Source of the DNA: Escherichia coli
GTDB taxonomy: Bacteria; Pseudomonadota; Gammaproteobacteria; Enterobacterales; Enterobacteriaceae
Assembly: GCF_003018235.1 (NCBI RefSeq)
Contig: NZ_CP027437.1
Length of the DNA: 64,000 nt
Direction: 5' to 3' (one strand)
The notes under the pieces were generated by a model. The model did not search any database, had not been told where the DNA came from, and saw only the letters and a list, made by a program, of their open reading frames with translations. Positions 1-64,000 of this stretch are shown one piece after another; positions within the stretch are counted from its first letter, which is position 1, and each line of letters starts with the position of its first letter. A program made the position numbers and the translations under genes.

Positions 1-32
1 CCTGAACAATAACGTCTTTAATTTCGCTCACG
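1..32 (-). CDS. rsxE: Ion-translocating oxidoreductase complex subunit RsxE, 5' end only (GTG start; gene continues past window start)
   Basis: Reverse complement of nt 1-32 translates VSEIKDVIVQ, matching the RsxE N-terminus as recalled; lies directly downstream of rsxG in the operon. Confidence 0.55.
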
Positions 33-34
33 CT

Positions 35-655
35 TTATTCTCCACAGGCAGGAAGTTGAGAAAGTTGTGCCGGTAACGTCTGAGCGTACAATCCGGCGCG
101 TTTTACCGCATTTACCACCGCGCGCGGAGTAATCGTCGCGCCGGTGAACTGGTCGAAATCACCACCATCTTTCTTCACCGCCCAGTGCGCATCATCCGCA
201 CCACTGATTTTTTTACCCGCAAAATGGGTGATCCAGTCAGAAAGGCGCAGTTCGATTTTATCGCCAAGCCCTGGCGTTTCGTGGTGCTCTGTCACGCGCG
301 TGCCTAGTACCGTGCCGTTAAAATCGGCTCCCACCAGCAGCTGAATTGCACCAGAATAGCCATCTGGCGCGGTTGCTTCCAGAACGGCGGCTACCGGTTT
401 GTCATCCTGTTTGGCGATGTAAACCCGATGCTCACCTTTACCTAACTCTGGCGCAGTGACCAGATAGCAACTCTGTGCCAGCGCATTGTTATAGCGTTCG
501 GCTGGCAGCACCTGATCAAATAACGCCTTTTGTTGCAGACTGGCCTGTTCAGCAATTGTCGTTTTGGTCATCTGGTTGATGGCCGCAGTTAACCCTGTAG
601 AACCCGCTGCAAATAGTGCCAGTGTAATGCCGTGTTTTCGGATAGTTTTCAGCAT
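35..655 (-). CDS. rsxG: Rsx/Rnf electron transport complex subunit G
   Basis: 206-aa ORF recognised as RsxG; operon context rsxABCDGE. Confidence 0.9.
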
Positions 656-658
656 GGT

Positions 659-1716
659 TTACCCTTTGCGATGGCCGTCGACGCGCGGACGCGTGTAGTA
701 ATCGATCAGAGGAACCGTGATGTTCGCCAGCAGGACGGCAAAAGCCACGCCGTCAGGATAGCCGCCGAAACTGCGGATCAACCAGACTAATAAACCCGCC
801 AGCGCGCCGAAAATAAGACGACCACGATTGGTCGTAGAAGCAGTAACCGGGTCAGTCAAAATAAAGAATGCGCCGAGCATAGTCGCACCAGACAGCAGAT
901 GAATTTGCGGTGATGCCAGTGTTTCTGGTGAGAACAACCAGCCCAACGTTGCGCATAACGCCAGCGTTACTAAGAAGCTGAGGGGAATATGCCAGCGAAT
1001 CGCTTTCTGCCATAGCAACCACACGCCGCCAGCCAGCCAGGCGAGATTTACCCATTGCCAACCAGCGCCCGCCAGAATACCGCTGTAGATCGGATATTGC
1101 ATAATCTGTTCAACCGAATGACCGGCACGGACAGAGGTTTTAAATGTATCCAACGGTGTCGCCTGACTAATGCCATCAATACCTAAGCGTAGCGTGTTCA
1201 TATCACCACCACTGGTGGTATGTCCGCTGAAAATAACCTGTATGGCGTCGATAAAACCAGGGATGTTGACCGCAATGTCATGCGACGGTAACCAGCTGGT
1301 CATCTGCACCGGGAAGGAGATCAGTAAGACCACATAACCAATCATTGCCGGATTAAACGGGTTTTGCCCCAGACCGCCATACAACTGTTTAGCGATGATC
1401 ACCGCAAACACCGTACCCAGTACGACCATCCACCATGGCGCGAGGGGGGAATACTTACCGCCAGCAATAAGCCTGTCAGCAATGCTGAGTTATCTTTCAA
1501 CGTTGCGGCTACCGACTGCTTGCGTAGTTTGAGTACGAGAGCTTCGGCTAACAGAGCACTGACCGACGCCAACAGGATCTGAACGAGAGTACCCCAACCA
1601 AAAAACCACAGTTGTGCTGCGATTCCTGGCACGGCTGCGAGCAACACCAACAGCATAATGCGCGATGTCTGGCGCTGGTTATGGGTATAAGGGGAGCTAG
1701 CTATTCTGAATACCAT
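659..1716 (-). pseudogene. rsxD: Rsx/Rnf complex subunit D, disrupted by a 1-nt frameshift
   Basis: Two overlapping ORFs (1399..1716 and 659..1429) together recompose the 352-aa RsxD; frame breaks after ...SIPP at a G6 run (plus 1444-1449) where the expected ...[13 protein letters not shown] needs one more base. Confidence 0.8.
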
Positions 1717-4413
<2,697 letters not shown>

Positions 4414-4414
<1 letters not shown>

Positions 4415-4995
4415 TACAACTTCACCAAACCACTAAAGCCCATAAAGGCCAGAGACATAAGACCTGCGGTAATTAACGCAATGGCATTACCGCGAAAAGG
4501 TGCCGGGACATCAGCCACAGCAAGGCGTTCGCGGATGGCGGCGAAAAGCACCATCACCAGCGAGAAACCGACAGCGGCGGAAAAACCGTACAGCGCCGAC
4601 TGCAAGAAATTGTGCCCGAGATTGATATTCAGCAACGCCACGCCGAGCACTGCACAGTTGGTGGTGATAAGCGGCAAAAAAATCCCCAGCAGACGGTAAA
4701 GCACCGGGCTGGTTTTGCGCACCACCATCTCGGTGAACTGCACAACCACAGCAATCACCAGAATAAACGCCAGGGTGCGCAGGTAAATCAGATTAAGCGG
4801 GATCAAAATCCACGTATCGATAAGCCAGGCGCAAATAGACGCCAGCGTCATCACAAACGTTGTAGCCAGCCCCATGCCCATCGCGGTTTCCAGCTTTTTG
4901 GAAACCCCCATAAACGGACAGAGACCGAGAAACTTGACCAGTACAAAGTTATTGACCAGTACAGTTCCGACAAACAGTAACAGGTAGTCAGTCAT
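4414..4995 (-). CDS. rsxA: Rsx/Rnf complex subunit A (membrane)
   Basis: 193-aa hydrophobic ORF at the head of the rsx operon. Confidence 0.9.
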
Positions 4996-5071
4996 TTTTC
5001 GGCCTGAAATAAAAAAGCCGCCTATTATCCGTTAATCCAGAGCAGGCGACAACAGGTTAACTGTAAGGTTA

Positions 5072-5512
5072 TTACGGATTCACAAACGTCGCTTTCACCC
5101 GCGACGAGCGTTTAAAATAGGGGACGATCAATGCGGTTGCCAACAAAGTAAACAGTAACTGGCGAACGGCTATGCCATCTTCCACGGGTGAAAAAGCGAA
5201 CGCTTTTACTGCCAGCAATACGGAAATAAGCAGCCAGATAATATAGTGTTTAGGAACACAACGCCGACGTTTAAAGAAAGCGATGGTCAACCACAGTGTG
5301 TAATACCACATGGCGATAGCGGTAATAAAAGAAACGCCCCATAAGATTTGTGTCGTCAGTGCTTGTTCGCCGAGCGTTTGAAATGTTTGCGGAGAAGATA
5401 ACGCAGCGGTATACAGCAACAACGCCAGCGTCGTACTTAACAGAGCGACTAAAAGCCAGGCCAATGGGCCAAGCAACCAGCCTCCAATACGTTGTGGCGT
5501 TGTGGTGGTCAT
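5072..5512 (-). CDS. ydgK: Inner membrane protein YdgK
   Basis: ORF 5072..5536; start trimmed to the internal Met (MTTTTPQRIGGWLLGPLAWLL) giving 146 aa; conserved position upstream of rsxA. Confidence 0.8.
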   Translation of the reverse strand: MTTTTPQRIGGWLLGPLAWLLVALLSTTLALLLYTAALSSPQTFQTLGEQALTTQILWGVSFITAIAMWYYTLWLTIAFFKRRRCVPKHYIIWLLISVLLAVKAFAFSPVEDGIAVRQLLFTLLATALIVPYFKRSSRVKATFVNP

Positions 5513-5597
5513 AGGTTCTCCAGAATAGCGACGCAAACAGGCAAATCTAATTTTAGGGGCGTTATTATAAGGCTTTTATAACCGATCGCTACTTTCT

Positions 5598-5813
5598 TTA
5601 TTGGACATAGTGCCAGACGGACTTCGGTACCTGGCCGAGGTCAAACAAACGCCCGCCAGAAACCAGCTCTGCGCGACGGTGATCGGCAGCACGATACATA
5701 TTGATCAGTTCCTGATCGTCCGTCAGGGTGTAATTAAGATGGTCGTAGAGTTTTTCCAGACTTTCGAGTGAACTGATTTTGCGAAATTTTAATAAGTAGT
5801 CCTGAACAGTCAT
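5598..5813 (-). CDS. cnu: OriC-binding nucleoid-associated protein Cnu (YdgT), Hha paralog
   Basis: 71-aa [33 protein letters not shown]... recognised as Cnu. Confidence 0.85.
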
Positions 5814-6085
5814 AAAAGGTCCATAAAATAATTAATACCAAAGGGGTAGGTATTATTAGTGATGATAAAATTTCACCAAAAGTGAACGCGTGTGTTATTA
5901 CAATAATAAGAATGCGCTGATGGCAAATATTCAGGGATGAAAAACTGCTCTGAAAAGAGTAACGCGCTTTACTATCTCTGACAATCACCAACAACATCGA
6001 ACAAGATAATAAATTCCTGGTTTAATATCCGACAAGTGAAAACATGCACCCGGACGGGCAGCATGTCGCTCTACAAGCGCAGAGC

Positions 6086-6211
6086 TTACTTGTGTTGTAC
6101 CGTAGTACTCTGTTCAGGTGGCTGATAGTTGTCAATGTGACTCGCCACGCCAAGAAGAATGACTGAAACGACAAGAACGATCCAACCTGTTAATTCAATA
6201 AGACGATTCAT
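6086..6211 (-). CDS. blr: Small membrane protein Blr (beta-lactam resistance / divisome-associated), 41 aa
   Basis: Internal Met of the 66-aa ORF gives MNRLIELTGWIVLVVSVILLGVASHIDNYQPPEQ..., matching Blr; reverse-complement ATG at 6209-6211. Confidence 0.75.
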   Translation of the reverse strand: MNRLIELTGWIVLVVSVILLGVASHIDNYQPPEQSTTVQHK

Positions 6212-6453
6212 TACAGCCCACATCTCTGTTGATTGATCCATTAACTTCAGGGGGTAAATGTTACTTAGCAATAATAGCTCCAGCAAGATTTTTACTGAGG
6301 TTTTTGCGATATTTAGCTTTTGTCGTTGGAAAATTCGCTATTTTTTTGACTTAAGTTAAACAACATCCCTTATTGCTGGCAGGTTATTAAACTGTTGAGC
6401 GAGGGTAAAGGATAGTGTCAAATAGCCATCATACTTCAATGAGAGGCAATGAC

Positions 6454-7494
6454 ATGAGCGACAACATCCGTGTTGGGTTGATTGGGTATGGTTATGCGAG
6501 CAAAACCTTCCATGCGCCCCTGATTGCGGGCACGCCCGGGCTGGAACTGGCGGTAATCTCCAGCAGCGATGAAACAAAAGTAAAAGCCGACTGGCCAACG
6601 GTTACGGTTGTCTCTGAGCCGAAGCATCTGTTTAACGATCCCAACATAGACCTGATTGTCATCCCTACACCCAACGATACCCATTTCCCGTTAGCCAAAG
6701 CGGCGCTTGAGGCGGGTAAACATGTGGTCGTTGATAAACCCTTTACCGTGACACTGTCACAAGCGCGAGAGCTGGAAGCGCTGGCAAAAAGCCTGGGGCG
6801 TGTGCTGTCTGTATTCCATAACCGTCGCTGGGATAGCGATTTCCTGACGCTAAAAGGTTTGCTCGCGGAAGGCGTACTGGGTGAAGTTGCTTACTTTGAG
6901 TCTCATTTTGACCGCTTCCGTCCGCAGGTGCGCGATCGTTGGCGTGAACAGGGCGGCCCAGGCAGCGGTATCTGGTACGATTTAGCACCGCACCTTCTTG
7001 ATCAGGCCATTACGCTATTTGGTTTACCGGTCAGCATGACGGTAGATTTGGCACAGTTACGGCCCGGAGCGCAGTCGACCGATTATTTCCACGCCATCTT
7101 GTCCTATCCGCAGCGGCGAGTCATTTTACACTGTACCATGCTGGCAGCTGCTGAGTCAGCACGTTATATCGTGCATGGATCCCGAGGCAGTTATGTAAAA
7201 TATGGCCTCGATCCACAGGAAGAACGTCTGAAAAATGGCGAGCGTCTGCCGCAGGAAGACTGGGGCTACGATATGCGTGATGGCGTACTTACCCGCGTGG
7301 AAGGTGAGGAACGTGTCGAAGAAACGCTGTTGACAGTACCAGGGAATTATCCAGCTTACTATGCGGCTATTCGTGATGCGTTAAATGGCGATGGTGAAAA
7401 TCCGGTTCCGGCAAGTCAGGCAATCCAGGTAATGGAGTTGATTGAGCTGGGCATCGAATCCGCCAAACATCGCGCGACGCTGTGCCTTGCGTGA
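6454..7494 (+). CDS. ydgJ: Putative Gfo/Idh/MocA-family oxidoreductase YdgJ
   Basis: ORF 6415..7494; likely start MSDNIRVGLIGYGYASKTFHAPLI (Rossmann GxGxxG) gives 346 aa. Confidence 0.85.
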   Translation: MSDNIRVGLIGYGYASKTFHAPLIAGTPGLELAVISSSDETKVKADWPTVTVVSEPKHLFNDPNIDLIVIPTPNDTHFPLAKAALEAGKHVVVDKPFTVTLSQARELEALAKSLGRVLSVFHNRRWDSDFLTLKGLLAEGVLGEVAYFESHFDRFRPQVRDRWREQGGPGSGIWYDLAPHLLDQAITLFGLPVSMTVDLAQLRPGAQSTDYFHAILSYPQRRVILHCTMLAAAESARYIVHGSRGSYVKYGLDPQEERLKNGERLPQEDWGYDMRDGVLTRVEGEERVEETLLTVPGNYPAYYAAIRDALNGDGENPVPASQAIQVMELIELGIESAKHRATLCLA

Positions 7495-7529
7495 AAAGAG
7501 GATGGTGCAATTAGCACCATCCATTTTTG

Positions 7530-8531
7530 TTACTTCGCAGCGACTTTTTCTCGCAGTGCGCGTTTTTCCTCTGCGCTGAGGAAAGCCATTTCCAGACCAT
7601 TAATCTGCGCCTGGCGGATTTGCTCGCGGGATAACCCAGCAGCCGGCGCGGCAACGGTATATTCGTGAATGATATCCACTCCCTGTACGCCGGGATCGTC
7701 AGTGTTAATGCTGGCACGAATGCCATGCTCAAGGAACGTTTTCAGCGGATGTGCCGCCAGCTCTGCCACGGTGCTGGTCTGAATATTGGAGGTCAGACAG
7801 GATTCAATACCAATTTGTTGCTCGGCGAGAAAATCCATCAGCGCCCGATCTTCAATGGCTTTTACGCCATGTCCAATACGCTCCGCACCCAGTTCACGAA
7901 TCGCCTGCCAGATGCTTTCCGGCCCGGCAGCTTCGCCTGCATGGACGGTAATATGCCAGCCCGCATCACGCGCGCGGTTGAAGTGAGAAAGGAACAGACT
8001 TCCCGGGAAACCAAGTTCATCACCGGCTAAATCAAGTGCGGTAATCTGGTCACGGTGGGCTAAAAAGGCCTCCAGCTCTTGCTGACAGGCGGCTTCGCCG
8101 AAGGTCCGGCTCATAATGCCGATAAGCTTCGCCTGCACACCAAAGGTGCGGCAACCCTCACGTACGCCATCGATCACCGCTTCGACAACACCCGCTACAG
8201 GCAGCTGATGTGCCATTGCCATGTAGCCTGGTGAAAAACGCAGCTCGACATAGTGCAGGCCGTGACGGGCTGCATCTTCAATGTTTTCAAATGCCACGCG
8301 GCGACAGGCATCAAGAGAGGCGAGAACTTTAACGCCCCAGTCAAGTTTGGTCAGAAAGCTCACCAGATCGGGTTCGTTGGCAATGACCTGAACGTGGGGA
8401 ATCAGTGTTTCCAGGGATTGTGCAGGAAGCGAGATATTATACTGGCGGCCAAGTTCAAGAATGGTCTGGGGACGAATGTTGCCATCAAGGTGGCGATGGA
8501 TATCAGTTAATGGCAGGGTGGTATCAATCAT
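7530..8531 (-). CDS. add: Adenosine deaminase
   Basis: 333-aa [24 protein letters not shown]... with the metal-binding HxHxDG motif; matches Add. Confidence 0.95.
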
Positions 8532-8634
8532 GGTCGCACTCTTTTTCTGGATATAAAAGTGCGCACCATTATAAAAACAAAGCAGGGTAAAAATCCACGA
8601 TTGCGCAACGATTTTTTACGTTGCGCAATTGGGG

Positions 8635-9807
8635 TTAACGAACAGCGCGGATGGCGTTAATTAATCCAGCAACACCTTTTTCCAGTTTCGAACGCGGGCA
8701 CCCGGCATTGAGACGGACAAAACCACGACCTTCTTCACCGTAGGTATACCCCGGCATGATCGCGACCTTCTCTTGCTCGATAAGCGCTTTTTGCAACGCG
8801 TTGTCGTCAATATTCAACGGACGTAGATCAATCCAGGCCAGATAAGTGGATTGCGGGATCTGCCAGTTGAGTTCAGGGAACGCGGAGTTCATTTTATCTG
8901 CGATATACGTCAGGTTATCTTTCAGATAGACGCGTAAGGCATCCAGCCACGGCGCGCCTTGCTGATAGGCGGCGATATGGGCAGTTAACGCCAGTACTGA
9001 AGGGGAAGAAAGGCCATCACGTCCTTTCAGTGCCGATAAATAGGCATCACGGCTGCTGCTATTTTCTATAATCCCGTAAGCACCGGTCAGGGCGGGAATA
9101 TTGAAACTTTTCGATCCCGACGTTAGCAATGCCCAGTCTCCGCGCGCCACATTACTCCAGGGAATATGCGGCTGCTCGCCCCAAACCATATCCATATGGA
9201 TTTCATCGGAAATAACCCGCACACCATGACGCTCGCACAGGTCAGCCATGATCTCCAGCTCATCGCACGTCCACACTTTCCCGGTAGGATTCTGTGGGCT
9301 ACACAGGAGCATAATTTTACATTCTGGTTTCGCCAACACGGCTTCCAGCTTGCCCATATCGCAAAACCAGCCGTCAGCCTGCTTCTCTAAAGCAACGGGC
9401 ATTACTGTGCGCTGGTTACCTTCAATGGCCTTGTAAAATGCGTCATAGGCGGGTGTGTGGATCACCACGCCTTCACCTGTTTCAGACCACTGACGAATCA
9501 GTTCTGAAACCATATAGATAACAGAAGGGCCATACACCACCGACTGCGTATCAATGGCGGTGTAATGCTGGGTGGAAAACCAGTGGGCAATAGCCGCGAG
9601 AAACTCATCGTTTTTCCAGCGGCTGTAGCCAAACACGCCGTGCATCAGGCGCTGATTCAGCGCCTCGATAATGCAGGGGGCAGTGGCAAAATCCATGTCT
9701 GAAATCGTGAACGGTAACAGGTCAGCAGTGCCGAAACGGTCAGCGACATAATCCCACTGCGTACACCATGTGCCATGACGATCCACGACCTTTGAAAAAT
9801 CGAACAT
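8635..9807 (-). CDS. malY: PLP-dependent cystathionine beta-lyase / maltose regulon modulator MalY
   Basis: 390-aa ORF recognised as MalY; adjacent to malX. Confidence 0.93.
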   Translation of the reverse strand: MFDFSKVVDRHGTWCTQWDYVADRFGTADLLPFTISDMDFATAPCIIEALNQRLMHGVFGYSRWKNDEFLAAIAHWFSTQHYTAIDTQSVVYGPSVIYMVSELIRQWSETGEGVVIHTPAYDAFYKAIEGNQRTVMPVALEKQADGWFCDMGKLEAVLAKPECKIMLLCSPQNPTGKVWTCDELEIMADLCERHGVRVISDEIHMDMVWGEQPHIPWSNVARGDWALLTSGSKSFNIPALTGAYGIIENSSSRDAYLSALKGRDGLSSPSVLALTAHIAAYQQGAPWLDALRVYLKDNLTYIADKMNSAFPELNWQIPQSTYLAWIDLRPLNIDDNALQKALIEQEKVAIMPGYTYGEEGRGFVRLNAGCPRSKLEKGVAGLINAIRAVR

Positions 9808-9816
9808 ATCTTATCC

Positions 9817-12612
<2,796 letters not shown>

Positions 12613-12723
12613 TCCTCTCTTTATCTGCTATACCTGGTAGTGTCCTTTCCTCAAGGTTAATGATAAAAAATGTGGCACACAGGCGGTGCCTTTTATTTTT
12701 ACTGAAGTTCACAGGAGGTTTAT

Positions 12724-13491
12724 GTGTTTAATTCTGACAACCTGAGACTCGACGGAAAATGTGCCATCATCACAGGTGCCGGTGCAGGTATTGGTAAAGA
12801 AATTGCCATTACATTCGCGACAGCTGGCGCATCTGTGGTGGTCAGTGATATTAACGCCGACGCAGCTAACCATGTTGTTGATGAAATTCAACAACTGGGT
12901 GGTCAGGCATTTGCCTGCCGTTGTGATATTACTTCCGAACAGGAACTCTCTGCACTGGCAGACTTTGCCGTCAGTAAGCTGGGTAAAGTTGATATCCTGG
13001 TTAACAACGCCGGTGGCGGTGGTCCTAAACCGTTTGATATGCCAATGGCAGATTTTCGCCGTGCTTATGAACTGAATGTGTTTTCTTTTTTCCATCTGTC
13101 ACAACTTGTTGCGCCAGAAATGGAAAAAAATGGCGGTGGCGTTATTCTGACCATCACTTCTATGGCGGCAGAAAATAAAAATATAAACATGACCTCCTAT
13201 GCATCATCTAAAGCTGCGGCCAGTCATCTGGTCAGAAATATGGCGTTTGACCTGGGTGAAAAAAATATTCGGGTGAATGGCATTGCGCCGGGGGCAATAT
13301 TAACCGATGCCCTGAAATCCGTTATTACACCAGAAATTGAACAAAAAATGTTACAGCACACGCCGATCAGACGTCTGGGCCAACCGCAAGATATTGCTAA
13401 CGCGGCGCTGTTCCTTTGCTCGCCTGCAGCCAGCTGGGTAAGCGGACAAATTCTCACCGTCTCCGGTGGTGGGGTACAGGAGCTGAATTAA
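12724..13491 (+). CDS. hdhA: 7-alpha-hydroxysteroid dehydrogenase (SDR family)
   Basis: 255-aa ORF with TGAGAGIG Rossmann motif and YxxxK catalytic motif; matches HdhA and its position beside malI. Confidence 0.9.
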   Translation: MFNSDNLRLDGKCAIITGAGAGIGKEIAITFATAGASVVVSDINADAANHVVDEIQQLGGQAFACRCDITSEQELSALADFAVSKLGKVDILVNNAGGGGPKPFDMPMADFRRAYELNVFSFFHLSQLVAPEMEKNGGGVILTITSMAAENKNINMTSYASSKAAASHLVRNMAFDLGEKNIRVNGIAPGAILTDALKSVITPEIEQKMLQHTPIRRLGQPQDIANAALFLCSPAASWVSGQILTVSGGGVQELN

Positions 13492-13719
13492 TACACTAAC
13501 GGACCGGTAAACAGCCGTACGTGTTGTTTACCGGGATAGCGTGTGCAATTCATTAACGTCTCTGCGAAACAACTGGCAGCCAAATCACGGCTATTGGTTA
13601 ACCAATTTCTGGGTGAAAAGTATACGAATAGAGTGTGCCTTCGCACTATTCAACAGCAATGATAGGCGCTCACCTGACAACGCGGTAAACTAGTTATTCA
13701 CGCTAACTATAATGGTTTT

Positions 13720-14310
13720 ATGATGGATAACATGCAGACTGAAGCACAACCGACACGGACCCGGATCCTCAATGCTGCCAGAGAGATTTTTTCAGAAAAT
13801 GGATTTCACAGTGCCTCGATGAAAGCCATCTGTAAATCTTGCGCCATTAGTCCCGGGACGCTCTATCACCATTTCATCTCCAAAGAAGCCCTGATTCAGG
13901 CGATTATCTTACAGGACCAAGAGAGGGCGCTGGCCCGTTTCCGGGAACCGATTGAAGGGATTCATTTCGTTGACTATATGGTCGAGTCTATTGTCTCTCT
14001 CACCCATGAAGCCTTTGGACAACGGGCGCTGGTGGTCGAAATTATGGCGGAAGGGATGCGTAACCCACAGGTCGCCGCCATGCTTAAAAATAAACATATG
14101 ACGATCACGGAATTTGTTGCCCAGCGGATGCGTGATGCCCAGCAAAAAGGCGAGATAAGCCCAGACATCAACACGGCAATGACTTCACGTTTACTGCTGG
14201 ATCTGACCTACGGGGTACTAGCCGATATCGAAGCGGAAGATCTGGCGCGTGAAGCGTCGTTTGCTCAGGGATTACGCGCGATGATTGGCGGTATCTTAAC
14301 CGCATCCTGA
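13720..14310 (+). CDS. uidR: TetR-family repressor of the uid (gus) operon
   Basis: 196-aa ORF MMDNMQTEAQPTRTRILNAAREIFSENGFH... immediately upstream of uidA. Confidence 0.9.
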   Translation: MMDNMQTEAQPTRTRILNAAREIFSENGFHSASMKAICKSCAISPGTLYHHFISKEALIQAIILQDQERALARFREPIEGIHFVDYMVESIVSLTHEAFGQRALVVEIMAEGMRNPQVAAMLKNKHMTITEFVAQRMRDAQQKGEISPDINTAMTSRLLLDLTYGVLADIEAEDLAREASFAQGLRAMIGGILTAS

Positions 14311-17886
<3,576 letters not shown>

Positions 17887-17924
17887 TATTCAATAAAAAT
17901 AATCAGAACATCAAAGGTGCAACT

Positions 17925-19190
17925 ATGAGAAAAATAGTGGCCATGGCCGTTATTTGCCTGACGGCTGCCTCTGGCCTTACCTCTGCTTACGCGGCGCAAC
18001 TGGCTGACGATGAAGCGGGACTACGCATCAGACTGAAAAACGAATTGCGCAGGGCTGATAAGCCCAGTGCTGGCGCGGGAAGAGATATTTACGCATGGGT
18101 ACAGGGAGGATTGCTCGATTTCAATAGTGGTTATTATTCCAATATTATTGGCGTTGAAGGCGGGGCGTATTATGTTTATAAATTAGGTGCTCGTGCTGAT
18201 ATGAGTACCCGGTGGTATCTTGATGGTGATAAAAGTTTTGGCTTTGCCCTGGGGGCAGTAAAAATAAAACCCAGTGAAAATAGCCTGCTAAAATTAGGTC
18301 GCTTCGGGACGGATTATAGTTATGGTAGCTTACCTTATCGTATTCCGTTAATGGCTGGCAGTTCGCAACGTACATTACCGACAGTTTCTGAAGGAGCATT
18401 AGGTTATTGGGCTTTAACGCCAAATATTGATCTGTGGGGAATGTGGCGTTCACGAGTATTTTTATGGACCGATTCAACAACCGGTATTCGTGATGAAGGG
18501 GTGTATAACAGCCAGACGGGAAAATACGATAAACACCGCGCACGTTCTTTTTTAGCCGCCAGTTGGCATGATGATACCAGTCGCTATTCTCTGGGGGCAT
18601 CGGTACAGAAAGATGTATCCAATCAGATACAAAGTATTCTCGAGAAAAGCATACCGCTTGACCCGAATTATACGTTGAAAGGGGAGTTGCTCGGCTTTTA
18701 CGCGCAGCTCGAAGGTTTAAGTCGTAATACCAGCCAGCCCAATGAAACGGCGTTGGTTAGTGGACAATTGACCTGGAATGCGCCGTGGGGAAGCGTATTT
18801 GGCAGTGGTGGTTATTTGCGCCATGCAATGAATGGTGCCGTGGTGGATACCGACATTGGCTATCCCTTTTCATTAAGTCTTGATCGTAACCGTGAAGGAA
18901 TGCAGTCCTGGCAATTGGGTGTCAACTATCGTTTAACGCCGCAATTTACGCTGACATTTGCACCGATTGTGACTCGCGGCTATGAATCCAGTAAACGAGA
19001 TGTGCGGATTGAAGGCGCGGGTATCTTAGGTGGTATGAACTATCGGGTCAGCGAAGGGCCGTTACAAGGGATGAATTTCTTTCTTGCTGCCGATAAAGGG
19101 CGGGAAAAGCGCGATGGCAGTGCGCTGGGCGATCGCCTGAATTACTGGGATGTGAAAATGAGTATTCAGTATGACTTTATGCTGAAGTAA
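17925..19190 (+). CDS. uidC: Outer-membrane glucuronide porin UidC
   Basis: 421-aa ORF with signal peptide (MRKIVAMAVICLTAASGLTSAYA) and C-terminal aromatic residue typical of beta-barrels. Confidence 0.88.
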   Translation: MRKIVAMAVICLTAASGLTSAYAAQLADDEAGLRIRLKNELRRADKPSAGAGRDIYAWVQGGLLDFNSGYYSNIIGVEGGAYYVYKLGARADMSTRWYLDGDKSFGFALGAVKIKPSENSLLKLGRFGTDYSYGSLPYRIPLMAGSSQRTLPTVSEGALGYWALTPNIDLWGMWRSRVFLWTDSTTGIRDEGVYNSQTGKYDKHRARSFLAASWHDDTSRYSLGASVQKDVSNQIQSILEKSIPLDPNYTLKGELLGFYAQLEGLSRNTSQPNETALVSGQLTWNAPWGSVFGSGGYLRHAMNGAVVDTDIGYPFSLSLDRNREGMQSWQLGVNYRLTPQFTLTFAPIVTRGYESSKRDVRIEGAGILGGMNYRVSEGPLQGMNFFLAADKGREKRDGSALGDRLNYWDVKMSIQYDFMLK

Positions 19191-19191
19191 G

Positions 19192-19227
19192 AAAAAACGC
19201 CGGAGAGAAAAATCTCCGGCATTTTGG
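19192..19227. terminator. Bidirectional rho-independent terminator between convergent uidC and ydgA
   Basis: A-run, GC hairpin gccggagag/ctccggc, then T-run (aaaaaacgccggagagaaaaatctccggcattttgg). Confidence 0.7.
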
Positions 19228-19234
19228 CTGTGAA

Positions 19235-20743
19235 TTACTGCTGCGGAATAGCGGGTACAGCCGGAACGTTTAATGCCGGCATCGCAAACATCCCAACAAA
19301 ATCTTCCAGTGGCATTTTCTGCCCGTTTAACGTGATCTGACCGTTAGCATATTGCAGGCTGGTGGTGATGGTATTGTCCTGCAAGGTGGTCAGACGGAAC
19401 ATCTGCCCCATTGCTGATGCACCTTCAACTTGCTGTTTCGCCAGTTTTTTCGCTTGATCTTCCTGATAACCTTCCAGCTTCGCTACCTGAGTCATAAACT
19501 CAGTTGCCATATCCACCGGAATGGTCAGTTTCGCATCCAGAGATTTAACCGAGCGGTCTACTTCCTGCGCCAGCGTTTGCGGCGCTTCTTTAGTCGTTGC
19601 CGGATCTTTCAGGAACAGCGACAGATTCAGCGCACTTTCACCCTGACTGTTTTTCCAGCTTAGCGGCGCGATAGTAATCACCGGATCGCCTTTCAACATC
19701 AGCGGCAGGGCGCTAAAGAAGGCTTCCGTCACTTTCTCCTGATAAAGTTCGGGATTGTTGGCAATTTCTGGCTGTGCCAGCAGCGCCTGAGTTTGCGCGT
19801 TATATTGCTGGCTAAACTGATGCCAGGCTTCACCATCAATTTGGCCGACTTTTAGAGTCAGCTTGCCACTGCCCAGATCCTGATTCTGTACCTTCAGGCT
19901 GTTTAGCGAGTAATCCAGTTGGCTATTGATCGTTTTACCGTCATTGACCAGATCCGATTTACCGCTGATCTCCATGCCTTCCAGCAGTGCCAGTTCTTTG
20001 CCTTCCACTGAAATGGTCATTTTTTCCAGTGACAGTTTTTGGTTTCCTACGCGCTCACCAAAACTTGCCAGCGTGCTGGAACCGTCGGTTTTCAGATTAT
20101 TAAAGGTCAACTGCACTTTCTGGTTGTATTCGTTAACTGCGTCTATCCGACCACTTTGCGCCTCCCCGGAAAGGGAGATAGCTTTGCCGTCTCTGTCTGC
20201 ATTTAACTGGAACTCGCCGCCGCTAAAGGCGACTTTTTCATCCTTTTGCTCGTAATTCAGTGGCTTGAGCGAAATATCGGAACTGGAATCTCCGCTGTAA
20301 CCAATGCGGGAGTTAATCTCAAAAGGCGTTTCACCTTTTGCCATATCAAACAGTGGCTTGCTAACTTCGTTATTAACCAGCGTGGTTTGAATTGATGCCA
20401 TCGACGGGATCAGGTTCAGTTTTTTTAGCTGGGCAAGGGGGAAGGGACCATGATCAACCGATTCGTTGAAGATGACGCTCTGACCGCTTTTAATCCACGG
20501 ATTTTCTTTCCCGGCAATGGGTTTCACCAACAGTTGCAGCTGACTGCTGAATACGCCGCGATGATAGTTTTGATAACTCACTTCCAGGTTGGATTCAGGA
20601 GCGGTCAGTTTGAGTTGCGCGTTCGCCTGCGCGACCATGTCTTCGAGATGGGTTTCAATCTTCTTGCCTGTATACCATGCGCCGCCTGTCCAGACTACGC
20701 CTAGCGCAACAATGACGCCTACCGCTACCAGCGATTTATTCAT
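19235..20743 (-). CDS. ydgA: DUF945-family periplasmic protein YdgA
   Basis: 502-aa ORF with N-terminal signal/anchor; conserved position between uidC and manA. Confidence 0.85.
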   Translation of the reverse strand: MNKSLVAVGVIVALGVVWTGGAWYTGKKIETHLEDMVAQANAQLKLTAPESNLEVSYQNYHRGVFSSQLQLLVKPIAGKENPWIKSGQSVIFNESVDHGPFPLAQLKKLNLIPSMASIQTTLVNNEVSKPLFDMAKGETPFEINSRIGYSGDSSSDISLKPLNYEQKDEKVAFSGGEFQLNADRDGKAISLSGEAQSGRIDAVNEYNQKVQLTFNNLKTDGSSTLASFGERVGNQKLSLEKMTISVEGKELALLEGMEISGKSDLVNDGKTINSQLDYSLNSLKVQNQDLGSGKLTLKVGQIDGEAWHQFSQQYNAQTQALLAQPEIANNPELYQEKVTEAFFSALPLMLKGDPVITIAPLSWKNSQGESALNLSLFLKDPATTKEAPQTLAQEVDRSVKSLDAKLTIPVDMATEFMTQVAKLEGYQEDQAKKLAKQQVEGASAMGQMFRLTTLQDNTITTSLQYANGQITLNGQKMPLEDFVGMFAMPALNVPAVPAIPQQ

Positions 20744-20744
20744 A

Positions 20745-20785
20745 ATGATTATCCATAAAATGAAATCAGGCGGACTGGCCGCCTG
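20745..20785 (-). terminator. Putative manA terminator hairpin
   Basis: Inverted repeat caggcgg/ccgcctg followed on the minus strand by a T-rich tract. Confidence 0.45.
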
Positions 20786-20843
20786 AAGGTGTTATAAGCC
20801 TTTAATAAGCTTAGCAAGAGATGTTAATTTTTTCAGTAAGCTC

Positions 20844-22019
20844 TTACAGCTTGTTGTAAACACGCGCTAAACGGCCGTGGCCTTTGACAGTCACCGGTGA
20901 TTCGTTGGCGGCAATAAACGCTGATTCACCCGGTTTAAGCTGTAACTGCTGAGAACCTTTACACAGCGTTGCATCGCCTTCGACGCAGAACAAAATGGCG
21001 GCACTCTGCTGGCTGATGGTGGTTTCTTTATCACTAAGGTCATGCAGCGAGAAGGCAAAATCATCAACAGGAATCGGGAAGTCCAGTTCTGCACCTTGTT
21101 TCACCGGCTGGGTCAACAACTGGTTAGCCGGTTTGGCTTCGAACTTCACATTGGTAACCAGTTCCGGAATATCAATGTATTTAGGCGTCAGACCCGCACG
21201 CAGCACGTTATCGGAGTTAGCCATCACTTCCAGCGCCACGCCTTGCAGGTAAGCGTGCGGTGTTTCAGCGAACAGGAACATCGCTTCGCCAGGGTTCAAT
21301 TTCACCACATTCAGCAATAGCGGGGAGAACAGACCGCTGTCTTCCGGGTAAAATTCAGAAATTAAACGAATCGTTTGCCACGGTTCACCCTGCTGGCTGT
21401 CGAGCGCCGATTTTAAAATCGCCAGCGCGCGGGATTTTTCTTCCCCCTGCATATTCAGCAGGCTGGCGAACAGTTCGCTTAAACGTTCGGCATCAGGCTG
21501 TTGTAAAAAGTGAGCAATCGCCGGATGTGCACCTGCGACTGGCTGGAGTAGGGAAACAATCTCGGAAAATTCACGAAACGCGTTCATCGCAAGGAAAGGC
21601 GTCAGCGCAAAAACCAGCTCCGGCTTGTGGTTAGGATCTTTATAGTTACGCTCGGCGGCATCCATCGGAATACCTGCGGCATTTTCTTTGGCAAAACCGA
21701 TTTCAGAATTGCGTTTGTTTGGATGAACCTGAATGGAGAGCGGCTGTGCTGCGCATAATACTTTGAACAGGAAAGGCAGTTCGCCAAAGCGTTTGGCAAC
21801 GGCCTCTCCGAGCAGAGTCGATTTATCACTCTCAATCACATCACGCAGTGAAACGATATCTCCGGCGGCATTCTGCACTCGTGAACTGCTTTTTGGATGT
21901 GCGCCCATCCACAGCTCGGCCATCGGCTGGCTGGACGGATTTTCCATACCATAAAGTTCAGTCAACGCCGTTTTGCTGCCCCAGGCATAGTTTTGCACTG
22001 AGTTAATGAGTTTTTGCAT
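20844..22019 (-). CDS. manA: Mannose-6-phosphate isomerase
   Basis: ORF 20844..22097 trimmed to the Met of MQKLINSVQNYAWGSKTALTELYG, giving 391 aa; reverse-complement ATG at 22017-22019. Confidence 0.92.
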   Translation of the reverse strand: MQKLINSVQNYAWGSKTALTELYGMENPSSQPMAELWMGAHPKSSSRVQNAAGDIVSLRDVIESDKSTLLGEAVAKRFGELPFLFKVLCAAQPLSIQVHPNKRNSEIGFAKENAAGIPMDAAERNYKDPNHKPELVFALTPFLAMNAFREFSEIVSLLQPVAGAHPAIAHFLQQPDAERLSELFASLLNMQGEEKSRALAILKSALDSQQGEPWQTIRLISEFYPEDSGLFSPLLLNVVKLNPGEAMFLFAETPHAYLQGVALEVMANSDNVLRAGLTPKYIDIPELVTNVKFEAKPANQLLTQPVKQGAELDFPIPVDDFAFSLHDLSDKETTISQQSAAILFCVEGDATLCKGSQQLQLKPGESAFIAANESPVTVKGHGRLARVYNKL

Positions 22020-22217
22020 GATCAATCCCTGTTTTAATGTGGAAATTAATCCCGCTATTAAAGCAAGAATCCTACGGGAAGTAACCTGGAGCCGCAAAAA
22101 GTCGTACTAGTCTCAGTTTTTGTTAAAAAAGTGTGTAGGATATTGTTACTCGCTTTTAACAGGGCAACGGAACACCCGCCCAGAGCATAACCAAACCAGG
22201 CAGTAAGTGAGAGAACA

Positions 22218-23864
22218 ATGTCAAACAAACCCTTTCATTATCAGGCTCCTTTTCCACTCAAAAAAGATGATACTGAGTATTACCTGCTAACCAGCGAACA
22301 CGTTAGCGTATCTGAATTTGAAGGGCAGGAGATTTTGAAAGTCGCACCCGAAGCGTTAACTTTGTTGGCGCGTCAGGCGTTTCATGATGCGTCATTTATG
22401 CTGCGTCCGGCTCACCAACAACAGGTGGCCGACATTCTGCGTGACCCGGAAGCCAGCGAAAATGATAAATATGTGGCGCTGCAATTCCTGCGCAACTCCG
22501 ACATCGCGGCGAAAGGCGTTCTGCCAACCTGTCAGGATACCGGCACCGCGATTATTGTTGGTAAAAAAGGGCAGCGTGTATGGACCGGTGGCGGTGATGA
22601 AGCGGCGCTGGCACGCGGTGTCTATAACACTTATATCGAAGATAATCTGCGCTACTCGCAAAACGCGCCGCTGGATATGTATAAAGAGGTGAATACCGGC
22701 ACCAATCTACCAGCGCAGATCGATCTTTATGCCGTTGATGGCGACGAGTACAAATTCCTCTGTATCGCCAAAGGTGGCGGTTCGGCAAACAAGACGTATC
22801 TCTATCAGGAAACCAAAGCGTTACTAACGCCGGGGAAACTGAAAAATTACCTGGTTGAGAAGATGCGCACGCTGGGTACGGCGGCCTGTCCTCCGTATCA
22901 TATTGCGTTCGTTATTGGTGGAACTTCTGCAGAAACGAACCTTAAAACGGTGAAACTGGCTTCCGCTAAATACTATGATGAACTGCCAACGGAAGGGAAT
23001 GAGCACGGACAGGCGTTCCGCGATGTGGAACTGGAAAAAGAATTGCTGATCGAAGCGCAAAATCTTGGTCTGGGTGCGCAGTTTGGCGGTAAATACTTCG
23101 CTCACGACATCCGCGTGATTCGCCTGCCACGTCACGGCGCATCCTGCCCGGTCGGTATGGGCGTCTCCTGTTCTGCTGACCGTAATATCAAAGCAAAGAT
23201 CAACCGTCAGGGGATTTGGATCGAAAAACTGGAACATAATCCAGGCAAATATATCCCGGAAGAGCTGCGCAAAGCGGGAGAAGGCGAAGCGGTGCGCGTT
23301 GACCTTAACCGTCCGATGAAAGAGATCCTCGCACAGTTGTCGCAGTATCCCGTTTCTACACGCTTATCGCTGAATGGCACGATTATCGTTGGTCGTGATA
23401 TTGCTCACGCCAAACTGAAAGAGCGGATGGATAACGGTGAAGGGCTGCCGCAGTACATTAAAGATCATCCGATTTACTACGCGGGTCCGGCCAAAACGCC
23501 GGAAGGTTATGCTTCCGGTTCTCTTGGCCCAACGACCGCCGGCCGGATGGATTCTTATGTCGATCAACTGCAAGCGCAGGGCGGAAGTATGATCATGCTG
23601 GCGAAAGGCAACCGCAGCCAGCAGGTGACGGATGCCTGTAAAAAACACGGCGGCTTCTACCTTGGCAGTATCGGTGGTCCGGCCGCTGTATTGGCGCAGG
23701 GTAGTATTAAGAGCCTGGAATGTGTTGAATATCCGGAACTGGGAATGGAAGCCATCTGGAAAATTGAAGTGGAAGATTTCCCGGCATTTATCCTTGTGGA
23801 TGATAAAGGAAATGACTTCTTCCAGCAGATACAACTCACACAGTGCACCCGCTGTGTGAAATAA
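22218..23864 (+). CDS. fumA: Fumarate hydratase class I (aerobic, Fe-S)
   Basis: 548-aa [33 protein letters not shown]... recognised as FumA. Confidence 0.95.
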
Positions 23865-23868
23865 ACAG

Positions 23869-23893
23869 AGCCGCCCTTCGGGGCGGTTTTTTT
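23869..23893 (+). terminator. fumA rho-independent terminator
   Basis: Hairpin ccgccc-ttcg-gggcgg followed by T7, 5 nt after the fumA stop. Confidence 0.85.
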
Positions 23894-24006
23894 ACATGGC
23901 ACGAAAGACCAAACATTTGTTATCAAATAGTAAATAATAAGTGAGCTAAAAGTTGCTTAACGAAAGCAAAACAGAAAGAAAAAGTTAATCAGGTGAGGAG
24001 CAGGCC

Positions 24007-26369
<2,363 letters not shown>

Positions 26370-26411
26370 TTATAGCACAGTGGTGGTGACTTGACCACCG
26401 TGCGCGTAATG

Positions 26412-27713
26412 TCAAGCAGAGGTAAATTGCGGGATGTTATGCCATAACGGCCAACTAAACGAGAAGCGGGCACCACCCAGTTCGCTGGTGTCACAATTAA
26501 CCGTACCGCCCATTGCTAGTGCTATAGAGTGGACAATCGCCAACCCCAGTCCGCAGCCGCCGGTTGAGCGATCCCGGCTGGGATCGAGGCGAACAAAAGG
26601 TTCAAAGATATGTTCGCGGTTTTCAGGGGCAATCCCTGGGCCATCATCCTCAACAATTAATGTCGCTCTATTCCCCGACAGTAGCAGGCTGGTTTCAACC
26701 GTTGAGTGACAGTAGCGCAGGGCGTTATTGAGCAAATTATCCAGCACGCGCTCCATTAAGCGCATATCCAACGCCGCATAATGGTCTTGCATGAGCGTTT
26801 TTATCCGTACCGTTTTATCGGGCGTTACTGCCTGAATATCTGCCAGATGCGTTGACAGCCATAACGGCAGGTCTGGTTCGCTAAGATGAAGCTCATTTTG
26901 TGGGCGATCGAGTCGGGCATAAGTCAGTAGCTCTTCAATTAAAGCTTCAAGTTGACTGATATCGCGATTCAACGCCTGGGATTCGGCGGCGCTCAGGTTA
27001 TCACTCATCTCCAGTCGATAACGCAAGCGCACTAACGGCGTTCGCAGTTCGTGAGCGATTCCGTCGATAAGCTGTTTTTTGCTGGCAATCAAGGCGTTGA
27101 TATTGTCCGCCATCTGGTTAAATGCGACGCCAAGTCGTTCAAAGCTCGAACCCTCATCAAAGTGGATACGTTCATTGAGATGCCCATCGCCAAATCGTTG
27201 CGCCGCTGCTTCCAGTTTTAACATATCCTGCCAGTGTGGACGCATCCAGATAAACACCGGAAAGGCGAGGGAAATGGCAATAAAAGCGATCAGGGCGATA
27301 TCCAGTAATCGCATCTGATGGAGGTAATAAAGATAAGGAACAGGACCAACTGCCAGCACGTAGTGGCTGCGCGGGATACGTTGCAAAAAGGTGTACTGAT
27401 CGTCCAGAGCGACAATTTCGCCGCCACGCAGCCGGTGCATGGAAATATCATCCAGATGGTATTTACTCAGTGGCTCGACACGCAGATCGAAAGAGAGATT
27501 TAAATCCATCTCTTTCAGCGTCTTACCCCAGTCGTGTGGGGGGATCTCACGCAATTCGCTACGCATCAGATACAGCGAACTGTTCATCAAATCATCCAGC
27601 GACTGTTTGCCCGCGCGTTCGGCGGTAAATTTGTACACCAGCCCGACCAGCAGAGACATCACAAGGAAGCAGACAAACAATAACAGGTAAAACTGGATAA
27701 ACAGTTTTTTCAT
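26412..27713 (-). CDS. rstB: Two-component sensor histidine kinase RstB
   Basis: 433-aa ORF with two TM segments, HAMP domain, H-box (GIAHELRTPL) and ATPase motifs. Confidence 0.9.
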   Translation of the reverse strand: MKKLFIQFYLLLFVCFLVMSLLVGLVYKFTAERAGKQSLDDLMNSSLYLMRSELREIPPHDWGKTLKEMDLNLSFDLRVEPLSKYHLDDISMHRLRGGEIVALDDQYTFLQRIPRSHYVLAVGPVPYLYYLHQMRLLDIALIAFIAISLAFPVFIWMRPHWQDMLKLEAAAQRFGDGHLNERIHFDEGSSFERLGVAFNQMADNINALIASKKQLIDGIAHELRTPLVRLRYRLEMSDNLSAAESQALNRDISQLEALIEELLTYARLDRPQNELHLSEPDLPLWLSTHLADIQAVTPDKTVRIKTLMQDHYAALDMRLMERVLDNLLNNALRYCHSTVETSLLLSGNRATLIVEDDGPGIAPENREHIFEPFVRLDPSRDRSTGGCGLGLAIVHSIALAMGGTVNCDTSELGGARFSFSWPLWHNIPQFTSA

Positions 27714-27716
27714 CGC

Positions 27717-28436
27717 TTATTCCCATGCATGAGGCGCAAAAAGATAGCCTTTGTTACGCACAGTTTTAATGCGATAAGGTTCTGCGGCGTTATCGAGCAG
27801 TTTTTTTCTTAACCGCGAAATAGCCACGTCCACGCTACGATCCAGTCCGTCATAACTGACGCCACGTAAATTTTTCAGCAATGCATCGCGGTCCATGATT
27901 TGCCCAGCATGGGTAGCTAATTCCCACAATAATTCGAAATCAGCTGTCGAGAGCGAGATTTCAGTGTTAGCCAGGGTGACTACGCGGTTGATAGGATCGA
28001 TGGTCAACGTGCCGAAATGCAGGGCTTTGTAGGGAGTCAGTGACGTTTCCTGAAGACCTTTGGTCAGCGTGGCTTGCTCATTCTGACGCAAATGCAAACG
28101 TAAACGCGCTAACAAAACAGCAGGGGGCGTCGTTTTGAGAATATAGTCGCAGGCACCCATTTCCAGTGCCAGGATGTGGTTCATATCGCTATCGAGAGAG
28201 GTTAGAAGAACAATCGGTCCGGACCACTTTGCGCGTAAATCACGACAAATGGTCATGCCGTCCTTGCCTGGTAGCATGATGTCGAGTAACACCAAATCCG
28301 GATTTTCTCGCAGAATAGTTTCTTCGGCCTGGTCGCCGCGCGGCTCTACGGTAACCTGCATATCATGTTTTGCCAGGTACGCGGCAATCAGTGAACCGAC
28401 TTCCGCATCATCTTCCACAAATACGATAGTGTTCAT
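27717..28436 (-). CDS. rstA: OmpR-family response regulator RstA
   Basis: ORF 27717..28496 trimmed to MNTIVFVEDDAEVG (239 aa); receiver plus winged-helix domains. Confidence 0.9.
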   Translation of the reverse strand: MNTIVFVEDDAEVGSLIAAYLAKHDMQVTVEPRGDQAEETILRENPDLVLLDIMLPGKDGMTICRDLRAKWSGPIVLLTSLDSDMNHILALEMGACDYILKTTPPAVLLARLRLHLRQNEQATLTKGLQETSLTPYKALHFGTLTIDPINRVVTLANTEISLSTADFELLWELATHAGQIMDRDALLKNLRGVSYDGLDRSVDVAISRLRKKLLDNAAEPYRIKTVRNKGYLFAPHAWE

Positions 28437-28564
28437 ATTATTCACGGTAGATATAAAAACGTCACAATACACCGCGCTGTTTTTACTTACTATCAATCGT
28501 TTCTAAACAAGGTTTCATCAGGTATTCTACTGATGACTTGTTATGGAAGTGTTAAGGTAAAAAG

Positions 28565-28900
28565 ATGGGGCTGGTAATCAAAGCCGCGCTCGGTGCGCTG
28601 GTAGTGCTGTTGATTGGTGTTTTAGCAAAAACGAAAAATTATTATATCGCCGGGCTGATTCCACTTTTCCCGACCTTTGCGCTCATCGCGCATTATATTG
28701 TTGCCAGCGAACGCGGCATTGAAGCCTTACGCGCAACCATCATTTTTAGCATGTGGTCGATAATTCCCTATTTTGTTTACCTGGCGTCGCTGTGGTATTT
28801 CACCGGAATGATGCGCTTGCCCGCCGCTTTTGTTGGTTCTGTTGCATGCTGGGGGATAAGCGCATGGGTGTTGATTATATGCTGGATTAAGCTGCATTAA
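28565..28900 (+). CDS. ydgC: GlpM-family inner membrane protein YdgC
   Basis: 111-aa hydrophobic ORF; conserved position between rstA and folM. Confidence 0.8.
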   Translation: MGLVIKAALGALVVLLIGVLAKTKNYYIAGLIPLFPTFALIAHYIVASERGIEALRATIIFSMWSIIPYFVYLASLWYFTGMMRLPAAFVGSVACWGISAWVLIICWIKLH

Positions 28901-29619
28901 CGCAGATGACGACCGCCATCAAGAGGGAAACTGCGTCCGGTGACAAAGCAGCTGGTAAGTAAGTAATCGACCAGGTCGATTACTTCTTTCTCGCCAGGCG
29001 CGGTTTTCATCAGTGATTTATTCAGCGCCTGTTGTCGATATTCGGCATCATCATGCTCATTAAACAGGATCAGCGATGGCGCAATAGAATTCACTTTCAC
29101 TTCCGGTGCCAACTTGCGGGCAAACGAGCGGGTCATATTATCCAGTGCCGCTTTGCTTGCAGCATAGGCAATATGTTTGTCGCTACCGCGCTCCACCACA
29201 TAATCGGTAAAGTGAATAATATCGCTGGCGGCGTGTCCGTGCCCACGCAGTAATCTTTCCAGGGCATGGTTGAGTAGATATGGGGTATTAACGTGGATCT
29301 GCATCATGCAATCCAGTACGTCGGTCAGTGGTGTACTTGGTTTTTCTGCCATCCACGCGCTGGCGTTATGCAAAATAGCACGCAGGCCATGGGTGCTTTT
29401 TAGTACTTCATCGGCAAACGCCATCACACCGTCGTTGGTCGAAAAATCAGCCTGAATACACTGCGCACCTGCGTTAATCAGTCCATCAATGGCTGGATAG
29501 TGCGTCCGATAGCTGATAATCACCGGTTGCTTTTGATTAATGAAATGCCATGCGAGGGCGAGGCCGATGCGACGACCACCGCCAGTAATTAATATTGGCA
29601 AGGGCTGGGCTTTACCCAT
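28897..29619 (-). CDS. folM: Dihydromonapterin reductase / alternative dihydrofolate reductase (SDR family)
   Basis: 240-aa ORF with SDR nucleotide-binding motif ITGGGRRIG; position. Confidence 0.85.
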   Translation of the reverse strand: MGKAQPLPILITGGGRRIGLALAWHFINQKQPVIISYRTHYPAIDGLINAGAQCIQADFSTNDGVMAFADEVLKSTHGLRAILHNASAWMAEKPSTPLTDVLDCMMQIHVNTPYLLNHALERLLRGHGHAASDIIHFTDYVVERGSDKHIAYAASKAALDNMTRSFARKLAPEVKVNSIAPSLILFNEHDDAEYRQQALNKSLMKTAPGEKEVIDLVDYLLTSCFVTGRSFPLDGGRHLR

Positions 29620-29655
29620 CGTTATCTCCTTTGCTATCCAACGATGGGATGAACG

Positions 29656-31038
29656 TTATCCCACCAGCATCCAGGTCGCCGGAACTGAGGCAATTAACAG
29701 CATGCCAATCAGCACCATTTCCTGACGATTCAGTACATTATCATGGGTATGCGTTTTACGCGCGTACAGGAAAACCAGCAGCCCCGGTGCATACAGAACA
29801 ACGGATAACAGCAAGTGCATTGGACCAGAGGCGTACAATAACCATAAGCCATAAATGCAGGCACCGACACCTACCGCTTTATGCAGTGGACGGGTTGCGA
29901 TTTTCAGCAAGAACGCGCCGACCAGGAAATAGGGCACCAGAATCATTTCTGAGGCGATGGTCAGCAACGTGTTGTAATCGGAACCGGTCAGCCAGATGAG
30001 TACCAGACAAATTTGCACGCAGATGTTGGTCAACCACAGTGAGGCGGATGGCGCAGCTTGTGCGTTCTGGCGCGCAAAAATGCGCGGGAATGCTTTATGA
30101 GTGGCGGCCAGGAACGGAACTTCTGCCGCCATGATGGTCCAGCTTAAGTACGCGCCGCAAACGGAAACGATCAAACCGGCAGCGATGATGATTTCGCCCC
30201 ACGGTCCCATCATTTCCACCATCAGACCGGCCATTGACGGGTTACGAATTTCAGCCAGTTCAGGACGTGCCACCACGCCCAGCGAAAGCAGCGTTACCAG
30301 CAAGTAAACGCCCAGAGCGGAGAGAACCGCCAGCAGTGTCGCTTTGCCAACATCACGTTTATTACGCGCACGCGCAGAAACAACCACGGCACCTTCCACA
30401 CCAATGAAAACCCACAGGGTGATCAGCATGGTGTTTTTCACCTGTTCCCACACGGGTACGCCAAGTGCAAGTCCGGTGAAGTCGAGCTTGAAGGTATCCA
30501 GTTTGAACATCATCATCGCCAGCACAACAAACAGACCCAGCGGCAACAATTTTGCCAGTGTTGCCACCAGGTTAATGCTGGCAGCGGTTTGCACCCCGCG
30601 CAGGATCAAAAAGTGAACAATCCACAATAAAGCCGATGCACCGACGATCGATTGCCAGGTATTACCATCGCCAAACAGGCGCAATTCCGGCGTGTCCGTA
30701 AAAAAGCTTAACGCGGAAAAAACGATCACCAGATAGGAGACGTTGGCGATGACCGCGCACAGCCAGTATCCCCATGCGGAACAAAAGCCGATTAGCTCGC
30801 CAAACCCTTCGCGGGCATAGGTAAAGATACCGCCGTCAAGTTCGGGACGAATGCGCGTGAGGATCAGCATGGCAAAGGCCAGCAATAAAATGCCTGCGCC
30901 AGTAATACCCCAGCCGATGAGCAGTGCAGCCGGGCTGGCAACTGCCGCCATATTTTGCGGCAGACTGAAAACACCCGCGCCCAGCATTGAGCTTAATACC
31001 AGCGCGGTGAGTGCGCTCAGTCCCAGTTTCTTTTCCAT
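29656..31038 (-). CDS. ydgI: APC-family arginine:ornithine-type antiporter YdgI
   Basis: 460-aa 12-TM ORF; position between folM and ydgH. Confidence 0.85.
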   Translation of the reverse strand: MEKKLGLSALTALVLSSMLGAGVFSLPQNMAAVASPAALLIGWGITGAGILLLAFAMLILTRIRPELDGGIFTYAREGFGELIGFCSAWGYWLCAVIANVSYLVIVFSALSFFTDTPELRLFGDGNTWQSIVGASALLWIVHFLILRGVQTAASINLVATLAKLLPLGLFVVLAMMMFKLDTFKLDFTGLALGVPVWEQVKNTMLITLWVFIGVEGAVVVSARARNKRDVGKATLLAVLSALGVYLLVTLLSLGVVARPELAEIRNPSMAGLMVEMMGPWGEIIIAAGLIVSVCGAYLSWTIMAAEVPFLAATHKAFPRIFARQNAQAAPSASLWLTNICVQICLVLIWLTGSDYNTLLTIASEMILVPYFLVGAFLLKIATRPLHKAVGVGACIYGLWLLYASGPMHLLLSVVLYAPGLLVFLYARKTHTHDNVLNRQEMVLIGMLLIASVPATWMLVG

Positions 31039-31223
31039 CGATATCCAGTGATTAAAACGTGATAAGAAGAATAAATATCAGGGCAAAACGCATAAAAATG
31101 GAGTTTGCCACTGAAGCGCGGGATTTTACGAAGAGATGTGTCTGCATGCAATGGTCGCGGGGAAATTTGTGACTAAAAATGCGAAAGGCGGCATCAAGCC
31201 GCCTTATAGGAGTAACTGAATAG

Positions 31224-32168
31224 TTATTTATACAAATCTGCGCTGACGGTCAGGTTATTACCACGTTCCTGCCACTGGCGGGTGATGTGGTAATACTTAG
31301 CACCTTTCTTCGCGGCACGTTTCGCAACCTGATAGGAGACTTCGGTCATGTTGCCGTAGTTGCCAGAGAATTTGATGCTGTCGAACGGGACCATCATCGC
31401 TGCGGTCGCTTTGTTCAGTTCTTCGACTTTAGTGCCATCCGGGAGCGTGACGGTGTAACGCCCGCCTTTTGATGACTGGGTTTCAAAGAAGCGACCGACT
31501 TCAGAACTTGGTGATGCGGTAGTCGCAACACCCGGGATCTCAACTTTCTTCGCGGCTTCGCCACCGGCAGCCAGAGCTGCACGTCCTGCTTCGGAATCTG
31601 CCGGGATCACATCCGGGCTCTGGACGATACGTTTCTTAGCATCTTTTTTATAGATGAATGCAGTAATACGCTGGTTGCCGCCCTGGTTGGCATCGATTTG
31701 ACGAACGATGTAGAAAGAGTAGGCACCTTTCGCTTTTGCCGCTTTGGTGATGGCATCATTGACTTCTGGCTGGCTACGATAGAAGCCCTGGACGGTGACC
31801 GTGTCAAACGGTTCAATCAGAACGGCCTGATCTTTCGGCAGTTCGACAACTCCGTTAATTACGCGATTACTTGTTTCTTCTGCTTTTTCAGCATCGGCTT
31901 TATAGAGGTCAGCGACCACACGCCAGTTACCGCTGTTACCAAAATCAGAAGTGTCGACAACATAAAAAGAGGCGGCACCTTCTTTATCTGCGCGACGAGA
32001 AACGGCTTTCACCGCTTCGCCAATAGCATTAAAACGACCGGTAACCACTACACGGTCAAAAGGTTTAACCGCTGCCGCTTGCTCCGGTGTCAGTTCTGTT
32101 GCTGCGTTAACGGAGAATGCCGTAGCAGAAAGCAGTGCCGACGCCAGGAGGGTGTTCTTAAGCTTCAT
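31224..32168 (-). CDS. ydgH: DUF1471 (YdgH/BhsA/McbA-like) periplasmic protein with three repeats
   Basis: 314-aa ORF with signal peptide and three internally repeated domains. Confidence 0.85.
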   Translation of the reverse strand: MKLKNTLLASALLSATAFSVNAATELTPEQAAAVKPFDRVVVTGRFNAIGEAVKAVSRRADKEGAASFYVVDTSDFGNSGNWRVVADLYKADAEKAEETSNRVINGVVELPKDQAVLIEPFDTVTVQGFYRSQPEVNDAITKAAKAKGAYSFYIVRQIDANQGGNQRITAFIYKKDAKKRIVQSPDVIPADSEAGRAALAAGGEAAKKVEIPGVATTASPSSEVGRFFETQSSKGGRYTVTLPDGTKVEELNKATAAMMVPFDSIKFSGNYGNMTEVSYQVAKRAAKKGAKYYHITRQWQERGNNLTVSADLYK

Positions 32169-32628
32169 AAAAATAATCCTTCGCCTTGCGCAAACCAGGT
32201 ACTGGTATTGTTATTAACGAGAAACGTGGCTGATTATTGCATTTAAACGGTGTAACTGTCTGCGTCATTTTTCATATCACATTCCTTAAGCCAATTTTAA
32301 TCCTGCTCAAATGACCGTCTATGCTTAAAAAACAGCCGTATCAGCATCAATACTACTGAAGCAACTGAATTGTATAAGTTAATTTAATGTTAAGTAGTGA
32401 TTCGTGCCGGGGCGATGTCTCGTTTTACCTGACCGTCGAAGACAATTATCAGTCTTTATCCGGCGTTCTAAGGTGTTTATCCCACTATCACGGCTGAATC
32501 GTTAATATTTTGCGAGTTCACGCCGAAATACTGATTTTTGGCGCTAGATCACAGGCATAATTTTCAGTACGTTATAGGGCGTTTGTTACTAATTTATTTT
32601 AACGGAGTAACATTTAGCTCGTACATGA

Positions 32629-34224
<1,596 letters not shown>

Positions 34225-34231
34225 GGGGTAA

Positions 34232-35623
<1,392 letters not shown>

Positions 35624-35627
35624 CCCT

Positions 35628-35660
35628 GACGGCCTCTGCGGAGGCCGTCACTCTTTATTG
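35628..35660 (+). terminator. pntAB terminator hairpin (overlaps the convergent tqsA 3' end)
   Basis: gacggcctc-tgcg-gaggccgtc perfect hairpin followed by ctctttatt. Confidence 0.55.
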
Positions 35661-36682
35661 AGATCGCTTAACAGAACGGCGATGCTTTGACCTCCCGCTG
35701 TTTGTTCAAGCGCAATTTTGACAATAATTGTCAACGGCACGGAAAGCAGCATACCCACCGGTCCTAACAACCATCCCCAAAAAATCAACGACAAAAATAC
35801 CACCAATGTCGAAAGCCCCAGCCCACGTCCCATGATGCGCGGCTCCAGAATATTGCCGAAGACCAGATTAATCAGCAGATATCCCGCCAGCACCAGCAAC
35901 GCTTCGTAGAAGCCATTAAACACCAGTACCTGAGCGATAGGGGGGATTGCCGCGAGAACTGAACCAATATTCGGGATGTAATTAAGCGCAAAGGCCAGCA
36001 ATCCCCAGACAAAAGCGAAGCGAACATCGAGTGCGGCGAGCATCGCCCAGGCGACCAGGCCGGTGATGATGCTGATGGCTGTTTTCAGCACCAGATAATG
36101 AGACACACTGTCAATCGCACGCTGAATCGCCGCCATCCCTTCAACCGGACGCGCCATCATTTGCTGAAATTTTCCGGGCAATTGTGGCACTTCGAGCAAC
36201 ATAAACAGCACCGTCAGCAGCAATAAAAATATTGATGACATGGCATTAGATAACTGCGTCAATAAGTTGGTGAGCAACGTCATCGCCGCGTTCGGATCAA
36301 TGTAATGCGCCAGTTGGTCAACTGAGACATCAATCCCTACGCGTTGCAACAACGGTTCAATCGCTTGCAGCGGCGTCATAATAGAGTTGCGATATTGCGG
36401 TAACGTCCGCGTCAACTCGTTGAGCGCGGAACCCAGATAAGCTAATAGCAACACCATCGCCATCACGATGATGGTCATCAAAATCGACACTGCCAGTACA
36501 CGCGGCACACGCCAGCGGACCATGTGTTGCACCAGCGGGTTAAGAATAACAGCAATAAATAATGCGAGAATAAACGGCACGATGATCTCGGCGGCAAAAC
36601 GGATACCGCAGAGAATAATGACCAGCATTCCCAACATAATGACGATTTTTAGGCCATTGAGCGTGATGATCGGCTTTGCCAT
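35648..36682 (-). CDS. tqsA: AI-2 exporter family permease TqsA (YdgG)
   Basis: 344-aa polytopic membrane ORF; position. Confidence 0.85.
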
Positions 36683-37093
36683 GCTTGTCCCCGTTTTTTC
36701 TTCCTTTGCTAATAATAATGTCTTTTTCGCTCCGTCATCATAACGAAAATCAAACCGCTCAGGTAAAGAAGTGAAAATATTTTGAGTTAATTCTTAAGCT
36801 ATGATACAAATCAGGCGTGTTCAACTACCGAGGACAATTATCATCCGCGATGACGAGAAGCAACACTGCGGATAATTGTAATATTATGGACAATTTGTTC
36901 AGGACGTTATTTTCTACATTTACCCATCTTCGTACCTCATCCACTATCTTGCTCGTAGGTGAGCAACACTGGCGCAACGCGCTTTAGTCCTTACTTCTGC
37001 CTAAGCTTGCGCCATGCGCGGAGCTTGACCACTTTACTTTGGTTTCGCTGAATTAAGCGAAAATTAAAATAATTCTCTTGCAGGAGAAGGACA

Positions 37094-37459
37094 ATGTATA
37101 TTTATTGGATTTTATTAGGTCTGGCTATTGCTACAGAAATTACCGGTACGCTGTCCATGAAATGGGCGAGCGTCAGTGAGGGAAATGGCGGCTTTATTTT
37201 AATGCTGGTGATGATTTCTCTGTCGTATATATTTCTCTCTTTCGCCGTTAAAAAGATCGCCTTAGGCGTGGCTTATGCGCTGTGGGAAGGTATCGGTATT
37301 TTATTTATTACCTTGTTTAGCGTTTTGTTATTCGACGAAAGTTTATCGCTGATGAAAATTGCCGGGTTAACCACCCTGGTGGCCGGGATTGTGTTGATCA
37401 AATCAGGTACCCGTAAAGCGCGTAAACCTGAACTGGAGGTGAACCATGGCGCAGTTTGA
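37094..37459 (+). CDS. mdtJ: SMR-family spermidine exporter subunit MdtJ
   Basis: 121-aa 4-[29 protein letters not shown]... Confidence 0.9.
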
Positions 37460-37775
37460 ATGGGTTCACGCCGCCTGGCTGGCATTGGCAATCGTGCTGG
37501 AAATCGTTGCTAACGTTTTTTTGAAATTTTCTGACGGCTTTCGTCGCAAAATATTTGGCGTGCTCTCTCTGGCGGCGGTGCTGGCTGCCTTTAGTGCGCT
37601 TTCTCAGGCCGTTAAAGGGATCGACTTGTCTGTCGCTTATGCATTGTGGGGCGGATTTGGTATTGCCGCCACGTTAGCCGCAGGTTGGATCTTGTTTGGT
37701 CAACGGTTAAATCGTAAAGGCTGGATTGGCCTGGTCTTGCTGTTGGCTGGAATGATCATGGTGAAACTTGCCTGA
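37446..37775 (+). CDS. mdtI: SMR-family spermidine exporter subunit MdtI
   Basis: 109-aa 4-[34 protein letters not shown]..., overlapping mdtJ. Confidence 0.9.
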
Positions 37776-37783
37776 TGAACACG

Positions 37784-37820
37784 CTGCCCGCGCTGTCGGG
37801 CAGCGTTTGAACATTATTTT
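37784..37820. terminator. Putative bidirectional terminator between mdtI and ydgD
   Basis: Hairpin ctgcccg-cgctgt-cgggcag with a downstream T-rich stretch. Confidence 0.4.
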
Positions 37821-38635
37821 TGCGACAGTTGATCCAGCCTGTCGCGAAAACCGGTAACAGAAATGGCCCGGTTATCGGCGCGCCAGCGATCTTTCGCGGC
37901 AGGAGCCGAACTTTGCACCCCAATTAATTGCCAGCCGTCATCGGTATGCAACATCAGAGGCGAACCGCTGTCACCCGGCAAGGTATCGCACTGATGCGAC
38001 ATCACCGACGTTTGCGCCCAGCCAGTCACTTCACAGTTTTGATGACTGTACAACGTATCGAGATGATCTTCAGGGTATCCCGCCTGAGTCACTTTACGAC
38101 CTGCCGCTTTTAATGCGGCGGTAAGCGCGGCTTTATCTCCCTCAAATAACGGCAATGGTGTAATGCCAGAAGGGGGATTACGTAGCACAATCAAACCGAA
38201 GTCCCACGGCGCAGCTGCGGGAGGAACAATCCAACCATCCCCATCTGCTTTTAACCGCTTTCCCAGTGTCGGGTCAACGCGGCCTTCTATGTCGTGGATC
38301 TCATAGCGCCAAAGACCTTTATTTGACACGAAACGCAGCGCTACCGCTTTATCGGCTTTACCCTTTGGCGGCGTCAATAAACAGTGTCCTGCCGTTAATG
38401 CCAGATTGGGTGCAATCAGCGTCGCCGTACATAAATTGCCGCTGGCCGTTTCCAGTTGGCCAACCGCATCCCACGGTGATTGGGTCGTGTCATTCACTGG
38501 CACACGATCATCATGACCAAAAAACAGGGTGCTGACCTCATCGTTTGCCGATTTGGCAACGTCTGGTTTATCTGCAAACACAAAAGCAGACGTCAAACTA
38601 ATTGCACCCAACACTACAGCAATGGTTGTACGCAT
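37814..38635 (-). CDS. ydgD: Putative trypsin-like serine endopeptidase YdgD
   Basis: 273-aa ORF with signal peptide and catalytic motifs TAGHC and GDSGSP. Confidence 0.85.
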
Positions 38636-38734
38636 ATCACACTCTGGTGGGTAATTATGATTATTAAAAGCAAACCCTCATAAATACTATAGACGGGACG
38701 GGATGAAAGTGGGAGTAAAATCAGATAACTACGA

Positions 38735-38818
38735 TCAGGAAAGATAAAAACGGGCGGCAATCAGTGCGCATAAAATAAGGATGATAAGAATGAACTCAAA
38801 GCGATAACGGCCCACCAT
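38735..38818 (-). CDS. ydgU: Small hydrophobic protein YdgU (27 aa)
   Basis: Minus-strand ORF translates MVGRYRFEFILIILILCALIAARFYLS, matching YdgU as recalled; too short for the ORF track. Confidence 0.45.
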   Translation of the reverse strand: MVGRYRFEFILIILILCALIAARFYLS

Positions 38819-38910
38819 ACTACCCTCCGCTAAAGGCGGTGCTAAACGTTATCCGCTTAGCACCGTAATTTTCAGGCGCGAGGGGGCGCGCCAGCATTAC
38901 TATTGATAAC

Positions 38911-39219
38911 TTACGCTGCGGGTTGTGCAGCAGGTTTTGCCGGTTGCTGAGGGCTGTGTTTCTTGGCGTGTTTCTTCGCTGCCTGCGCTTTTTGTTCAGG
39001 AGCTTTCTGTTCAGCTTTGGCATTTTTATGATGCTTTTTAGCCGCCTGCGCTTTCTGGGCAGGTGCTGCTTTATGCTGTTTTTTATGATGTGTGGTTTTC
39101 GCCGGCGCTGCTTTGGTGGTCGTCGCAGTCGGAGCAGGTGTGGTCGCAGTTTCTGCAGCAAAGGCAGCAGAAGACAGACCCATAGCAGCGGCAACAACCA
39201 GAGCTAATACTTTTTTCAT
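38911..39219 (-). CDS. asr: Acid shock protein Asr
   Basis: ORF 38911..39246 trimmed to [21 protein letters not shown] (102 aa); Lys/Ala/His-rich periplasmic protein. Confidence 0.85.
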
Positions 39220-39603
39220 TGTCATACCCTCAATTTGTTTTTTCATTTAACCCCACTGCGGGGCCGTTGAAATAACTATATCCCTGGGAATGGCAGACTT
39301 CCGTGAGTGGTTGGTTTCAGCGTGTAACGATATGTACAAACGCTGAATAAATTACAGCGTTGATAATAACGTATTGTGACTTAAGGGAAATTTAGCTACC
39401 AATAATAGTAGTCTTGATCAGGTTAACTATTTTACTACTTACAAAGCGGTAGAATAACTGCGCATCAGTAATAAATGACACACAGCAAAATGAATCCGTT
39501 TATTTGGGTACTTATAATCCTGATGACACTAGATGCGCTGCGGGAATTGGCTGGCGCTTCGTCTATTTTAGGATGGCTATTAACGTTGGTTTGAGCAGGC
39601 AAT

Positions 39604-39637
39604 AAGTCCGGATGGGTATTTACCGCAGTCCGGACTT
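39604..39637. terminator. Hairpin immediately downstream of ynfM
   Basis: Inverted repeat aagtccgga...tccggactt followed by atttttc. Confidence 0.4.
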
Positions 39638-39642
39638 ATTTT

Positions 39643-40896
39643 TCAGGCGTGCAGACGACGATGCAAACGCGTCCCGACCAGCAGAGCAATGACCAGCATC
39701 AGAGCAATAAATGCGCCGACGCCGTTCCAGCCATAGTTATGCCAGAAAACACCACCCAGCGTCCCGGCAATACTCGACCCCAGATAGTAACTGAACAGAT
39801 ACAGCGAGGAGGCCTGGCCTTTAGCGCGTTTTGCGCGGGGGCCGATCCAGCTGCTGGCAACGGAGTGGGCTGCGAAGAATCCGGCTGAGAAGAATAACAT
39901 TCCGGCAAAGATCAGCCACAGCGAGCTAAATAAGGTCATCAGTAAACCAAACAGCATAACCCCCGTCGAAAACAACATCACCGGACCGCGCCCATAGCGG
40001 GTGGTCATTGTTCCGGCTTTGGGTGAGCTCCATGTACCGGTCAAATAAGCCAGCGATAATAAGCCAACCACGGCCTGGCTGACATGCCAGGGGGAGAGCA
40101 TCAACCGATAGCCGATGTAATTAAACAGCGTGACGAACGACCCCATCAGCAAAAAGCCTTCTGCGAACAATAACGGTAATCCCCGGTCACGCCAGTGCAG
40201 ACGAAAGTTGATAAACAACGTCTTAGGTCGCAGCGAAGTCGGGCGAAAATGGCGTGATTCAGGGAGGATTTTCCAGAACATTAACGCCGAGGCCAGCGCG
40301 AAACAACCGATTGCCGCCAGCGCAATTCGCCAGTTGAAAAAGTCCGTGAAGACACCGCTAATTAAGCGTCCGCTCATGCCGCCAATTGAGTTGCCGCTGA
40401 TATACAACCCCATCGAAAAGGCCACGAAACTGGGGTGGATTTCCTCGCTAAGATAAGTCATGCCAACAGCTGCTACGCCACTTAACGAAAGCCCAATCAA
40501 GGCGCGCATAATCAAAATGCCGTGCCAGCTGGTCATCATTGTCGAAAGTAACGTACAAATGGAGGCCAACAGTAGCGCCGTGACCATCACTGGTTTGCGA
40601 CCAATGGCATCGGATAACGGGCCAGTAAACAGCAAACCGATAGCCAACATCGCCGTGGAAATGGACAGTGAAATACTACTGTTCGCGGGCGTTAAGCCAA
40701 ACTCCTGCGAAAGCACCGGAAGGATAGGTTGCACACAATAGAGAAGTGCGAAGGTTGCCAGTCCGGCAGAGAACAGCGCCAGGGTGACGCGCATAAATTG
40801 CGGCGTACCGCGTTTAATAAATTGATTTGGCTGAGAAATGCTTTGCTTGTCAGTGTCGCTTGCCGGAGCGCCATCAACAGTTGTAGTACGGCTCAC
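39643..40896 (-). CDS. ynfM: MFS transporter YnfM
   Basis: 417-aa 12-TM ORF; position next to the divergent LysR regulator gene ynfL. Confidence 0.85.
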   Translation of the reverse strand: MSRTTTVDGAPASDTDKQSISQPNQFIKRGTPQFMRVTLALFSAGLATFALLYCVQPILPVLSQEFGLTPANSSISLSISTAMLAIGLLFTGPLSDAIGRKPVMVTALLLASICTLLSTMMTSWHGILIMRALIGLSLSGVAAVGMTYLSEEIHPSFVAFSMGLYISGNSIGGMSGRLISGVFTDFFNWRIALAAIGCFALASALMFWKILPESRHFRPTSLRPKTLFINFRLHWRDRGLPLLFAEGFLLMGSFVTLFNYIGYRLMLSPWHVSQAVVGLLSLAYLTGTWSSPKAGTMTTRYGRGPVMLFSTGVMLFGLLMTLFSSLWLIFAGMLFFSAGFFAAHSVASSWIGPRAKRAKGQASSLYLFSYYLGSSIAGTLGGVFWHNYGWNGVGAFIALMLVIALLVGTRLHRRLHA

Positions 40897-41002
40897 TTGA
40901 AATCCTTGCTAAATATGCCTGTGGATCAGGCTTATGAATAGATTAGGAAAATGGAATTGTTCTGTCTAATATATTAATAATCTCAAATAAGATGTTTTAA
41001 AT

Positions 41003-41896
41003 ATGAATATTGAACTTCGTCATCTGCGTTACTATGTTGCTGTTGCAGAAGAGCTGCATTTCGGGCGCGCCGCTGCCCGCCTGAATATTTCGCAACCGCC
41101 GCTAAGTCAGCAGATTCAGGCACTGGAGCAACAAATCGGTGCCCGACTGCTGGCACGAACTAATCGCAGTGTATTGCTGACGGCAGCAGGAAAACAGTTT
41201 CTTGCAGATAGTCGGCAAATCCTGTCTATGGTGGATGACGCTGCCGCTCGCGCTGAAAGACTGCATCAGGGTGAAGCGGGGGAGTTGCGCATTGGTTTTA
41301 CTTCGTCCGCTCCTTTTATTCGGGCGGTGTCCGATACGTTATCGCAGTTTCGCCGTGATTATCCCGATGTCCATTTACAAACCCGCGAAATGAACACTCG
41401 CGAGCAAATCGCTCCGCTCATTGAAGGAACGCTGGATATGGGATTGCTGCGTAACACAGCGTTACCGGAGACGCTTGAACACGCAGTCATCGTCCATGAA
41501 CCGCTTATGGCGATGATCCCGCACGATCATCCCCTGGCAAATAACCCGAGTGTAACGCTGGCTGAACTGGCGAAAGAACCCTTTGTCTTTTTTGATCCGC
41601 ACGTAGGGACAGGGCTGTATGACGATATTCTCGGACTGATGCGACGTTACAATTTGACGCCCGTCATCACTCAGGAGGTGGGTGAGGCAATGACCATCAT
41701 CGGTCTGGTTTCCGCTGGTCTGGGTGTTTCAATTTTGCCTGCGTCATTTAAACGTGTTCAGCTCAACGAAATGCGCTGGGTGCCGATTGCTGAAGAGGAT
41801 GCGGTTTCTGAAATGTGGTTGGTCTGGCCGAAACACCATGAACAAAGTCCGGCTGCGCGTAACTTTCGTATTCATCTGCTGAATGCTCTCAGGTGA
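41003..41896 (+). CDS. ynfL: LysR-family transcriptional regulator YnfL
   Basis: 297-aa ORF with N-terminal LysR HTH (LRHLRYYVAVAEELHFGRAAARLNISQPPLSQQI). Confidence 0.85.
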   Translation: MNIELRHLRYYVAVAEELHFGRAAARLNISQPPLSQQIQALEQQIGARLLARTNRSVLLTAAGKQFLADSRQILSMVDDAAARAERLHQGEAGELRIGFTSSAPFIRAVSDTLSQFRRDYPDVHLQTREMNTREQIAPLIEGTLDMGLLRNTALPETLEHAVIVHEPLMAMIPHDHPLANNPSVTLAELAKEPFVFFDPHVGTGLYDDILGLMRRYNLTPVITQEVGEAMTIIGLVSAGLGVSILPASFKRVQLNEMRWVPIAEEDAVSEMWLVWPKHHEQSPAARNFRIHLLNALR

Positions 41897-42030
41897 GGGA
41901 AATTTCAGCGAAAAAGCCCGAAAAATGTGCTGTTAATCACATGCCTAAGTAAAAATTTGACGACACGTATTGAAGTGCTTCACCATAGCCTACAGATTAT
42001 TTCGGAGCGCGAAAATATAGGGAGTATGCG

Positions 42031-43251
42031 GTGGTTGCTGAAAATCAGCCTGGGCACATTGATCAAATAAAGCAGACCAACGCGGGCGCGGTTTATCGCC
42101 TGATTGATCAGCTTGGTCCAGTCTCGCGTATCGATCTTTCCCGTCTGGCGCAGCTGGCTCCTGCCAGTATCACTAAAATTGTCCGTGAGATGCTCGAAGC
42201 ACACCTGGTGCAAGAGCTGGAAATCAAAGAAGCGGGGAACCGTGGCCGTCCGGCAGTGGGGCTGGTGGTTGAAACTGAAGCCTGGCACTATCTTTCTCTG
42301 CGCATTAGTCGCGGGGAGATTTTCCTTTCTTTGCGCGATCTGAGCAGCAAACTGGTAGTGGAGGAGTCGCAGGAACTGGCGTTAAAAGATGACTCGCCAT
42401 TGCTGGATCGTATCATTTCCCATATCGATCAGTTTTTTATCCGCCACCAGAAAAAACTTGAGCGTCTGACTTCGATTGCCATAACCTTGCCGGGAATTAT
42501 TGATACGGAAAATGGTATTGTACATCGCATGCCGTTCTACGAGGATGTAAAAGAGATGCCGCTCGGCGAGGCGCTGGAGCAGCATACCGGCGTACCGGTT
42601 TATATTCAGCATGATATCAGCGCATGGACGATGGCTGAGGCCTTGTTTGGTGCCTCACGCGGGGCGCGCGATGTGATTCAGGTGGTTATCGATCACAACG
42701 TGGGGGCGGGCGTCATTACCGATGGTCATCTGCTACACGCAGGCAGCAGTAGCCTCGTGGAAATAGGTCACACGCAGGTCGACCCGTATGGGAAACGCTG
42801 TTATTGCGGGAATCACGGCTGCCTCGAAACCATCGCCAGTGTAGACAGTATTCTTGAGCTGGCACAGCTGCGTCTCAATCAATCCATGAGCTCGATGTTA
42901 CATGGACAACCGTTAACCGTGGACTCATTGTGTCAGGCGGCATTGCGCGGCGATCTACTGGCAAAAGACATCATTACCGGGGTAGGCGCGCATGTCGGTC
43001 GCATTCTTGCCATCATGGTGAATTTATTTAACCCACAAAAAATACTGATTGGCTCACCGTTAAGTAAAGCGGCAGATATCCTCTTCCCGGTCATCTCGGA
43101 CAGCATCCGTCAGCAGGCCCTTCCTGCGTATAGTCAGCACATTAGCGTTGAGAGTACTCAGTTTTCTAACCAGGGTACGATGGCAGGGGCTGCGCTGGTA
43201 AAAGACGCGATGTATAACGGTTCTTTGTTGATTCGTCTGTTGCAGGGTTAA
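42031..43251 (+). CDS. mlc: ROK-family global repressor Mlc (DgsA)
   Basis: 406-aa ORF MVAENQPGHIDQIKQTNAGAVYRLIDQ... with the C-terminal zinc site CxCGxxGC. Confidence 0.9.
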   Translation: MVAENQPGHIDQIKQTNAGAVYRLIDQLGPVSRIDLSRLAQLAPASITKIVREMLEAHLVQELEIKEAGNRGRPAVGLVVETEAWHYLSLRISRGEIFLSLRDLSSKLVVEESQELALKDDSPLLDRIISHIDQFFIRHQKKLERLTSIAITLPGIIDTENGIVHRMPFYEDVKEMPLGEALEQHTGVPVYIQHDISAWTMAEALFGASRGARDVIQVVIDHNVGAGVITDGHLLHAGSSSLVEIGHTQVDPYGKRCYCGNHGCLETIASVDSILELAQLRLNQSMSSMLHGQPLTVDSLCQAALRGDLLAKDIITGVGAHVGRILAIMVNLFNPQKILIGSPLSKAADILFPVISDSIRQQALPAYSQHISVESTQFSNQGTMAGAALVKDAMYNGSLLIRLLQG

Positions 43252-43375
43252 CATTTTTTAACTGTTCTACCAAAATTTGCGCTATCTCAATTTGGGCCAG
43301 GAAAGCATAACTTAGACTTTCAAGGTTAATTATTTTCCTGGTTTATATTTGTGAAGCATAACGGTGGAGTTAGTG

Positions 43376-44071
43376 ATGCTGAAGCGTTTCTTTATTACCG
43401 GTACAGACACTTCTGTAGGGAAAACGGTGGTTTCCCGCGCATTGCTACAAGCGTTAGCCTCCCAGGGAAAAACGGTTGCGGGATATAAACCCGTAGCGAA
43501 GGGGAGCAAAGAGACACCCGAAGGGCTGCGTAATAAAGATGCCCTGGTGTTGCAGAGTGTTTCAACCATCGAACTGCCTTATGAAGCAGTTAATCCTATC
43601 GCGTTAAGCGAAGAAGAAAGTAGCGTGGCGCACAGTTGCCCAATCAATTACACCCTCATTTCAAACGGCCTGGCAAACCTGACCGATAAAGTCGATCATG
43701 TGGTGGTAGAAGGGACTGGCGGCTGGCGCAGTCTGATGAATGATTTGCGTCCGCTCTCTGAATGGGTGGTGCAGGAACAACTGCCGGTGTTGATGGTTGT
43801 CGGTATTCAGGAAGGTTGCATTAACCATGCACTGCTAACAGCTCAGGCGATCGCCAACGACGGGCTACCGCTCATTGGCTGGGTGGCTAACCGAATCAAT
43901 CCAGGACTGGCGCATTATGCGGAAATCATTGATGTGCTCGGTAAAAAACTTCCGGCACCGCTCATTGGTGAACTGCCTTATCTGCCGCGCGCCGAACAGC
44001 GTGAACTGGGGCAATACATCCGCTTAGCTATGCTTCGCAGTGTGCTGGCGGTAGATAGAGTCACGGTGTAA
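43376..44071 (+). CDS. ynfK: Dethiobiotin synthetase paralog YnfK (BioD2)
   Basis: ORF 43364..44071 trimmed to [17 protein letters not shown] (P-loop), 231 aa. Confidence 0.85.
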
Positions 44072-45280
44072 CGTCCGCGAAATTACCGACGCAATTACGC
44101 AGGCAATCAATAAACCGGGGAGTAGCTGATACTCCCCGGTCATTTCACATATCATCAACGTCGACATAATCGGCGCGTGCGTGGTTGCCGCCAACAGTGT
44201 CGCCATCCCGGTAAATCCGAGTAAAAGCGTAATTTCTTCGCCATCAGGGAACCATAATCCCAGGCTACGACCATACAACATGCCAATGGCAAGACCGATA
44301 AATAGCGTCGGTGTAAAGACACCACCGGGCGCGCCAGAACCACTACTCGCCAGCACGGCAAACAGTTTACAGAGGAAGATCCCGGCAATGATCATTAACA
44401 GTGGCGGGGCGGTTAAAAAGGATTGTACGGTGCTATAGCCGTTGCCCCACACTGCAGGTGTGAACAGGGAAAGCAGACCCACGATCAACCCGCCCAGTGC
44501 CAGTTGCCAGGGCGGCGCAAGTTTGAGACTTACAAATCCACGATGACAGGCGTTCATTAACGTTAACAACAGTGGTCCGCACAGACCTGCCAGCACACCT
44601 GTACTGATAATCAGCGCATAGTCACGAGCCTGAACCGTCACTGAGAGTTGTACGCTGTAGAGTAACGCGTCGCTATGATTAATCAGATTGCTAACCAGCA
44701 ACGCCACGACGGCGGAAATAATCACCGGGCCGAGAGAGGCCAACATCATAGTGCCAAACAGCACTTCGGCTATAAATAAACTGCCAGCAAGCGGGGCGCG
44801 ATAGGCCGCAGCCATTCCCGCCGCAGCTCCACAGGCGATCCATAATTTCCACTCCTGGCGTGGCGTAAAACGTTGGACAAAACAGGAGGCGGCAAGGGCA
44901 GCTAAAAGAATCATCGCACCTTCGCGACCAATTGCACTGCCGCTGGTTACTACCAGCAGAGAGGCAAGCGATTTAACCAGGCTTGCTGCGTAATCAAACT
45001 GCCCATCGGTTTGTAACGCTTCCATGTAATCGGTCGGCGCATGAGGGCGTTGCTGGGTAAATTTCTGCCAGCCCATCAGCAACAAACCCGCCGCCAGTCC
45101 GCCGAGCGCCGGAGTTAGCAGCCGTCGCCACGGGGAAAGATTTGTCGCTGCATTGACCAGACTGCCCGAGTCATTATTGAGGAACAACCACTCCAGTAGC
45201 AGCATCGTATGACGAAACCCGGCAACGGCAAAGGCCGCGAGAATACCGACGACTGTTGCGATAAGCAGACGGCGGAACAT
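44024..45280 (-). CDS. clcB: ClC-family voltage-gated chloride channel ClcB
   Basis: ORF 44024..45340 trimmed to [12 protein letters not shown] (418 aa); ClC selectivity-filter motifs GSAIGREG and GxFxP present. Confidence 0.85.
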
Positions 45281-45473
45281 AGTGCGCAGATCCGGATAGA
45301 TGTGTAGATGATGCATGAGCAGAAATGGGCAATGAAACACGGGCGACTATTTTGCGGCAAAAGAGGCCAGACGCAAAAGCAGTGCGTGCTTTAAGAGATA
45401 AAAAACGTGACACTGTAACCTATTATTGCCGAATTGCGCGTAATCGCCACCATCCGGCAATATTACGGTGATC

Positions 45474-46088
45474 CTATCGAAAGAGTGGTTTAACCGCGAC
45501 AGGAATTAACAGTTGTGATTGCCATTGCGCCAGCGTTAAGCGAGCCAGTTCACCCAGTGCACGGTAGAAAGGGTGTTCTGCTTTTTCGATAAAAACGTCA
45601 AGAAAACGTGTTGACCACGGAAAAAGGTGCCATGCCAGCAATTCTTCGCATTCTGTCTGGCGACCATTCTCCGCCAACCACGCAGCCATCAACAGCAGTG
45701 AACCAAAATGATCTTCCGGTTCGTTTTGCTGCATTTCAAACTGAATGCCTTTCTCGCGCATCCACTGACGAAGTGCCAATGTTGAATCGCCAAACAGCAC
45801 AGATTCGCGATCCAGCCAGACCGACCCCCACGGCGGTGATGGCAGAGCCCACGGACCGACAAACAAACGCTGCCAGGCCTGGGCGCGAGTCTCTTCACTC
45901 TGTGCCTGAAAAGCCGTCACCAGCGGCGCTAATGACGCTTCTGGTAGAGGCCACTGAGTTTCCCAGCCGTCACGGGTGAGTACCGCAACCAGGGGGGCGG
46001 CTTCCGCACTCTCTGGAGCGTAATAAAACAGCGCGCCCAACACGCGCGCCGCGACAGAAAAATTATCTTGCTGTGAAAAATGGGTCAT
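45474..46088 (-). CDS. dmsD: Tat proofreading chaperone DmsD
   Basis: ORF trimmed to MTHFSQQDNFSVAARVLGALFYYAPES (204 aa). Confidence 0.85.
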   Translation of the reverse strand: MTHFSQQDNFSVAARVLGALFYYAPESAEAAPLVAVLTRDGWETQWPLPEASLAPLVTAFQAQSEETRAQAWQRLFVGPWALPSPPWGSVWLDRESVLFGDSTLALRQWMREKGIQFEMQQNEPEDHFGSLLLMAAWLAENGRQTECEELLAWHLFPWSTRFLDVFIEKAEHPFYRALGELARLTLAQWQSQLLIPVAVKPLFR

Positions 46089-46130
46089 TCCTAACATCCT
46101 GAAATGTGCGGGTTGCCCCGCACCAATTTG

Positions 46131-46985
46131 TTAACCTGCAATAGCCATTCCTACCGTCATGTGCAGGCCATAAAAGAGCACACGCCCGATCATCTCACCG
46201 CCAAGTATGAGGATTAGCCCCAGAACAAGTCCGGCAACGTGAGGTTCACGGCGACGAATGAGCGGACAAAGCCAGCATCCTAGACCTGTGCATAACAATA
46301 CCACACGCCAGACCTGTAAGGAGGCGTAATCTGGTACCAGTGCGCTGGCTTGTTGTACGGATGAGTGAATAGACGCCAGAGACAAACCTTGCAGCACAAT
46401 CACCCCGGCACAAGCGATCAGCGCCAGAACGCTAATGATGGCAAATGGTGTGGTATTAAATGTAACGCGGGCTGCCCGCAGAATTGCAGCAGCAAGTATT
46501 GGACCGCTCAATAATACTGTCAGGAAGAAAGCCAGCGTAGTGTAACCGTTATGCCAGGTTGGCACAGTGTCGATTTGATACACGCCGGTCATCATCCAGA
46601 CGAAAATGACGCCGAGCGCCATGCTGACAAGTAACCAGAGTTTCCCCAACGCTTGCGGCATTTTACCGATGATCGCCACCAGCCACCATAATCCGCCAAC
46701 GGCAAAAAATATTGAACCGGCAGCAATCTCGTTACTCAGACCAGAAGCTCCGATTCGATTCAGCGAGTTAAACGCCCGCAGTGGCGATCCCAGGTGCATG
46801 ACAGAGGCAATAAACCCGATGCCCATCAACAGCCAGAGGAAAAACATGCCACGAACAATGTGCTGACGGTCTGCGTCATTTTTGGCGGCGAACCAGCCAA
46901 TTCCGCTAACAATCAGCGCGCCTACTACGCATTGACCCAATACGGTAAAGATAACCAGTGGCCATTCATGCCATCCATTTCCCAT
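46131..46985 (-). CDS. ynfH: DmsC-type membrane anchor subunit of the YnfEFGH oxidoreductase
   Basis: ORF 46131..47225 trimmed to MGNGWHEWPLVIFTVLGQ (284 aa); reverse-complement ATG at 46983-46985. Confidence 0.85.
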   Translation of the reverse strand: MGNGWHEWPLVIFTVLGQCVVGALIVSGIGWFAAKNDADRQHIVRGMFFLWLLMGIGFIASVMHLGSPLRAFNSLNRIGASGLSNEIAAGSIFFAVGGLWWLVAIIGKMPQALGKLWLLVSMALGVIFVWMMTGVYQIDTVPTWHNGYTTLAFFLTVLLSGPILAAAILRAARVTFNTTPFAIISVLALIACAGVIVLQGLSLASIHSSVQQASALVPDYASLQVWRVVLLCTGLGCWLCPLIRRREPHVAGLVLGLILILGGEMIGRVLFYGLHMTVGMAIAG

Positions 46986-46986
46986 T

Positions 46987-47604
46987 TTACACTTCCTCCG
47001 GATTAGCCAGATAACCAGTGGTATCGCCGGTCGGGCGGCTGTTGGCGTTAGGTTTGATAACGATATTGGGTTTTGTGAAATGCGCGCGCGGCAGTGGCGC
47101 GACGGCAGCCAGAGTGCCGTGCTTCTGGCGCAGCTCTTCAATTGGACCGAACTCAAGTGCACGCAGCGGGCAGGATTCGACGCATATGGGTTGTTTCCCC
47201 TCGGCGACGCGCGAATAACAACCATCGCACTTCGTCATGTGCCCTTTTTCAGCATTGTACTGTGGCGCGCCGTACGGACAAGCCATGTGGCAGTAGCGGC
47301 AGCCGATACAAACATCTTCATCAACCACCACAAAGCCATCTTCACGCTTATGCATTGCGCCGCTGGGGCAGACTTTTGTACATGCGGGGTCATCGCAATG
47401 GTTACAGGAGATGGAGAGATAATAAGCGAACACGTTCTGGTGCCAGACGCCATTATCTTCCTGCCAGTCGCCGCCAGCATATTCATAAATACGGCGGAAA
47501 CTGACTTCCGGGCCAAGATCTTTAAAATCTTTGCACGCCAGTTCGCAGGTTTTACAGCCAGTACAGCGGCTGGAATCGATAAAAAATCCATATTGTGTGG
47601 TCAT
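46987..47604 (-). CDS. ynfG: DmsB-type 4x[4Fe-4S] electron-transfer subunit
   Basis: 205-aa ORF with four Cys clusters (CxxCxxCxxxC). Confidence 0.9.
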   Translation of the reverse strand: MTTQYGFFIDSSRCTGCKTCELACKDFKDLGPEVSFRRIYEYAGGDWQEDNGVWHQNVFAYYLSISCNHCDDPACTKVCPSGAMHKREDGFVVVDEDVCIGCRYCHMACPYGAPQYNAEKGHMTKCDGCYSRVAEGKQPICVESCPLRALEFGPIEELRQKHGTLAAVAPLPRAHFTKPNIVIKPNANSRPTGDTTGYLANPEEV

Positions 47605-47614
47605 GGGCTACTCC

Positions 47615-50041
47615 TTAAACCTTTTCGATCTGGACAAGATTGCTGTGCGACGGGTTTCCCTTTGCCAGCGGTGAAGGGCGGTGAGAGGTCAGAATATTGA
47701 TACTGCCGCCGTGATCGACCCGGTCACCAAACATATCCGCTTTAAGCCACGCACCTTGCCCGATGGCGGTAACGCCAGGCAGAATACGCGGAGTCACTTT
47801 TGCGGCAATCAGCATTTCTCCATTATTGTTAAATACCCGCACGGTATCGCCATGACGGATACCGCGTGCCTGAGCATCAATAGGGTTTATCCACACCTCT
47901 TGTGGGCAGGCCTGCTGTAACACATCAATATTGCCGTAGCTGGAGTGGGTACGCGCTTTGTAGTGGAAGCCCGTTAGCTGCAGTGGATAGGTTTTCCGCA
48001 GGGGATCGTCCCAGCCATCAAAACCTGGGGTATACGCAGGAAGGGGATGAATAATTTCATCTTTTTTCAATTCCCAGGTATCCGCAATCGTCGCCAGTCG
48101 TTCAGAATAAATTTCGATTTTCCCCGAAGGTGTTTTCAACGGGTTTGCCTGTGGATCTTCACGGAATGCGCGGAAAGCGACGTAGTGTTCTTCCGGGCAT
48201 TTTTTCTTAAAGATCCCGGTCGTTTTCATCTCCTCGTAGTCGGGCATCTCAGGGTTACGTTCCTTCGTTTTCGCATGGAGATATTTGATCCATTCGTGCT
48301 GACTGCGGCCTTCAGTAAAGGTTTGATAAACGTCTGGTCCTAAGCGTTTGGCGACTTCACTCAGCATCCAGTAGATGGGTTTGCGTTCAAATTTTGCTGA
48401 GGTTGCGGGTTGGGCGAGGATCACATAGCCCATATTCCCGGCAGATTCGTGAGAGATAAGGTCTTCTTGCTCTGTTGGCATCAGGTCGGGCAACAGGATA
48501 TCGCAATACTTAGCCGAGGCAGTCATGAAGTGGTCAATGCCAACAATCATCTCGCACTTGCTGTCATCCTGAAGCACCTCATGGGTGTGATTGATGTCGC
48601 CATGTTGATTGATCAATGTGTTACTGGCGTAGCACCATAAAAACTTGATGGGGACATCCAGTTTTTCTTTTCCACGAACACCATCACGGGTCGCGGTCAT
48701 TTCCGTACCGTGGTCGATGGCATCTGTCCATGTAAAGACGGAAATCTGCGTTTTAACAGGATTCTCAAGCATCGGGAACCATTCTACCCCCAGATCCCAG
48801 CTACCTTCGCGTACACCTGAGTTGCCGCCGTTTATGCCGACGTTACCGGTGAGAACGGAAAGCATGGCAATAGCGCGGGACGTTTGTTCGCCGTTGGAGT
48901 GTCGTTGTGGCCCCCAACCCTGACAAATATAAGCAGGTTTTGCTGAACCGATCTCTCGTGCCAACTGGATAATTTTTTCTGCCGGGATGCTGGTGATTTT
49001 TGCTGCCCATTCCGGCGTTTTAGCTATGCCGTCAGGCCCTTCGCCCAGAATATAGGCTTTATAATGCGCGTTACGTGGTGCGTTGGCGGGCAGCGTTTTT
49101 TCATCGTAACCAACACAATATTTGTCGAGAAATGGCTGATCGACCATGTTTTCAGTAATCAGTACCCAGGCAATCGCACAGGCCAGTGCGCCATCGGTGC
49201 CTGGGCGAATTGGCAGCCATTCATCTTCACGCCCGGCAGCAGTGTCGTTATAACGTGGATCGATGACGATCATGCGTGCGTTTGAACGTTCTCGGGCTTG
49301 CTCGACGTAGTAAGTGACACCACCGCCGCTCATCCGGGTTTCTGCCGGGTTATTTCCGAACATAACGACCAGTTTCGTATTGGCTATATCATCCGGGCTG
49401 TTGCCATCATTGGCACCGAACATATAACTCATTGCGGCACTGATTTGAGCGGTACTGTAGCTGCCATAGCGACTGAGAAAACCACCGCAAGAGTTCATCA
49501 GACGGTACGGGACGTTCGAGTTGGTGATGTTTCCGCCATCTACGCCTGTTCCGTACAGGACATGTACAGCCTCATTGCCGTATTCTTTCAGGATCCGCCG
49601 AAGATTATCACTGATGGTATCCAGGGCTTCATCCCAACTTATCCGTTCAAATTTACCTTCACCGCGCTTGCCGACGCGCTTCATGGGATATTTCAACCTA
49701 TCAGGATGATTCATCCGTCGGCGGATAGAGCGCCCGCGTAAACACGCCCGAACCTGATGATTACCGTAGACGTCGTCACCTGTCGTATCAGACTCCACCC
49801 AGTACACGGTGTCATCTTTCACATGCAAACGTAACAGACAGCGGCTCCCGCAGTTAACGGTGCAGGAACTCCAGACCGCTTTCTCTTCTACCGGTGCCTC
49901 TGCCGCTCGGACCATTTGGGAAAATGGCAGAGTGAAAGCACTGCTTGCCAGCGCAAGACTGCCAAGTGCGGAGGTTTTCATCAGACTTCTACGGCTGATT
50001 TCAGCCTTCATGAGCGCCTCTGTGGTATGGATTTTCATCAT
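47615..50041 (-). CDS. ynfF: Tat-exported molybdopterin oxidoreductase (DmsA paralog, selenate reductase-associated) YnfF
   Basis: 808-aa ORF with twin-arginine signal (SRRSLMKTSALGSLALAS) and Mo-bisMGD catalytic domain. Confidence 0.9.
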   Translation of the reverse strand: MMKIHTTEALMKAEISRRSLMKTSALGSLALASSAFTLPFSQMVRAAEAPVEEKAVWSSCTVNCGSRCLLRLHVKDDTVYWVESDTTGDDVYGNHQVRACLRGRSIRRRMNHPDRLKYPMKRVGKRGEGKFERISWDEALDTISDNLRRILKEYGNEAVHVLYGTGVDGGNITNSNVPYRLMNSCGGFLSRYGSYSTAQISAAMSYMFGANDGNSPDDIANTKLVVMFGNNPAETRMSGGGVTYYVEQARERSNARMIVIDPRYNDTAAGREDEWLPIRPGTDGALACAIAWVLITENMVDQPFLDKYCVGYDEKTLPANAPRNAHYKAYILGEGPDGIAKTPEWAAKITSIPAEKIIQLAREIGSAKPAYICQGWGPQRHSNGEQTSRAIAMLSVLTGNVGINGGNSGVREGSWDLGVEWFPMLENPVKTQISVFTWTDAIDHGTEMTATRDGVRGKEKLDVPIKFLWCYASNTLINQHGDINHTHEVLQDDSKCEMIVGIDHFMTASAKYCDILLPDLMPTEQEDLISHESAGNMGYVILAQPATSAKFERKPIYWMLSEVAKRLGPDVYQTFTEGRSQHEWIKYLHAKTKERNPEMPDYEEMKTTGIFKKKCPEEHYVAFRAFREDPQANPLKTPSGKIEIYSERLATIADTWELKKDEIIHPLPAYTPGFDGWDDPLRKTYPLQLTGFHYKARTHSSYGNIDVLQQACPQEVWINPIDAQARGIRHGDTVRVFNNNGEMLIAAKVTPRILPGVTAIGQGAWLKADMFGDRVDHGGSINILTSHRPSPLAKGNPSHSNLVQIEKV

Positions 50042-50098
50042 TACTCACTTATTGCTTTTCAAACAAAATGTCATGTCAGAATTTATGGTTGTAGTGGG

Positions 50099-52524
50099 TT
50101 ATATTTTTTCGATCTCGACCAGATTAGTGTGCTGCGGGTTTCCCTTCGCCAGTGGTGAAGGGCGCAGAGTGGTTAGCGTATTCACACAGCCGCCATGGTC
50201 GATTTTATCGCCAGACATATTGGCCTCGTGCCAGGCTCCCTGGCCCATAGCGCTAACCCCAGGGAGAATGCGTGGTGTCACTTTGGCTGGTAGCCGAACT
50301 TCGCCACGATGGTTATACACCCGCACCATATCGCCGTTGGCAATCCCACGTTTCTGTGCGTCTATAGGGTTGATCCACACCTCCTGACGGCAGGCAGCCT
50401 TCAGGACATCAATGTTGCCGTAGGTCGAGTGAGTACGGGATTTGTAATGGAAACCGAACAGTTGCAGTGGAAAGGTACTACGTTCAGGGGAGTCCCAGCC
50501 TTCAAAGGTTGAGGCATAAACCGGCAGTGGGCTTATCACTTCATCTTTTTCCAGTTCCCAGGTACGGGCAATTTCCGCCAGCTTGCTGGAATAAATTTCA
50601 ATCTTACCGGAAGGCGTTTTAAGTGGATTTGCCTCGGGGTCGTCACGAAATGCTTTGTAGGCGACAAAATGACCATTGGGATCTTTACGCTTATAGATAC
50701 CCATTTTTTTCAGTTCGTCGTAAGACGGTAACGCCGGATCTTTGGCAAGCATTTTGGCGTACAGATGTTGTAACCATTGTTCCTGCGTGCGACCTTCTGT
50801 GAACTTTTGATAGACGTCAGGTCCAAGACGTTTCGCGACCTCACTCAGGATCCAGTAAATCGGTTTGCGTTCGAATTTTTCGCTGGTGACTGGCTGAAGG
50901 AAAATGAGATATCCCATGTTACCGGCGTAGTCGTTAGGAATAATATCTTCCTGCTCAACGGTCATCAGGTCTGGCAGCAGAATGTCGGCATATTTTGCCG
51001 ATGAGGTCATAAAGTTTTCGATGACCACAATCATTTCGCATTTCGATTCGTCCTGCAGAATTTCATGCGTTTTGTTGATGTCAGAATGCTGATTAACGAG
51101 GGTATTTCCCGCATAGTTCCAGATGAACTTAATGGGCACATCCAGTTTATCTTTGCCCCGGACACCGTCGCGGATTGCCGTCATTTGCGGGCCATGATCG
51201 ATAGCATCTGTCCAGCTGAAGCAGGAGATTGACGTTTTGACCGGATTATCCAGCACCGGTAGGCGTTCTATGGTAATGGTATAGGTCGATTCACGCGCGC
51301 CACTATTCCCGCCGCTGATGCCGACATTGCCCGTCAGAATAGGCAACATCGCAATAGCACGTGCAGTCAGCTCGCCGTTTGCCTGGCGTTGCGGTCCCCA
51401 GCCCTGGCAGATATAAGCGGGTTTTGCTGTGCCAATTTCACGCGCCAGTTTGATGATACGGTCCACCGGGATACCGGTAATTTGCGAAGCCCACTGCGGC
51501 GTTTTCGCTGTTTTATCGTCACCTTCACCAAGAATATAGGCTTTATAGTGACCATTTTTTGGTGCATCTGCGGGTAAGGTTTTTTCGTCATAGCCGACGC
51601 AGTATTTATCGAGAAAAGGTTGATCAACGAGATTTTCGTTAATCAATACCCAGGCAATACCCGCAACCAGCGCGGCATCGGTGCCCGGGCGAATAGGTTG
51701 CCATTCGTCTTCACGACCAGCAGCTGTATCGGTATATCGCGGATCGATAACAATCATTTTGCGTTCGATTTCTCGCGCGCTTTTTCAAGAAGATAAGTGA
51801 TGCCACCGCCGCTCATGCGGGTTTCTGCCGGGTTGTTACCAAACATCACGACCAGCTTGCTGTTTTCAATATCCGTGGTGCTGTTGCCATCATTACTGCC
51901 GTAGGTGTAGGGCATGGCACAGGAAATTTGCGCGGTGCTGTAGGAGCCATACTGGTTGAGTGAACCGCCGTAGCAGTTCATCAGGCGTTTGACCGCCGAG
52001 GCGGATGGCGAAGAGCGGGTCATATTGCCGCCAACGATCCCTGAAGAGTACTGAATATATACAGCCTCATTGCCATATTGTTCGACGGTTTTTTTCAGGC
52101 TACTGGCGATAGTATCCAGGGCTTCATCCCAGCTAATCCGTTCGAATTTGCCTTCGCCGCGTTTGCCCACGCGTTTCATTGGGTAATTCAAGCGATCGGG
52201 ATGATTAATACGCCGACGGATGGAGCGACCGCGCAAACAGGCACGTACTTGATGATTGCCATACTCGTCGTTGCCGGTGTTGTCAGTTTCCACCCAGGTC
52301 ACTTCATTATCTTTAACATGCAGACGAAGTGCACAGCGGCTACCACAGTTGACGGAACAGGCACCACAGAGCACTTTCTCGCTGGCCTGTTGTACCGCTG
52401 CCGCTGCACTGCGCAGGGTGAACGGTAAAGAAAAACCGCCTGCAGCCAGCGCCAGAGAACCTATCGCGGTAGATTTAACGAGTGTTCTGCGGCTGATGCC
52501 CACCATTTGTTCATTTTTGGACAT
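50099..52524 (-). pseudogene. ynfE: Tat-exported molybdopterin oxidoreductase YnfE (ynfF paralog), split by a -1 frameshift
   Basis: ORFs 51754..52524 (256 aa, Tat signal SRRTLVKSTAIGSLALAA) and 50099..51757 (552 aa) join as ...EKSNAK|MIVIDPRY...; the break is an A4 run on the coding strand where A5 would keep the frame. Confidence 0.8.
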
Positions 52525-52722
52525 AACTCACTCCCTGTTCTTTATCGTTATATAAAAGTTTATATATTGAATATTTAGCGCGCTAACAATAGAGGGAGTC
52601 TACCTATTTTGGGTTAAGAATTATTAATCCATATCAATAGAAGGGTATGAGTAATAAGGTGGGATTATGTTGTATGTTCAAATCGCCGGATGTGTCGTAT
52701 CCGGCGTGCAGTCGATAATGTG

Positions 52723-53028
52723 TTACTGCGGTTCGGCAGGCGCGCCATCCTGGGTAGACTGCGCGGGAGCAGAGACGTTACCGCTGGTGGTGCGGGTGTA
52801 GAGAATTTTATGCGTATCATTAGCGCAATGCCCGACGACCTGGGAATCAGGCTGATCAACCTGGTCATTGGGTACAATACTTAACGTGAAGCTGCTTTCG
52901 GGTACGCCATTATTGATAATGCGCTGTGATATATCGCTCTGTATGCGCTCACAGGATCCCGGCGCGGCGAGTACCGCGGGTGAGGCGAGGGCGAGCAGAA
53001 GCGCGGCACAGCAGGTTGAGAGTTTCAT
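52723..53028 (-). CDS. ynfD: Small secreted protein YnfD (DUF1161)
   Basis: ORF trimmed to MKLSTCCAALLLALASPAVLA (signal peptide), 101 aa. Confidence 0.75.
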   Translation of the reverse strand: MKLSTCCAALLLALASPAVLAAPGSCERIQSDISQRIINNGVPESSFTLSIVPNDQVDQPDSQVVGHCANDTHKILYTRTTSGNVSAPAQSTQDGAPAEPQ

Positions 53029-53135
53029 CATAAGCTCCTTACGCGAAGATAACTTCTCTAAGCATAGCATTTAACGTGTAAAGTACTGTATTTGCTACTA
53101 TGATTGAGAATCATCTCTACTCTCTGGTGACTGTT

Positions 53136-53846
53136 GTGAAATACAAATTACTGCCATGCTTACTCGCGATATTCCTCACAGGATGTGACCGCACAGAGGT
53201 AACACTTTCCTTTACCCCTGAGATGGCCAGTTTCTCTAATGAATTCGATTTTGATCCGCTGCGTGGTCCGGTAAAAGATTTCACTCAGACATTAATGGAT
53301 GAGCAAGGTGAAGTGACGAAACGTGTTTCGGGGACTTTGTCGGAAGAAGGCTGTTTTGATTCACTCGAATTACTGGATCTGGAAAATAATACCGTGGTTG
53401 CCCTGGTACTGGACGCCAATTATTACCGTGATGCCCAGACACTGGAGAAAAGAGTTCGTTTGCAGGGAAAATGCCAGCTAGCAGAATTACCTTCTGCCGG
53501 GGTGAGTTGGGAAACCGATGATAATGGCTTTGTGATTAAAGCCAGCAGCAAACAGATGCAGATGGAATATCGCTATGATGATCAGGGTTATCCGCTGGGT
53601 AAAACCACGAAAAGTAACGACAAAACATTATCTGTTAGCGCTACGCCATCAACGGATCCGATCAAAAAATTAGATTACACAGCGGTTACTTTACTGAATA
53701 ATCAAAGGGTTGGTAATGTAAAACAGAGCTGTGAATATGACAGTCACGCCAATCCGGTGGACTGTCAGCTAATCATTGTTGATGAAGGAGTAAAACCCGC
53801 CGTCGAACGGGTTTACACCATCAAAAATACTATCGATTATTATTAA
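53136..53846 (+). CDS. ynfC: UPF0257 lipoprotein YnfC (GTG start)
   Basis: Start placed at the GTG of VKYKLLPCLLAIFLTGC (lipobox LTGC), giving 236 aa. Confidence 0.7.
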   Translation: MKYKLLPCLLAIFLTGCDRTEVTLSFTPEMASFSNEFDFDPLRGPVKDFTQTLMDEQGEVTKRVSGTLSEEGCFDSLELLDLENNTVVALVLDANYYRDAQTLEKRVRLQGKCQLAELPSAGVSWETDDNGFVIKASSKQMQMEYRYDDQGYPLGKTTKSNDKTLSVSATPSTDPIKKLDYTAVTLLNNQRVGNVKQSCEYDSHANPVDCQLIIVDEGVKPAVERVYTIKNTIDYY

Positions 53847-53848
53847 TG

Positions 53849-54409
53849 CTATTGTGCGGTCGGCTTCAGGAGAGTCTGACCCGGTATTTTGTGCTCTGCC
53901 AGATACTGATGCTGGAATATGCACATGCGAATGGCATTCCGATATTGACCATTAATAAAGAACTCATGCATCAATTCACCTTCAACCGTAAAGCCAAGCT
54001 TGCGGTAAATGTGAATCGCTTTTTCATTCTCTTTATCGACGATCAGATACAGCTTATAGAGATTGAGAACGGTGAAGCCATAGTCCATTGCTAATTTTGC
54101 GGCACGCGTTGCCAGACCTTTCCCCTGATATTCCGGGGAGATAATTATCTGAAATTCTGCGCGGCGATGAACATGGTTAATTTCCACCAGCTCCACCAGA
54201 CCGGCTTTTTCGCCGTCACATTCCACCACAAAGCGCCGTTCGCTCTGATCGTGAATATGCTTATCGTACAGATCAGAGAGTTCAACAAAGGCTTCGTAGG
54301 GTTCCTCAAACCAGTAACGCATCACACTGGCGTTATTGTCGAGTTGATGTACATAGCGTAAATCTTCACGCTCCAGCGGGCGTAGCTTAACACTGTGGGC
54401 GCTTGGCAT
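53849..54409 (-). CDS. speG: Spermidine N1-acetyltransferase (GNAT)
   Basis: 186-aa [42 protein letters not shown]... recognised as SpeG. Confidence 0.92.
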
Positions 54410-54443
54410 AACGTGTCCTTACATTCCTTAAATCAATAACAGG

Positions 54444-54785
54444 TTATGGGGTAATAACGCGGCCAGTTCGACGGTCCAGGCAGCGCAAAGTATTTGGCTC
54501 CCAGTAGGCATTGATGTTGGCGCTTTGCTCACATTTATCGCGGTTATCAAAAGCGGCGTCGGCTTTATCCCACTCTTTTTCAGTGCGTTTATTCACTTTC
54601 TGGCGCAGATTGCGCGTGTCATTCCATTGCTCTTTTTCCATAGCGGCGTGCTGGCGGCTTTGTGCACTGTCGCCAGACTCAATCACCAGTTTGTTAGTTT
54701 CGGCATGAACAGTTGTGCTCAATGCCAGTGTGCAAGGCAGCAGAAAAGCGAGCAGGCCAATTCGTTTGCTGAGAGTAATTTTCAT
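54444..54785 (-). CDS. ynfB: UPF0482 secreted protein YnfB
   Basis: 113-aa ORF with signal peptide; position. Confidence 0.8.
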
Positions 54786-54919
54786 AATTCATTCCCTGTA
54801 TGAATGATTAAAGGTGATTCTACACCATCCACTGCGAACGCAAAACGTACCAGGAGGATGTTTATATTGATGATATTATGTCGTCCTATAACTATACATG
54901 ATGTCAATAAGTGACAAAG

Positions 54920-55246
54920 ATGATTAAAACAACGTTACTATTTTTTGCTACTGCGCTGTGTGAAATTATTGGATGCTTTCTGCCCTGGTTGTGGTTAAAA
55001 CGAAACGCCAGTATCTGGCTGTTACTTCCGGCGGGGATTTCTCTGGCACTGTTTGTCTGGTTGTTAACGTTGCATCCTGCGGCGAGTGGGCGTGTTTACG
55101 CGGCTTATGGTGGCGTTTATGTCTGCACGGCGTTGATGTGGCTGCGCGTTGTGGATGGCGTGAAACTGAGTCTTTATGACTGGACGGGGGCGTTGATTGC
55201 GCTTTGCGGCATGTTGATCATTGTTGCGGGCTGGGGGCGCGCGTAA
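54920..55246 (+). CDS. ynfA: UPF0060 small membrane protein YnfA
   Basis: ORF trimmed to [26 protein letters not shown] (108 aa). Confidence 0.8.
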
Positions 55247-55451
55247 GGACATAAATCCATTTTATCAATAAGATACAAGGAAGTGTCAGCTGACAAAAGG
55301 TATTCTATTTCATCTTTTGTCAACCATTCACGGCGCAAATATACGCCTTTTTTTGTGATCACTCCGGCTTTTTTTGATCTTCATGCTTGTATGGTAGTAG
55401 CTCAGTTGCGTAGATTTCATGCATCATGACAAGCGATGCAAGGAATCGAAC

Positions 55452-56666
55452 ATGAAGATCGTAAAGGCTGAAGTTTTTGTTACCTGTCCGGGGCGTAATT
55501 TCGTCACATTAAAAATCACCACTGAGGACGGTATTACGGGCCTTGGGGATGCCACCCTCAATGGACGTGAGCTTTCCGTGGCCTCTTATTTGCAGGATCA
55601 CCTTTGTCCGCAGCTTATTGGTCGCGATGCGCACCGTATCGAAGATATCTGGCAGTTTTTCTATAAAGGTGCTTACTGGCGTCGCGGTCCGGTTACGATG
55701 TCGGCCATTTCAGCGGTTGATATGGCGCTGTGGGATATTAAAGCCAAAGCTGCCAACATGCCGCTTTACCAGTTACTCGGCGGCGCGTCTCGTGAAGGGG
55801 TGATGGTTTATTGCCATACCACCGGTCACAGTATTGATGAAGCTCTGGATGATTATGCTCGTCATCAGGAGCTGGGATTCAAAGCCATCCGCGTGCAGTG
55901 CGGAATCCCTGGTATGAAAACCACCTACGGCATGTCGAAAGGTAAAGGTCTGGCTTATGAACCCGCAACTAAAGGACAGTGGCCGGAAGAGCAGCTGTGG
56001 TCGACGGAGAAATACCTCGATTTTATGCCGAAATTGTTTGACGCGGTACGTAACAAGTTTGGTTTTAATGAACATTTGCTGCATGACATGCACCATCGCT
56101 TAACGCCTATTGAAGCGGCGCGCTTTGGTAAAAGCATTGAAGATTATCGCATGTTCTGGATGGAAGACCCGACGCCTGCGGAAAACCAGGAATGCTTCCG
56201 TCTCATTCGCCAACATACCGTCACACCCATCGCGGTGGGTGAAGTCTTCAACAGCATCTGGGACTGCAAGCAACTGATTGAAGAGCAACTTATCGATTAT
56301 ATCCGCACTACGCTGACCCACGCGGGTGGCATTACCGGTATGCGCCGGATTGCCGATTTTGCTTCGTTGTATCAGGTACGTACTGGCTCACACGGTCCTT
56401 CCGATTTGTCACCAGTCTGCATGGCTGCGGCGCTGCACTTTGATCTGTGGGTCCCCAATTTCGGTGTCCAGGAGTACATGGGTTATTCCGAACAAATGCT
56501 TGAAGTCTTCCCGCACAACTGGACTTTCGATAACGGCTATATGCATCCGGGAGACAAACCGGGTCTTGGCATCGAATTCGATGAAAAGCTGGCGGCGAAA
56601 TATCCCTATGAACCTGCTTATCTACCAGTCGCACGTCTGGAAGATGGCACGCTGTGGAACTGGTAA
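55452..56666 (+). CDS. rspA: Starvation-sensing protein RspA (enolase superfamily, mannonate dehydratase-like)
   Basis: ORF trimmed to [40 protein letters not shown] (404 aa). Confidence 0.9.
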
Positions 56667-56677
56667 GGAGTAAGATA

Positions 56678-57697
56678 ATGAAAAGCATATTAATTGAAAA
56701 ACCGAATCAACTGGCGATTGTCGAACGTGAAATACCCACCCCGTCAGCGGGTGAAGTACGAGTAAAAGTAAAACTTGCCGGAATTTGTGGTTCAGATAGC
56801 CATATTTATCGTGGGCATAATCCTTTTGCGAAATATCCGCGCGTCATTGGTCATGAATTCTTTGGCGTCATTGATGCAGTGGGTGAAGGCGTGGAAAGCG
56901 CCAGAGTCGGTGAACGTGTTGCAGTCGATCCGGTGGTCAGCTGTGGGCATTGCTATCCGTGCTCTATAGGTAAACCGAACGTTTGTACGACACTGGCTGT
57001 ATTAGGTGTGCACGCTGACGGTGGTTTCAGTGAATATGCCGTGGTGCCGGCAAAAAATGCGTGGAAAATTCCTGAAGCAGTGGCCGATCAATATGCGGTG
57101 ATGATCGAACCTTTTACCATTGCGGCTAACGTTACCGGTCATGGTCAACCGACTGAAAATGATACCGTTCTGGTTTACGGTGCCGGTCCAATCGGCCTGA
57201 CGATCGTTCAGGTATTAAAAGGCGTCTATAACGTTAAGAATGTGATTGTTGCCGATCGCATTGATGAACGACTGGAAAAAGCGAAAGAGAGCGGGGCAGA
57301 CTGGGCGATTAATAACAGCCAGACACCGCTTGGCGAGATTTTCGCTGAAAAAGGCATAAAGCCGACATTAATTATCGATGCGGCTTGTCATCCTTCAATC
57401 CTGAAAGAAGCCGTAACGCTGGCTTCTCCAGCGGCACGTATTGTATTGATGGGCTTCTCCAGTGAACCGTCTGAAGTGATTCAGCAAGGAATTACCGGAA
57501 AAAAACTCTCTATTTTCTCTTCACGCTTAAATGCAAATAAATTTCCGGTCGTTATCGACTGGTTAAGTAAAGGGTTAATTAAACCAGAAAAATTAATTAC
57601 CCATACGTTTGATTTCCAGCATGTTGCTGATGCCATTAGTTTATTTGAACAGGATCAAAAACATTGCTGCAAAGTCTTACTCACTTTTTCTGAATAA
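56678..57697 (+). CDS. rspB: Starvation-sensing protein RspB (Zn-dependent alcohol dehydrogenase family)
   Basis: ORF trimmed to MKSILIEKPNQLAIVEREIP (339 aa); GxGxxG and Zn-ligand Cys motifs. Confidence 0.9.
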   Translation: MKSILIEKPNQLAIVEREIPTPSAGEVRVKVKLAGICGSDSHIYRGHNPFAKYPRVIGHEFFGVIDAVGEGVESARVGERVAVDPVVSCGHCYPCSIGKPNVCTTLAVLGVHADGGFSEYAVVPAKNAWKIPEAVADQYAVMIEPFTIAANVTGHGQPTENDTVLVYGAGPIGLTIVQVLKGVYNVKNVIVADRIDERLEKAKESGADWAINNSQTPLGEIFAEKGIKPTLIIDAACHPSILKEAVTLASPAARIVLMGFSSEPSEVIQQGITGKKLSIFSSRLNANKFPVVIDWLSKGLIKPEKLITHTFDFQHVADAISLFEQDQKHCCKVLLTFSE

Positions 57698-57754
57698 TAC
57701 CAATAACGGCGAGTAAGTAGTACGCATCTTACCTCTTTTTTAGAGATAACCATT

Positions 57755-57883
57755 ATGACAATAGAAAAACACGAAAGAAGCACTAAGGATTTGGTGAAAG
57801 CAGCAGTATCGGGATGGCTGGGCACTGCGCTTGAATTTATGGATTTCAAGAGTCATACGTGTCAACTATTTGATAAATATTAA
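57755..57883 (+). pseudogene. ydfJ: N-terminal remnant of MFS transporter gene ydfJ, truncated by prophage insertion
   Basis: 42-codon ORF MTIEKHERSTKDLVKAAVSGWLGTALEFMDFKSHTCQLFDKY reads like an MFS sugar/metabolite-transporter N-terminus and stops abutting the integrase 3' end. Confidence 0.55.
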
Positions 57884-57884
57884 A

Positions 57885-59180
57885 TTAATTTTTCATTGCT
57901 TCGTTATGGGGCATGGTTGGGGCAAACTCGCTTAACTGTGTATTTAACAAAGCTACCTGTGCATTATTGTTTTCAGACATCCATTTTCCGTATACCTGAA
58001 ATACCATTTGCGCATCTGCATGGCCCATCTGGTTTGCTATAAATGCCGGGTTAGCACCAGCTGTCAGCGACCAGCAGGCATAAGTATGTCTCGACTGATA
58101 TGATTTTCGATGGCGGAGTCCGGCACGTTTTATCGCTGCGTCCCACATCTGCCTTATTGAGTCAACGGTAAAATGGTCACCATAATTTTTTACTCTCGCT
58201 GACACTTCAGGTTGAAAAACAAAGGTGCATTTTTGTTTTTCTGTTCTGCCATACTCTCTGAGGTGAACATCAATGATATGCTCTTTGCTCAGTCTCGTTA
58301 ATGTCATCTGACTCCGGAGAGCGTCGATTGCTGGCTTAATAAGATGAATGACCCGATTGGTTCCCGCCTGTGTTTTTGGTACCGTGAAACGGTCTTTTGC
58401 TAAATTTCTCCTGATCATCATTGTTCCATTTTTCAGATCTATGTCCTCCCATCCAAGTGCACACAGCTCACCAGGGCGAACGCCAGTATAAACAGAAACA
58501 CACCATAAATTTTTTGCTTGCTGATTTCTGCACGCATCGATAAGACGGATAAATTCCTCCCGCGAAAGAGGATCCGGAATGGTTCTTGATTCCTTTAATG
58601 GCGAGATCCCCTTAAACGGATTATCTGGCAGGTAACCGTTATCAACACCAAACTGGAACACGGCGTTAAGATTTGTCATGTAATTATTTACAGTTACAGC
58701 CGATCTCCCTGGTTGTGTAACAATATAGTTACTTTTGGGGATCTGGTATCCAGTCAGTAGCTCTTTACGAACCTCCAGTAATTTTTCTTTATTAATCGAT
58801 GAGGCAAGATTTTTTTCACCGATTATGCTCAGGATATTTTTGATGACGGCACGGTATGTGTTGAGTGATGTTTTGGCGACTTCAGTTTCTTTCAGTGCCA
58901 GAAATTTTTCAGCCAGTTCTTTTATGGTTAAATCTTGTCGGGCCTCACCAAATTTTTCCAGATTGCGTGAGGAGGGAAACTGTTTTGCATAGTCGAAAAC
59001 ACCAGTTTTTATTGCGTAACAAACAGAGGAGCGTAGTTCACCTGCAACGCGCCTGTTTTTTGCTGTGTCAGGAACCCCCAGATTTTCCCTGACTCTTACG
59101 CCTTTATAAACAAACCAGATACGTAATTTCCATCCATGGTTTTCCACGCCTGTCGGATATTTCATTTCAACTTCTCTCAT
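57885..59180 (-). CDS. Phage tyrosine integrase (lambda Int family), apparently intact
   Basis: 431-aa ORF with C-terminal catalytic-domain residues consistent with tyrosine recombinases (R...HxxR...Y in ...SRHTYACWSL...); start could be M1 or M6. Confidence 0.85.
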   Translation of the reverse strand: MREVEMKYPTGVENHGWKLRIWFVYKGVRVRENLGVPDTAKNRRVAGELRSSVCYAIKTGVFDYAKQFPSSRNLEKFGEARQDLTIKELAEKFLALKETEVAKTSLNTYRAVIKNILSIIGEKNLASSINKEKLLEVRKELLTGYQIPKSNYIVTQPGRSAVTVNNYMTNLNAVFQFGVDNGYLPDNPFKGISPLKESRTIPDPLSREEFIRLIDACRNQQAKNLWCVSVYTGVRPGELCALGWEDIDLKNGTMMIRRNLAKDRFTVPKTQAGTNRVIHLIKPAIDALRSQMTLTRLSKEHIIDVHLREYGRTEKQKCTFVFQPEVSARVKNYGDHFTVDSIRQMWDAAIKRAGLRHRKSYQSRHTYACWSLTAGANPAFIANQMGHADAQMVFQVYGKWMSENNNAQVALLNTQLSEFAPTMPHNEAMKN

Positions 59181-59199
59181 TAGTTAGTGTGGCTTTTAG

Positions 59200-59451
59200 T
59201 CAAGTAAGATGACGTCTTGGTCTCGCTGATGCCTGGCGCAAAATCCAGCGATCAATTTCTTCCAGGTTGTAAAAGCATGGACTGTTATCCCATGGCATAC
59301 CGTCATGAGCGACATGCTTATATTCCCTTCCTTCCATAAACGATTTTTCCCGGGCCTTTTTTAACGTACCTTTTTTTATTCCTTTCAGCGCAATTAACTG
59401 CTCTTCGGATACCCATTTGCCGGGAGAGACAATCATGATTACTTCGCTCAT
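59200..59451 (-). CDS. Putative excisionase / small DNA-binding protein
   Basis: 83-aa basic ORF immediately upstream of int in the usual xis position; no family match verified. Confidence 0.5.
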   Translation of the reverse strand: MSEVIMIVSPGKWVSEEQLIALKGIKKGTLKKAREKSFMEGREYKHVAHDGMPWDNSPCFYNLEEIDRWILRQASARPRRHLT

Positions 59452-59523
59452 CGATTTCTTTATCTCTTACATCAGACGAGCGCCGGTTGCAGAATACCAG
59501 TCACAACCGGCGACAGTTGAACA

Positions 59524-61995
59524 TTAAGAATCAGCCTGACTCGGGATCAGTTTTTGCCAGATAACTGAAACGTATTTTGCCTGGTAACGGGCGTCATCAA
59601 GTGCATTATGGCGCTCACCTTCGAATGGAATAGCCGTTCTGGCATCGAAGTCTATGGCTTTCCCCAGCTCAACGATTGTGCGTACATCGCGATCGTTGTA
59701 GTAACGCCACGGGCAGGGGATCCCCTGCCGTTCGTATGAACGGCGCAAAATCGTGTTGTCGAAGTTGGCTCCATTTCCCCAAACCTGAACAAAAAATTCA
59801 CCGGAGTTTTCGTCGATAAATTCCCGCAATTGTAACAGTGCATCATCTAACGGGATTTCATCGGTCATAATGGCAGATTGCGCTTCGCGTGATTGCTTAA
59901 GCCACCATTTAATGGTGTCCCGATCAATGACTCCGCCAGCAGTTTCCAGATCGATAGTCTTACTAAATTCCGGTCCCATATCTCCGGTTTGCGGATCGAA
60001 AAATATTGCACCTATTGAGATGATCGGGGCATCAGGATTTTTTCCCATGGTTTCAAGGTCGATCATTAGATGGTCACACGTCCTGCTGGTGGATGTGATT
60101 TCGTGATGACCGTTCACCTTAATTGAGTGATCTGCCGTCTCGCCAGTTTCATTATCGCTATTGTGATGCTGATTGCCGCCAGTGTTCTCCTTGTGTGGAT
60201 GTTCAGCGCCTTCCATTTCCTCCGGATCATCTTCCTGAACTTCAACCTGATACTCTTCATCGAATGTTTCTTGGTATGTTGCGTCGCCCATCACCGCGCC
60301 ACAATCAGGGCAGTTGCCGCCGCCGGTCTGACCGCAGGCGGTGCAGACTTTTTCCACTTCCTGTTGCGCCACTGGTTCAGGCTGTTTCGTTTCTGGCTCG
60401 TTTTGTAACGCATTTGTGCTGTTTTGTTCCGCTTTTTGGTAGTTCCGTTCCGATTCATGCTGGTTCTGGTTCACAGAATCGCGGGTCTGGATCCCCTTAA
60501 CCCATTTCGGATCATTCGGGTCACTAATCCCTTCAACAAATTCACCACGTGATGCAGCAAGCAACTTATCGGCGTCAGGCTGGCTGATATTGGCTGCCTG
60601 CATAATTTTGTTTACTTCGTCAGCGGTAACTTTTATCGGCTCTGGTTGTTCTGAATCTTCAGCGGTATCTACATTTTGCGGTAAGCCCGTGTATGTGCCA
60701 TTTTTTCGGGCAAAATATTCTTCTTTTGTGATTTCAGTGGCGCCAGCAGCCAGTGCCTTATCCAGACCAGAAAGTTTGTTTGCGCGACCGTATTTTTCTC
60801 CGTCCTTATCTGCGAAGAGGAAATAGAACGGCCCCTCACGCTCTACAGATGGTTCAGCTTCCGGCGCGGTTTCATTTTTTGGGATATCAGATACCTCAGT
60901 TTCCACTGCATCAGTTTGTGTTTCTGATGACTGGAGAACATCAACAGTGCCCAGGTCTGTTTCTTCATTCTCAAACACGCCCTTTGTCGTCAGGTATTCG
61001 CAGATATATTTGTTCAGTGCTATGGGATCTTTGTGAATGTCGATCGGACGCTCACGGACAAGGCCAAAAATAGTCTGGCGGTCGTAGCGAAGGGCATCAG
61101 GCTGTTTGCGCATTGATGCCGAGATACGCTTCCAGTCTTCGCGGTCGTTGTCGATAACTTCTTTTTTTGCCCAGCGATGGATGCTGCCGTCAATGTTTCC
61201 GGCATCCACATCACCAGGCCAGAGAGCGTAGGCCAGTTCGTCATCCAGTGTTTTCCATGTCTGCTTGTATTCGCGATGAATGGCAGCAATGACCGGGCTG
61301 ATTTTTCCTGTTGAATTTTCAGTGTACTGTTGATTGGCTCTGGCGCGGGCGAGATCAACAACAGACGTGTATTTTCCGGTTTCCTTGCGTTCACCTTCGC
61401 GACGTTTTTTCCAGATGCGCATCTCTGCCTGAATTTCGGGCCATTTAGCACCAGGAATACATTTATGCTTAACCCACCCAATGGCGTGCAACTTAAGCTC
61501 CGGATACATGGCGTTAACTTCTGGCATTTTCATCAACGCTTCAACGATATGTCCGTCGAATGTTGCCATGTCTTCCTGCAACAATTCCTGTGCGCTAATA
61601 ACCATATCAACGGTGATGTTTTCACATGTGTCGAACTTAACCATGACAGCGTTCTGTACTTCAGGGGCCAGCTTGTCAAAAGTGACGTTCATCGGATCGG
61701 ATTCAGTCTCAACCGGGACAAAAGAAGCAGACTCCTCATCCCAGCGGTTTTCCTGCATATATTCAGCATCCCATGAATCGAGGGCAGGGCGGGGTATGCC
61801 AGGTTTATCCTCGCAGACAATAAATTTATAAGCGCAGTCCTGAGCAGCCGGATAATGTTCCAGGAACTGCCAGTGAAATTTTGCTCGAGCACGGCGTTCG
61901 TCGCCAGCTTCAATGGCTGTGGCTACAGCCACAGCGCCTTCTTCCCTTGTTGCCAGTTCGTCAGGAATAGCGGCGCAAATAAAGACTTTACTCAT
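59524..61995 (-). CDS. Prophage large exonuclease-like protein with C-terminal DnaQ-like DEDDh 3'-5' exonuclease domain and a central CxxC-x9-CxxC zinc-ribbon motif
   Basis: 823-aa ORF; C-terminus carries motifs DLET, WGNGANFDN and HNALDDA; middle carries CTACGQTGGGNCPDCG; acidic low-complexity linker. Confidence 0.65.
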   Translation of the reverse strand: MSKVFICAAIPDELATREEGAVAVATAIEAGDERRARAKFHWQFLEHYPAAQDCAYKFIVCEDKPGIPRPALDSWDAEYMQENRWDEESASFVPVETESDPMNVTFDKLAPEVQNAVMVKFDTCENITVDMVISAQELLQEDMATFDGHIVEALMKMPEVNAMYPELKLHAIGWVKHKCIPGAKWPEIQAEMRIWKKRREGERKETGKYTSVVDLARARANQQYTENSTGKISPVIAAIHREYKQTWKTLDDELAYALWPGDVDAGNIDGSIHRWAKKEVIDNDREDWKRISASMRKQPDALRYDRQTIFGLVRERPIDIHKDPIALNKYICEYLTTKGVFENEETDLGTVDVLQSSETQTDAVETEVSDIPKNETAPEAEPSVEREGPFYFLFADKDGEKYGRANKLSGLDKALAAGATEITKEEYFARKNGTYTGLPQNVDTAEDSEQPEPIKVTADEVNKIMQAANISQPDADKLLAASRGEFVEGISDPNDPKWVKGIQTRDSVNQNQHESERNYQKAEQNSTNALQNEPETKQPEPVAQQEVEKVCTACGQTGGGNCPDCGAVMGDATYQETFDEEYQVEVQEDDPEEMEGAEHPHKENTGGNQHHNSDNETGETADHSIKVNGHHEITSTSRTCDHLMIDLETMGKNPDAPIISIGAIFFDPQTGDMGPEFSKTIDLETAGGVIDRDTIKWWLKQSREAQSAIMTDEIPLDDALLQLREFIDENSGEFFVQVWGNGANFDNTILRRSYERQGIPCPWRYYNDRDVRTIVELGKAIDFDARTAIPFEGERHNALDDARYQAKYVSVIWQKLIPSQADS

Positions 61996-62088
61996 TTTGT
62001 TTTAACCTCATGACAGATTTAAGGATGAACAAATCCCTGCTATTGCTGGCATATAAGAATGAAACCGGATATTTATTACGGAACTGTT

Positions 62089-62280
62089 TTAAAGACCTGC
62101 CGGGATTTCGATATTATCCTGGTGAATAACTTTATCGACCGGGTAACAGTTACCGGGAATTTTCTGTTCGGTTGCTGCAGTCATACACTCCTGTATTGTC
62201 CTGTGAACACTGACTGCAATATCAACTGGCTCTCCGGAAACAAGAAAAACTGTCAGAACAAGCGCAAATGCTGAATTCAT
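62089..62280 (-). CDS. Hypothetical small prophage protein with hydrophobic N-terminus
   Basis: 63 aa from the internal Met (MNSAFALVLTVFLVSGEP...); reverse-complement ATG at 62278-62280 overlaps the upstream ORF stop (ATGA). Confidence 0.35.
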   Translation of the reverse strand: MNSAFALVLTVFLVSGEPVDIAVSVHRTIQECMTAATEQKIPGNCYPVDKVIHQDNIEIPAGL

Positions 62281-62465
62281 TGTGCACATCCTTTTGGCAT
62301 CAGACGTAAACGAGCCAGCATTGAAACAATGCATATTTTATTTAATAGCTCCCGTTCTTGTTTTCTCTTGTTAATGGCATCTTCAGTAAATACAGGGTTA
62401 CTGATAGTGACACCAATTTCAAAACAACCTTCAGACGTATTAACGTTTGGTAATAACGTTTTCAT
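62277..62465 (-). CDS. Hypothetical small prophage protein
   Basis: 62 aa from the Met of MKTLLPNVNTSEGCFEIG...; GAGGA Shine-Dalgarno 7 nt upstream; translationally coupled to the downstream small ORF. Confidence 0.35.
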   Translation of the reverse strand: MKTLLPNVNTSEGCFEIGVTISNPVFTEDAINKRKQERELLNKICIVSMLARLRLMPKGCAQ

Positions 62466-62636
62466 TATCGCGTCCTCAACAATGAATTTTGTGATGCAGT
62501 GCCTGGTGCCTCCAGGTGACGTTAACCAGTTAACAATTAACGCCGGATACAGAGAATCCACCCATAACACTGTTTTTGGTTTTAACTGTTCCGCGTGCGC
62601 TTAGCCGCATTCACCGCATCACAAAACTCACTTTAA

Positions 62637-64000
<1,364 letters not shown>

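Follow-up and report, generated by a model that had tools for sequence, protein, structure and literature searches.

A one-base deletion in the C7 tract of rsxD in an Escherichia coli chromosome: probable homopolymer undercall in a long-read-based assembly

RsxD is the membrane core subunit of the SoxR-reducing complex RsxABCDGE and carries the covalent-FMN site in its C-terminal part. In the stretch of Escherichia coli DNA analysed here (64,000 nucleotides, hereafter referred to as the window), rsxD is divided into two open reading frames by the lack of a single base in a homopolymer run, which raises the question whether the strain has lost this subunit or whether the deposited sequence has lost a base. 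An earlier note on the same DNA had given equal weight to a true lesion and to a sequencing error. The evidence compiled below tips clearly towards error, since the lesion is a singleton among near-identical relatives and since the same shortened tract turns up in about 1.9 % of the complete E. coli genomes in clusters that follow sequencing projects, a derivative of strain K-12 included.

The rsxD locus and its genomic setting

The window represents core chromosome of E. coli and is collinear throughout with the nearest RefSeq complete E. coli genomes, which share 99.0–99.2 % identity with it. Its minus strand carries, in this order, rsxG, rsxD, rsxC, rsxB, rsxA, ydgK and cnu, beyond which follow add, malXY, uidABC, manA, fumAC, tus, rstAB, pntAB, tqsA, mdtJI, the ynf cluster, rspAB and then a prophage. 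The contiguous arrangement of rsxA, B, C, D and G on the minus strand is that of the rsxABCDGE-nth operon, whose last genes, rsxE and nth, come next in the relatives, past the edge of the window. The features of the locus are as follows:

35–655, minus strand: rsxG, intact, downstream of rsxD in the operon
659–1716, minus strand: rsxD, whole locus, 1058 nt here and 1059 nt when intact, equal to the copies of relatives L011 and L012 save one C
659–1429, minus strand: C-terminal rsxD ORF as written, 256 aa, NF002011 profile positions 97–351, 462.6 bits
1399–1716, minus strand: N-terminal rsxD ORF as written, 105 aa, TGA stop at 1401–1399, NF002011 profile positions 1–92
1444–1449, minus strand (plus-strand G6): C6 homopolymer in rsxD, codons Ile89-Pro90-Pro91; reference C7, ATT CCC CCC CTC
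1717–3843, minus strand: rsxC, intact, 708 aa, immediately upstream of rsxD
3836–4414, minus strand: rsxB, intact
4414–4995, minus strand: rsxA, intact

As written, the minus strand reads GTA AGT ATT CCC CCC TCG CGC CAT GGT GGA TGG with the C6 tract at 1449–1444, whereas alignment to other E. coli genomes, a check that the earlier note had proposed, yielded ATT CCC CCC CTC GCG, i.e. C7, as the reference state at this site. The product of the N-terminal ORF consists of 91 native RsxD residues (ending in AVSIPP) and a 14-residue out-of-frame tail, while the C-terminal ORF corresponds to residues 97–352 of intact RsxD with the internal Met97 as start; the two ORFs overlap by 31 nt. Translation of the sequence repaired by insertion of one C gives a 352-aa RsxD free of internal stops. 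The family is described by the models NF002011 and TIGR01946 (NCBIfam) and PF03116 (Pfam), and the intact RsxD of a relative, which equals that of the window plus one C, matches the RsxD equivalog NF002011 over its full length with 629.6 bits against a cutoff of 415. In place of the single uninterrupted reading frame of about 352 aa by which RsxD/RnfD proteins are recognized, the sequence as written offers 105 and 256 aa. The anatomy described in the earlier note, namely a gene split into these two minus-strand ORFs by a one-base loss in the C run, truncated after about 91 residues and rebuilt to 352 aa by one added base, was thereby reproduced in each of its parts. Because the missing C is a structural departure from the normal form of the gene rather than a statistical signal, the finding does not raise a question of chance.

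Once repaired, the gene resembles E. coli rsxD (b1630), coding for an RnfD-type membrane subunit, in its place in the operon, in its nucleotide sequence (about 99 % identity) and in its full match to NF002011. It differs from K-12 by the frame broken after residue 91 and by the substitutions P145S, E147D and Y347D. The C-terminal ORF contains an S-x-A-T motif, which we take from the biochemistry of RnfD/NqrB to be the site of the threonine for covalent FMN attachment; flavinylation of the protein is a prediction.

Several further structures were observed in the window. The minus-strand gene rsxC harbours a tandem array (1766–2188) of 4.4 copies of a 96-nt (32-aa) unit, which encodes the Ala/Lys/Glu-rich linker of RsxC; sizes of 704, 708, 736 and 740 aa were seen for RsxC in different strains, and short-read contigs break at the array. 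Two small intergenic differences from strain GF60 were found, both common to the window's close relatives: 8 bp are inserted in the hdhA–uidR spacer (13539–13546), and the rstB–tus spacer contains a rearranged patch (26367–26390). A lambdoid prophage remnant (57885–64000) starts just past rspB and comprises an integrase (57885–59165), an excisionase and an 823-aa exonuclease, followed by ydfD and dicB. Its proteins diverge from those of reference strains more than the core genes do, the exonuclease by 11 amino acid changes.

Near-identical genomes and the quality of the assembly

The window could be compared over about 54 kb with near-identical relatives:

1–11716: L012 (GCA_025433985.1), sole difference the C in rsxD
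10844–32019: L026 (GCA_040083855.1), 2 SNPs and no indels; intergenic C11 run (14407–14417) equal in size
within 40099–62524: L020 and L021, 4 SNPs each and the indel in ynfE (the gene being intact in both)
41754–59558: L022, 4 SNPs, and an A/T run at 55369 that differs by one base
41754–59558: L023, 3 SNPs and no indels

Over these approximately 54 kb, the C in rsxD is the only indel private to the window's assembly. The contigs L011 and L012 (GCA_025433985.1) agree with the window base for base over 6.8 and 11.7 kb apart from this position, and L011, L012 and L013 all possess C7. Neither in rsxD nor in the rest of the operon was any further decay found versus the intact relatives L011/L012. 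The substitutions P145S, E147D and Y347D, which distinguish the window's lineage from K-12, are likewise present in the intact copies of the relatives. Old pseudogenization by way of these changes was accordingly rejected, as they constitute the normal allele of the lineage. Intact RsxD with the three substitutions was retrieved from 22 contigs (41 blocks), and the matching split C-terminal fragment from a single contig. This contig, an NCBI chromosome of 5,012,557 bp, encodes the ynfE fragment as well and is presumably the window's own source. The chromosome scale of this contig indicates a long-read-scale assembly. Absence from independently sequenced near-identical genomes (22 intact contigs versus one split) is a hallmark of an artefact; singleton status in a well-sampled lineage fits an artefact, yet it also fits a brand-new mutation.

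Among 61 genes of the window compared with annotated orthologs, only rsxD and one other gene are disrupted, and neither nonsense mutations nor IS elements were detected in this set. The second lesion is located in ynfE, coding for a selenate/tellurate reductase subunit:

50099–52524, minus strand: ynfE, A5 shortened to A4 (T4 on the plus strand, 51757–51760), TGA stop at 51756–51754

By this loss, GCA AAA ATG becomes GCA AAA TGA and translation ends after Lys256. The resulting 256-aa fragment is encoded on 21 contigs of the window's lineage, demonstrating that the ynfE frameshift is real and inherited; L022 and L023 carry the A4 allele, while the gene is intact in the sister genomes L020 and L021. 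The adjoining paralog ynfF is intact. Both as a slipped-strand pseudogene and as an error in a homopolymer consensus, the rsxD lesion would be of a well-known kind. It shares with the slipped-strand frameshift pseudogenes of E. coli and Shigella, of which ynfE is an example in the window itself, the loss of one base from a mononucleotide run and the ensuing truncation. The ynfE lesion, however, is inherited and present on 21 contigs, whereas the rsxD lesion is found in no other member of the lineage.

The homopolymers agreeing with the relatives over about 54 kb comprise 64 six-base runs, 20 seven-base runs (all A/T) and the intergenic C11 run. As the latter is right and the genuine A4 frameshift in ynfE was called correctly, the assembly is not a crude one, and the idea of a generally error-ridden assembly was discarded with 2 of 61 genes disrupted and one of these lesions being real. 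Genome decay of the Shigella type was also rejected, given the lack of IS elements and nonsense mutations and the full collinearity with E. coli. The rsxD tract, when intact, is the only coding G/C run of at least seven bases in the window and hence the site most exposed to homopolymer error. The C11 homopolymer itself lies between uidA and uidR, upstream of uidA, and is a variable tract: its counterpart is a six-base run in strain GF60 and appears to be G6 in K-12, and the close relative L026 has the same size as the window.

The shortened tract in other E. coli genomes

The size of the rsxD tract was scored on GTA and GTG backgrounds in 5,424 RefSeq complete E. coli genomes. In-frame C7 was found in about 98 % of the rsxD genes. 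C6 occurred in 12 genomes on the GTA background, which is the local background of the window; a further 93 had it on GTG, the more frequent background, giving about 105 of the 5,424 genomes (~1.9 %). C8 occurred in two, corresponding to a C6:C8 ratio of about 50:1. Since C6 resides on at least five different rsxD haplotypes, it arose many times. Such alleles (e.g., in NZ_CP027550.1, NZ_CP014348.1 and NZ_CP122768.1) are labelled "frameshifted" pseudogenes by PGAP. Among the matches listed, 19 C6 genomes are CDC STEC genomes with CP027xxx accessions, which we attribute to the PacBio project of Patel et al. 2018, and 17 are swine ETEC genomes with CP122xxx accessions, the latter encompassing both haplotypes and chromosomes of 4.70–5.58 Mb. 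The distribution of C6 tracks sequencing projects and not phylogeny, and such recurrence in unrelated assemblies along project or platform is a further mark of an artefact. The K-12 MG1655 reference has C7. In the assembly of the K-12 derivative JW5437-1 the tract is C6; no other difference was seen across 22.7 kb, and no other pseudogene across 40 kb. On the K-12 allele, C6 is also displayed by NCTC9041 and by the laboratory strains ER2683 and DTU-1. Homologs that are likewise split into two ORFs, named in the earlier note as a finding that would speak against its reading if the split were functional, thus do exist; they look, however, like the same artefact and not like a functional split.

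The type of assembly in which C6 occurs was assessed from block counts in a larger collection, binned by the longest contig carrying the respective protein (50–200 kb, 0.2–1 Mb and >1 Mb, in this order):

C6 N-terminal RsxD fragment: 0, 1 (L007, with many split genes) and 3 blocks
ManA: 186, 55 and 11 blocks
YnfF: 188, 94 and 23 blocks

By these bins, ordinary short-read drafts almost entirely lack C6, and chromosome-scale assemblies hold a disproportionate share of it. Among Logan contigs of one rsxD haplotype (L038–L045), C5, C6 and C8 were encountered on essentially identical flanks and under neighbouring run accessions; several of the Logan contigs with split rsxD bear additional indels, and most are very short. 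This variation probably reflects noisy reads and not biology. The contigs were therefore rejected as short-read-backed evidence of real alleles, in view of three tract sizes on one haplotype, the extra indels and the tiny contigs. The spread of C5, C6 and C8 is at the same time the only observation able to support real hypervariability of the tract. A literature search retrieved no paper tying rsxD to homopolymer variation or pseudogenization.

Origin of the missing base and its implications

Taken together, the C6 tract of rsxD is very probably a G/C homopolymer undercalled at the base-calling or consensus stage of a long-read-based assembly, a reading that for the window's own call draws on comparison of sequences. 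The deposited sequence would then be one C short in the C7 run, and the living strain would possess an intact 352-aa RsxD together with a working SoxR-reducing complex RsxABCDGE. An indel in a mononucleotide run that changes its size by one, here from C7 to C6, is what an artefact of this kind is expected to leave. The case resembles known homopolymer consensus errors of long-read sequencing (PacBio RS II or ONT) in the one-base deletion from a G/C run of seven, the PGAP label "frameshifted", the otherwise clean assembly, the private allele with full runs in the relatives, the miscalled K-12 derivative and the project clusters. It differs in that the C11 run of the window agrees with that of a relative, which is better than expected of a crude long-read consensus. 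Among the complete genomes that show C6, artefacts appear to be roughly ten times as common as real alleles.

A real, very recent and strain-private slipped-strand mutation from C7 to C6, inactivating RsxD, is considered unlikely, even though the base is indeed absent from the sequence given. C7 tracts are genuine hot spots of slippage, the assembly otherwise matches its relatives down to the C11 run, and the ynfE frameshift in the same window is demonstrably real. Loss of rsxD function is also attainable under selection: alleles of this kind were selected in the laboratory with H2O2, with amikacin plus chloramphenicol and with tetracycline (the nonsense mutation L23*), and rsx disruption results in constitutive soxS expression. 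Against a real mutation stand the C7 of all other sampled members of the lineage, the lack of secondary decay, and the behaviour of C6 elsewhere, which is that of a platform artefact with project clusters, strong deletion bias and a failed K-12 control, and which includes its near absence from contigs of short-read draft size. A further proposal is that the C7 tract is a genuine contingency switch of the SoxR-reducing system in E. coli populations, with the window representing a phase-variable OFF variant. Public assemblies do contain C5, C6, C7 and C8 on what is essentially a single haplotype, about 98 % of genomes keep the rare Pro codon CCC at two positions and thereby C7, and loss of rsxD can be advantageous under stress. 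The variant sizes, however, derive from assemblies with other indels, from short contigs or from long-read projects and are hardly ever seen on contigs of the size usual for short-read drafts, the literature search uncovered no report linking rsxD to such variation, and seven bases are short for a high-rate switch at contingency loci. Phase variation is on these grounds regarded as highly improbable. If it were true, E. coli clones would lose the SoxR-reducing complex and recover it at random, generating subpopulations with derepressed soxS and higher tolerance towards drugs and oxidants, and part of the database "noise" at the tract would be biological.

Function of the split gene as written is hardly credible. 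Full-length protein could in principle be formed by a -1 slip on CCC CCC, where re-pairing of the P-site tRNA-Pro one base back would, judged from the codons, restore IPPLAPWW exactly; alternatively, reinitiation at the ATG at 1429, situated 28 nt upstream of the stop of the first ORF and just behind GGTGG, could provide fragments that assemble. GGTGG, however, abuts this ATG with essentially no spacer, an X XXY YYZ heptamer is absent from the zero frame, and PGAP annotates such alleles as frameshifted pseudogenes. About 98 % of the homologs are in frame with C7, which argues against a conserved recoding signal and makes a functional split or recoding very unlikely. The conserved out-of-frame arrangement in combination with slippery site and stimulator that characterizes programmed frameshifting was not found, and any rescue by slip or reinitiation would amount to low-level leakage.

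Were the deletion real, the native protein would break off at residue 91, no membrane core subunit would be made and the Rsx complex would fail. Slow re-reduction of SoxR would be expected to raise basal expression of soxS and its regulon and to confer mild tolerance towards oxidants and multiple drugs, and premature termination may in addition exert polarity on rsxG, rsxE and nth. The earlier note's reasoning from loss of RsxABCDGE to raised soxS is sound, as deletion of any rsx gene renders soxS transcription constitutive according to the statements of Koo et al. 2003 that are quoted in PMC3588905 and PMC5405530. Raised soxS would therefore be the known phenotype of rsx mutants rather than new biology. 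Because the evidence tips to a sequencing error, the predicted soxS phenotype probably does not apply to the living strain.

Beyond this strain, the rsxD C7 tract appears to be miscalled recurrently and systematically in long-read sequencing, which makes it worth flagging to curators. About 105 RefSeq "complete" E. coli genomes carry a frameshifted rsxD, apparently mostly for technical reasons, and rsxD pseudogene calls should not be used at face value in pseudogene catalogues, pan-genome analyses or genotype-phenotype studies of the SoxRS system.

Follow-up and report, generated by a model that had tools for sequence, protein, structure and literature searches.

Divergence of the tandem ynfE-ynfF pair and the frameshifted ynfE in an Escherichia coli ynfEFGH-dmsD operon

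The window analyzed here, a 64,000-nt stretch of an Escherichia coli sequence (GCF_003018235.1, NZ_CP027437.1), is collinear in alignment with the annotated gene order ynfD-ynfE-ynfF-ynfG-ynfH-dmsD-clcB, and we have little doubt that the 4.9-kb feature in it corresponds to ynfE and ynfF of the E. coli ynfEFGH-dmsD operon, a duplicate pair that is already known and ordinary. As originally predicted from the sequence, the two paralogues are adjacent and in the same orientation, both on the (-) strand; they are arranged head-to-tail within the operon, with a repeat period of ~2484 nt. The genes and features are as follows.

45474-47604, (-) strand: downstream remainder of the operon, comprising ynfG (46987-47604), ynfH (46131-46985), and dmsD (45474-46088)
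47615-50038, (-) strand: ynfF, intact, 807 aa, the downstream copy (ORF list; RefSeq annotation of E. coli loci with 99.3-99.4% identity)
50039-50098, (-) strand: ynfE-ynfF intergenic spacer of 60 nt, joining the two repeat units (sequence)
50099-52524, (-) strand: ynfE, the upstream copy, apparently inactivated by a 1-nt deletion (alignment to the intact ynfE of L001 and L002)
51754-52524, (-) strand: N-terminal ynfE ORF, 256 aa (ORF list)
50099-51757, (-) strand: C-terminal ynfE ORF, 552 aa, its first codon being the native Met257 (ORF list)
51757-51760, (-) strand: frameshift site, with an A4 run where almost every E. coli has A5 (alignments)

The mechanical ORF of ynfF (47615-50041, 808 aa) begins at an ATG one codon beyond the RefSeq-style start at 50038, and the product scores 1774.5 bits against NCBIfam NF041884 (selenate_YnfF; cut-off 1650) and 1286 bits against TIGR02166 (dmsA_ynfE; cut-off 777.7). 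In ynfE, the 256-aa ORF covers the Tat signal and the FS0 Cys motif and reaches into the start of the molybdopterin domain. Its stop codon, a TGA that arises from the deletion, overlaps the start of the C-terminal ORF as ATGA, and the two ORFs together equal the repaired 808-aa protein exactly. The window shows 98-99.4% nucleotide identity to RefSeq E. coli and differs by 0.6-0.9% or more from each of the 5426 complete RefSeq E. coli genomes, 5289 of which have an unbroken ynfE-ynfF junction.

Both translations contain a Tat signal (GISRRTLVKS in YnfE and EISRRSLMKT in YnfF) and the FS0 [4Fe-4S] motif C-x2-C-x3-C (CSVNCGSRC and CTVNCGSRC, respectively). The domains PF04879, PF00384, and PF01568 are recorded in Pfam for identical products, and the collinear alignment places in the same operon the genes for YnfG (Fe-S subunit), YnfH (membrane anchor), and DmsD (chaperone). 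YnfE and YnfF are very likely the Mo-bisPGD catalytic subunits of selenate/tellurate reductases, isoenzymes exported by Tat and paralogous to DmsA. Selenate/tellurate reductase activity is known from the genetics of K-12 and Salmonella (PMC12724226, PMC5203670), and the K-12 isoenzymes are the subject of Lubitz & Weiner 2003, Guymer et al. 2009, and Fujita et al. 2021 (cited in PMC5203670, PMC12096835, and PMC12724226). In Salmonella, YnfE and YnfF are 71% identical, and most selenate reductase activity comes from YnfE, not YnfF (PMC5203670).

The locus matches the K-12 ynfEFGH-dmsD operon in position, gene order, orientation, and flanks (ynfABCD and clcB); unlike its K-12 counterpart, the ynfE of the window is frameshifted (A5→A4) and has acquired three nonsynonymous changes private to it. 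DmsA of the DmsABC system has the same family assignment (TIGR02166), a DmsD-recognised Tat signal, and the FS0 Cys motif (PMC5203670); however, it forms a separate clade with 65-67% protein identity and is encoded elsewhere, outside the tandem repeat. No solved structure of DmsA, YnfE, or YnfF turned up in a PDB sequence search.

The two copies have diverged considerably. The repeat finder detected direct-repeat blocks that are in register, spaced 2484, 2483, and 2495 nt apart; their ungapped identity is 71-77%. A global MAFFT alignment of ynfE and ynfF has 1679 identical positions of 2411 aligned (69.6%) and 5 indels, and blastn reports 70.9% identity across 2289 nt (E = 0, 1076 bits), far above chance. 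The identity of roughly 75% originally estimated around the frameshift site holds locally (49277-49411 versus 51760-51894), whereas the value for the whole gene is lower. Protein identity is 70.5%; identity at third codon positions is 47%, with NG86 estimates of dS = 2.12 and dN = 0.21. Megablast returned no match between the two genes; the repeat is detectable only by short-word blastn and the repeat finder. The window contains no third copy. The longest exact match between the paralogues is the following pair.

49617-49636, strand not assigned: longest exact paralogue match, 20 nt, GTATCCAGGGCTTCATCCCA, ynfF copy
52112-52131, strand not assigned: its partner in the ynfE copy

Only 3 exact runs of at least 17 nt are common to ynfE and ynfF, there are no common 21-mers, and the maximum run of 20 nt equals the permutation mean (P = 0.56). 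The extended identical segments whose absence had been proposed as evidence against the prediction are indeed lacking, although the tandem paralogy itself still stands. The minimal efficient processing segment (MEPS) in E. coli is 23-90 bp (PMC3758752), above any uninterrupted identity in the pair, so efficient RecA-type recombination is unsupported; at ~70% identity and with no identical stretch of more than 20 nt, the repeat is in all likelihood very poorly suited to homologous recombination.

The duplication appears, with high confidence, to be older than the divergence of Escherichia, Salmonella, Citrobacter, and Pseudocitrobacter. In the tree, YnfE, YnfF, and DmsA form separate clades with several genera in each, and of the quartet site patterns, 260 favour orthology, compared with 65 that group by genome and 68 that show the control pattern. 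The tests for gene conversion covered nine ynfE/ynfF pairs from E. coli, along with two outgroup genera. Paralogue identity is the same within and between genomes (0.68-0.70). No conversion tracts were found in the nine E. coli pairs, with at most 2 consecutive paralogue-state sites among 734 diagnostic ones, and the diagnostic-site run analysis revealed no hybrid segment in the ynfE or ynfF of the window. A count of strain polymorphisms matching the base of the other paralogue was dropped, because any variant “matches” where the majority bases already agree, and was replaced by outgroup-polarised sites and the diagnostic-site run analysis. Among the polarised sites, the derived base is the paralogue base at 13 of the 22 in ynfE and at 4 of the 9 in ynfF. 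These sites are spread across more than 1 kb amid hundreds of unconverted differences and can be explained by two-fold-degenerate codon constraints rather than by tracts. The rrn operons and the tufA/tufB genes of E. coli are also kilobase-length repeated genes on one chromosome, and they are near-identical, homogenised by conversion. In contrast, ynfE and ynfF are 30% diverged, with saturation at synonymous sites and no detectable conversion. Following the tandem duplication, the two genes would have diverged independently under purifying selection.

The pair has occasionally collapsed in other genomes. A single in-frame 2427-nt ynfE'-'ynfF hybrid lies between ynfD and ynfG in 10 of the 5426 complete E. 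coli genomes. These chimeras represent two alleles (WP_104457354.1 and WP_256683566.1) with two independent breakpoints, which fall at identity patches of 10-14 nt with the following counterparts in the window.

49338-49351, (-) strand: identity patch AACCCGGCAGAAAC, ynfF side; ynfE partner 51821-51834
48888-48895, (-) strand: identity patch AACGGCGA(AC), ynfF side; ynfE partner 51372-51379

The first patch is the crossover site of the K-12-like chimera (JCC-EE 7 / FELIX_MS533), which consists of YnfE residues 1 to ~230 followed by YnfF, and the second is that of the ECONIH4 / 0H / CAVP776 chimera. In the lineage found on 68 public contigs (WP_104457354.1), YnfE contributes residues 1 to ~385 and YnfF the rest. 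The Citrobacter youngae group has a fixed hybrid in the context ynfD-X-ynfG-ynfH-dmsD, where the first ~180 nt are ynfE-like and the remainder ynfF-like, so that an E-type signal peptide precedes an F-type body. All of these hybrids share with the window an origin from the same tandem pair, by in-register crossover; in contrast to them, the window keeps both copies in the ancestral arrangement. Three further candidates were rejected as homologous crossovers: CPE35, which resembles a fusion at first sight, has an out-of-register 1.17-kb deletion that leaves two partial pseudogenes, AZ 191 has a multi-piece rearranged, frameshifted gene, and FDAARGOS_1285 has a truncation. Two records contain the ynfE-ynfF junction twice and may represent the reciprocal, triplicated product. 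The repeat is not wholly inert, as in-register chimeras exist in one Citrobacter and two E. coli lineages. Rare collapse into a single in-frame ynfE'-'ynfF hybrid would be the sole detectable instability of the pair, and the chimeras may have arisen by short-homology or homeologous recombination or by replication slippage.

The frameshifted ynfE appears to be a genuine, decaying lineage-specific pseudogene, as suggested by the combination of an A5→A4 slip with damaging substitutions such as W53C. Against NCBIfam NF041885, the two fragments align with contiguous profile positions, 2-253 (510.8 bits) and 254-805 (1249.3 bits); their summed score of 1760 exceeds the cut-off of 1675, while each fragment alone falls below it, as expected of a pseudogene. 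The substitutions private to the lineage are V52L, W53C, and L276Q. W53C replaces a Trp that is invariant in 46 of 46 relatives and adjoins the FS0 cluster motif, and L276Q affects a position that is always hydrophobic among relatives. The ratio of nonsynonymous to synonymous private changes is 3:1 in ynfE and 0:1 in ynfF, a pattern that, judged from the sequence, looks like relaxed constraint in ynfE. The A4 allele occurs in only 1-2 of the 5426 complete genomes, a rarity that led us to reject a programmed frameshift or a deliberately split gene; it is shared by LR-48, whose background is 98.1% identical. The recovered orthologues from other genera all consist of a single ORF. The exception among the orthologues is Escherichia sp. 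MOD1-EC7003, where the gene is broken at a different position; EC556 has a different ynfE homopolymer frameshift (A7→A6).

It could be argued that the pair is an active substrate for recombination or gene conversion, with exchanges that mould the two genes and might account for the origin or transfer of the ynfE lesion, and the shared orientation, the 2.4-kb length, the short spacer, and the natural hybrids in E. coli and Citrobacter would all fit. We consider this improbable. The tree and the quartets show no concerted evolution and the nine E. coli pairs no conversion tracts, and the longest identical run does not exceed the chance expectation and stays below the MEPS. The proposed role as a conversion substrate is largely contradicted by clades that follow the gene rather than the genome and by genome-grouping quartets no more frequent than the control, whereas the proposed unequal recombination survives in part: in-register hybrids do exist, but they represent two events in ~0.2% of the E. 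coli genomes. Nor does the repeat bear on the frameshift, as had been suggested. The segment of ynfF paralogous to the frameshift site, GCACGCATGATC, is without the A run, so the lesion cannot be a copy of ynfF. That the frameshift or the arrangement is a repeat-caused artefact of assembly or sequencing, such as a mis-join or collapsed paralogues, has a negligible probability. Homopolymer length changes are a classic type of sequencing error, and the homopolymer frameshifts in the ynfE of other complete genomes, such as that of EC556, could be errors. Nevertheless, the exact 256-aa and 552-aa products are found on 20-23 public contigs (NCBI and Logan), short-read assemblies included; an independent 57.5-kb Logan short-read contig crosses both paralogues, has the same frameshift, and is 99.985% identical to the window over 6.8 kb, gapless; and ynfE also carries the private damaging substitutions. 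The spanning contig and the lack of common 21-mers leave the short-read mis-joins of the original prediction unsupported.

A split ynfE might also be functional, with translational coupling at the ATGA and assembly of the fragments giving a two-piece enzyme. The exact tiling of the repaired protein by the two ORFs is compatible with such a scheme, as are the persistence of the allele in a lineage represented by at least 20 assemblies and its recurrence in LR-48. However, the substitutions at Trp53 and Leu276, the excess of nonsynonymous private changes, and the scarcity of the allele among complete genomes argue against it, and we know of no split at residues 256/257 in the DmsA/YnfE/YnfF family; we regard this scheme as highly unlikely. 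A related and still tentative possibility, though a less remote one, is that the pair serves as a slow natural shuffling cassette, collapsing repeatedly and in register in spite of its 30% divergence, whose hybrids are functional and maintained by selection rather than being neutral deletions; the idea that the ATGA-split ynfE is a working two-piece enzyme would be a weaker addition to it.

On the preferred reading of ynfE as a decaying pseudogene, the gene would have been inactivated separately from any event in the repeat, by the loss of one A from the A5 run, and would now be decaying. The intact ynfF probably supplies the catalytic subunit, given the published redundancy of the isoenzymes. 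Since YnfE and YnfF are redundant, either copy could still be lost through frameshift, deletion, or fusion; as Salmonella YnfE is dominant in selenate reduction, the loss of ynfE here could nonetheless have a phenotype.

In practical terms, read mapping and assembly over the pair are safe at k ≥ 21. Annotation can treat ynfE and ynfF as two well-separated genes and should record the ynfE frameshift as a true lineage-specific pseudogene, not a repeat-induced artefact. The natural hybrids, which illustrate a possible fate of the repeat in the window, are a minor curiosity, usable for mapping the parts of YnfE and YnfF that set activity or Tat/DmsD targeting. The locus itself is a textbook case of a duplicate pair escaping concerted evolution.

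The original prediction placed a tandem pair of paralogous genes, ynfF and ynfE, in the window, and this assignment and its coordinates are right, because the ORF list, the matches to the NCBI YnfF and YnfE models, and the collinear loci in other E. coli chromosomes all agree. The pair comprises the following ORFs:

47615-50041, minus strand: ynfF ORF, 808 aa
50099-51757, minus strand: ynfE C-terminal ORF, 552 aa, directly upstream of ynfF on the same strand
51754-52524, minus strand: ynfE N-terminal ORF, 256 aa, same strand as ynfF

RefSeq starts ynfF at 50038, one codon later than the ORF list, which gives 807 aa. The ynfF product scores 1774.5 bits against the YnfF model (cut-off, 1650) and passes outright, whereas on the YnfE model the upstream ORFs cover adjoining stretches, 2-253 and 254-805, and exceed the cut-off only if summed. 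The translations carry a Tat signal and an FS0 cysteine motif, and the neighbors are those expected of the operon. The region aligns collinearly with annotated E. coli chromosomes at 99.3-99.4% identity (gene order clcB-dmsD-ynfH-ynfG-ynfF-ynfE-ynfD-ynfC-speG-ynfB-ynfA-rspA); for positions 20000-55800, the best identity to any of the 5426 complete RefSeq E. coli genomes is 99.1-99.4%. According to papers citing Lubitz & Weiner, the mutual paralogy of ynfE and ynfF, and that of both with dmsA, has been on record since 2003; the pair in the window shows no departure from that description and is already known.

A repeat search returned direct-repeat blocks, in register and 2484, 2483, and 2495 nt apart, whose ungapped identities are 71-77%. 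In a global alignment with five indels, the two genes agree at 1679 of 2411 aligned positions (69.6%), and blastn gave 70.9% over 2289 nt (E = 0). Thus, the predicted identity of about 75% holds locally, e.g., next to the frameshift (75%), but not for the whole gene. Megablast found no match between the two genes, and the window contains no third copy. YnfF and the repaired YnfE are 70.5% identical; codon-position identities are 79%, 83%, and 47% (first, second, and third), and the NG86 estimates are dN = 0.21 and dS = 2.12, the latter saturated. Exact identity extends for at most 20 nt (49617-49636 and 52112-52131); just three exact runs are 17 nt or longer, and the two genes have no 21-mer in common. 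The repeat is real, far exceeding chance similarity, and it is old.

Scanning one genome per species yielded 56 loci. A neighbor-joining tree built from the family members at these loci placed YnfE, YnfF, and DmsA in separate clades, with Escherichia, Salmonella, Citrobacter amalonaticus, and Pseudocitrobacter all represented in both the YnfE and YnfF clades. This tree agrees with the published 71% identity of Salmonella YnfE and YnfF (PMC5203670). In each genome compared, the paralogues have a nucleotide identity of 0.68-0.70, which is the same between genomes as within them (0.69 for E. coli ynfE versus Salmonella ynfF). The pair had also been proposed as a substrate for gene conversion, and the site patterns speak against this. 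Quartets of E. coli and Salmonella genes gave 260 sites supporting orthology, 65 grouping by genome, and 68 control sites; with Citrobacter, the counts were 285, 49, and 49, and no 150-nt window had an excess. When codon columns were shuffled, the longest identical run averaged 20.2 ± 3.8 nt, compared to 20 observed (P = 0.56), and among nine E. coli ynfE/ynfF pairs scored at 734 diagnostic sites, no allele carried more than two consecutive sites in the paralogue state. Within the sample studied, neither ancient nor recent gene conversion was detected.

Efficient homologous recombination in E. coli requires 23-90 bp of uninterrupted identity, and exchange between diverged sequences is further lowered by mismatch repair (PMC3758752, PMC8918686); the most that this pair offers is 20 nt. 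Collapsed loci were sought with a query that joined 2.2 kb from each side of the pair, which gives a single full-length match only where a genome has the flanks brought close together. The ynfE-ynfF junction is intact in 5289 of the 5426 complete E. coli genomes. The junction query matched 5291 places in those 5289 records (maximum of 2 per genome; one place on a plasmid); where two are present, the second may reflect duplication of the region or be the reciprocal triplication product. Full-length matches to the joined flanks came from 15 genomes, 10 of which have exactly 2427 nt, a single in-frame gene, between ynfD and ynfG. These loci, and the related ones in Citrobacter, are as follows (L numbers denote loci from other genomes):

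L006 2201-4627: ynfE'-'ynfF hybrid in place of the tandem pair, ECONIH4; also in 0H15-0H26 and CAVP776
L005 2201-4627: ynfE'-'ynfF hybrid in place of the tandem pair, JCC-EE 7; also in FELIX_MS533
L015 3778-6213, L016 3962-6397, and L014: single catalytic gene in C. youngae, Citrobacter sp. Cu233, and Citrobacter sp. wls619, respectively

Sequences were checked in 4 of the 10 genomes (L005 = L072, L006 = L073); the other six hybrids (genome matches H120-H125) were assigned the ECONIH4 allele by identical span, bit score, and annotation. Diagnostic sites place the clean change from ynfE to ynfF at two distinct positions. In the K-12-like strains JCC-EE 7 and FELIX_MS533, which have identical alleles (WP_256683566.1), the switch lies in the 14-nt patch AACCCGGCAGAAAC, with 0 exceptions at 759 diagnostic sites; in ECONIH4, the six "0H" isolates, and CAVP776 (WP_104457354.1), it lies in a patch of ~10 nt, AACGGCGA(AC). 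The two breakpoints are independent. WP_104457354.1 is found on 68 contigs (NCBI, ENA, and Logan) and therefore represents a real circulating lineage, not an assembly artefact. The fusions would have arisen by short-homology or homeologous recombination or by replication slippage.

In the three Citrobacter genomes, the gene order is ynfD-X-ynfG-ynfH-dmsD, where X is the single gene. The first ~180 nt of X (signal peptide, ~60 codons) are ynfE-like (72-88%, versus 45-49% for ynfF), and the remainder is ynfF-like (about 80-87%); a YnfE-type signal peptide on a YnfF-type body makes this an old, fixed in-register fusion. Accordingly, the predicted unequal recombination does occur, though very rarely: two events among the 5426 genomes, seen as 10 in-frame hybrids, plus one fixed in Citrobacter. 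In the tests applied, the pair showed no mark of an actively recombining repeat apart from these rare fusion products; the natural in-frame hybrids are a small new fact.

Other variants of the locus were rejected as in-register crossovers: an out-of-register deletion of 1.17 kb in CPE35, a multi-piece rearrangement in AZ 191, a truncated form in FDAARGOS_1285, and a large deletion of ynfE, ynfF, ynfG, and part of ynfH that is common to 536, F11, MS 200-1, and many more strains (matches H131-H155). This large deletion (joined-flank query 67% covered, 2932-nt span in 536/F11-type strains) explains most of the 137 complete genomes without the junction. Two further genomes carry a gene of one type alone, ynfF-type in Citrobacter sp. 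HRGM_0066 (L050) and ynfE-type in Enterobacter asburiae (L018). In Kluyvera cryocrescens (L037 1-7920, also L040), the three-gene module as a whole, beyond the catalytic gene alone, was apparently duplicated in tandem: right after a dmsA-like gene and its G-like and H-like partners comes a ynfF-like gene with a second G/H set. In C. amalonaticus S646 (L012 6447-7326), the YnfG match is split into two overlapping segments (residues 1-167, followed by 54-205 at 76% identity), suggesting that ynfG is internally duplicated or rearranged in this draft genome.

The pair had further been flagged as a site of short-read mis-joining, with a bearing on the ynfE frameshift; neither concern is borne out. 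With no 21-mer in common, de Bruijn assemblers at the usual k are unable to join the two copies, and reads will not cross-map at 70% identity. A 57.5-kb Logan short-read contig (SRR21507360) crosses ynfD and the split ynfE into ynfF, with one mismatch and 0 gaps against the window over 6771 nt, and none of the 23 contigs with the 256-aa ORF is shorter than 20 kb. Compared to intact ynfE, the window is one A short in an A5 run (GCAAAAATG to GCAAAATG; 51757-51760, minus strand). At the paralogous site ynfF reads GCACGCATGATC, so the lesion is not derived from ynfF. The A4 allele is present in 1-2 of the 5426 complete genomes; LR-48, one carrier, is just 98.1% identical over 12 kb, so its A4 is probably independent or an error of that assembly. 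The exact split products occur on 20-23 public contigs (~20 from Logan), including a 5.01-Mb NCBI chromosome, and therefore the mutation belongs to a real lineage. Loss of the A makes stop and start codons overlap in an ATGA (51754-51760, minus strand): the N-terminal ORF ends in ...SNAK-TGA, and the C-terminal ORF starts at the native Met (MIVIDPRY). The 256 and 552 aa make up the full 808-aa YnfE, with no residue changed or lost by the split, another small new fact.

Lineage-private changes number 3 nonsynonymous and 1 synonymous in ynfE and 0 and 1, respectively, in ynfF:

52366-52371, minus strand: ynfE V52L and W53C, adjoining the FS0 Cys motif
51698-51700, minus strand: ynfE L276Q, at a site otherwise occupied only by L, I, or V (hydrophobic)

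The Trp replaced in W53C is invariant in 46 of 46 YnfE/YnfF/DmsA relatives. On the sequence evidence, this pattern indicates decay, and we do not think that the split ynfE works, because of W53C, L276Q, and the 3:1 ratio of private changes versus 0:1 in ynfF. Lesions of ynfE are also seen in other genomes:

L002 3200-5625: EC556, A7→A6 frameshift at gene position ~1816
L069 514-2940: CFSAN018748, premature stop, 764 aa + 39 aa
L009 1525-3937: Escherichia sp. MOD1-EC7003, frame change near residue 220-236

These three disruptions are independent, and some may be homopolymer sequencing errors. With the caveat that most selenate reductase activity in Salmonella comes from YnfE (PMC5203670), the further lesions fit the published redundancy of the YnfE and YnfF isoenzymes (PMC12724226).

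Follow-up and report, generated by a model that had tools for sequence, protein, structure and literature searches.

A one-base deletion in a short A-run divides ynfE into two clean fragments, probably marking a genuine frameshift pseudogene in an Escherichia coli clone

Results

Organization of the ynfEFGH-dmsD locus

The window (the whole stretch of E. coli DNA analysed, 64,000 nucleotides) contains the ynfEFGH-dmsD operon. The gene ynfE is the first of the operon and lies downstream of ynfD, collinear with annotated loci, in the standard order rspBA-ynfA-ynfB-speG-ynfC-ynfD-ynfEFGH-dmsD-clcB. The features of the operon and of the break in ynfE are as follows.

51754..52524, minus strand: ynfE 5' fragment, residues 1-256 (256 aa), with the Tat signal, the Fe4S4 domain and the first third of the molybdopterin oxidoreductase domain
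50099..51757, minus strand: ynfE 3' fragment, residues 257-808 (552 aa), with the remainder of the molybdopterin domain and the MGD-binding domain, without signal peptide
51757..51760, minus strand: A4 run (the A of Ala255 GCA plus Lys256 AAA), site of the 1-nt deletion; A5 in intact alleles
51754..51756, minus strand: premature TGA stop made directly by the deletion, overlapping the native Met257 ATG as ATGA
51755-51757, minus strand: native Met257 ATG of ynfE, one base upstream of the stop frame
47615..50041, minus strand: ynfF, intact paralogous catalytic subunit, 808-aa ORF, no indels relative to references; RefSeq start at 50038
46987..47604, minus strand: ynfG, iron-sulfur subunit, intact, no indels relative to references
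46131..46985, minus strand: ynfH, membrane anchor, intact, no indels; coordinates mapped from locus L001
45474..46088, minus strand: dmsD, Tat proofreading chaperone, last gene of the operon, intact, no indels relative to references

A sequence-only reading of this DNA had interpreted the two ynfE open reading frames as the halves of an 808-aa Tat-dependent molybdoenzyme, and translations, Pfam matches and alignment all agree with it. The N-terminal fragment contains the twin-arginine motif SRRTLVK at residues 11-17 of its translation, PF04879 (Molybdop_Fe4S4) at residues 54-108, and profile positions 1-127 of PF00384. The C-terminal fragment contains profile positions 140-353 of PF00384, together with PF01568 (Molydop_binding). 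The YnfE domain set of PF04879, PF00384 and PF01568 is present but spread over two polypeptides, with PF00384 divided between profile positions 127 and 140. The break falls inside PF00384 just ahead of the core strand MIVIDP, which aligns with VICINP of Rhodobacter DMSO reductase 1eu1. The fragments correspond exactly to residues 1-256 and 257-808, the first ending in ...EKAREKSNAK and the second starting with MIVIDPRYTDTAAGREDEW, and neither carries an out-of-frame tail.

Annotated ynfE ("selenate/tellurate reductase subunit YnfE") is matched in 5,111 of the 5,426 complete E. coli genomes at ≥80% coverage, and the best identity to the ynfE of the window among complete genomes is 99.4%. All 40 of the best ynfE matches listed span 2427 nt in frame, one base more than in the window. 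Among the best-matching complete RefSeq E. coli genomes listed, none is closer than about 99.0-99.4% over the stretches compared.

A one-base deletion breaks the ynfE frame

The minus strand of ynfE at 51740-51800 reads ...GCG CGC GAG AAA TCG AAC GCA AAA TGA TTG TTA TCG ATC CGC GAT AT..., so that the GCA AAA TGA with a nested ATG described in the sequence-only reading is there on direct inspection. Intact close E. coli relatives have GCA AAA ATG at codons 255-257. In a base-level alignment with six references, the window reads GCAAAATG at the run, whereas five of the six reference alleles read GCAAAAATG and strain 042 has the synonymous GCCAAAATG. The comparison with ynfE of other strains, which had been proposed as a check, therefore returns A5 in the references and A4 in the window. 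This gap, in the A-run of ynfE, is the only one between window and references within the operon.

Over its full length, the ynfE of the window (2426 nt) can be aligned with annotated ynfE genes of 2427 nt, the identity reaching 99.4% and the sole gap lying in the A-run, indicating that the match is not due to chance. Compared with intact orthologues, it carries an indel of one base, which shifts the reading frame. Adding one A yields an uninterrupted frame of 808 codons, as had been predicted, and the restored protein differs from YnfE of strain Res13-Lact-PER13-34 at three residues. In sum, sequence, open reading frames and alignment to references all bear out the earlier claim that a one-base frameshift in an A-run splits ynfE.

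The paralogue ynfF, which had been cited as the intact parallel, is indeed an 808-aa open reading frame without indels relative to references. Its equivalent region reads ...SNARMIVIDPRY..., and its single private change is synonymous. At the gene level, ynfF is thus the sole intact catalytic-subunit gene of the operon, as the sequence-only reading had stated.

The deletion is present in independent assemblies

The sequence-only reading had kept open the possibility of a homopolymer sequencing error, in which case the strain would truly carry A5 and ynfE would be intact. Another gene of the window gives this possibility some initial weight, and serves as an internal control.

1399-1716 and 659-1429: split open reading frames of rsxD, produced by a C7 to C6 homopolymer frameshift (plus-strand G-run at 1444-1449)

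An exact-product look-up finds the C-terminal fragment of rsxD on a single 5.01-Mb contig and no other, while at least 24 contigs encode the intact 352-aa RsxD that results from restoring the frame; C7 is present at two loci whose flanks are 100% identical to the window. The same assembly therefore contains another homopolymer frameshift, with a product that no other contig encodes. The existence of A5 sister isolates is also in line with an error at ynfE.

The frameshift in ynfE behaves differently. In an exact-sequence look-up in the assembly collection, 21-23 contigs encode the 256-aa YnfE product and 20 encode the 552-aa product. One of the contigs with the 256-aa product is a 5,012,557-bp NCBI contig; 22 of 23 are shorter (20-200 kb), and all of those displayed are Logan assemblies of SRA runs. 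We read the DNA of four SRA-run loci (SRR21507360, SRR15713652, SRR11357309, and SRR20959444), and all four have A4 (GCAAAATGA). Over 12.8-19.5 kb, each of these loci shows 1-7 differences from the window, indicating that they come from separate isolates of one clone, and they also differ from one another by SNPs. In addition, the window is not generally error-ridden: it differs from the nearest complete genomes by five indels over 62.8 kb, and a sixth indel, at 45400, is seen against a third reference.

The rsxD frameshift is not reproduced and the ynfE frameshift is, so the look-up separates assembly-private frameshifts from lineage-shared ones. On the basis of independent assemblies, the A5 to A4 deletion in ynfE is genuine in the DNA and is not an assembly artefact. 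The homopolymer error that the sequence-only reading allowed for is rejected; given exact products on some 20-23 contigs and A4 in at least four independent SRA-run assemblies, such an error is scarcely credible.

History of the deletion within the clone

Against the commonest close allele (WP_000041647-type, P0031), the restored protein carries three substitutions: V52L, W53C, and L276Q.

52366..52371, minus strand: V52L (52371) and W53C (52366), clone-specific, directly ahead of the first Cys in the FS0 cluster motif
51698..51700, minus strand: L276Q (CAA), clone-specific, in the DEW(L/I)PIRPGTD motif

Position 52 is polymorphic elsewhere (V, I or L), and position 276 is L or I in other alleles and L in ynfF. 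W53 is invariant among the alleles read and is shared by ynfF. Among about 5,280 complete genomes, short-query searches find no exact match to the V52L/W53C/L276Q alleles. Eight contigs, e.g. GCA_012768955.1 and SRR35421096, encode an intact 808-aa YnfE with the identical three residues (P0032), indicating that the three substitutions are older than the frameshift. Decay after inactivation is therefore rejected as their cause. Region-wide, the private changes of the clone comprise eight non-synonymous and three synonymous ones, so the three amino-acid changes of YnfE are not by themselves evidence of relaxed selection.

To place the deletion, we use a SNP matrix of seven genotypes over about 19.5 kb, which has few informative sites. 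At 57636, two A5 loci (L019 and L020) have a derived base in common, and at 42328 and 57503 they are ancestral; the A4 loci form the complementary group. L019 and L020 are thus a sister clade to the A4 isolates. Site 55385, which adjoins a variable A7/A8 run, is homoplastic and at odds with a simple two-clade tree. With these few sites, one of them homoplastic, the matrix fits a single A5 to A4 event. The most parsimonious order would be the three substitutions, then the split of the clone, then a single A5 to A4 deletion in one branch. The A5 allele is present in sister isolates of the clone and absent from this A4 sub-lineage.

Inside the A4 clade, the only change in ynfE is one synonymous SNP, and no further disabling lesion is seen. 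The deletion is therefore recent. The lack of extra lesions is expected for a recent event and is no positive sign of decay.

The matrix also bears on the possibility that the A-run is a phase-variable (contingency) switch that toggles ynfE on and off at high frequency. A4 and A5 both occur within one clone, and the same change recurs in other lineages (see below), as a switch would predict. However, known contingency tracts are longer than 4-5 nt, the length of this run, which is no long hypermutable tract. Moreover, the available SNP matrix sorts the A4 and A5 isolates into two groups, which fits a single event, and the predicted A6 products of the run are not found by exact-product look-up in the collection. 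We therefore give a switch next to no probability.

The same deletion recurs on other ynfE haplotypes

The 256-aa truncation ending in SNAK is found on other allelic backgrounds as well. The same GCAAAATGA is present on at least three other ynfE haplotypes, which differ from the window and from each other by 23-64 nt, including sites flanking the run; these differences indicate independent events. It is confirmed in the DNA of L023 and L024 (a metagenome scaffold and ERR6160410), of L025, L027, and L028 (three SRR250522xx runs), and of L029 (E. coli LR-48). An NCTC strain reads GCCAAATGA, an equivalent deletion from a GCC AAA ATG allele. RefSeq labels the ynfE of LR-48 (NZ_AP027543.1, AABJ95_RS10485) "frameshifted", so the exact lesion is already known. 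LR-48 has A4 on a different haplotype, and the notion that A4 is absent from all complete E. coli genomes is rejected accordingly; the absence holds for the window's own ynfE haplotype only.

The A-run at codons 255-257 is one of 11 homopolymer runs of at least five bases in ynfE, including two A7 and three A6. On the P0031-type allele, the 256-aa product is found on 20 contigs. Shortening of the A7 run at nt 430 to A6 predicts a 167-aa product, for which the collection lists 119 blocks, more than for the 256-aa product; the corresponding 662-aa product from the A7 run at nt 1816 occurs on three contigs. A 248-aa form of YnfE in Shigella boydii and S. dysenteriae is present on 102 contigs, and a 353-aa form on 360. 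Some database instances of truncated ynfE will be sequencing errors. With the nt 430 product more widespread and nt 1816 also yielding one, these controls weaken the case for a special hotspot or a selected allele at the A5 run. Since frameshifts at other ynfE runs are as frequent or more so, the recurrence of A4 needs no selection.

The 62.8 kb compared are collinear between the window and E. coli and contain no IS insertion, which makes a Shigella origin an unlikely cause of the decay. In NY1601, a close relative, it is ynfF that is frameshifted instead. To judge from these alleles, it is commonplace for homopolymer slippage to disable one of the two paralogues, and the recurrence of the ynfE deletion fits a dispensable gene with mutable homopolymers.

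Translation across the break

Replication slippage in the A5 run would have converted GCA AAA ATG to GCA AAA TGA at ynfE codons 255-257. Translation would then stop after Lys256, within the molybdopterin-oxidoreductase domain, and some ribosomes may restart at the Met257 ATG in the ATGA overlap. No Shine-Dalgarno-like sequence is present 5-12 nt upstream of this ATG on direct reading of the window, so such a restart would depend on termination-reinitiation coupling.

Full-length YnfE could in principle still be made in sufficient amount by compensatory recoding, either through low-level -1 slippage of tRNA-Lys on A_AAA before UGA or through transcriptional slippage. The site lends itself to this in one respect: an A_AAA followed by a stop permits perfect -1 re-pairing, and the slip gives exactly ...A-K-M.... 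An A4 run, however, is too short for appreciable transcriptional slippage. On direct reading, the ynfE stop is preceded by the A_AAA tetramer only and not by a slippery heptamer X_XXY_YYZ. The 88 nt downstream of the stop contain no stimulatory structure and fold no better than shuffled sequences (z = +1.06; 172 of 200 shuffles fold at least as well). Nor is the frameshift arrangement conserved among orthologues: all 40 of the best genomes listed, as well as the A5 sister isolates, are in frame. With no heptamer and with orthologues in frame, nothing here is selected for slippage. 'Shifty stops' and compensatory frameshifting are known phenomena (PMC5009743). However, Z_ZZN tetramers without a stimulator shift at about 0.15% against a background of 0.11% in E. 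coli, and among the six tetramers that respond to a strong pseudoknot, A_AA.A is the least efficient (PMC4066793). Programmed frameshifting at ynfE is therefore rejected, the tetramer being weak and downstream structure lacking, and we regard compensatory recoding as very improbable.

Alternatively, the two fragments could form a functional split enzyme, in which ribosomes restart at ATGA, the fragments assemble around bis-MGD in the cytoplasm, and the complex is exported by Tat on the signal of the N-terminal piece. The split is clean, without a frameshifted tail, and the native Met257 provides a restart in the ATGA overlap. Tat exports folded complexes. The partner YnfG is believed to travel with YnfE as such a complex (PMC5203670). 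Furthermore, the identical split arose independently in at least four backgrounds and persists in clones. Against this, the break lies immediately before a core β-strand inside the PF00384 fold rather than at a domain boundary, the restart codon has no Shine-Dalgarno-like sequence, and the abundant frameshifts at other ynfE runs give no clean split. In two carriers of an equivalent split, moreover, the 3' part is further disrupted, by a second frameshift in L026 and by an interruption in L030. Within 8.7 kb, the L026 locus shows deletions at three A-runs when compared with the window, and this sequencing run may be error-prone. Taken together, these observations leave a functional split enzyme very doubtful.

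A related proposal is that the clean ATGA split is a favoured modification of the operon, either because coupling avoids polarity on ynfFGH-dmsD or because the fragments reassemble and are exported jointly by Tat. If true, coupling or reassembly would explain why the identical deletion arises and persists in at least four E. coli backgrounds. We grant this proposal only a slender chance.

Discussion

We conclude that ynfE in this genome is very probably a real, heritable one-base frameshift pseudogene of an ordinary kind. The deletion would have a single recent origin inside one clone, of which other members are still intact, and other E. coli backgrounds acquired the same deletion in independent events.

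In this sub-lineage YnfE has most likely lost its function. The break lies inside PF00384; it leaves the N-terminal piece with the Tat signal, the FS0 domain and its cysteines but without the greater part of the cofactor-binding fold, and the C-terminal piece without an export signal. With ynfF, ynfG, ynfH, and dmsD intact, the remaining selenate/tellurate reductase activity would probably rest on YnfF, and selenate and tellurate reduction in the sub-lineage probably depends on YnfF alone. The main contribution in Salmonella comes from YnfE, and YnfF "does not contribute greatly" (PMC5203670). By analogy, the residual YnfF-based activity in this sub-lineage may be low or reduced, and not simply backed up.

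As an ordinary real pseudogene, the ynfE case itself is of little significance. For annotation, ynfE here merits the label of a frameshifted pseudogene, like that of LR-48 in RefSeq, and should be recorded neither as two genes nor as a "corrected" error. A natural near-isogenic pair for studying the role of each paralogue could be drawn from the A4 and A5 isolates, which are close relatives. More generally, exact-product look-ups in independent assemblies can tell real homopolymer frameshifts, such as that in ynfE, from assembly-private ones, such as that in rsxD.

Several known systems resemble the locus described here. Programmed -1 sites, such as dnaX (A_AAA_AAG) and those of IS1 and the IS3 family, likewise combine an A-rich slippery sequence with tRNA-Lys and a -1 shift that gives the full-length product. 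In contrast, ynfE has a tetramer only; a stimulatory Shine-Dalgarno sequence, a hairpin and a pseudoknot are all lacking, the arrangement is not conserved, and the in-frame form of the gene is the ancestral and prevalent state. Other truncated ynfE genes of E. coli and Shigella likewise represent loss of the same paralogue with the rest of the operon kept, and many are broken at homopolymers. Their lesions, however, lie at different positions, and most leave out-of-frame tails rather than a clean split.

The closest counterpart is the ynfE pseudogene of LR-48, which has the identical GCA AAA TGA, a gene of 2426 nt and the same split into 256 + 552 aa. It differs by 63 nt (a K-12-like allele), which makes its origin independent, and is without V52L, W53C, and L276Q. 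The intact YnfE/YnfF reductase of E. coli K-12 and Salmonella has the same locus, synteny, domain set and Tat signal, and the window shows up to 99.4% nucleotide identity to annotated ynfE; ynfE is uninterrupted in the ynfEFGH-dmsD operon there and interrupted here.

Lineage of the window and substitutions in the clone

Among the best matches in RefSeq complete E. coli genomes, none is closer to the stretches searched than about 99.0-99.4%. The 62.8 kb of the window that was compared is collinear with its nearest E. coli genomes and contains no IS element. Judged from these sequence comparisons, the lineage of the window looks like a sparsely sampled lineage of E. coli, not Shigella.

The clone, comprising the window strain and its near-identical isolates, carries 8 non-synonymous and 3 synonymous private substitutions in window 44100-58524, as scored against six references. 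The non-synonymous substitutions are the following.

rspB: E276K
ynfB: A19T
speG: T175I
ynfE: V52L, W53C and L276Q
clcB: A147V and L368F

The excess of amino-acid changes across this interval fits weak purifying selection, or a clone of recent origin. In addition, three substitutions are variable inside the clone, namely dmsD T5P, ynfF D217N and ynfF A46P, the last of which is positioned close to the signal-peptide cleavage region.

The rspA-ynfA intergenic region also varies between clone members. In particular, a run at window 55369 is polymorphic in length (A7 or A8), and a SNP 16 nt from it, at 55385, is homoplastic on the clone tree. This position is G in the window and in L019 and L020, two clone loci with intact ynfE, and A in the remaining clone members and the outgroups.

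Frameshift in rsxD

A C7 to C6 deletion interrupts rsxD in the window, where the coding strand reads ...ATT CCC CCC TCG....

1444-1449 (+): G6, corresponding to C6 on the coding strand, at which rsxD is split
1399-1716 and 659-1429 (-): the two ORFs of the split rsxD

Relatives with flanks identical to those of the window have C7 in rsxD. The C-terminal fragment (256 aa) is matched exactly by 1 contig only, and the clone's intact 352-aa RsxD is found in at least 24 contigs. Within the clone, C6 is confined to the source assembly, in contrast to the ynfE lesion, which is not private to it. Outside the clone, the C6 allele recurs in unrelated E. coli at 97-99.4% identity. The deletion in the window is either specific to this strain or an assembly error at the homopolymer.

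Other length differences from reference genomes

Four further length differences, all outside rsxD and ynfE, distinguish the window from reference genomes, including M7424, its nearest complete genome.

14407-14417: C11 homopolymer in the uidR-uidA intergenic region; C6 in M7424
about 13539-13546: hdhA-uidR intergenic region, with an insertion of 8 bp, GCGTGTGC, compared with M7424
45400: T6 versus T7, one base off the reference, between dmsD and clcB
62766: G4 versus G5, one base off the reference, in the Rac-like prophage region past rspB, apparently intergenic

The C11 homopolymer is the sole run of at least 9 bases in the window. It could affect uidA expression, or it could be an assembly artefact.

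ynfE and ynfF in other genomes

Two contigs (ERZ584591 and ERR11591570), one from an ENA assembly and one from a Logan run assembly, terminate exactly at ...GCCAAA, in the codon-256 run of ynfE. Variants of A-run length coexisting in a sample may break the assembly graph at this run.

In E. coli NY1601 (NZ_CM135959.1, locus 8488-10910), ynfF is annotated as frameshifted and ynfE is intact. This strain is a close relative in the ynf region, and its arrangement is the reverse of that in the window, where ynfE is broken and ynfF is intact.

Follow-up and report, generated by a model that had tools for sequence, protein, structure and literature searches.

A probable attL of a Qin-type prophage inside the Escherichia coli gene ydfJ

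What happens where the chromosomal genes rspA and rspB of Escherichia coli give way to a phage integrase gene, and at which base does the bacterial DNA end? This question is raised by a 64,000-nucleotide stretch of contig NZ_CP027437.1 (hereafter the window, to whose positions all coordinates refer), in which a 42-codon open reading frame (ORF) lies against the 3' end of an integrase gene. A sequence-only reading had proposed that this small ORF carries the MFS-transporter-like N-terminus of ydfJ, that a prophage is integrated within this gene, at the locus of the defective prophage Qin of K-12, and that the attachment core lies near 57850-57885. Our analysis indicates, with a probability of about 95%, that the region is the attL (B-O-P') of a lambdoid prophage of the Qin type (PPydfJ), in other words its junction on the integrase side, and that this prophage was inserted inside ydfJ by Int-mediated site-specific recombination. 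The target gene was thus correctly recognized, while the core had to be moved.

Results and Discussion

The bacterial side of the junction

The features that define the bacterial side are as follows.

56678-57697, plus strand: rspB, for a Zn-dependent oxidoreductase; no chromosomal gene closer to the junction is intact (ORF; colinear with the annotated rspB of strain JNE25-001).
57755-57847, plus strand: ydfJ' fragment, codons 1-31 of a gene for an MHS-family MFS transporter (100% nucleotide identity to the intact ydfJ of strain NDM1).
57755-57883, plus strand: hybrid 42-codon ORF, composed of 31 ydfJ codons and 11 phage-derived codons (translation MTIEKHERSTKDLVKAAVSGWLGTALEFMDFKSHTCQLFDKY).

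The small ORF is preceded, on its own strand, by rspA (55419-56666) and rspB (to 57697); upstream of these are ynfA, on the strand of rspA, and ynfB and speG, on the opposite one. The reference for an uninterrupted locus was strain NDM1, in which the gene order is rspB, ydfJ (455 aa), ydfI, ydfZ and rspR. Comparison with its rspB-ydfJ region revealed that window positions 57695-57847 are 100% identical and that the similarity breaks down past 57847, save for the dinucleotide AG at 57849-57850. A blastn search of the window with the intact ydfJ gave a single match (ydfJ 1-96 = 57755-57850, E = 1e-43), and searches of the window by blastn and tblastn for the C-terminal part of the gene returned nothing beyond its N-terminal 96 bp (35 aa). 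The chromosomal DNA is therefore unbroken from rspB to ydfJ codon 31, and the switch to phage DNA occurs at TTATGGATTTC.

In the intact YdfJ (455 aa), the Pfam MFS_1 match begins at residue 21, and the break consequently falls within the first transmembrane helix. A full-length, multi-helix MFS fold is not encoded here, the window having ydfJ codons 1-31 only; the small ORF is a gene fragment and no transporter. Its stop codon (57881-57883) is separated by one base from that of the minus-strand integrase gene (57885-57887), so the ORF does end where the integrase 3' end begins.

Elsewhere in the chromosomal part of the window, ynfE (50099-52524, minus strand), encoding a selenate/tellurate reductase subunit, is split into ORFs of 552 and 256 aa around position 51757. 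By comparison with JNE25-001, one base is missing from a T run, which causes the split and is the sole indel in 21 kb of chromosome that is otherwise 99.0% identical. Either ynfE is a pseudogene by frameshift or the sequence contains an error here.

The phage side of the junction

Beyond the small ORF, the following features were recognized in the approximately 6 kb of prophage that the window contains.

57885-59165, minus strand: tyrosine integrase, full-length, 426 aa when counted from the start codon of its RefSeq relatives (431 aa for the whole ORF, which reaches 59180).
59200-59451, minus strand: excisionase, 83 aa, DUF1233 family (Pfam PF06806, 1.2e-30; annotated as excisionase or xisR in relatives).
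59524-61995, minus strand: YdfE-type exonuclease of the early-left operon, 823 aa (Pfam Rv2179c-like, 2.3e-67).
62089-62280, minus strand: ydfD-like gene (DUF1482) (ORF; colinear in JNE25-001, YJ6 and K-12).
62277-62465, minus strand: dicB (ORF; colinear in JNE25-001, YJ6 and K-12).
62640-62691, minus strand: DicF small RNA gene, intact (Rfam RF00039 at 72.5 bits, for a gathering score of 48; E = 4.8e-14).
62844-64000, plus strand: IS100 (IS21 family) within the prophage, running off the window end (left boundary approximate, 62832-62848).

The adjoining gene encodes a prophage integrase, as had been supposed: the protein contains the Pfam domains Arm-DNA-bind_2 (1.6e-22) and Phage_integrase (4e-18), and an excisionase gene lies alongside. 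Alignment of the catalytic domain with the integrase of Tn1549 located the R, RHT, MGH and Y motifs (...TGVRPGEL..., ...SRHTY..., ...MGH... and ...VYGKW, respectively). When solved structures were searched by sequence, the best match was the Tn1549 integrase and no lambda Int chain was found at E = 0.001; the analogy with lambda made below is therefore one of domain content and site layout only.

DicF was the sole Rfam match in the 64-kb window, with dicB and the ydfD-like gene downstream of it. Together, int, xis and the genes for the exonuclease, YdfD, DicB and DicF constitute a Qin-type early region. An identical exonuclease protein occurs in 1169 blocks of the genome collection, and in the six loci listed it is found beside the same int, xis and rspB.

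The attachment site

The position of the attachment site was deduced from an alignment of five sequences (n = 5), i.e. (i) the attL of the window, (ii) the attB of NDM1, (iii) the attR of JNE25-001, (iv) the attR of K-12 and (v) an attP-like junction between tandem prophages of the O157:H7 strain TB21-1. Two features resulted from it; neither has a strand.

57837-57847: identity block TTATGGATTTC, invariant in 5/5 aligned sequences (located by script).
57832-57850: extended imperfect att TGAATTTATGGATTTCAAG (attL, attB, attR and attP-like alignments).

With one indel and one mismatch allowed, the site spans 57832-57850 and reads TGAATT(T)ATGGATTTC(C/A)AG. Its length is 19 bp in attB and attL but 18 bp in attP and attR, the differences being one indel in the T run and one C/A substitution; the attB form is TGAATTTATGGATTTCCAG, the attP form TGAATTATGGATTTCAAG and the attR form TGAATTATGGATTTCCAG. 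In the attL of the window, the left part is of the attB type (TTT) and the right part of the attP type (A at 57848); the attR of the relatives shows the reciprocal, which places the crossover within approximately 57839-57847. In both JNE25-001 and K-12 the attR comprises the phage P arm, TGAATT-ATGGATTTC, CAG and the remaining part of ydfJ, adjoining ydfI.

The same limits emerged from a megablast search of 5426 complete E. coli genomes with window positions 57000-58400 as the query, in which matches to phage-side relatives begin at 57832 and those to intact ydfJ end at 57847-57850. The integration within ydfJ therefore holds, since the bacterial DNA is that of the intact gene up to 57847 and phage DNA follows. 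The core itself is at 57837-57847 (att 57832-57850); the region 57850-57885, to which it had been assigned, is the P' arm, and the true core lies approximately 15-40 bp to its left. For annotation purposes, the left border of the prophage is set at 57848, where the shared core is followed by the first base of phage type.

An "18- or 19-bp att sequence" was defined for prophages at ydfJ by Nakamura et al. (PMC8112680, S7 Fig legend), and attP of this site was obtained there by PCR (PMC8112680). The 18/19-bp att deduced here from aligned sequences agrees with that description.

A contiguous, attP-type P-O-P' arrangement was found in the O157:H7 tandem prophage junction and in 13 IMG/VR contigs. 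All 13 of the latter are prophage predictions from isolate genomes and so are probably tandem junctions rather than free phage DNA.

The O157:H7 genomes match the megablast query only from 57832 on, with approximately 92% identity, and TB21-1 has no match to the rspB part of it. The TB21-1 junction (locus L006, approximately 4880-5100) joins two prophages; it is flanked by a DinI-like gene and nleG7 and, across the junction, by a truncated integrase gene. It is an attP-like hybrid site in a prophage cluster.

The other prophage end in relatives

In JNE25-001, the same end of int adjoins rspB and, approximately 47 kb away, a ydfJ fragment annotated as "missing N-terminus" is located beside ydfI; a complete lambdoid prophage with head, tail and lysis genes lies between the two halves of ydfJ. 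In K-12 MG1655, the cryptic prophage Qin (1632277-1652745) is situated between ydfJ (b1543, the C-terminal fragment) and intQ/ynfP/rspB. The attR and the ydfJ fragment lacking its N-terminus were found in these relatives only (JNE25-001 and K-12); in the window, IS100 runs off the end approximately 6 kb into the prophage, which leaves the far prophage end outside it.

These data bear on the idea that the MFS-like N-terminus is a chance resemblance and that the integrase element sits in an intergenic region downstream of rspB. No Pfam match was found for the 42-aa peptide alone, as this idea would have it; however, 93 nucleotides and the 60-bp region upstream of them are identical to intact ydfJ and its surroundings, and in both JNE25-001 and K-12 the missing rest of the gene is found at the opposite end of the prophage. 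The DNA identity to intact ydfJ and the att alignments refute a chance likeness, and we regard this explanation as practically untenable.

Candidate protein-binding sites in the P' arm

The integrase has an arm-binding domain of the lambda Int type and arm sites were therefore looked for, in an attP rebuilt from the P arm of JNE25-001 and the P' arm of the window. Two motifs stood out in the P' arm.

57863-57875, minus strand: IHF-consensus site, candidate H'-like (TATCAAATAGTTG, a perfect fit to WATCAANNNNTTR).
57905-57925, plus strand: TGGGGCA twice in tandem, at 57907 and 57918 (spacing 11 bp), within the 3' coding end of the integrase gene.

The IHF consensus is kept in two divergent variants of the P' arm, TATCAATTAGTTA and TATCAAATGGTTA, which suggests that 57863-57875 is a putative IHF site of this arm. 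As regards the repeats, the 7-mer TGGGGCA occurs 11 times in the 64-kb window against 10.7 expected, i.e. at chance frequency overall, and it is the adjacent pairs that stand out. A counterpart tandem pair, TGGGGCA/TGGGACA, is present in the P arm of relatives at -137/-126, also 11 bp apart, and the tandem pairs are kept in 12/13 IMG/VR junctions (the 13th is cut short), in which the flanks diverge. We infer that the TGGGGCA repeats are candidate arm-type sites of the integrase in the P' arm. The int gene ends 37 bp from the core, and these candidate sites thus fall inside its coding sequence.

The hybrid ORF corresponds to ynfP

The small protein YnfP of K-12 (b4534, 36 aa) is the product of the same hybrid ORF at the same junction, with 35/36 residues matching the ORF of the window. 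Codon 37 is TAA in K-12 ynfP and CAA in the window, where the ORF reads on to 42 aa. The 42-codon ORF is therefore the counterpart of ynfP and not a new gene. It is annotated as a gene in some assemblies, for instance with 42 aa in one of the analysed loci (L010) and 36 aa in another (L012).

Most simply, the hybrid ORF is a by-product that inherited the ydfJ start. It could instead be a selected gene for a functional, YnfP-like peptide, and it is in this sense that the gene calls in L010 and L012 may be read, as may the detection of K-12 YnfP by chromosomal epitope tagging (PMC6001520, Table 1). Expression, however, would be expected simply from the inherited ydfJ translation start. Moreover, the length varies (36 aa in K-12, 42 aa in the window) through a single TAA/CAA change, the peptide has no Pfam family, and PPydfJ variants already differ strongly across the 11 phage-derived codons. 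The phage-derived tail also lies opposite the conserved IHF-consensus site, so that constraint on the att arm would explain such conservation as there is. A selected small protein is accordingly very unlikely, and the by-product remains the preferred reading of the ORF.

IS100 and the state of this prophage copy

The IS100 element starts approximately 150 bp beyond DicF, i.e. approximately 5 kb from the junction. Its istA gene contains an in-frame stop codon at 63743-63745 (GLR*LHD), by which the transposase is broken. In strain YJ6, an IS100 is located 139 bp further along, with the rest of the prophage kept downstream of it; the distance between the two sites gives no evidence of shared ancestry, and the YJ6 element looks like an independent insertion. 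IS100 was found in none of the six listed loci with an identical exonuclease.

The junction could be real and yet border a prophage remnant that has decayed or been rearranged through the IS100 insertion, a deletion or an inversion between prophages; its int-proximal 5 kb would then perhaps be unlinked from a matching attR and ydfJ C-terminus, and precise excision would be impossible. An IS100 with a broken istA does interrupt the prophage shortly beyond DicF, and the Qin prophage of K-12 is itself decayed, since what corresponds to 59045-61228 was lost there in an IS2-associated event. Inversion between a prophage at ydfJ and one at ompW has also been published (PMC8112680), and such inversions together with IS100 mean that the far end could have been rearranged. 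On the other side, int and xis are full-length in the window, no sign of rearrangement was seen within it, and YJ6 retains the rest of its prophage in spite of an IS100 so close by. A remnant of this kind is possible but rather unlikely. An attL belonging to a Qin-type prophage is the reading that we retain, and the int and xis genes of this copy, both of full length, look functional.

Among the prophages with an identical exonuclease (L007-L012, locus positions approximately 2000-5500), a cargo slot between hokD and a DUF977 gene varies; the slot falls outside the portion of the prophage that the window covers. Its contents include relBE, a 932-aa Cap4-nuclease/AAA_22/SEC-C protein, a 341-aa RelA_SpoT protein, QueH, and an SMEK_N protein with a methyltransferase. 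The slot looks like a variable hotspot of defence or accessory genes.

A model of integration and its consequences

By the proposed mechanism, the prophage would have entered through Int-mediated site-specific recombination within ydfJ codons 27-32. The lambda Int analogy, drawn from the Arm-DNA-bind_2 domain and the conserved motifs, suggests that Int would bind the core and bridge to the arm-type sites (TGGGGCA at 57907/57918 and the P-arm pair at the far end), while IHF would bend the P' arm at 57863-57875. By the same analogy, Xis (59200-59451) would direct excision, recreating attB and an intact ydfJ.

As a consequence of the insertion, ydfJ is a split pseudogene, broken at codon 31/32, and its start region now drives a hybrid peptide of 42 aa. 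The prophage separates the C-terminal 424 codons of ydfJ, together with ydfI, from rspAB. These consequences are of value mainly for annotation and open no new biological question.

The rspAB/ydfJ/ydfI cluster has been linked to sugar-acid (L-gulonate) catabolism; a literature search on the function of YdfJ and RspAB yielded nothing useful. A pattern scan from rspB to ydfJ' detected no terminator near the junction, and the fold of the rspB-ydfJ spacer (-6.4 kcal/mol, z = -0.43) is no better than that of shuffled sequences. As the stretch from rspB to the junction lacks a convincing terminator and ydfJ' and int are convergent, host transcription may run antisense into int. It is a highly speculative extension, and to us a most improbable one, that transcription from the rspAB/ydfJ promoter reads antisense into int so as to tie the integrase and excision to a host starvation or sugar-acid regulon, and that the YnfP-like peptide might have a role of its own.

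Prevalence of the junction

In the megablast search described above, whole-query matches with the integrase beside rspB were found in 2661 of the 5426 complete E. coli genomes (49%). In a second class of genomes, to which NDM1 belongs, the match ends at query positions 848-851, corresponding to window positions 57847-57850, and the annotation is "ydfJ: MHS family MFS transporter YdfJ". No genome of the 5426 is an exact match to the window; the closest reaches an identity of 99.4% across 23.8 kb and of 99.8% across the junction. A prevalence of 48% in 638 genomes has been published for Qin integration at the 5' end of ydfJ, with truncation of the gene (PMC6379469). Occupied in approximately half of the complete genomes, ydfJ is among the most common prophage sites of E. 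coli.

Comparison with known systems

The closest known system is the Qin (Kim) prophage of K-12, which shares with the window the attachment site, the core, the hybrid small ORF (ynfP), ydfE/exonuclease, ydfD, dicB and DicF. The proposal that both occupy the same locus is borne out by the K-12 gene order (rspB, ynfP, intQ, Qin and ydfJ b1543) and by a DNA identity of 98.9% over 57000-59044 (rspB, ynfP and intQ). The two differ in that K-12 intQ is a pseudogene, whereas the integrase of the window is full-length. Qin of K-12 (L004, 22844-24709) has no equivalent of window positions 59045-61228, the gap lying beside IS2E; this IS2-associated loss took the 5' end of int (encoding the N-terminus) together with xis and the greater part of the exonuclease gene, all of which are full-length in the window. 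In addition, K-12 ynfP stops six codons before the ORF of the window, and Qin is without the IS100 found here beyond DicF. Relative to K-12 Qin, the arrangement in the window is the ancestral, undeleted one, and its prophage copy, unlike Qin, keeps both int and xis in full length.

The PPydfJ prophages of STEC and EPEC strains (Nakamura et al. 2021, PMC8112680) are, like that of the window, integrated in ydfJ with an 18- or 19-bp att. Their integrase is related to the one described here (approximately 92% DNA identity over the 3' part of the gene). They form tandem clusters with attP-like internal junctions, and the STEC elements carry the type III effector genes nleG and nleC as well as prophage-in-prophage attB sites, none of which is present within the 6 kb of prophage in the window.

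With the attL (BOP') of phage lambda, the junction shares its layout, i.e. core, P' arm, int and xis, as well as the arm-binding N-terminal domain of Int. The IHF consensus by the core and the repeat pairs, one in each arm, may be further lambda-like traits at the level of sequence motifs. The junction departs from lambda in its core, its arm motifs and its target: lambda integrates between gal and bio, whereas the present site is inside a coding gene.

The junction is thus already known, having been described for K-12 and for Shiga-toxin-producing strains. Since integration of Qin in ydfJ (PMC6379469) and the att and attP of this site (PMC8112680) have been published, the finding is correct but not new, and the only additions of the present analysis to these known systems are the exact coordinates, the corrected position of the core, the link to ynfP, and the candidate arm-type and IHF sites.

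Follow-up and report, generated by a model that had tools for sequence, protein, structure and literature searches.

Does a prophage of Escherichia coli that still carries the genes for its own integrase and excisionase retain the means to leave the chromosome? The question is raised by the right end of the stretch of DNA analysed here, 64,000 nucleotides in length and called the window below, where an earlier note made from the letters alone had described an apparently intact integrase gene with a possible excisionase gene beside it. We consider it highly probable, as the best explanation of the region, that this is the attL-int-xis recombination module of a Qin/mEp460-type lambdoid prophage inserted at about codon 30 of ydfJ. 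The identity of the module, its intactness and the anatomy of its attachment site are established by the comparisons described below.

The flanking DNA is E. coli chromosome, with ynfA-rspA-rspB at 55419-57697 on the plus strand, and the prophage starts beyond these genes. A 42-codon reading frame at 57755-57883 (plus strand) is a stub of ydfJ that encodes the N-terminus of the MFS transporter YdfJ; in an alignment with the intact ydfJ of strain p10A the two are the same base for base until GAATTTATGGATTTC and diverge after it. The frame comprises 31 YdfJ residues and 11 phage-encoded residues, keeps the native promoter region, and ends in a stop codon directly next to that of int, which lies on the opposite strand. 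By direct comparison of att sites, GAATTTATGGATTTC at 57833-57847 is the attL core, located inside ydfJ and abutting the int-xis module. The genes of the prophage that follow read leftward, toward the attachment site. Upstream of xis and int in the same operon, and intact in the window, is the gene for an exonuclease of 823 aa (59524-61995, minus strand; Pfam and the listing of open reading frames), with YdfE_N and YdfE_C domains and a C-terminal Rv2179c-like 3'-5' exonuclease domain. Beyond it come ydfD, dicB and the small RNA DicF (62640-62691, minus strand; Rfam RF00039, full length, 72.5 bits against a gathering score of 48), which is part of the dicBF early-left operon reading toward xis-int, and finally an IS100 element that leaves the window.

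The integrase gene occupies 57885-59180 on the minus strand and encodes an arm-binding tyrosine integrase of the lambda type, as judged from the listing of open reading frames, Pfam and PHROGs. The earlier note had given the protein as 431 aa without an internal stop, with which the listing agrees exactly in coordinates and length. A second methionine (MKYPTG, 59165) is the integrase start in RefSeq and in most database entries and gives a protein of 426 aa; the motif GAGAAG lies 5 nt 5' of its ATG, and no Shine-Dalgarno-like sequence was seen before the first int ATG. Both lengths occur in public databases, and from the sequence context the start at 59165 seems the likelier one. The excisionase gene lies at 59200-59451 on the minus strand, immediately upstream of int, with 19 nt between its stop codon and the first int ATG. 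Its product, described in the earlier note as a small basic protein in the xis position, is exactly 83 aa long (78 aa from an alternative start) and is indeed basic, with a pI of 9.46 and 15 K+R residues versus 11 D+E.

The domain search that had been proposed as a check of these two proteins confirmed both an integrase and an excisionase. In Pfam, Int matches Arm-DNA-bind_2 (PF12167) at residues 9-72 with 79.7 bits against a cut-off of 22, and Phage_integrase (PF00589) at residues 206-397 with 66.2 bits against a cut-off of 27.1, while the 83-aa protein matches DUF1233, "putative excisionase", with 105.4 bits against a cut-off of 22. PHROGs likewise calls the first an integrase and the second an excisionase (PHROG 539), which makes xis the gene of a DUF1233-family recombination directionality factor. 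NCBIfam returned only sub-threshold Xer-type matches for Int and none for Xis. The idea that the two reading frames arose by chance or are miscalled genes can be dismissed, given domain E-values of 1.6e-22 and 4e-18 for Int and 1.2e-30 for Xis, and given the thousands of almost identical entries in the databases and the homologues across the Enterobacteriaceae.

Intact reading frames could still encode an inactive enzyme, and the absence of catalytic residues on alignment had been named in the earlier note as evidence that would speak against excision. No such absence was found. In a family alignment of 28 members with 58-98% identity, drawn from Escherichia, Enterobacter, Shimwellia, Salmonella, Citrobacter, Cronobacter, Klebsiella and other genera, the catalytic positions R235, K269, Y361, R364, H387 and Y397 (431-aa numbering, used throughout) are all invariant. 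They lie in the contexts YTGVRPGEL (R235), VPKTQAG (K269), YQSRHTYACW (R364-H365), MGHADAQM (H387) and FQVYGKW (Y397). Tyr361 occupies the position of lambda H308 (His-I), and we considered whether it marks a missing catalytic residue. This was rejected: the tyrosine is invariant in the family and is also found in IntR of the Rac prophage, which excises, and it is thus a family trait rather than a lesion.

The nearest solved relatives of Int by sequence are Tn1549 Int and XerA; the lambda Int chain was not returned by Phmmer against PDB sequences at E <= 0.01. An AlphaFold model built on the alignment has a mean pLDDT of 67 with a weak C-terminal third, and its N-terminal part shows strands at residues 5-10, 13-20 and 23-32 and a helix at 35-54 with a pLDDT of 80-89, corresponding to the arm-binding fold. 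All 30 of the PDB matches that Foldseek found for the model at E <= 0.001 are tyrosine recombinases, including Tn1549 Int, XerA, IntI, Cre and full-length lambda Int, the last aligned over about 400 columns; the TM-scores are low because the domain arrangement differs. From these sequence comparisons we conclude that the genes are real and intact and that Int is very probably catalytically competent. The literature searched holds no experiment on this integrase, and its function is therefore assigned by homology and by its presence in phage genome records.

Among characterised systems, IntR and XisR of Rac are informative relatives. IntR is 43% identical to the window Int over its full length, has the same combination of an Arm-DNA-bind_2 domain and a catalytic domain, and is likewise encoded directly downstream of a DUF1233-type excisionase gene. 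Rac excises in K-12 (PMC3105296; PMC4632033), and XisR stimulates this excision and binds attR (PMC4632033). The window Xis aligns with XisR (YdaQ) at 26% identity over 61 residues (BLASTP, E 3e-5) and with the DUF1233 NMR structure 2kvv (E 0.004), and by sequence the 83-aa protein is a DUF1233 excisionase distantly related to the experimentally proven XisR. The two systems also differ: Rac is integrated at ttcA and the window prophage at ydfJ, and XisR, with 71 aa, lacks the basic C-terminal tail of the window protein. The window module thus belongs to a different specificity group and is not an orthologue of the Rac pair. Sp10 of O157 Sakai, which excises experimentally, was considered as a prophage of the ydfJ site and rejected, since it uses the Rac site ttcA (PMC2669165).

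The likeness to lambda is one of architecture. Both have a heterobivalent tyrosine integrase with an N-terminal arm-binding domain (known in the window from sequence and model), a core of about 15 bp with arm sites on both sides (candidate sites in the window), a small basic directionality factor encoded just upstream of int, and the prophage order attL-int-xis. Unlike in lambda, the arm domain is PF12167 and not PF09003, the excisionase belongs to DUF1233 and not to the lambda Xis family, a tyrosine replaces H308, and the 3' end of int contains the candidate P' arm sites.

A GC-rich hairpin lies between the exonuclease stop codon and the xis start (59470-59505, minus strand), with a 9-bp stem (GCCGGUUG.../...CAACCGGC), a folding energy of -27.1 kcal/mol and a z-score of -2.9 versus shuffles. 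It has no U-tract and is therefore not a classical terminator.

A close point of comparison is Qin of K-12, whose integrase the earlier note had described as defective and interrupted by an IS element. The MG1655 annotation bears this out: it labels the gene beside rspB an integrase "missing N-terminus", lists next to it a partial IS2 transposase and a truncated exonuclease, and has no xis in this region. What is left of the K-12 integrase corresponds to the window Int from residue 45 onward, the first 44 residues being gone, and an IS2 remnant lies at the break. Excision of Qin was undetected in K-12, which was attributed to the inactive intQ (PMC3105296). The two prophages are otherwise closely alike, sharing the chromosomal site between rspB and ydfJ, an attL that is identical apart from 2 SNPs, integrase DNA that is 99.6% identical over the common part, and the neighbours exo/ydfE, ydfD, dicB and DicF. 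Unlike in K-12, int, xis and the exonuclease gene are all whole in the window, and IS100 lies upstream of dicF. K-12 ydfE is a truncated remnant of the gene for the 823-aa exonuclease. Many E. coli and the Tritos and mEp460 genomes carry in whole form the module of which the "intQ pseudogene" of K-12 is a derived, damaged state.

The earlier note had implied that the intact form is unusual, which does not hold. The 2-kb stretch 57600-59600 is present at a coverage of at least 80% in 2297 of 5426 complete E. coli genomes (about 42%), and in many others ydfJ is unoccupied and whole. Int belongs to a 90%-identity protein cluster of 5989 members, and the literature describes ydfJ as a site where lambdoid prophages integrate, an Stx2a phage among them (PMC8309913, PMC8767318, PMC6379469). 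The intact int-xis module is already known and widespread, and nothing about it is novel. Across genomes the immunity, cargo and late regions attached to the int-xis-exo-ydfD-dicB block differ widely, and the variable content includes QueH, a KAP NTPase, Nudix/HAD, EMARD/DUF7380 genes and extra integrase fragments. Such varied prophage bodies are as expected of a mobile, mosaic lambdoid module, and mosaicism at the ydfJ site is heavy.

This combination of a conserved module and variable bodies, with int-xis kept at about 99% identity, could also be read as a sign of active lysogeny, in which the module is retained not for phage propagation but because reversible excision restores ydfJ. On integration ydfJ loses its promoter and about 30 codons from its start, which a precise excision would give back (PMC6379469). 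However, the same conservation is expected from a recent horizontal spread by active phages that carry the module, K-12 and many other strains have lost int with no known cost, and there is no evidence of regulated excision at the ydfJ site. We regard such a switch as most improbable and retain the simpler reading of a lambdoid phage recombination module.

Phage genomes support that reading. Four deposited lambdoid phages (Tritos, HannyBb, PhiR42_1 and mEp460_ev081) are 99.2-99.6% identical to the window at the nucleotide level over the whole 1672-bp attP'-int-xis segment, and they carry a contiguous attP where the window has an integrated attL copy. In the two that were inspected, Tritos and mEp460_ev081, the order is pin, a ydfK-like gene, attP, int, xis, exo, ydfD and dicB, and their integrases differ from that of the window by 3-5 residues. 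Compared with Tritos there are 3 nucleotide differences in int and 2 in xis, all of them non-synonymous and too few for statistics.

With the phage and bacterial forms at hand, the recombination junctions could be compared. The attL of the window reads ...GCGCTTGAATTTATGGATTTC followed by AAGAGTCATACG..., the empty attB of strain p10A ...GCGCTTGAATTTATGGATTTC followed by CAGTTATATTCG..., the attR of the related prophage in strain YJ6 ...ACACCTGTGAATTATGGATTTC followed by CAGTTATATTCG..., and the attP of phage mEp460_ev081 ...ACACCTGTGAATTATGGATTTC followed by AAGAGTCATACG...; for the window prophage, an attR of the form ...TGTGAATTATGGATTTC followed by CAGTTATATTCG would be expected, and after excision the junctions GAATTATGGATTTCAAGAG (attP) and GAATTTATGGATTTCCAG (attB). 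The phage side of the YJ6 attR and the phage side of the window attL together make up the mEp460 attP, joined at an 11-nt core, TTATGGATTTC (57837-57847). Since these 11 nt are common to all four sites, strand exchange must fall within them. The attP core of Tritos reads ATGCATTTC, while mEp460, attB, attL and attR read ATGGATTTC; this one-base difference in the 11-nt core could lower the efficiency with which Tritos integrates at the standard ydfJ site.

Candidate binding sites for the recombination proteins lie close by. Two tandem TGGGGCA repeats on the plus strand, 11 bp apart (57907-57913 and 57918-57924), are candidate P' arm-type Int sites within the 3' end of int. In the phage attP the motif TGGGRCA occurs as tandem pairs at -134/-123 (P arm) and at +73/+84, the members of each pair being 11 bp apart, and none of 2000 dinucleotide-preserving shuffles reproduced this double arrangement. 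Between the core and the repeats, TCAACTATTTG in the P' arm (57862-57872, plus strand) fits the consensus TCAAnnnnTTR when read from the sequence. We consider the TGGGRCA pairs good candidates for arm sites, and TCAACTATTTG is a candidate IHF site.

On the paradigm of lambda and Rac, a mechanism of excision can be inferred. Int would act as a heterobivalent tyrosine recombinase, with its N-terminal three-stranded-sheet domain on the arm-type sites, for which the TGGGRCA pairs are the candidates, and with its C-terminal domains bound to the core, where Tyr397 would carry out the cleavage. Together with the DUF1233 excisionase and probably IHF, Int would synapse attL with attR, strands would be exchanged inside the common TTATGGATTTC, and the outcome would be a restored ydfJ and a released circle carrying attP.

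For the copy in the window, excision by such a route is plausible, with near even odds given the IS100 element and an attR outside the window. The window contains Int, Xis, the attL core and the candidate P' sites, all in a form that barely differs from that in the deposited phages. The prophage leaves the window at position 64000, and its attR lies beyond; in YJ6, the nearest complete relative, a prophage of about 50 kb ends in an attR with a matching core, beside a 3' fragment of ydfJ. The IS100 element (IS21 family) extends on the plus strand from 62845/62855 to 64000, where it leaves the window, as seen in a comparison with the IS-free relative L007, which has the same int and xis alleles and matches the window up to 62854. 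The draft assembly GCA_040083855.1 is an example of an IS100-free sibling. The insertion point of IS100, taken in the direction of the operon, is some 155 nt before DicF; the element reads against the dicB-to-int operon and separates the immunity and early-promoter side from dicF-dicB-exo-xis-int. Among complete genomes YJ6 alone covers the IS100 junction, in two pieces, and its own IS100 lies 138 bp away. The istA gene of the window element has a nonsense codon (W271*, TGG>TGA, 63743-63745), and this copy is therefore probably not autonomous.

In a crude scan the DNA directly before xis and int showed no sigma-70-like promoter, and around int-xis nothing above shuffle expectation was found for a private promoter or terminator. 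The two genes are therefore probably expressed from the early leftward operon, which IS100 interrupts upstream of dicF. These observations favour the alternative that the reading frames are intact and the prophage is nevertheless effectively grounded, with no excision at a useful rate. Possible causes are the loss of early-promoter transcription through IS100, poor arm binding by an Int with Trp17, and damage to, or loss of, attR or other prophage parts outside the window; frequent intQ mutations are also a published route by which Qin is grounded (PMC6379469). In contrast, spontaneous low-level excision, as in Rac, needs little transcription, and neither the catalytic residues nor the attL core nor the P' sites are altered. 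We regard a grounded prophage as a possibility to be taken seriously but one that is somewhat unlikely.

The proposed defect in arm binding stems from two substitutions that distinguish the window from Tritos, mEp460 (mEp460_ev081) and the YJ6 prophage, all of which have Int G17 and Xis E71. Int G17W is due to a single G>T change at 59132 (codon 59130-59132), and Xis E71L to a tandem GA>TT change in the codon at 59239-59241. Gly17 is invariant in the other 27 of 27 aligned Int homologues (58-98% identity) and lies, in the AlphaFold model, in the turn of the beta1-beta2 hairpin of the arm-binding domain, which adds to the case for a grounded prophage. So does the distribution of the allele: W17 and L71 occur together in all six loci with the exact window Int, and this Int is rare, found in 25 contigs compared with the 5989 members of the 90% cluster. 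The co-occurrence also suggests a lineage allele that is inherited vertically. Only in draft assemblies were the exact Int and Xis alleles found; among the complete RefSeq genomes no record matches int-xis in full, and ETEC6 comes closest with 99.8% identity.

However, IntR of Rac, which is functional in excision, has an arginine at the position equivalent to 17, so that a bulky residue is tolerated in a relative, and we have accordingly downgraded G17W as an inactivating change. Xis E71 lies one residue beyond the last position aligned with XisR and, judging from that alignment, probably does not belong to the conserved part of the domain. We regard neither substitution as demonstrably damaging. 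It is conceivable that they are neither neutral nor damaging but form a co-adapted pair at an Int-Xis contact that alters the control of directionality or arm recognition. E71L sits at the start of the basic C-terminal tail of Xis, and the C-terminal tail of lambda Xis contacts the arm-binding domain of Int. We nevertheless consider a co-adapted pair very unlikely.

In conclusion, the finding of a whole attL-int-xis module at this locus matters little beyond annotation, and its main consequence is that the immobility of the ydfJ prophage of this strain cannot be assumed. If attR is intact, excision would restore the gene for the YdfJ transporter and could mobilise dicB/DicF together with the prophage cargo. 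Since ydfJ is a known landing site of Stx2a phages, occupancy of this site and excision from it affect which converting phages integrate there.

Follow-up and report, generated by a model that had tools for sequence, protein, structure and literature searches.

Two very short open reading frames on the minus strand of an Escherichia coli contig, one running into the other and both lying beside an insertion sequence, raise the question of what they encode and whether, in their present position, they can still be expressed. The preliminary description of the window (the whole 64,000-nucleotide stretch of DNA analyzed here) took them for a translationally coupled pair of unknown function, with a cluster of TTAAC repeats upstream that could be an operator. 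We are highly confident of another reading, in which the pair is dicB and ydfD of a Qin-like prophage, the insertion sequence IS100 separates the genes from their promoter dicBp, leaving a copy that has most likely escaped DicA control and is expressed poorly or not at all, and the TTAAC repeats are one stem of an RNA structure. The genes themselves are already known; as genes of cryptic prophages, dicB, ydfD, and dicF have entered the textbooks, and most E. coli genomes carry them. The positions of all features are collected in Table 1.

Table 1. Features of the dicF-dicB-ydfD region and its surroundings, with positions in the window
Feature	Position	Strand	Basis
Prophage integrase	57885-59180	minus	ORF list; synteny with L001, L002, and K-12
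Excisionase-like gene	59200-59451	minus	ORF list; synteny with L001, L002, and K-12
Exonuclease, 823 aa	59524-61995	minus	Pfam PF16473, Rv2179c-like 3'-5' exoribonuclease domain, E 2.3e-67
ydfD, 63-aa lysis protein YdfD (DUF1482)	62089-62280	minus	Pfam; K-12 near-identity
dicB, 62-aa cell-division inhibitor DicB	62277-62465	minus	Pfam, NCBIfam; K-12 identity
In-frame 5' extension of the dicB ORF (GTG at 62570, 97 aa in total)	62466-62570	minus	ORF list
Structured dicF-dicB spacer: STnc100-like domain, long outer helix	62433-62642	minus	Sub-threshold Rfam RF02076
Two-hairpin RNA core of the dicB leader	62495-62547	minus	Covariance model R1, covariation, fold
Hairpin 2 of the core, CCUGG-AGGCA-CCAGG	62502-62516	minus	Fold
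Stem I of the core, containing the TTAAC repeats	62518-62544	minus	Covariation, fold
DicF small RNA including terminator hairpin	62640-62691	minus	Rfam RF00039
Remaining 3' arm of the DicF-precursor hairpin	62822-62846	minus	Inferred 5' end of the 190-nt form; 5' arm displaced by IS100
IS100 (IS21 family)	62847-64000, continuing past the window end	+	Left end TGTCACGAACGG; NCBIfam NF033546, istA of strain YJ6

Profile searches, which the preliminary description had proposed as a check, matched both ORFs to named families over their full length. DicB matches Pfam PF05358 along residues 1–62 of 62 (E 1.9e-40; 136.8 bits against a cut-off of 27) as well as the NCBIfam model NF049927, "cell division inhibition protein DicB" (132.8 bits; cut-off 100), and 62 of its 62 residues (100%) are identical to those of E. 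coli K-12 DicB, b1575. YdfD matches Pfam PF07358 (DUF1482; E 1.5e-25; 89.3 bits against a gathering score of 25), has no NCBIfam model, and shares 61 of 63 residues (97%) with K-12 b1576, the differences being V6A and M29I. In homologous loci the RefSeq names are "ydfD: lysis protein YdfD," "dicB: cell division inhibition protein DicB," and, for the neighboring gene, "exonuclease." PHROGs holds full-length families for both proteins (PHROG 1092 for YdfD) under the label "unknown function," and searches of PADLOC and the PDB with DicB and YdfD gave no match. The description of the pair as being of unknown function is nevertheless superseded by the curated families and by the identity, complete or nearly so, to characterized K-12 proteins. 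On the basis of these comparisons, we assign the ORFs as dicB and ydfD, which are the distal protein-coding genes in the dicBF operon of a lambdoid prophage resembling Qin.

The two ORFs lie on the minus strand as first described, with a four-base overlap at 62277–62280 (tcat on the plus strand, ATGA on the minus strand) in which the ATG of ydfD overlaps the TGA of dicB. Each gene has a Shine-Dalgarno sequence of its own, GAGGA at 62473–62477 for dicB and AAGGA for ydfD. Because the stop and start codons overlap, we infer that translation of the two genes is coupled. The end originally given for the pair, 62570, is the GTG of the longer in-frame version of the dicB ORF. This extended form is probably not translated: the Pfam and NCBIfam models of DicB span only the shorter form, and the extension overlaps the RNA core of the structured leader that is considered below. 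An in-phase internal start is reportedly used for DicB translation, as Cam et al. are said to have found in 1988. The N terminus of YdfD, MNSAFALVLTVFLVSG, is as hydrophobic as had been noticed, with a mean Kyte-Doolittle value of about 2.0 over residues 1–17 that falls to about 0 by residue 25.

What the two proteins do is known from K-12. Through its binding to MinC, DicB delivers that protein to the septum, with the result that FtsZ is depolymerized and division is blocked; it also inhibits the inner-membrane proteins ManYZ and thereby excludes phages that inject their DNA through ManYZ (PMC10448788). The identical protein encoded in the window would be expected to have both activities, MinC-dependent inhibition of division and ManYZ-dependent exclusion. 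Expression of K-12 YdfD causes rapid lysis of nearly all cells, and this lysis depends on cell division, being prevented by co-expression of DicB or SulA (PMC8835842). The same paper, the single source on this point, reports that YdfD binds and inhibits IspG of the MEP isoprenoid pathway and that overexpression of ispG, or the IspG product, rescues the cells. The YdfD of the window would be expected to share the division-dependent lysis and IspG binding reported for its K-12 counterpart (PMC8835842), although V6A and M29I may alter its activity. The small RNA DicF, for its part, has ftsZ mRNA and several metabolic mRNAs as its base-pairing partners (PMC10448788). The early guess that genes at this position would serve host killing, superinfection exclusion, or anti-defense came close, with DicB as a division inhibitor and exclusion factor and YdfD as a lysis protein (PMC10448788, PMC8835842).

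YdfD resembles the single-gene lysis proteins (phiX174 E, Q-beta A2, LysM) in that it is small and blocks a step of envelope synthesis instead of degrading the wall (PMC8835842). It differs from them in its reported target, which is IspG of isoprenoid synthesis and not MraY, MurA, or MurJ, and in its setting, as it is encoded in the early-left operon of a tailed phage equipped with a holin-endolysin cassette as well.

The surroundings of the pair agree with this assignment. DicF, on the same strand, 175 nt upstream of dicB and in a gene order that agrees with K-12, matches Rfam RF00039 over model positions 1–52 of 52 (72.5 bits; gathering score 48) and is the sole Rfam family to reach threshold anywhere in the window. 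Downstream of ydfD lie the exonuclease gene, an excisionase-like gene, and the integrase gene. The latter two mark the prophage end, and the homologous loci adjoin rspB at this point; the order int-xis-exo-ydfD-dicB beside rspB is common to K-12 and to two near-identical intact loci, L001 and L002. In the uninterrupted versions of the region, L001 and K-12 Qin, the full order is a dicA-like repressor gene, ydfA, ydfB, (ydfC), dicF, dicB, ydfD, exonuclease, xis, int, and rspB. The region in the window is therefore the 3' part of a dicBF operon in a Qin-like lambdoid prophage. It shares with the K-12 Qin operon (ydfABC-dicF-dicB-ydfD-ydfE; b1571–b1577) the order dicF, dicB, ydfD, exonuclease, (xis), int, the same ATGA overlap, and DNA that is 99.3% identical over 1.6 kb. 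The two copies differ in that ydfE is cut by an IS2 remnant in K-12, whereas the exonuclease of the window is the intact counterpart of that pseudogene, and in that IS100 occupies the ydfC-dicF spacer of the window copy, so that dicF-dicB-ydfD is no longer adjoined by ydfABC, dicA, and dicBp, none of which is seen in the window. The locus is common: at least 80% of a query spanning 61900–62930 was found by megablast in 3,769 of 5,426 complete E. coli genomes, and the dicB-ydfD pair is also present in the sequenced phages Tritos, HannyBb, mEp460, and PPompW, with a corresponding gene order in Tritos, mEp460, and PPompW.

The insertion sequence noted beside the pair is IS100, a member of the IS21 family. 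Its istA (62933–63955) matches NCBIfam NF033546 with 283.6 bits (cut-off 160) and differs at 8 of 1023 nt from the annotated IS100 istA of strain YJ6. A TGG-to-TGA change at codon 271 (63743–63745) truncates IstA to 270 of 340 residues. The gene is read from the strand opposite to dicF-dicB-ydfD. Because the window ends inside IS100, only its left end is visible, with the junction at 62847/62848, where homology to intact loci stops. The insertion site, equivalent to coordinate 4228 of the K-12 locus, L003, falls between ydfC and dicF, and about 155 nt separate it from the 5' end of DicF downstream. The exact junction between IS100 and prophage had no single-piece match in the 5,426 complete E. 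coli genomes and none (0) in the GTDB representative genomes. In strain YJ6, an IS100 is also found nearby but with another junction, followed by an IS2 pseudogene.

In intact prophages, the operon is transcribed as ydfABC-dicF-dicB-ydfD from dicBp, a promoter upstream of ydfA that resembles lambda PL. This promoter is repressed by DicA, and the repression is relieved by the antirepressor Rem (PMC10448788). The transcripts detected are ydfABC-dicF of 1,146 nt and ydfABC-dicFB-ydfD of 1,608 nt, and DicF is processed by RNase III to a 190-nt form and by RNase E to a 53-nt form (PMC10448788). Stationary phase, urea, and heat induce the intact operon. IS100 separates dicF-dicB-ydfD from dicBp, the only promoter with experimental support. 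At the insertion spot, the intact locus L001 is predicted to fold into a hairpin of about 24 bp (−38.3 kcal/mol; z −4.2), and the insertion point is in the apical part of this hairpin. The published length of the 190-nt DicF precursor (PMC10448788) would place its 5' end at about 62829, within the 3' arm of the hairpin. According to this model, IS100 splits the hairpin that carries the putative RNase III processing site and pulls its two arms apart. Because IS100 parts the genes from dicBp and would split this hairpin, we consider it most likely that the copy in the window is uncoupled from DicA control and is poorly expressed or largely silent. The locus is a natural example of toxic prophage genes that an insertion sequence has severed from the promoter through which a repressor controls them. 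Such an insertion is one route by which the toxins of cryptic prophages could be disarmed with their coding sequences intact.

A different outcome of the same insertion is that DicA control was removed without silencing the genes, so that the pair is still expressed from an internal promoter in the dicF-dicB region or from the end of IS100. One earlier study, as cited in PMC10448788, proposed a second promoter upstream of dicB, and KilS, the small RNA homologous to DicF by position in the Rac prophage, is reportedly transcribed from a start of its own. Some residual expression independent of dicBp may for these two reasons occur. It is also the case that dicB is intact and 100% conserved and that ydfD is intact. 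However, primer extension and Northern analysis detected no additional promoter within the operon (PMC10448788), and a consensus scan for sigma-70-like sites on the minus strand found none within 61900–63000, the left end of IS100 included. Unregulated expression of DicB and YdfD is, moreover, toxic. Continued expression of the pair therefore seems to us rather unlikely, and we favor a copy that is largely silent.

The TTAAC cluster is real. The string cgttaaccagttaacaattaacg is found at 62520–62542, slightly narrower than the interval of about 62519–62545 first given for it, 54–77 nt upstream of the dicB ATG and within the transcribed dicF-dicB spacer. The 64-kb window has a single site with three TTAAC copies so spaced, whereas 0 of 100 shuffles that preserve dinucleotides contain one, and their presence is not a chance occurrence. 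An operator here would place two uncharacterized small proteins under a repeat immediately upstream of them. The ORFs, their overlap, and the cluster all exist as this would require, GTTAAC is palindromic like many operator half-sites, and the PHROGs labels for both families would fit. Against it stand the characterized K-12 proteins to which the products correspond, the position of the cluster inside a leader that is transcribed and around which no promoter-like site is found (the minus-strand scan described above), and the location of the supported promoter, which in intact loci is about 1 kb upstream of the cluster.

A further argument comes from RNA structure. The dicF-dicB spacer folds with a z-score of −5.8 relative to shuffles, and the minimum-energy fold of the leader places a 10-bp hairpin over the TTAAC cluster, followed by hairpin 2. 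Close relatives are uninformative about covariation in this fold. The structured spacer segment is 98–99% identical in K-12, mEp460, PPompW, and Tritos, whose leaders show only three one-sided changes, all of them pair-preserving, and the TTAAC cluster is unchanged in all 29 distinct leaders from 80 viral dicB loci. A wider search scanned viral contigs for hairpin 2 with its middle pair left free and found the pattern in at least 120 of them. Directly 5' of hairpin 2 there is always a hairpin, the arm sequences of which vary while their complementarity stays. A stem I of at least 6 contiguous bp closing at a fixed base is present in 70 of 102 distinct instances compared with about 4% of shuffles, and 30 distinct arm sequences are represented among the stem I instances.

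RNAalifold, when applied to an ungapped alignment of 32 cores, recovered hairpin 2 only, as the loop lengths of stem I differ between instances. It was replaced by the fixed-anchor stem test against shuffles just described, by a single-geometry alignment, and by a covariance model. The single-geometry alignment, in which the sequences were chosen for their ability to pair, has changes on both sides in 6 of 7 stem I pairs and pairing in 98.8% of cells, and its score is reached by 0 of 500 shuffles. The covariance model, R1, was built from core sites in viral contigs without the window or any TTAAC-type sequence. It nonetheless finds one site only in the window, the core listed in Table 1 (34 bits; E 7.5e-7), and its hits elsewhere include the corresponding positions of K-12 Qin, mEp460, PPompW, and Tritos.

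The same core is present in the Rac prophage of K-12, where it lies 35 nt upstream of kilR, between the annotated small RNA KilS and kilR. The Rac and Qin leaders align, and their stems I differ by compensatory changes (CGGCGTTAA to CGACTGTAA in one arm; TTAACG to TTGCAG in the other). Rac retains only the GTTAAC of the loop and thus one TTAAC word out of three, yet base pairing is kept. Together with the roughly 30 different arm sequences found across phages, the Rac leader indicates that it is the pairing that is conserved and not the TTAAC words, and for this reason we interpret the cluster as stem I of a conserved RNA core in the transcribed dicB leader and not as a DNA operator. Of the original proposal, then, the repeats stand and their role as an operator does not; a repeat-type operator controlling uncharacterized genes is largely refuted and, in our judgment, very improbable.

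The leader also resembles a known family of small RNAs. It aligns with Rfam RF02076, STnc100, over model positions 1–206 with 34.1 bits (E 1e-4), a score below the gathering threshold of 47, so that STnc100 was absent at this position from the gathering-threshold Rfam scan of the window. The leader has, however, the exact conserved two-hairpin core pattern of STnc100. Related viral contigs contain 22 STnc100 matches with scores of 57–165 bits, and most core instances in the viral contigs score as genuine STnc100, often in arrays with tRNAs and isrI. STnc100 and PasD, which have been described as Hfq-associated prophage small RNAs, share with the dicB leader an invariant hairpin, CACC-GGG/UGG-AGGCA-CCC/CCA-GGCAC, and, 5' of it, a stem that varies in sequence but keeps its pairing; they have a similar outer helix and likewise reside in lambdoid prophages. 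They differ in what follows, which is a seed region and terminator in STnc100 and PasD but a Shine-Dalgarno sequence and a protein gene in the dicB leader. Their locations are also unlike that of the leader, STnc100 typically being found in tRNA/isrI arrays and PasD near Q (preprint). The STnc100 and PasD literature that we examined makes no mention of dicF, dicB, or kilR. A literal search of papers for the core sequence returned nothing for a 17-mer and, for an 11-mer, irrelevant eukaryotic primers only.

What the core does upstream of dicB is a matter for a more tentative proposal. In other phages, it is followed by genes for DicB, KilR, a P21-type holin, or several small hydrophobic ORFs, although for 95 of the 135 instances the next 130 nt contain no ORF. 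We suggest, as a possibility somewhat short of even, that the dicF-dicB spacer is a conserved cis-acting RNA domain that gates the downstream toxic gene at the level of processing, stability, or translation. The candidate parts of such a gate would be the invariant hairpin CACC-NGG-AGGCA-CCN-GGCAC, the covarying stem I, and the long outer helix. The same domain would then stand before Rac kilR, P21-type holins, and small membrane proteins, with its terminator-ended form corresponding to the STnc100/PasD small RNAs, and DicF-dicB and KilS-kilR could represent two versions of one module composed of a small RNA, a gate, and a division inhibitor. One way in which the leader might act is occlusion of the Shine-Dalgarno sequence. 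The predicted fold hides that of dicB (probability of being unpaired near 0) but not that of Rac kilR, and because the latter stays exposed, we regard occlusion as a weak possibility only. If the core does regulate expression of the toxic gene, prophage division inhibitors would be controlled post-transcriptionally as well, and there would be a first hypothesis for what the uncharacterized STnc100/PasD small RNAs do.

The comparison with Rac extends beyond the RNA. Lambda Kil and Rac KilR are prophage inhibitors of FtsZ encoded in early-left operons and, like DicB, are small, toxic division inhibitors whose PL-like promoter is controlled by a repressor. The upstream layout of dicB is also found at Rac kilR, where a small RNA (KilS) and then a homologous structured leader core precede the gene. 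The proteins themselves have no sequence similarity to DicB, and KilR is without a Pfam match. KilR is named simply an inhibitor of FtsZ in RefSeq, whereas DicB, according to the literature, acts through MinC.

A pair of neighboring stem-loops within an early-left operon of PL type is also reminiscent of the put sites of phage HK022, and the leader element could on that account be taken for a put-type antiterminator RNA that binds RNA polymerase. The likeness, to which a lambdoid phage lacking an obvious N gene could be added, is superficial. The HK022 genome lacks the invariant hairpin, its best match having 5 mismatches in 20 and lying in a tail gene; model R1 has no match in HK022; and the putL sequence (supplement of PMC9378689) is unrelated to the core. 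The element of the window is, in addition, downstream of the DicF terminator and not upstream of it. Membership in the HK022 put group is ruled out by the first three of these observations, and we give a put-type antiterminator very little credence.

The phage PPompW provides a more distant view of both the leader and the genes. Its 235-nt leader is 98% identical to that of the window compared with 69% nucleotide identity for dicB, a difference that may stem either from constraint acting on the RNA or from the boundary of a recombination event. Its DicB is 61% identical at the protein level, with the 62-residue length and the four-base start/stop overlap kept, and dN/dS for dicB in this comparison is about 0.45. 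Conservation as coding sequence, the lack of which the preliminary description had named as a refutation, is thus observed, and together with the family matches it points to dicB and ydfD being real coding genes. That the two are chance open frames without protein product, an idea prompted by their shortness and by the antisense ORFs of similar length that overlap them, is already refuted by their full-length matches to curated families, by the preserved length and overlap, by the dN/dS value, and by the experimental work on both proteins, leaving it a negligible probability. The PPompW version of YdfD is one residue shorter and begins with GTG.

The leader of dicB, the spacer between the small RNA gene dicF and dicB, carries a two-hairpin RNA core that we find in at least 120 viral contigs. 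The core begins with stem I, which is variable in sequence, and continues into an invariant hairpin of the form CACC-NGG-AGGCA-CCN-GGCAC. Covariation in stem I among the core instances is strong. Most of these instances score as STnc100, the prophage small RNA family of Rfam, and tRNAs and isrI often lie in the same arrays; the type of core present in the dicB leader falls below the Rfam threshold for this family.

Where an ORF lies within 130 nt downstream of the core in the viral loci, it often encodes a small toxic or membrane protein. These small proteins are DicB, KilR, holin S of the P21 type, and hydrophobic peptides of 35–80 residues that match no family. No ORF was found within 130 nt of the core in 95 of the 135 instances, and some of these 95 are closed by terminator-like hairpins, which suggests that those with such ends are stand-alone small RNAs.

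Locations of the RNA core and of the gene downstream of ydfD
Feature	Location	Strand
Two-hairpin RNA core of the dicB leader	window 62495-62547; viral counterparts, L087-L206 (strand given for the window)	(-)
Same core in K-12 Rac	L208 4265-4317; NC_000913.3 about 1418264-1418316	(-)
Core with downstream region inspected	viral loci L090, L092, L098, L106, L110, L201 and others	
Intact 823-aa protein gene, downstream of ydfD	window 59524-61995	(-)

In the Rac prophage of K-12, the same core sits 35 nt upstream of kilR, with the annotated small RNA KilS on its other side. Homology between the kilS-to-kilR leader of Rac and the dicF-to-dicB leader of Qin begins at the small RNA terminator, whereas the 5' (seed) halves of KilS and DicF are unlike. 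Because the leaders are homologous, two independently characterized prophage inhibitors of FtsZ share one layout of small RNA, structured leader, and toxin.

Comparison with phage PPompW (L085) shows 98% identity across noncoding DicF plus leader (window 62466-62700; L085 2266-2500). This conservation falls exactly at the start codon of dicB, which is itself 69% identical in nucleotide sequence and 61% identical in protein sequence. The step could mean that the RNA is strongly constrained, or it could mark a boundary of mosaic recombination.

Upstream of dicF, IS100 interrupts a hairpin of ~24 bp within its apical portion (window 62822-62848; 6915-7010 in L001, an uninterrupted E. coli prophage locus). 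The 3' arm of this hairpin includes the point at which the 190-nt DicF precursor is inferred to begin after cleavage by RNase III. The insertion thus splits the processing substrate in addition to removing the promoter. Compared with the intact copy of strain YJ6, istA of this IS100 carries a TGG-to-TGA nonsense mutation at codon 271 (63743-63745), leaving a product of 270 of 340 residues, and the element probably cannot make full-length transposase of its own.

This end of the prophage is a repeated target of insertion sequences. Strain YJ6 (L002 6955-10363) also has IS100 in the ydfC-dicF region, at a different junction, flanked by nonphage sequence and then an IS2 transposase pseudogene, and ydfE of K-12 Qin contains an IS2 remnant. 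K-12 ydfE is a truncated pseudogene, whereas its counterpart here is intact and encodes a protein with a C-terminal Rv2179c-like 3'-5' exoribonuclease domain and, in its middle part, partial, subthreshold similarity to exodeoxyribonuclease VIII.
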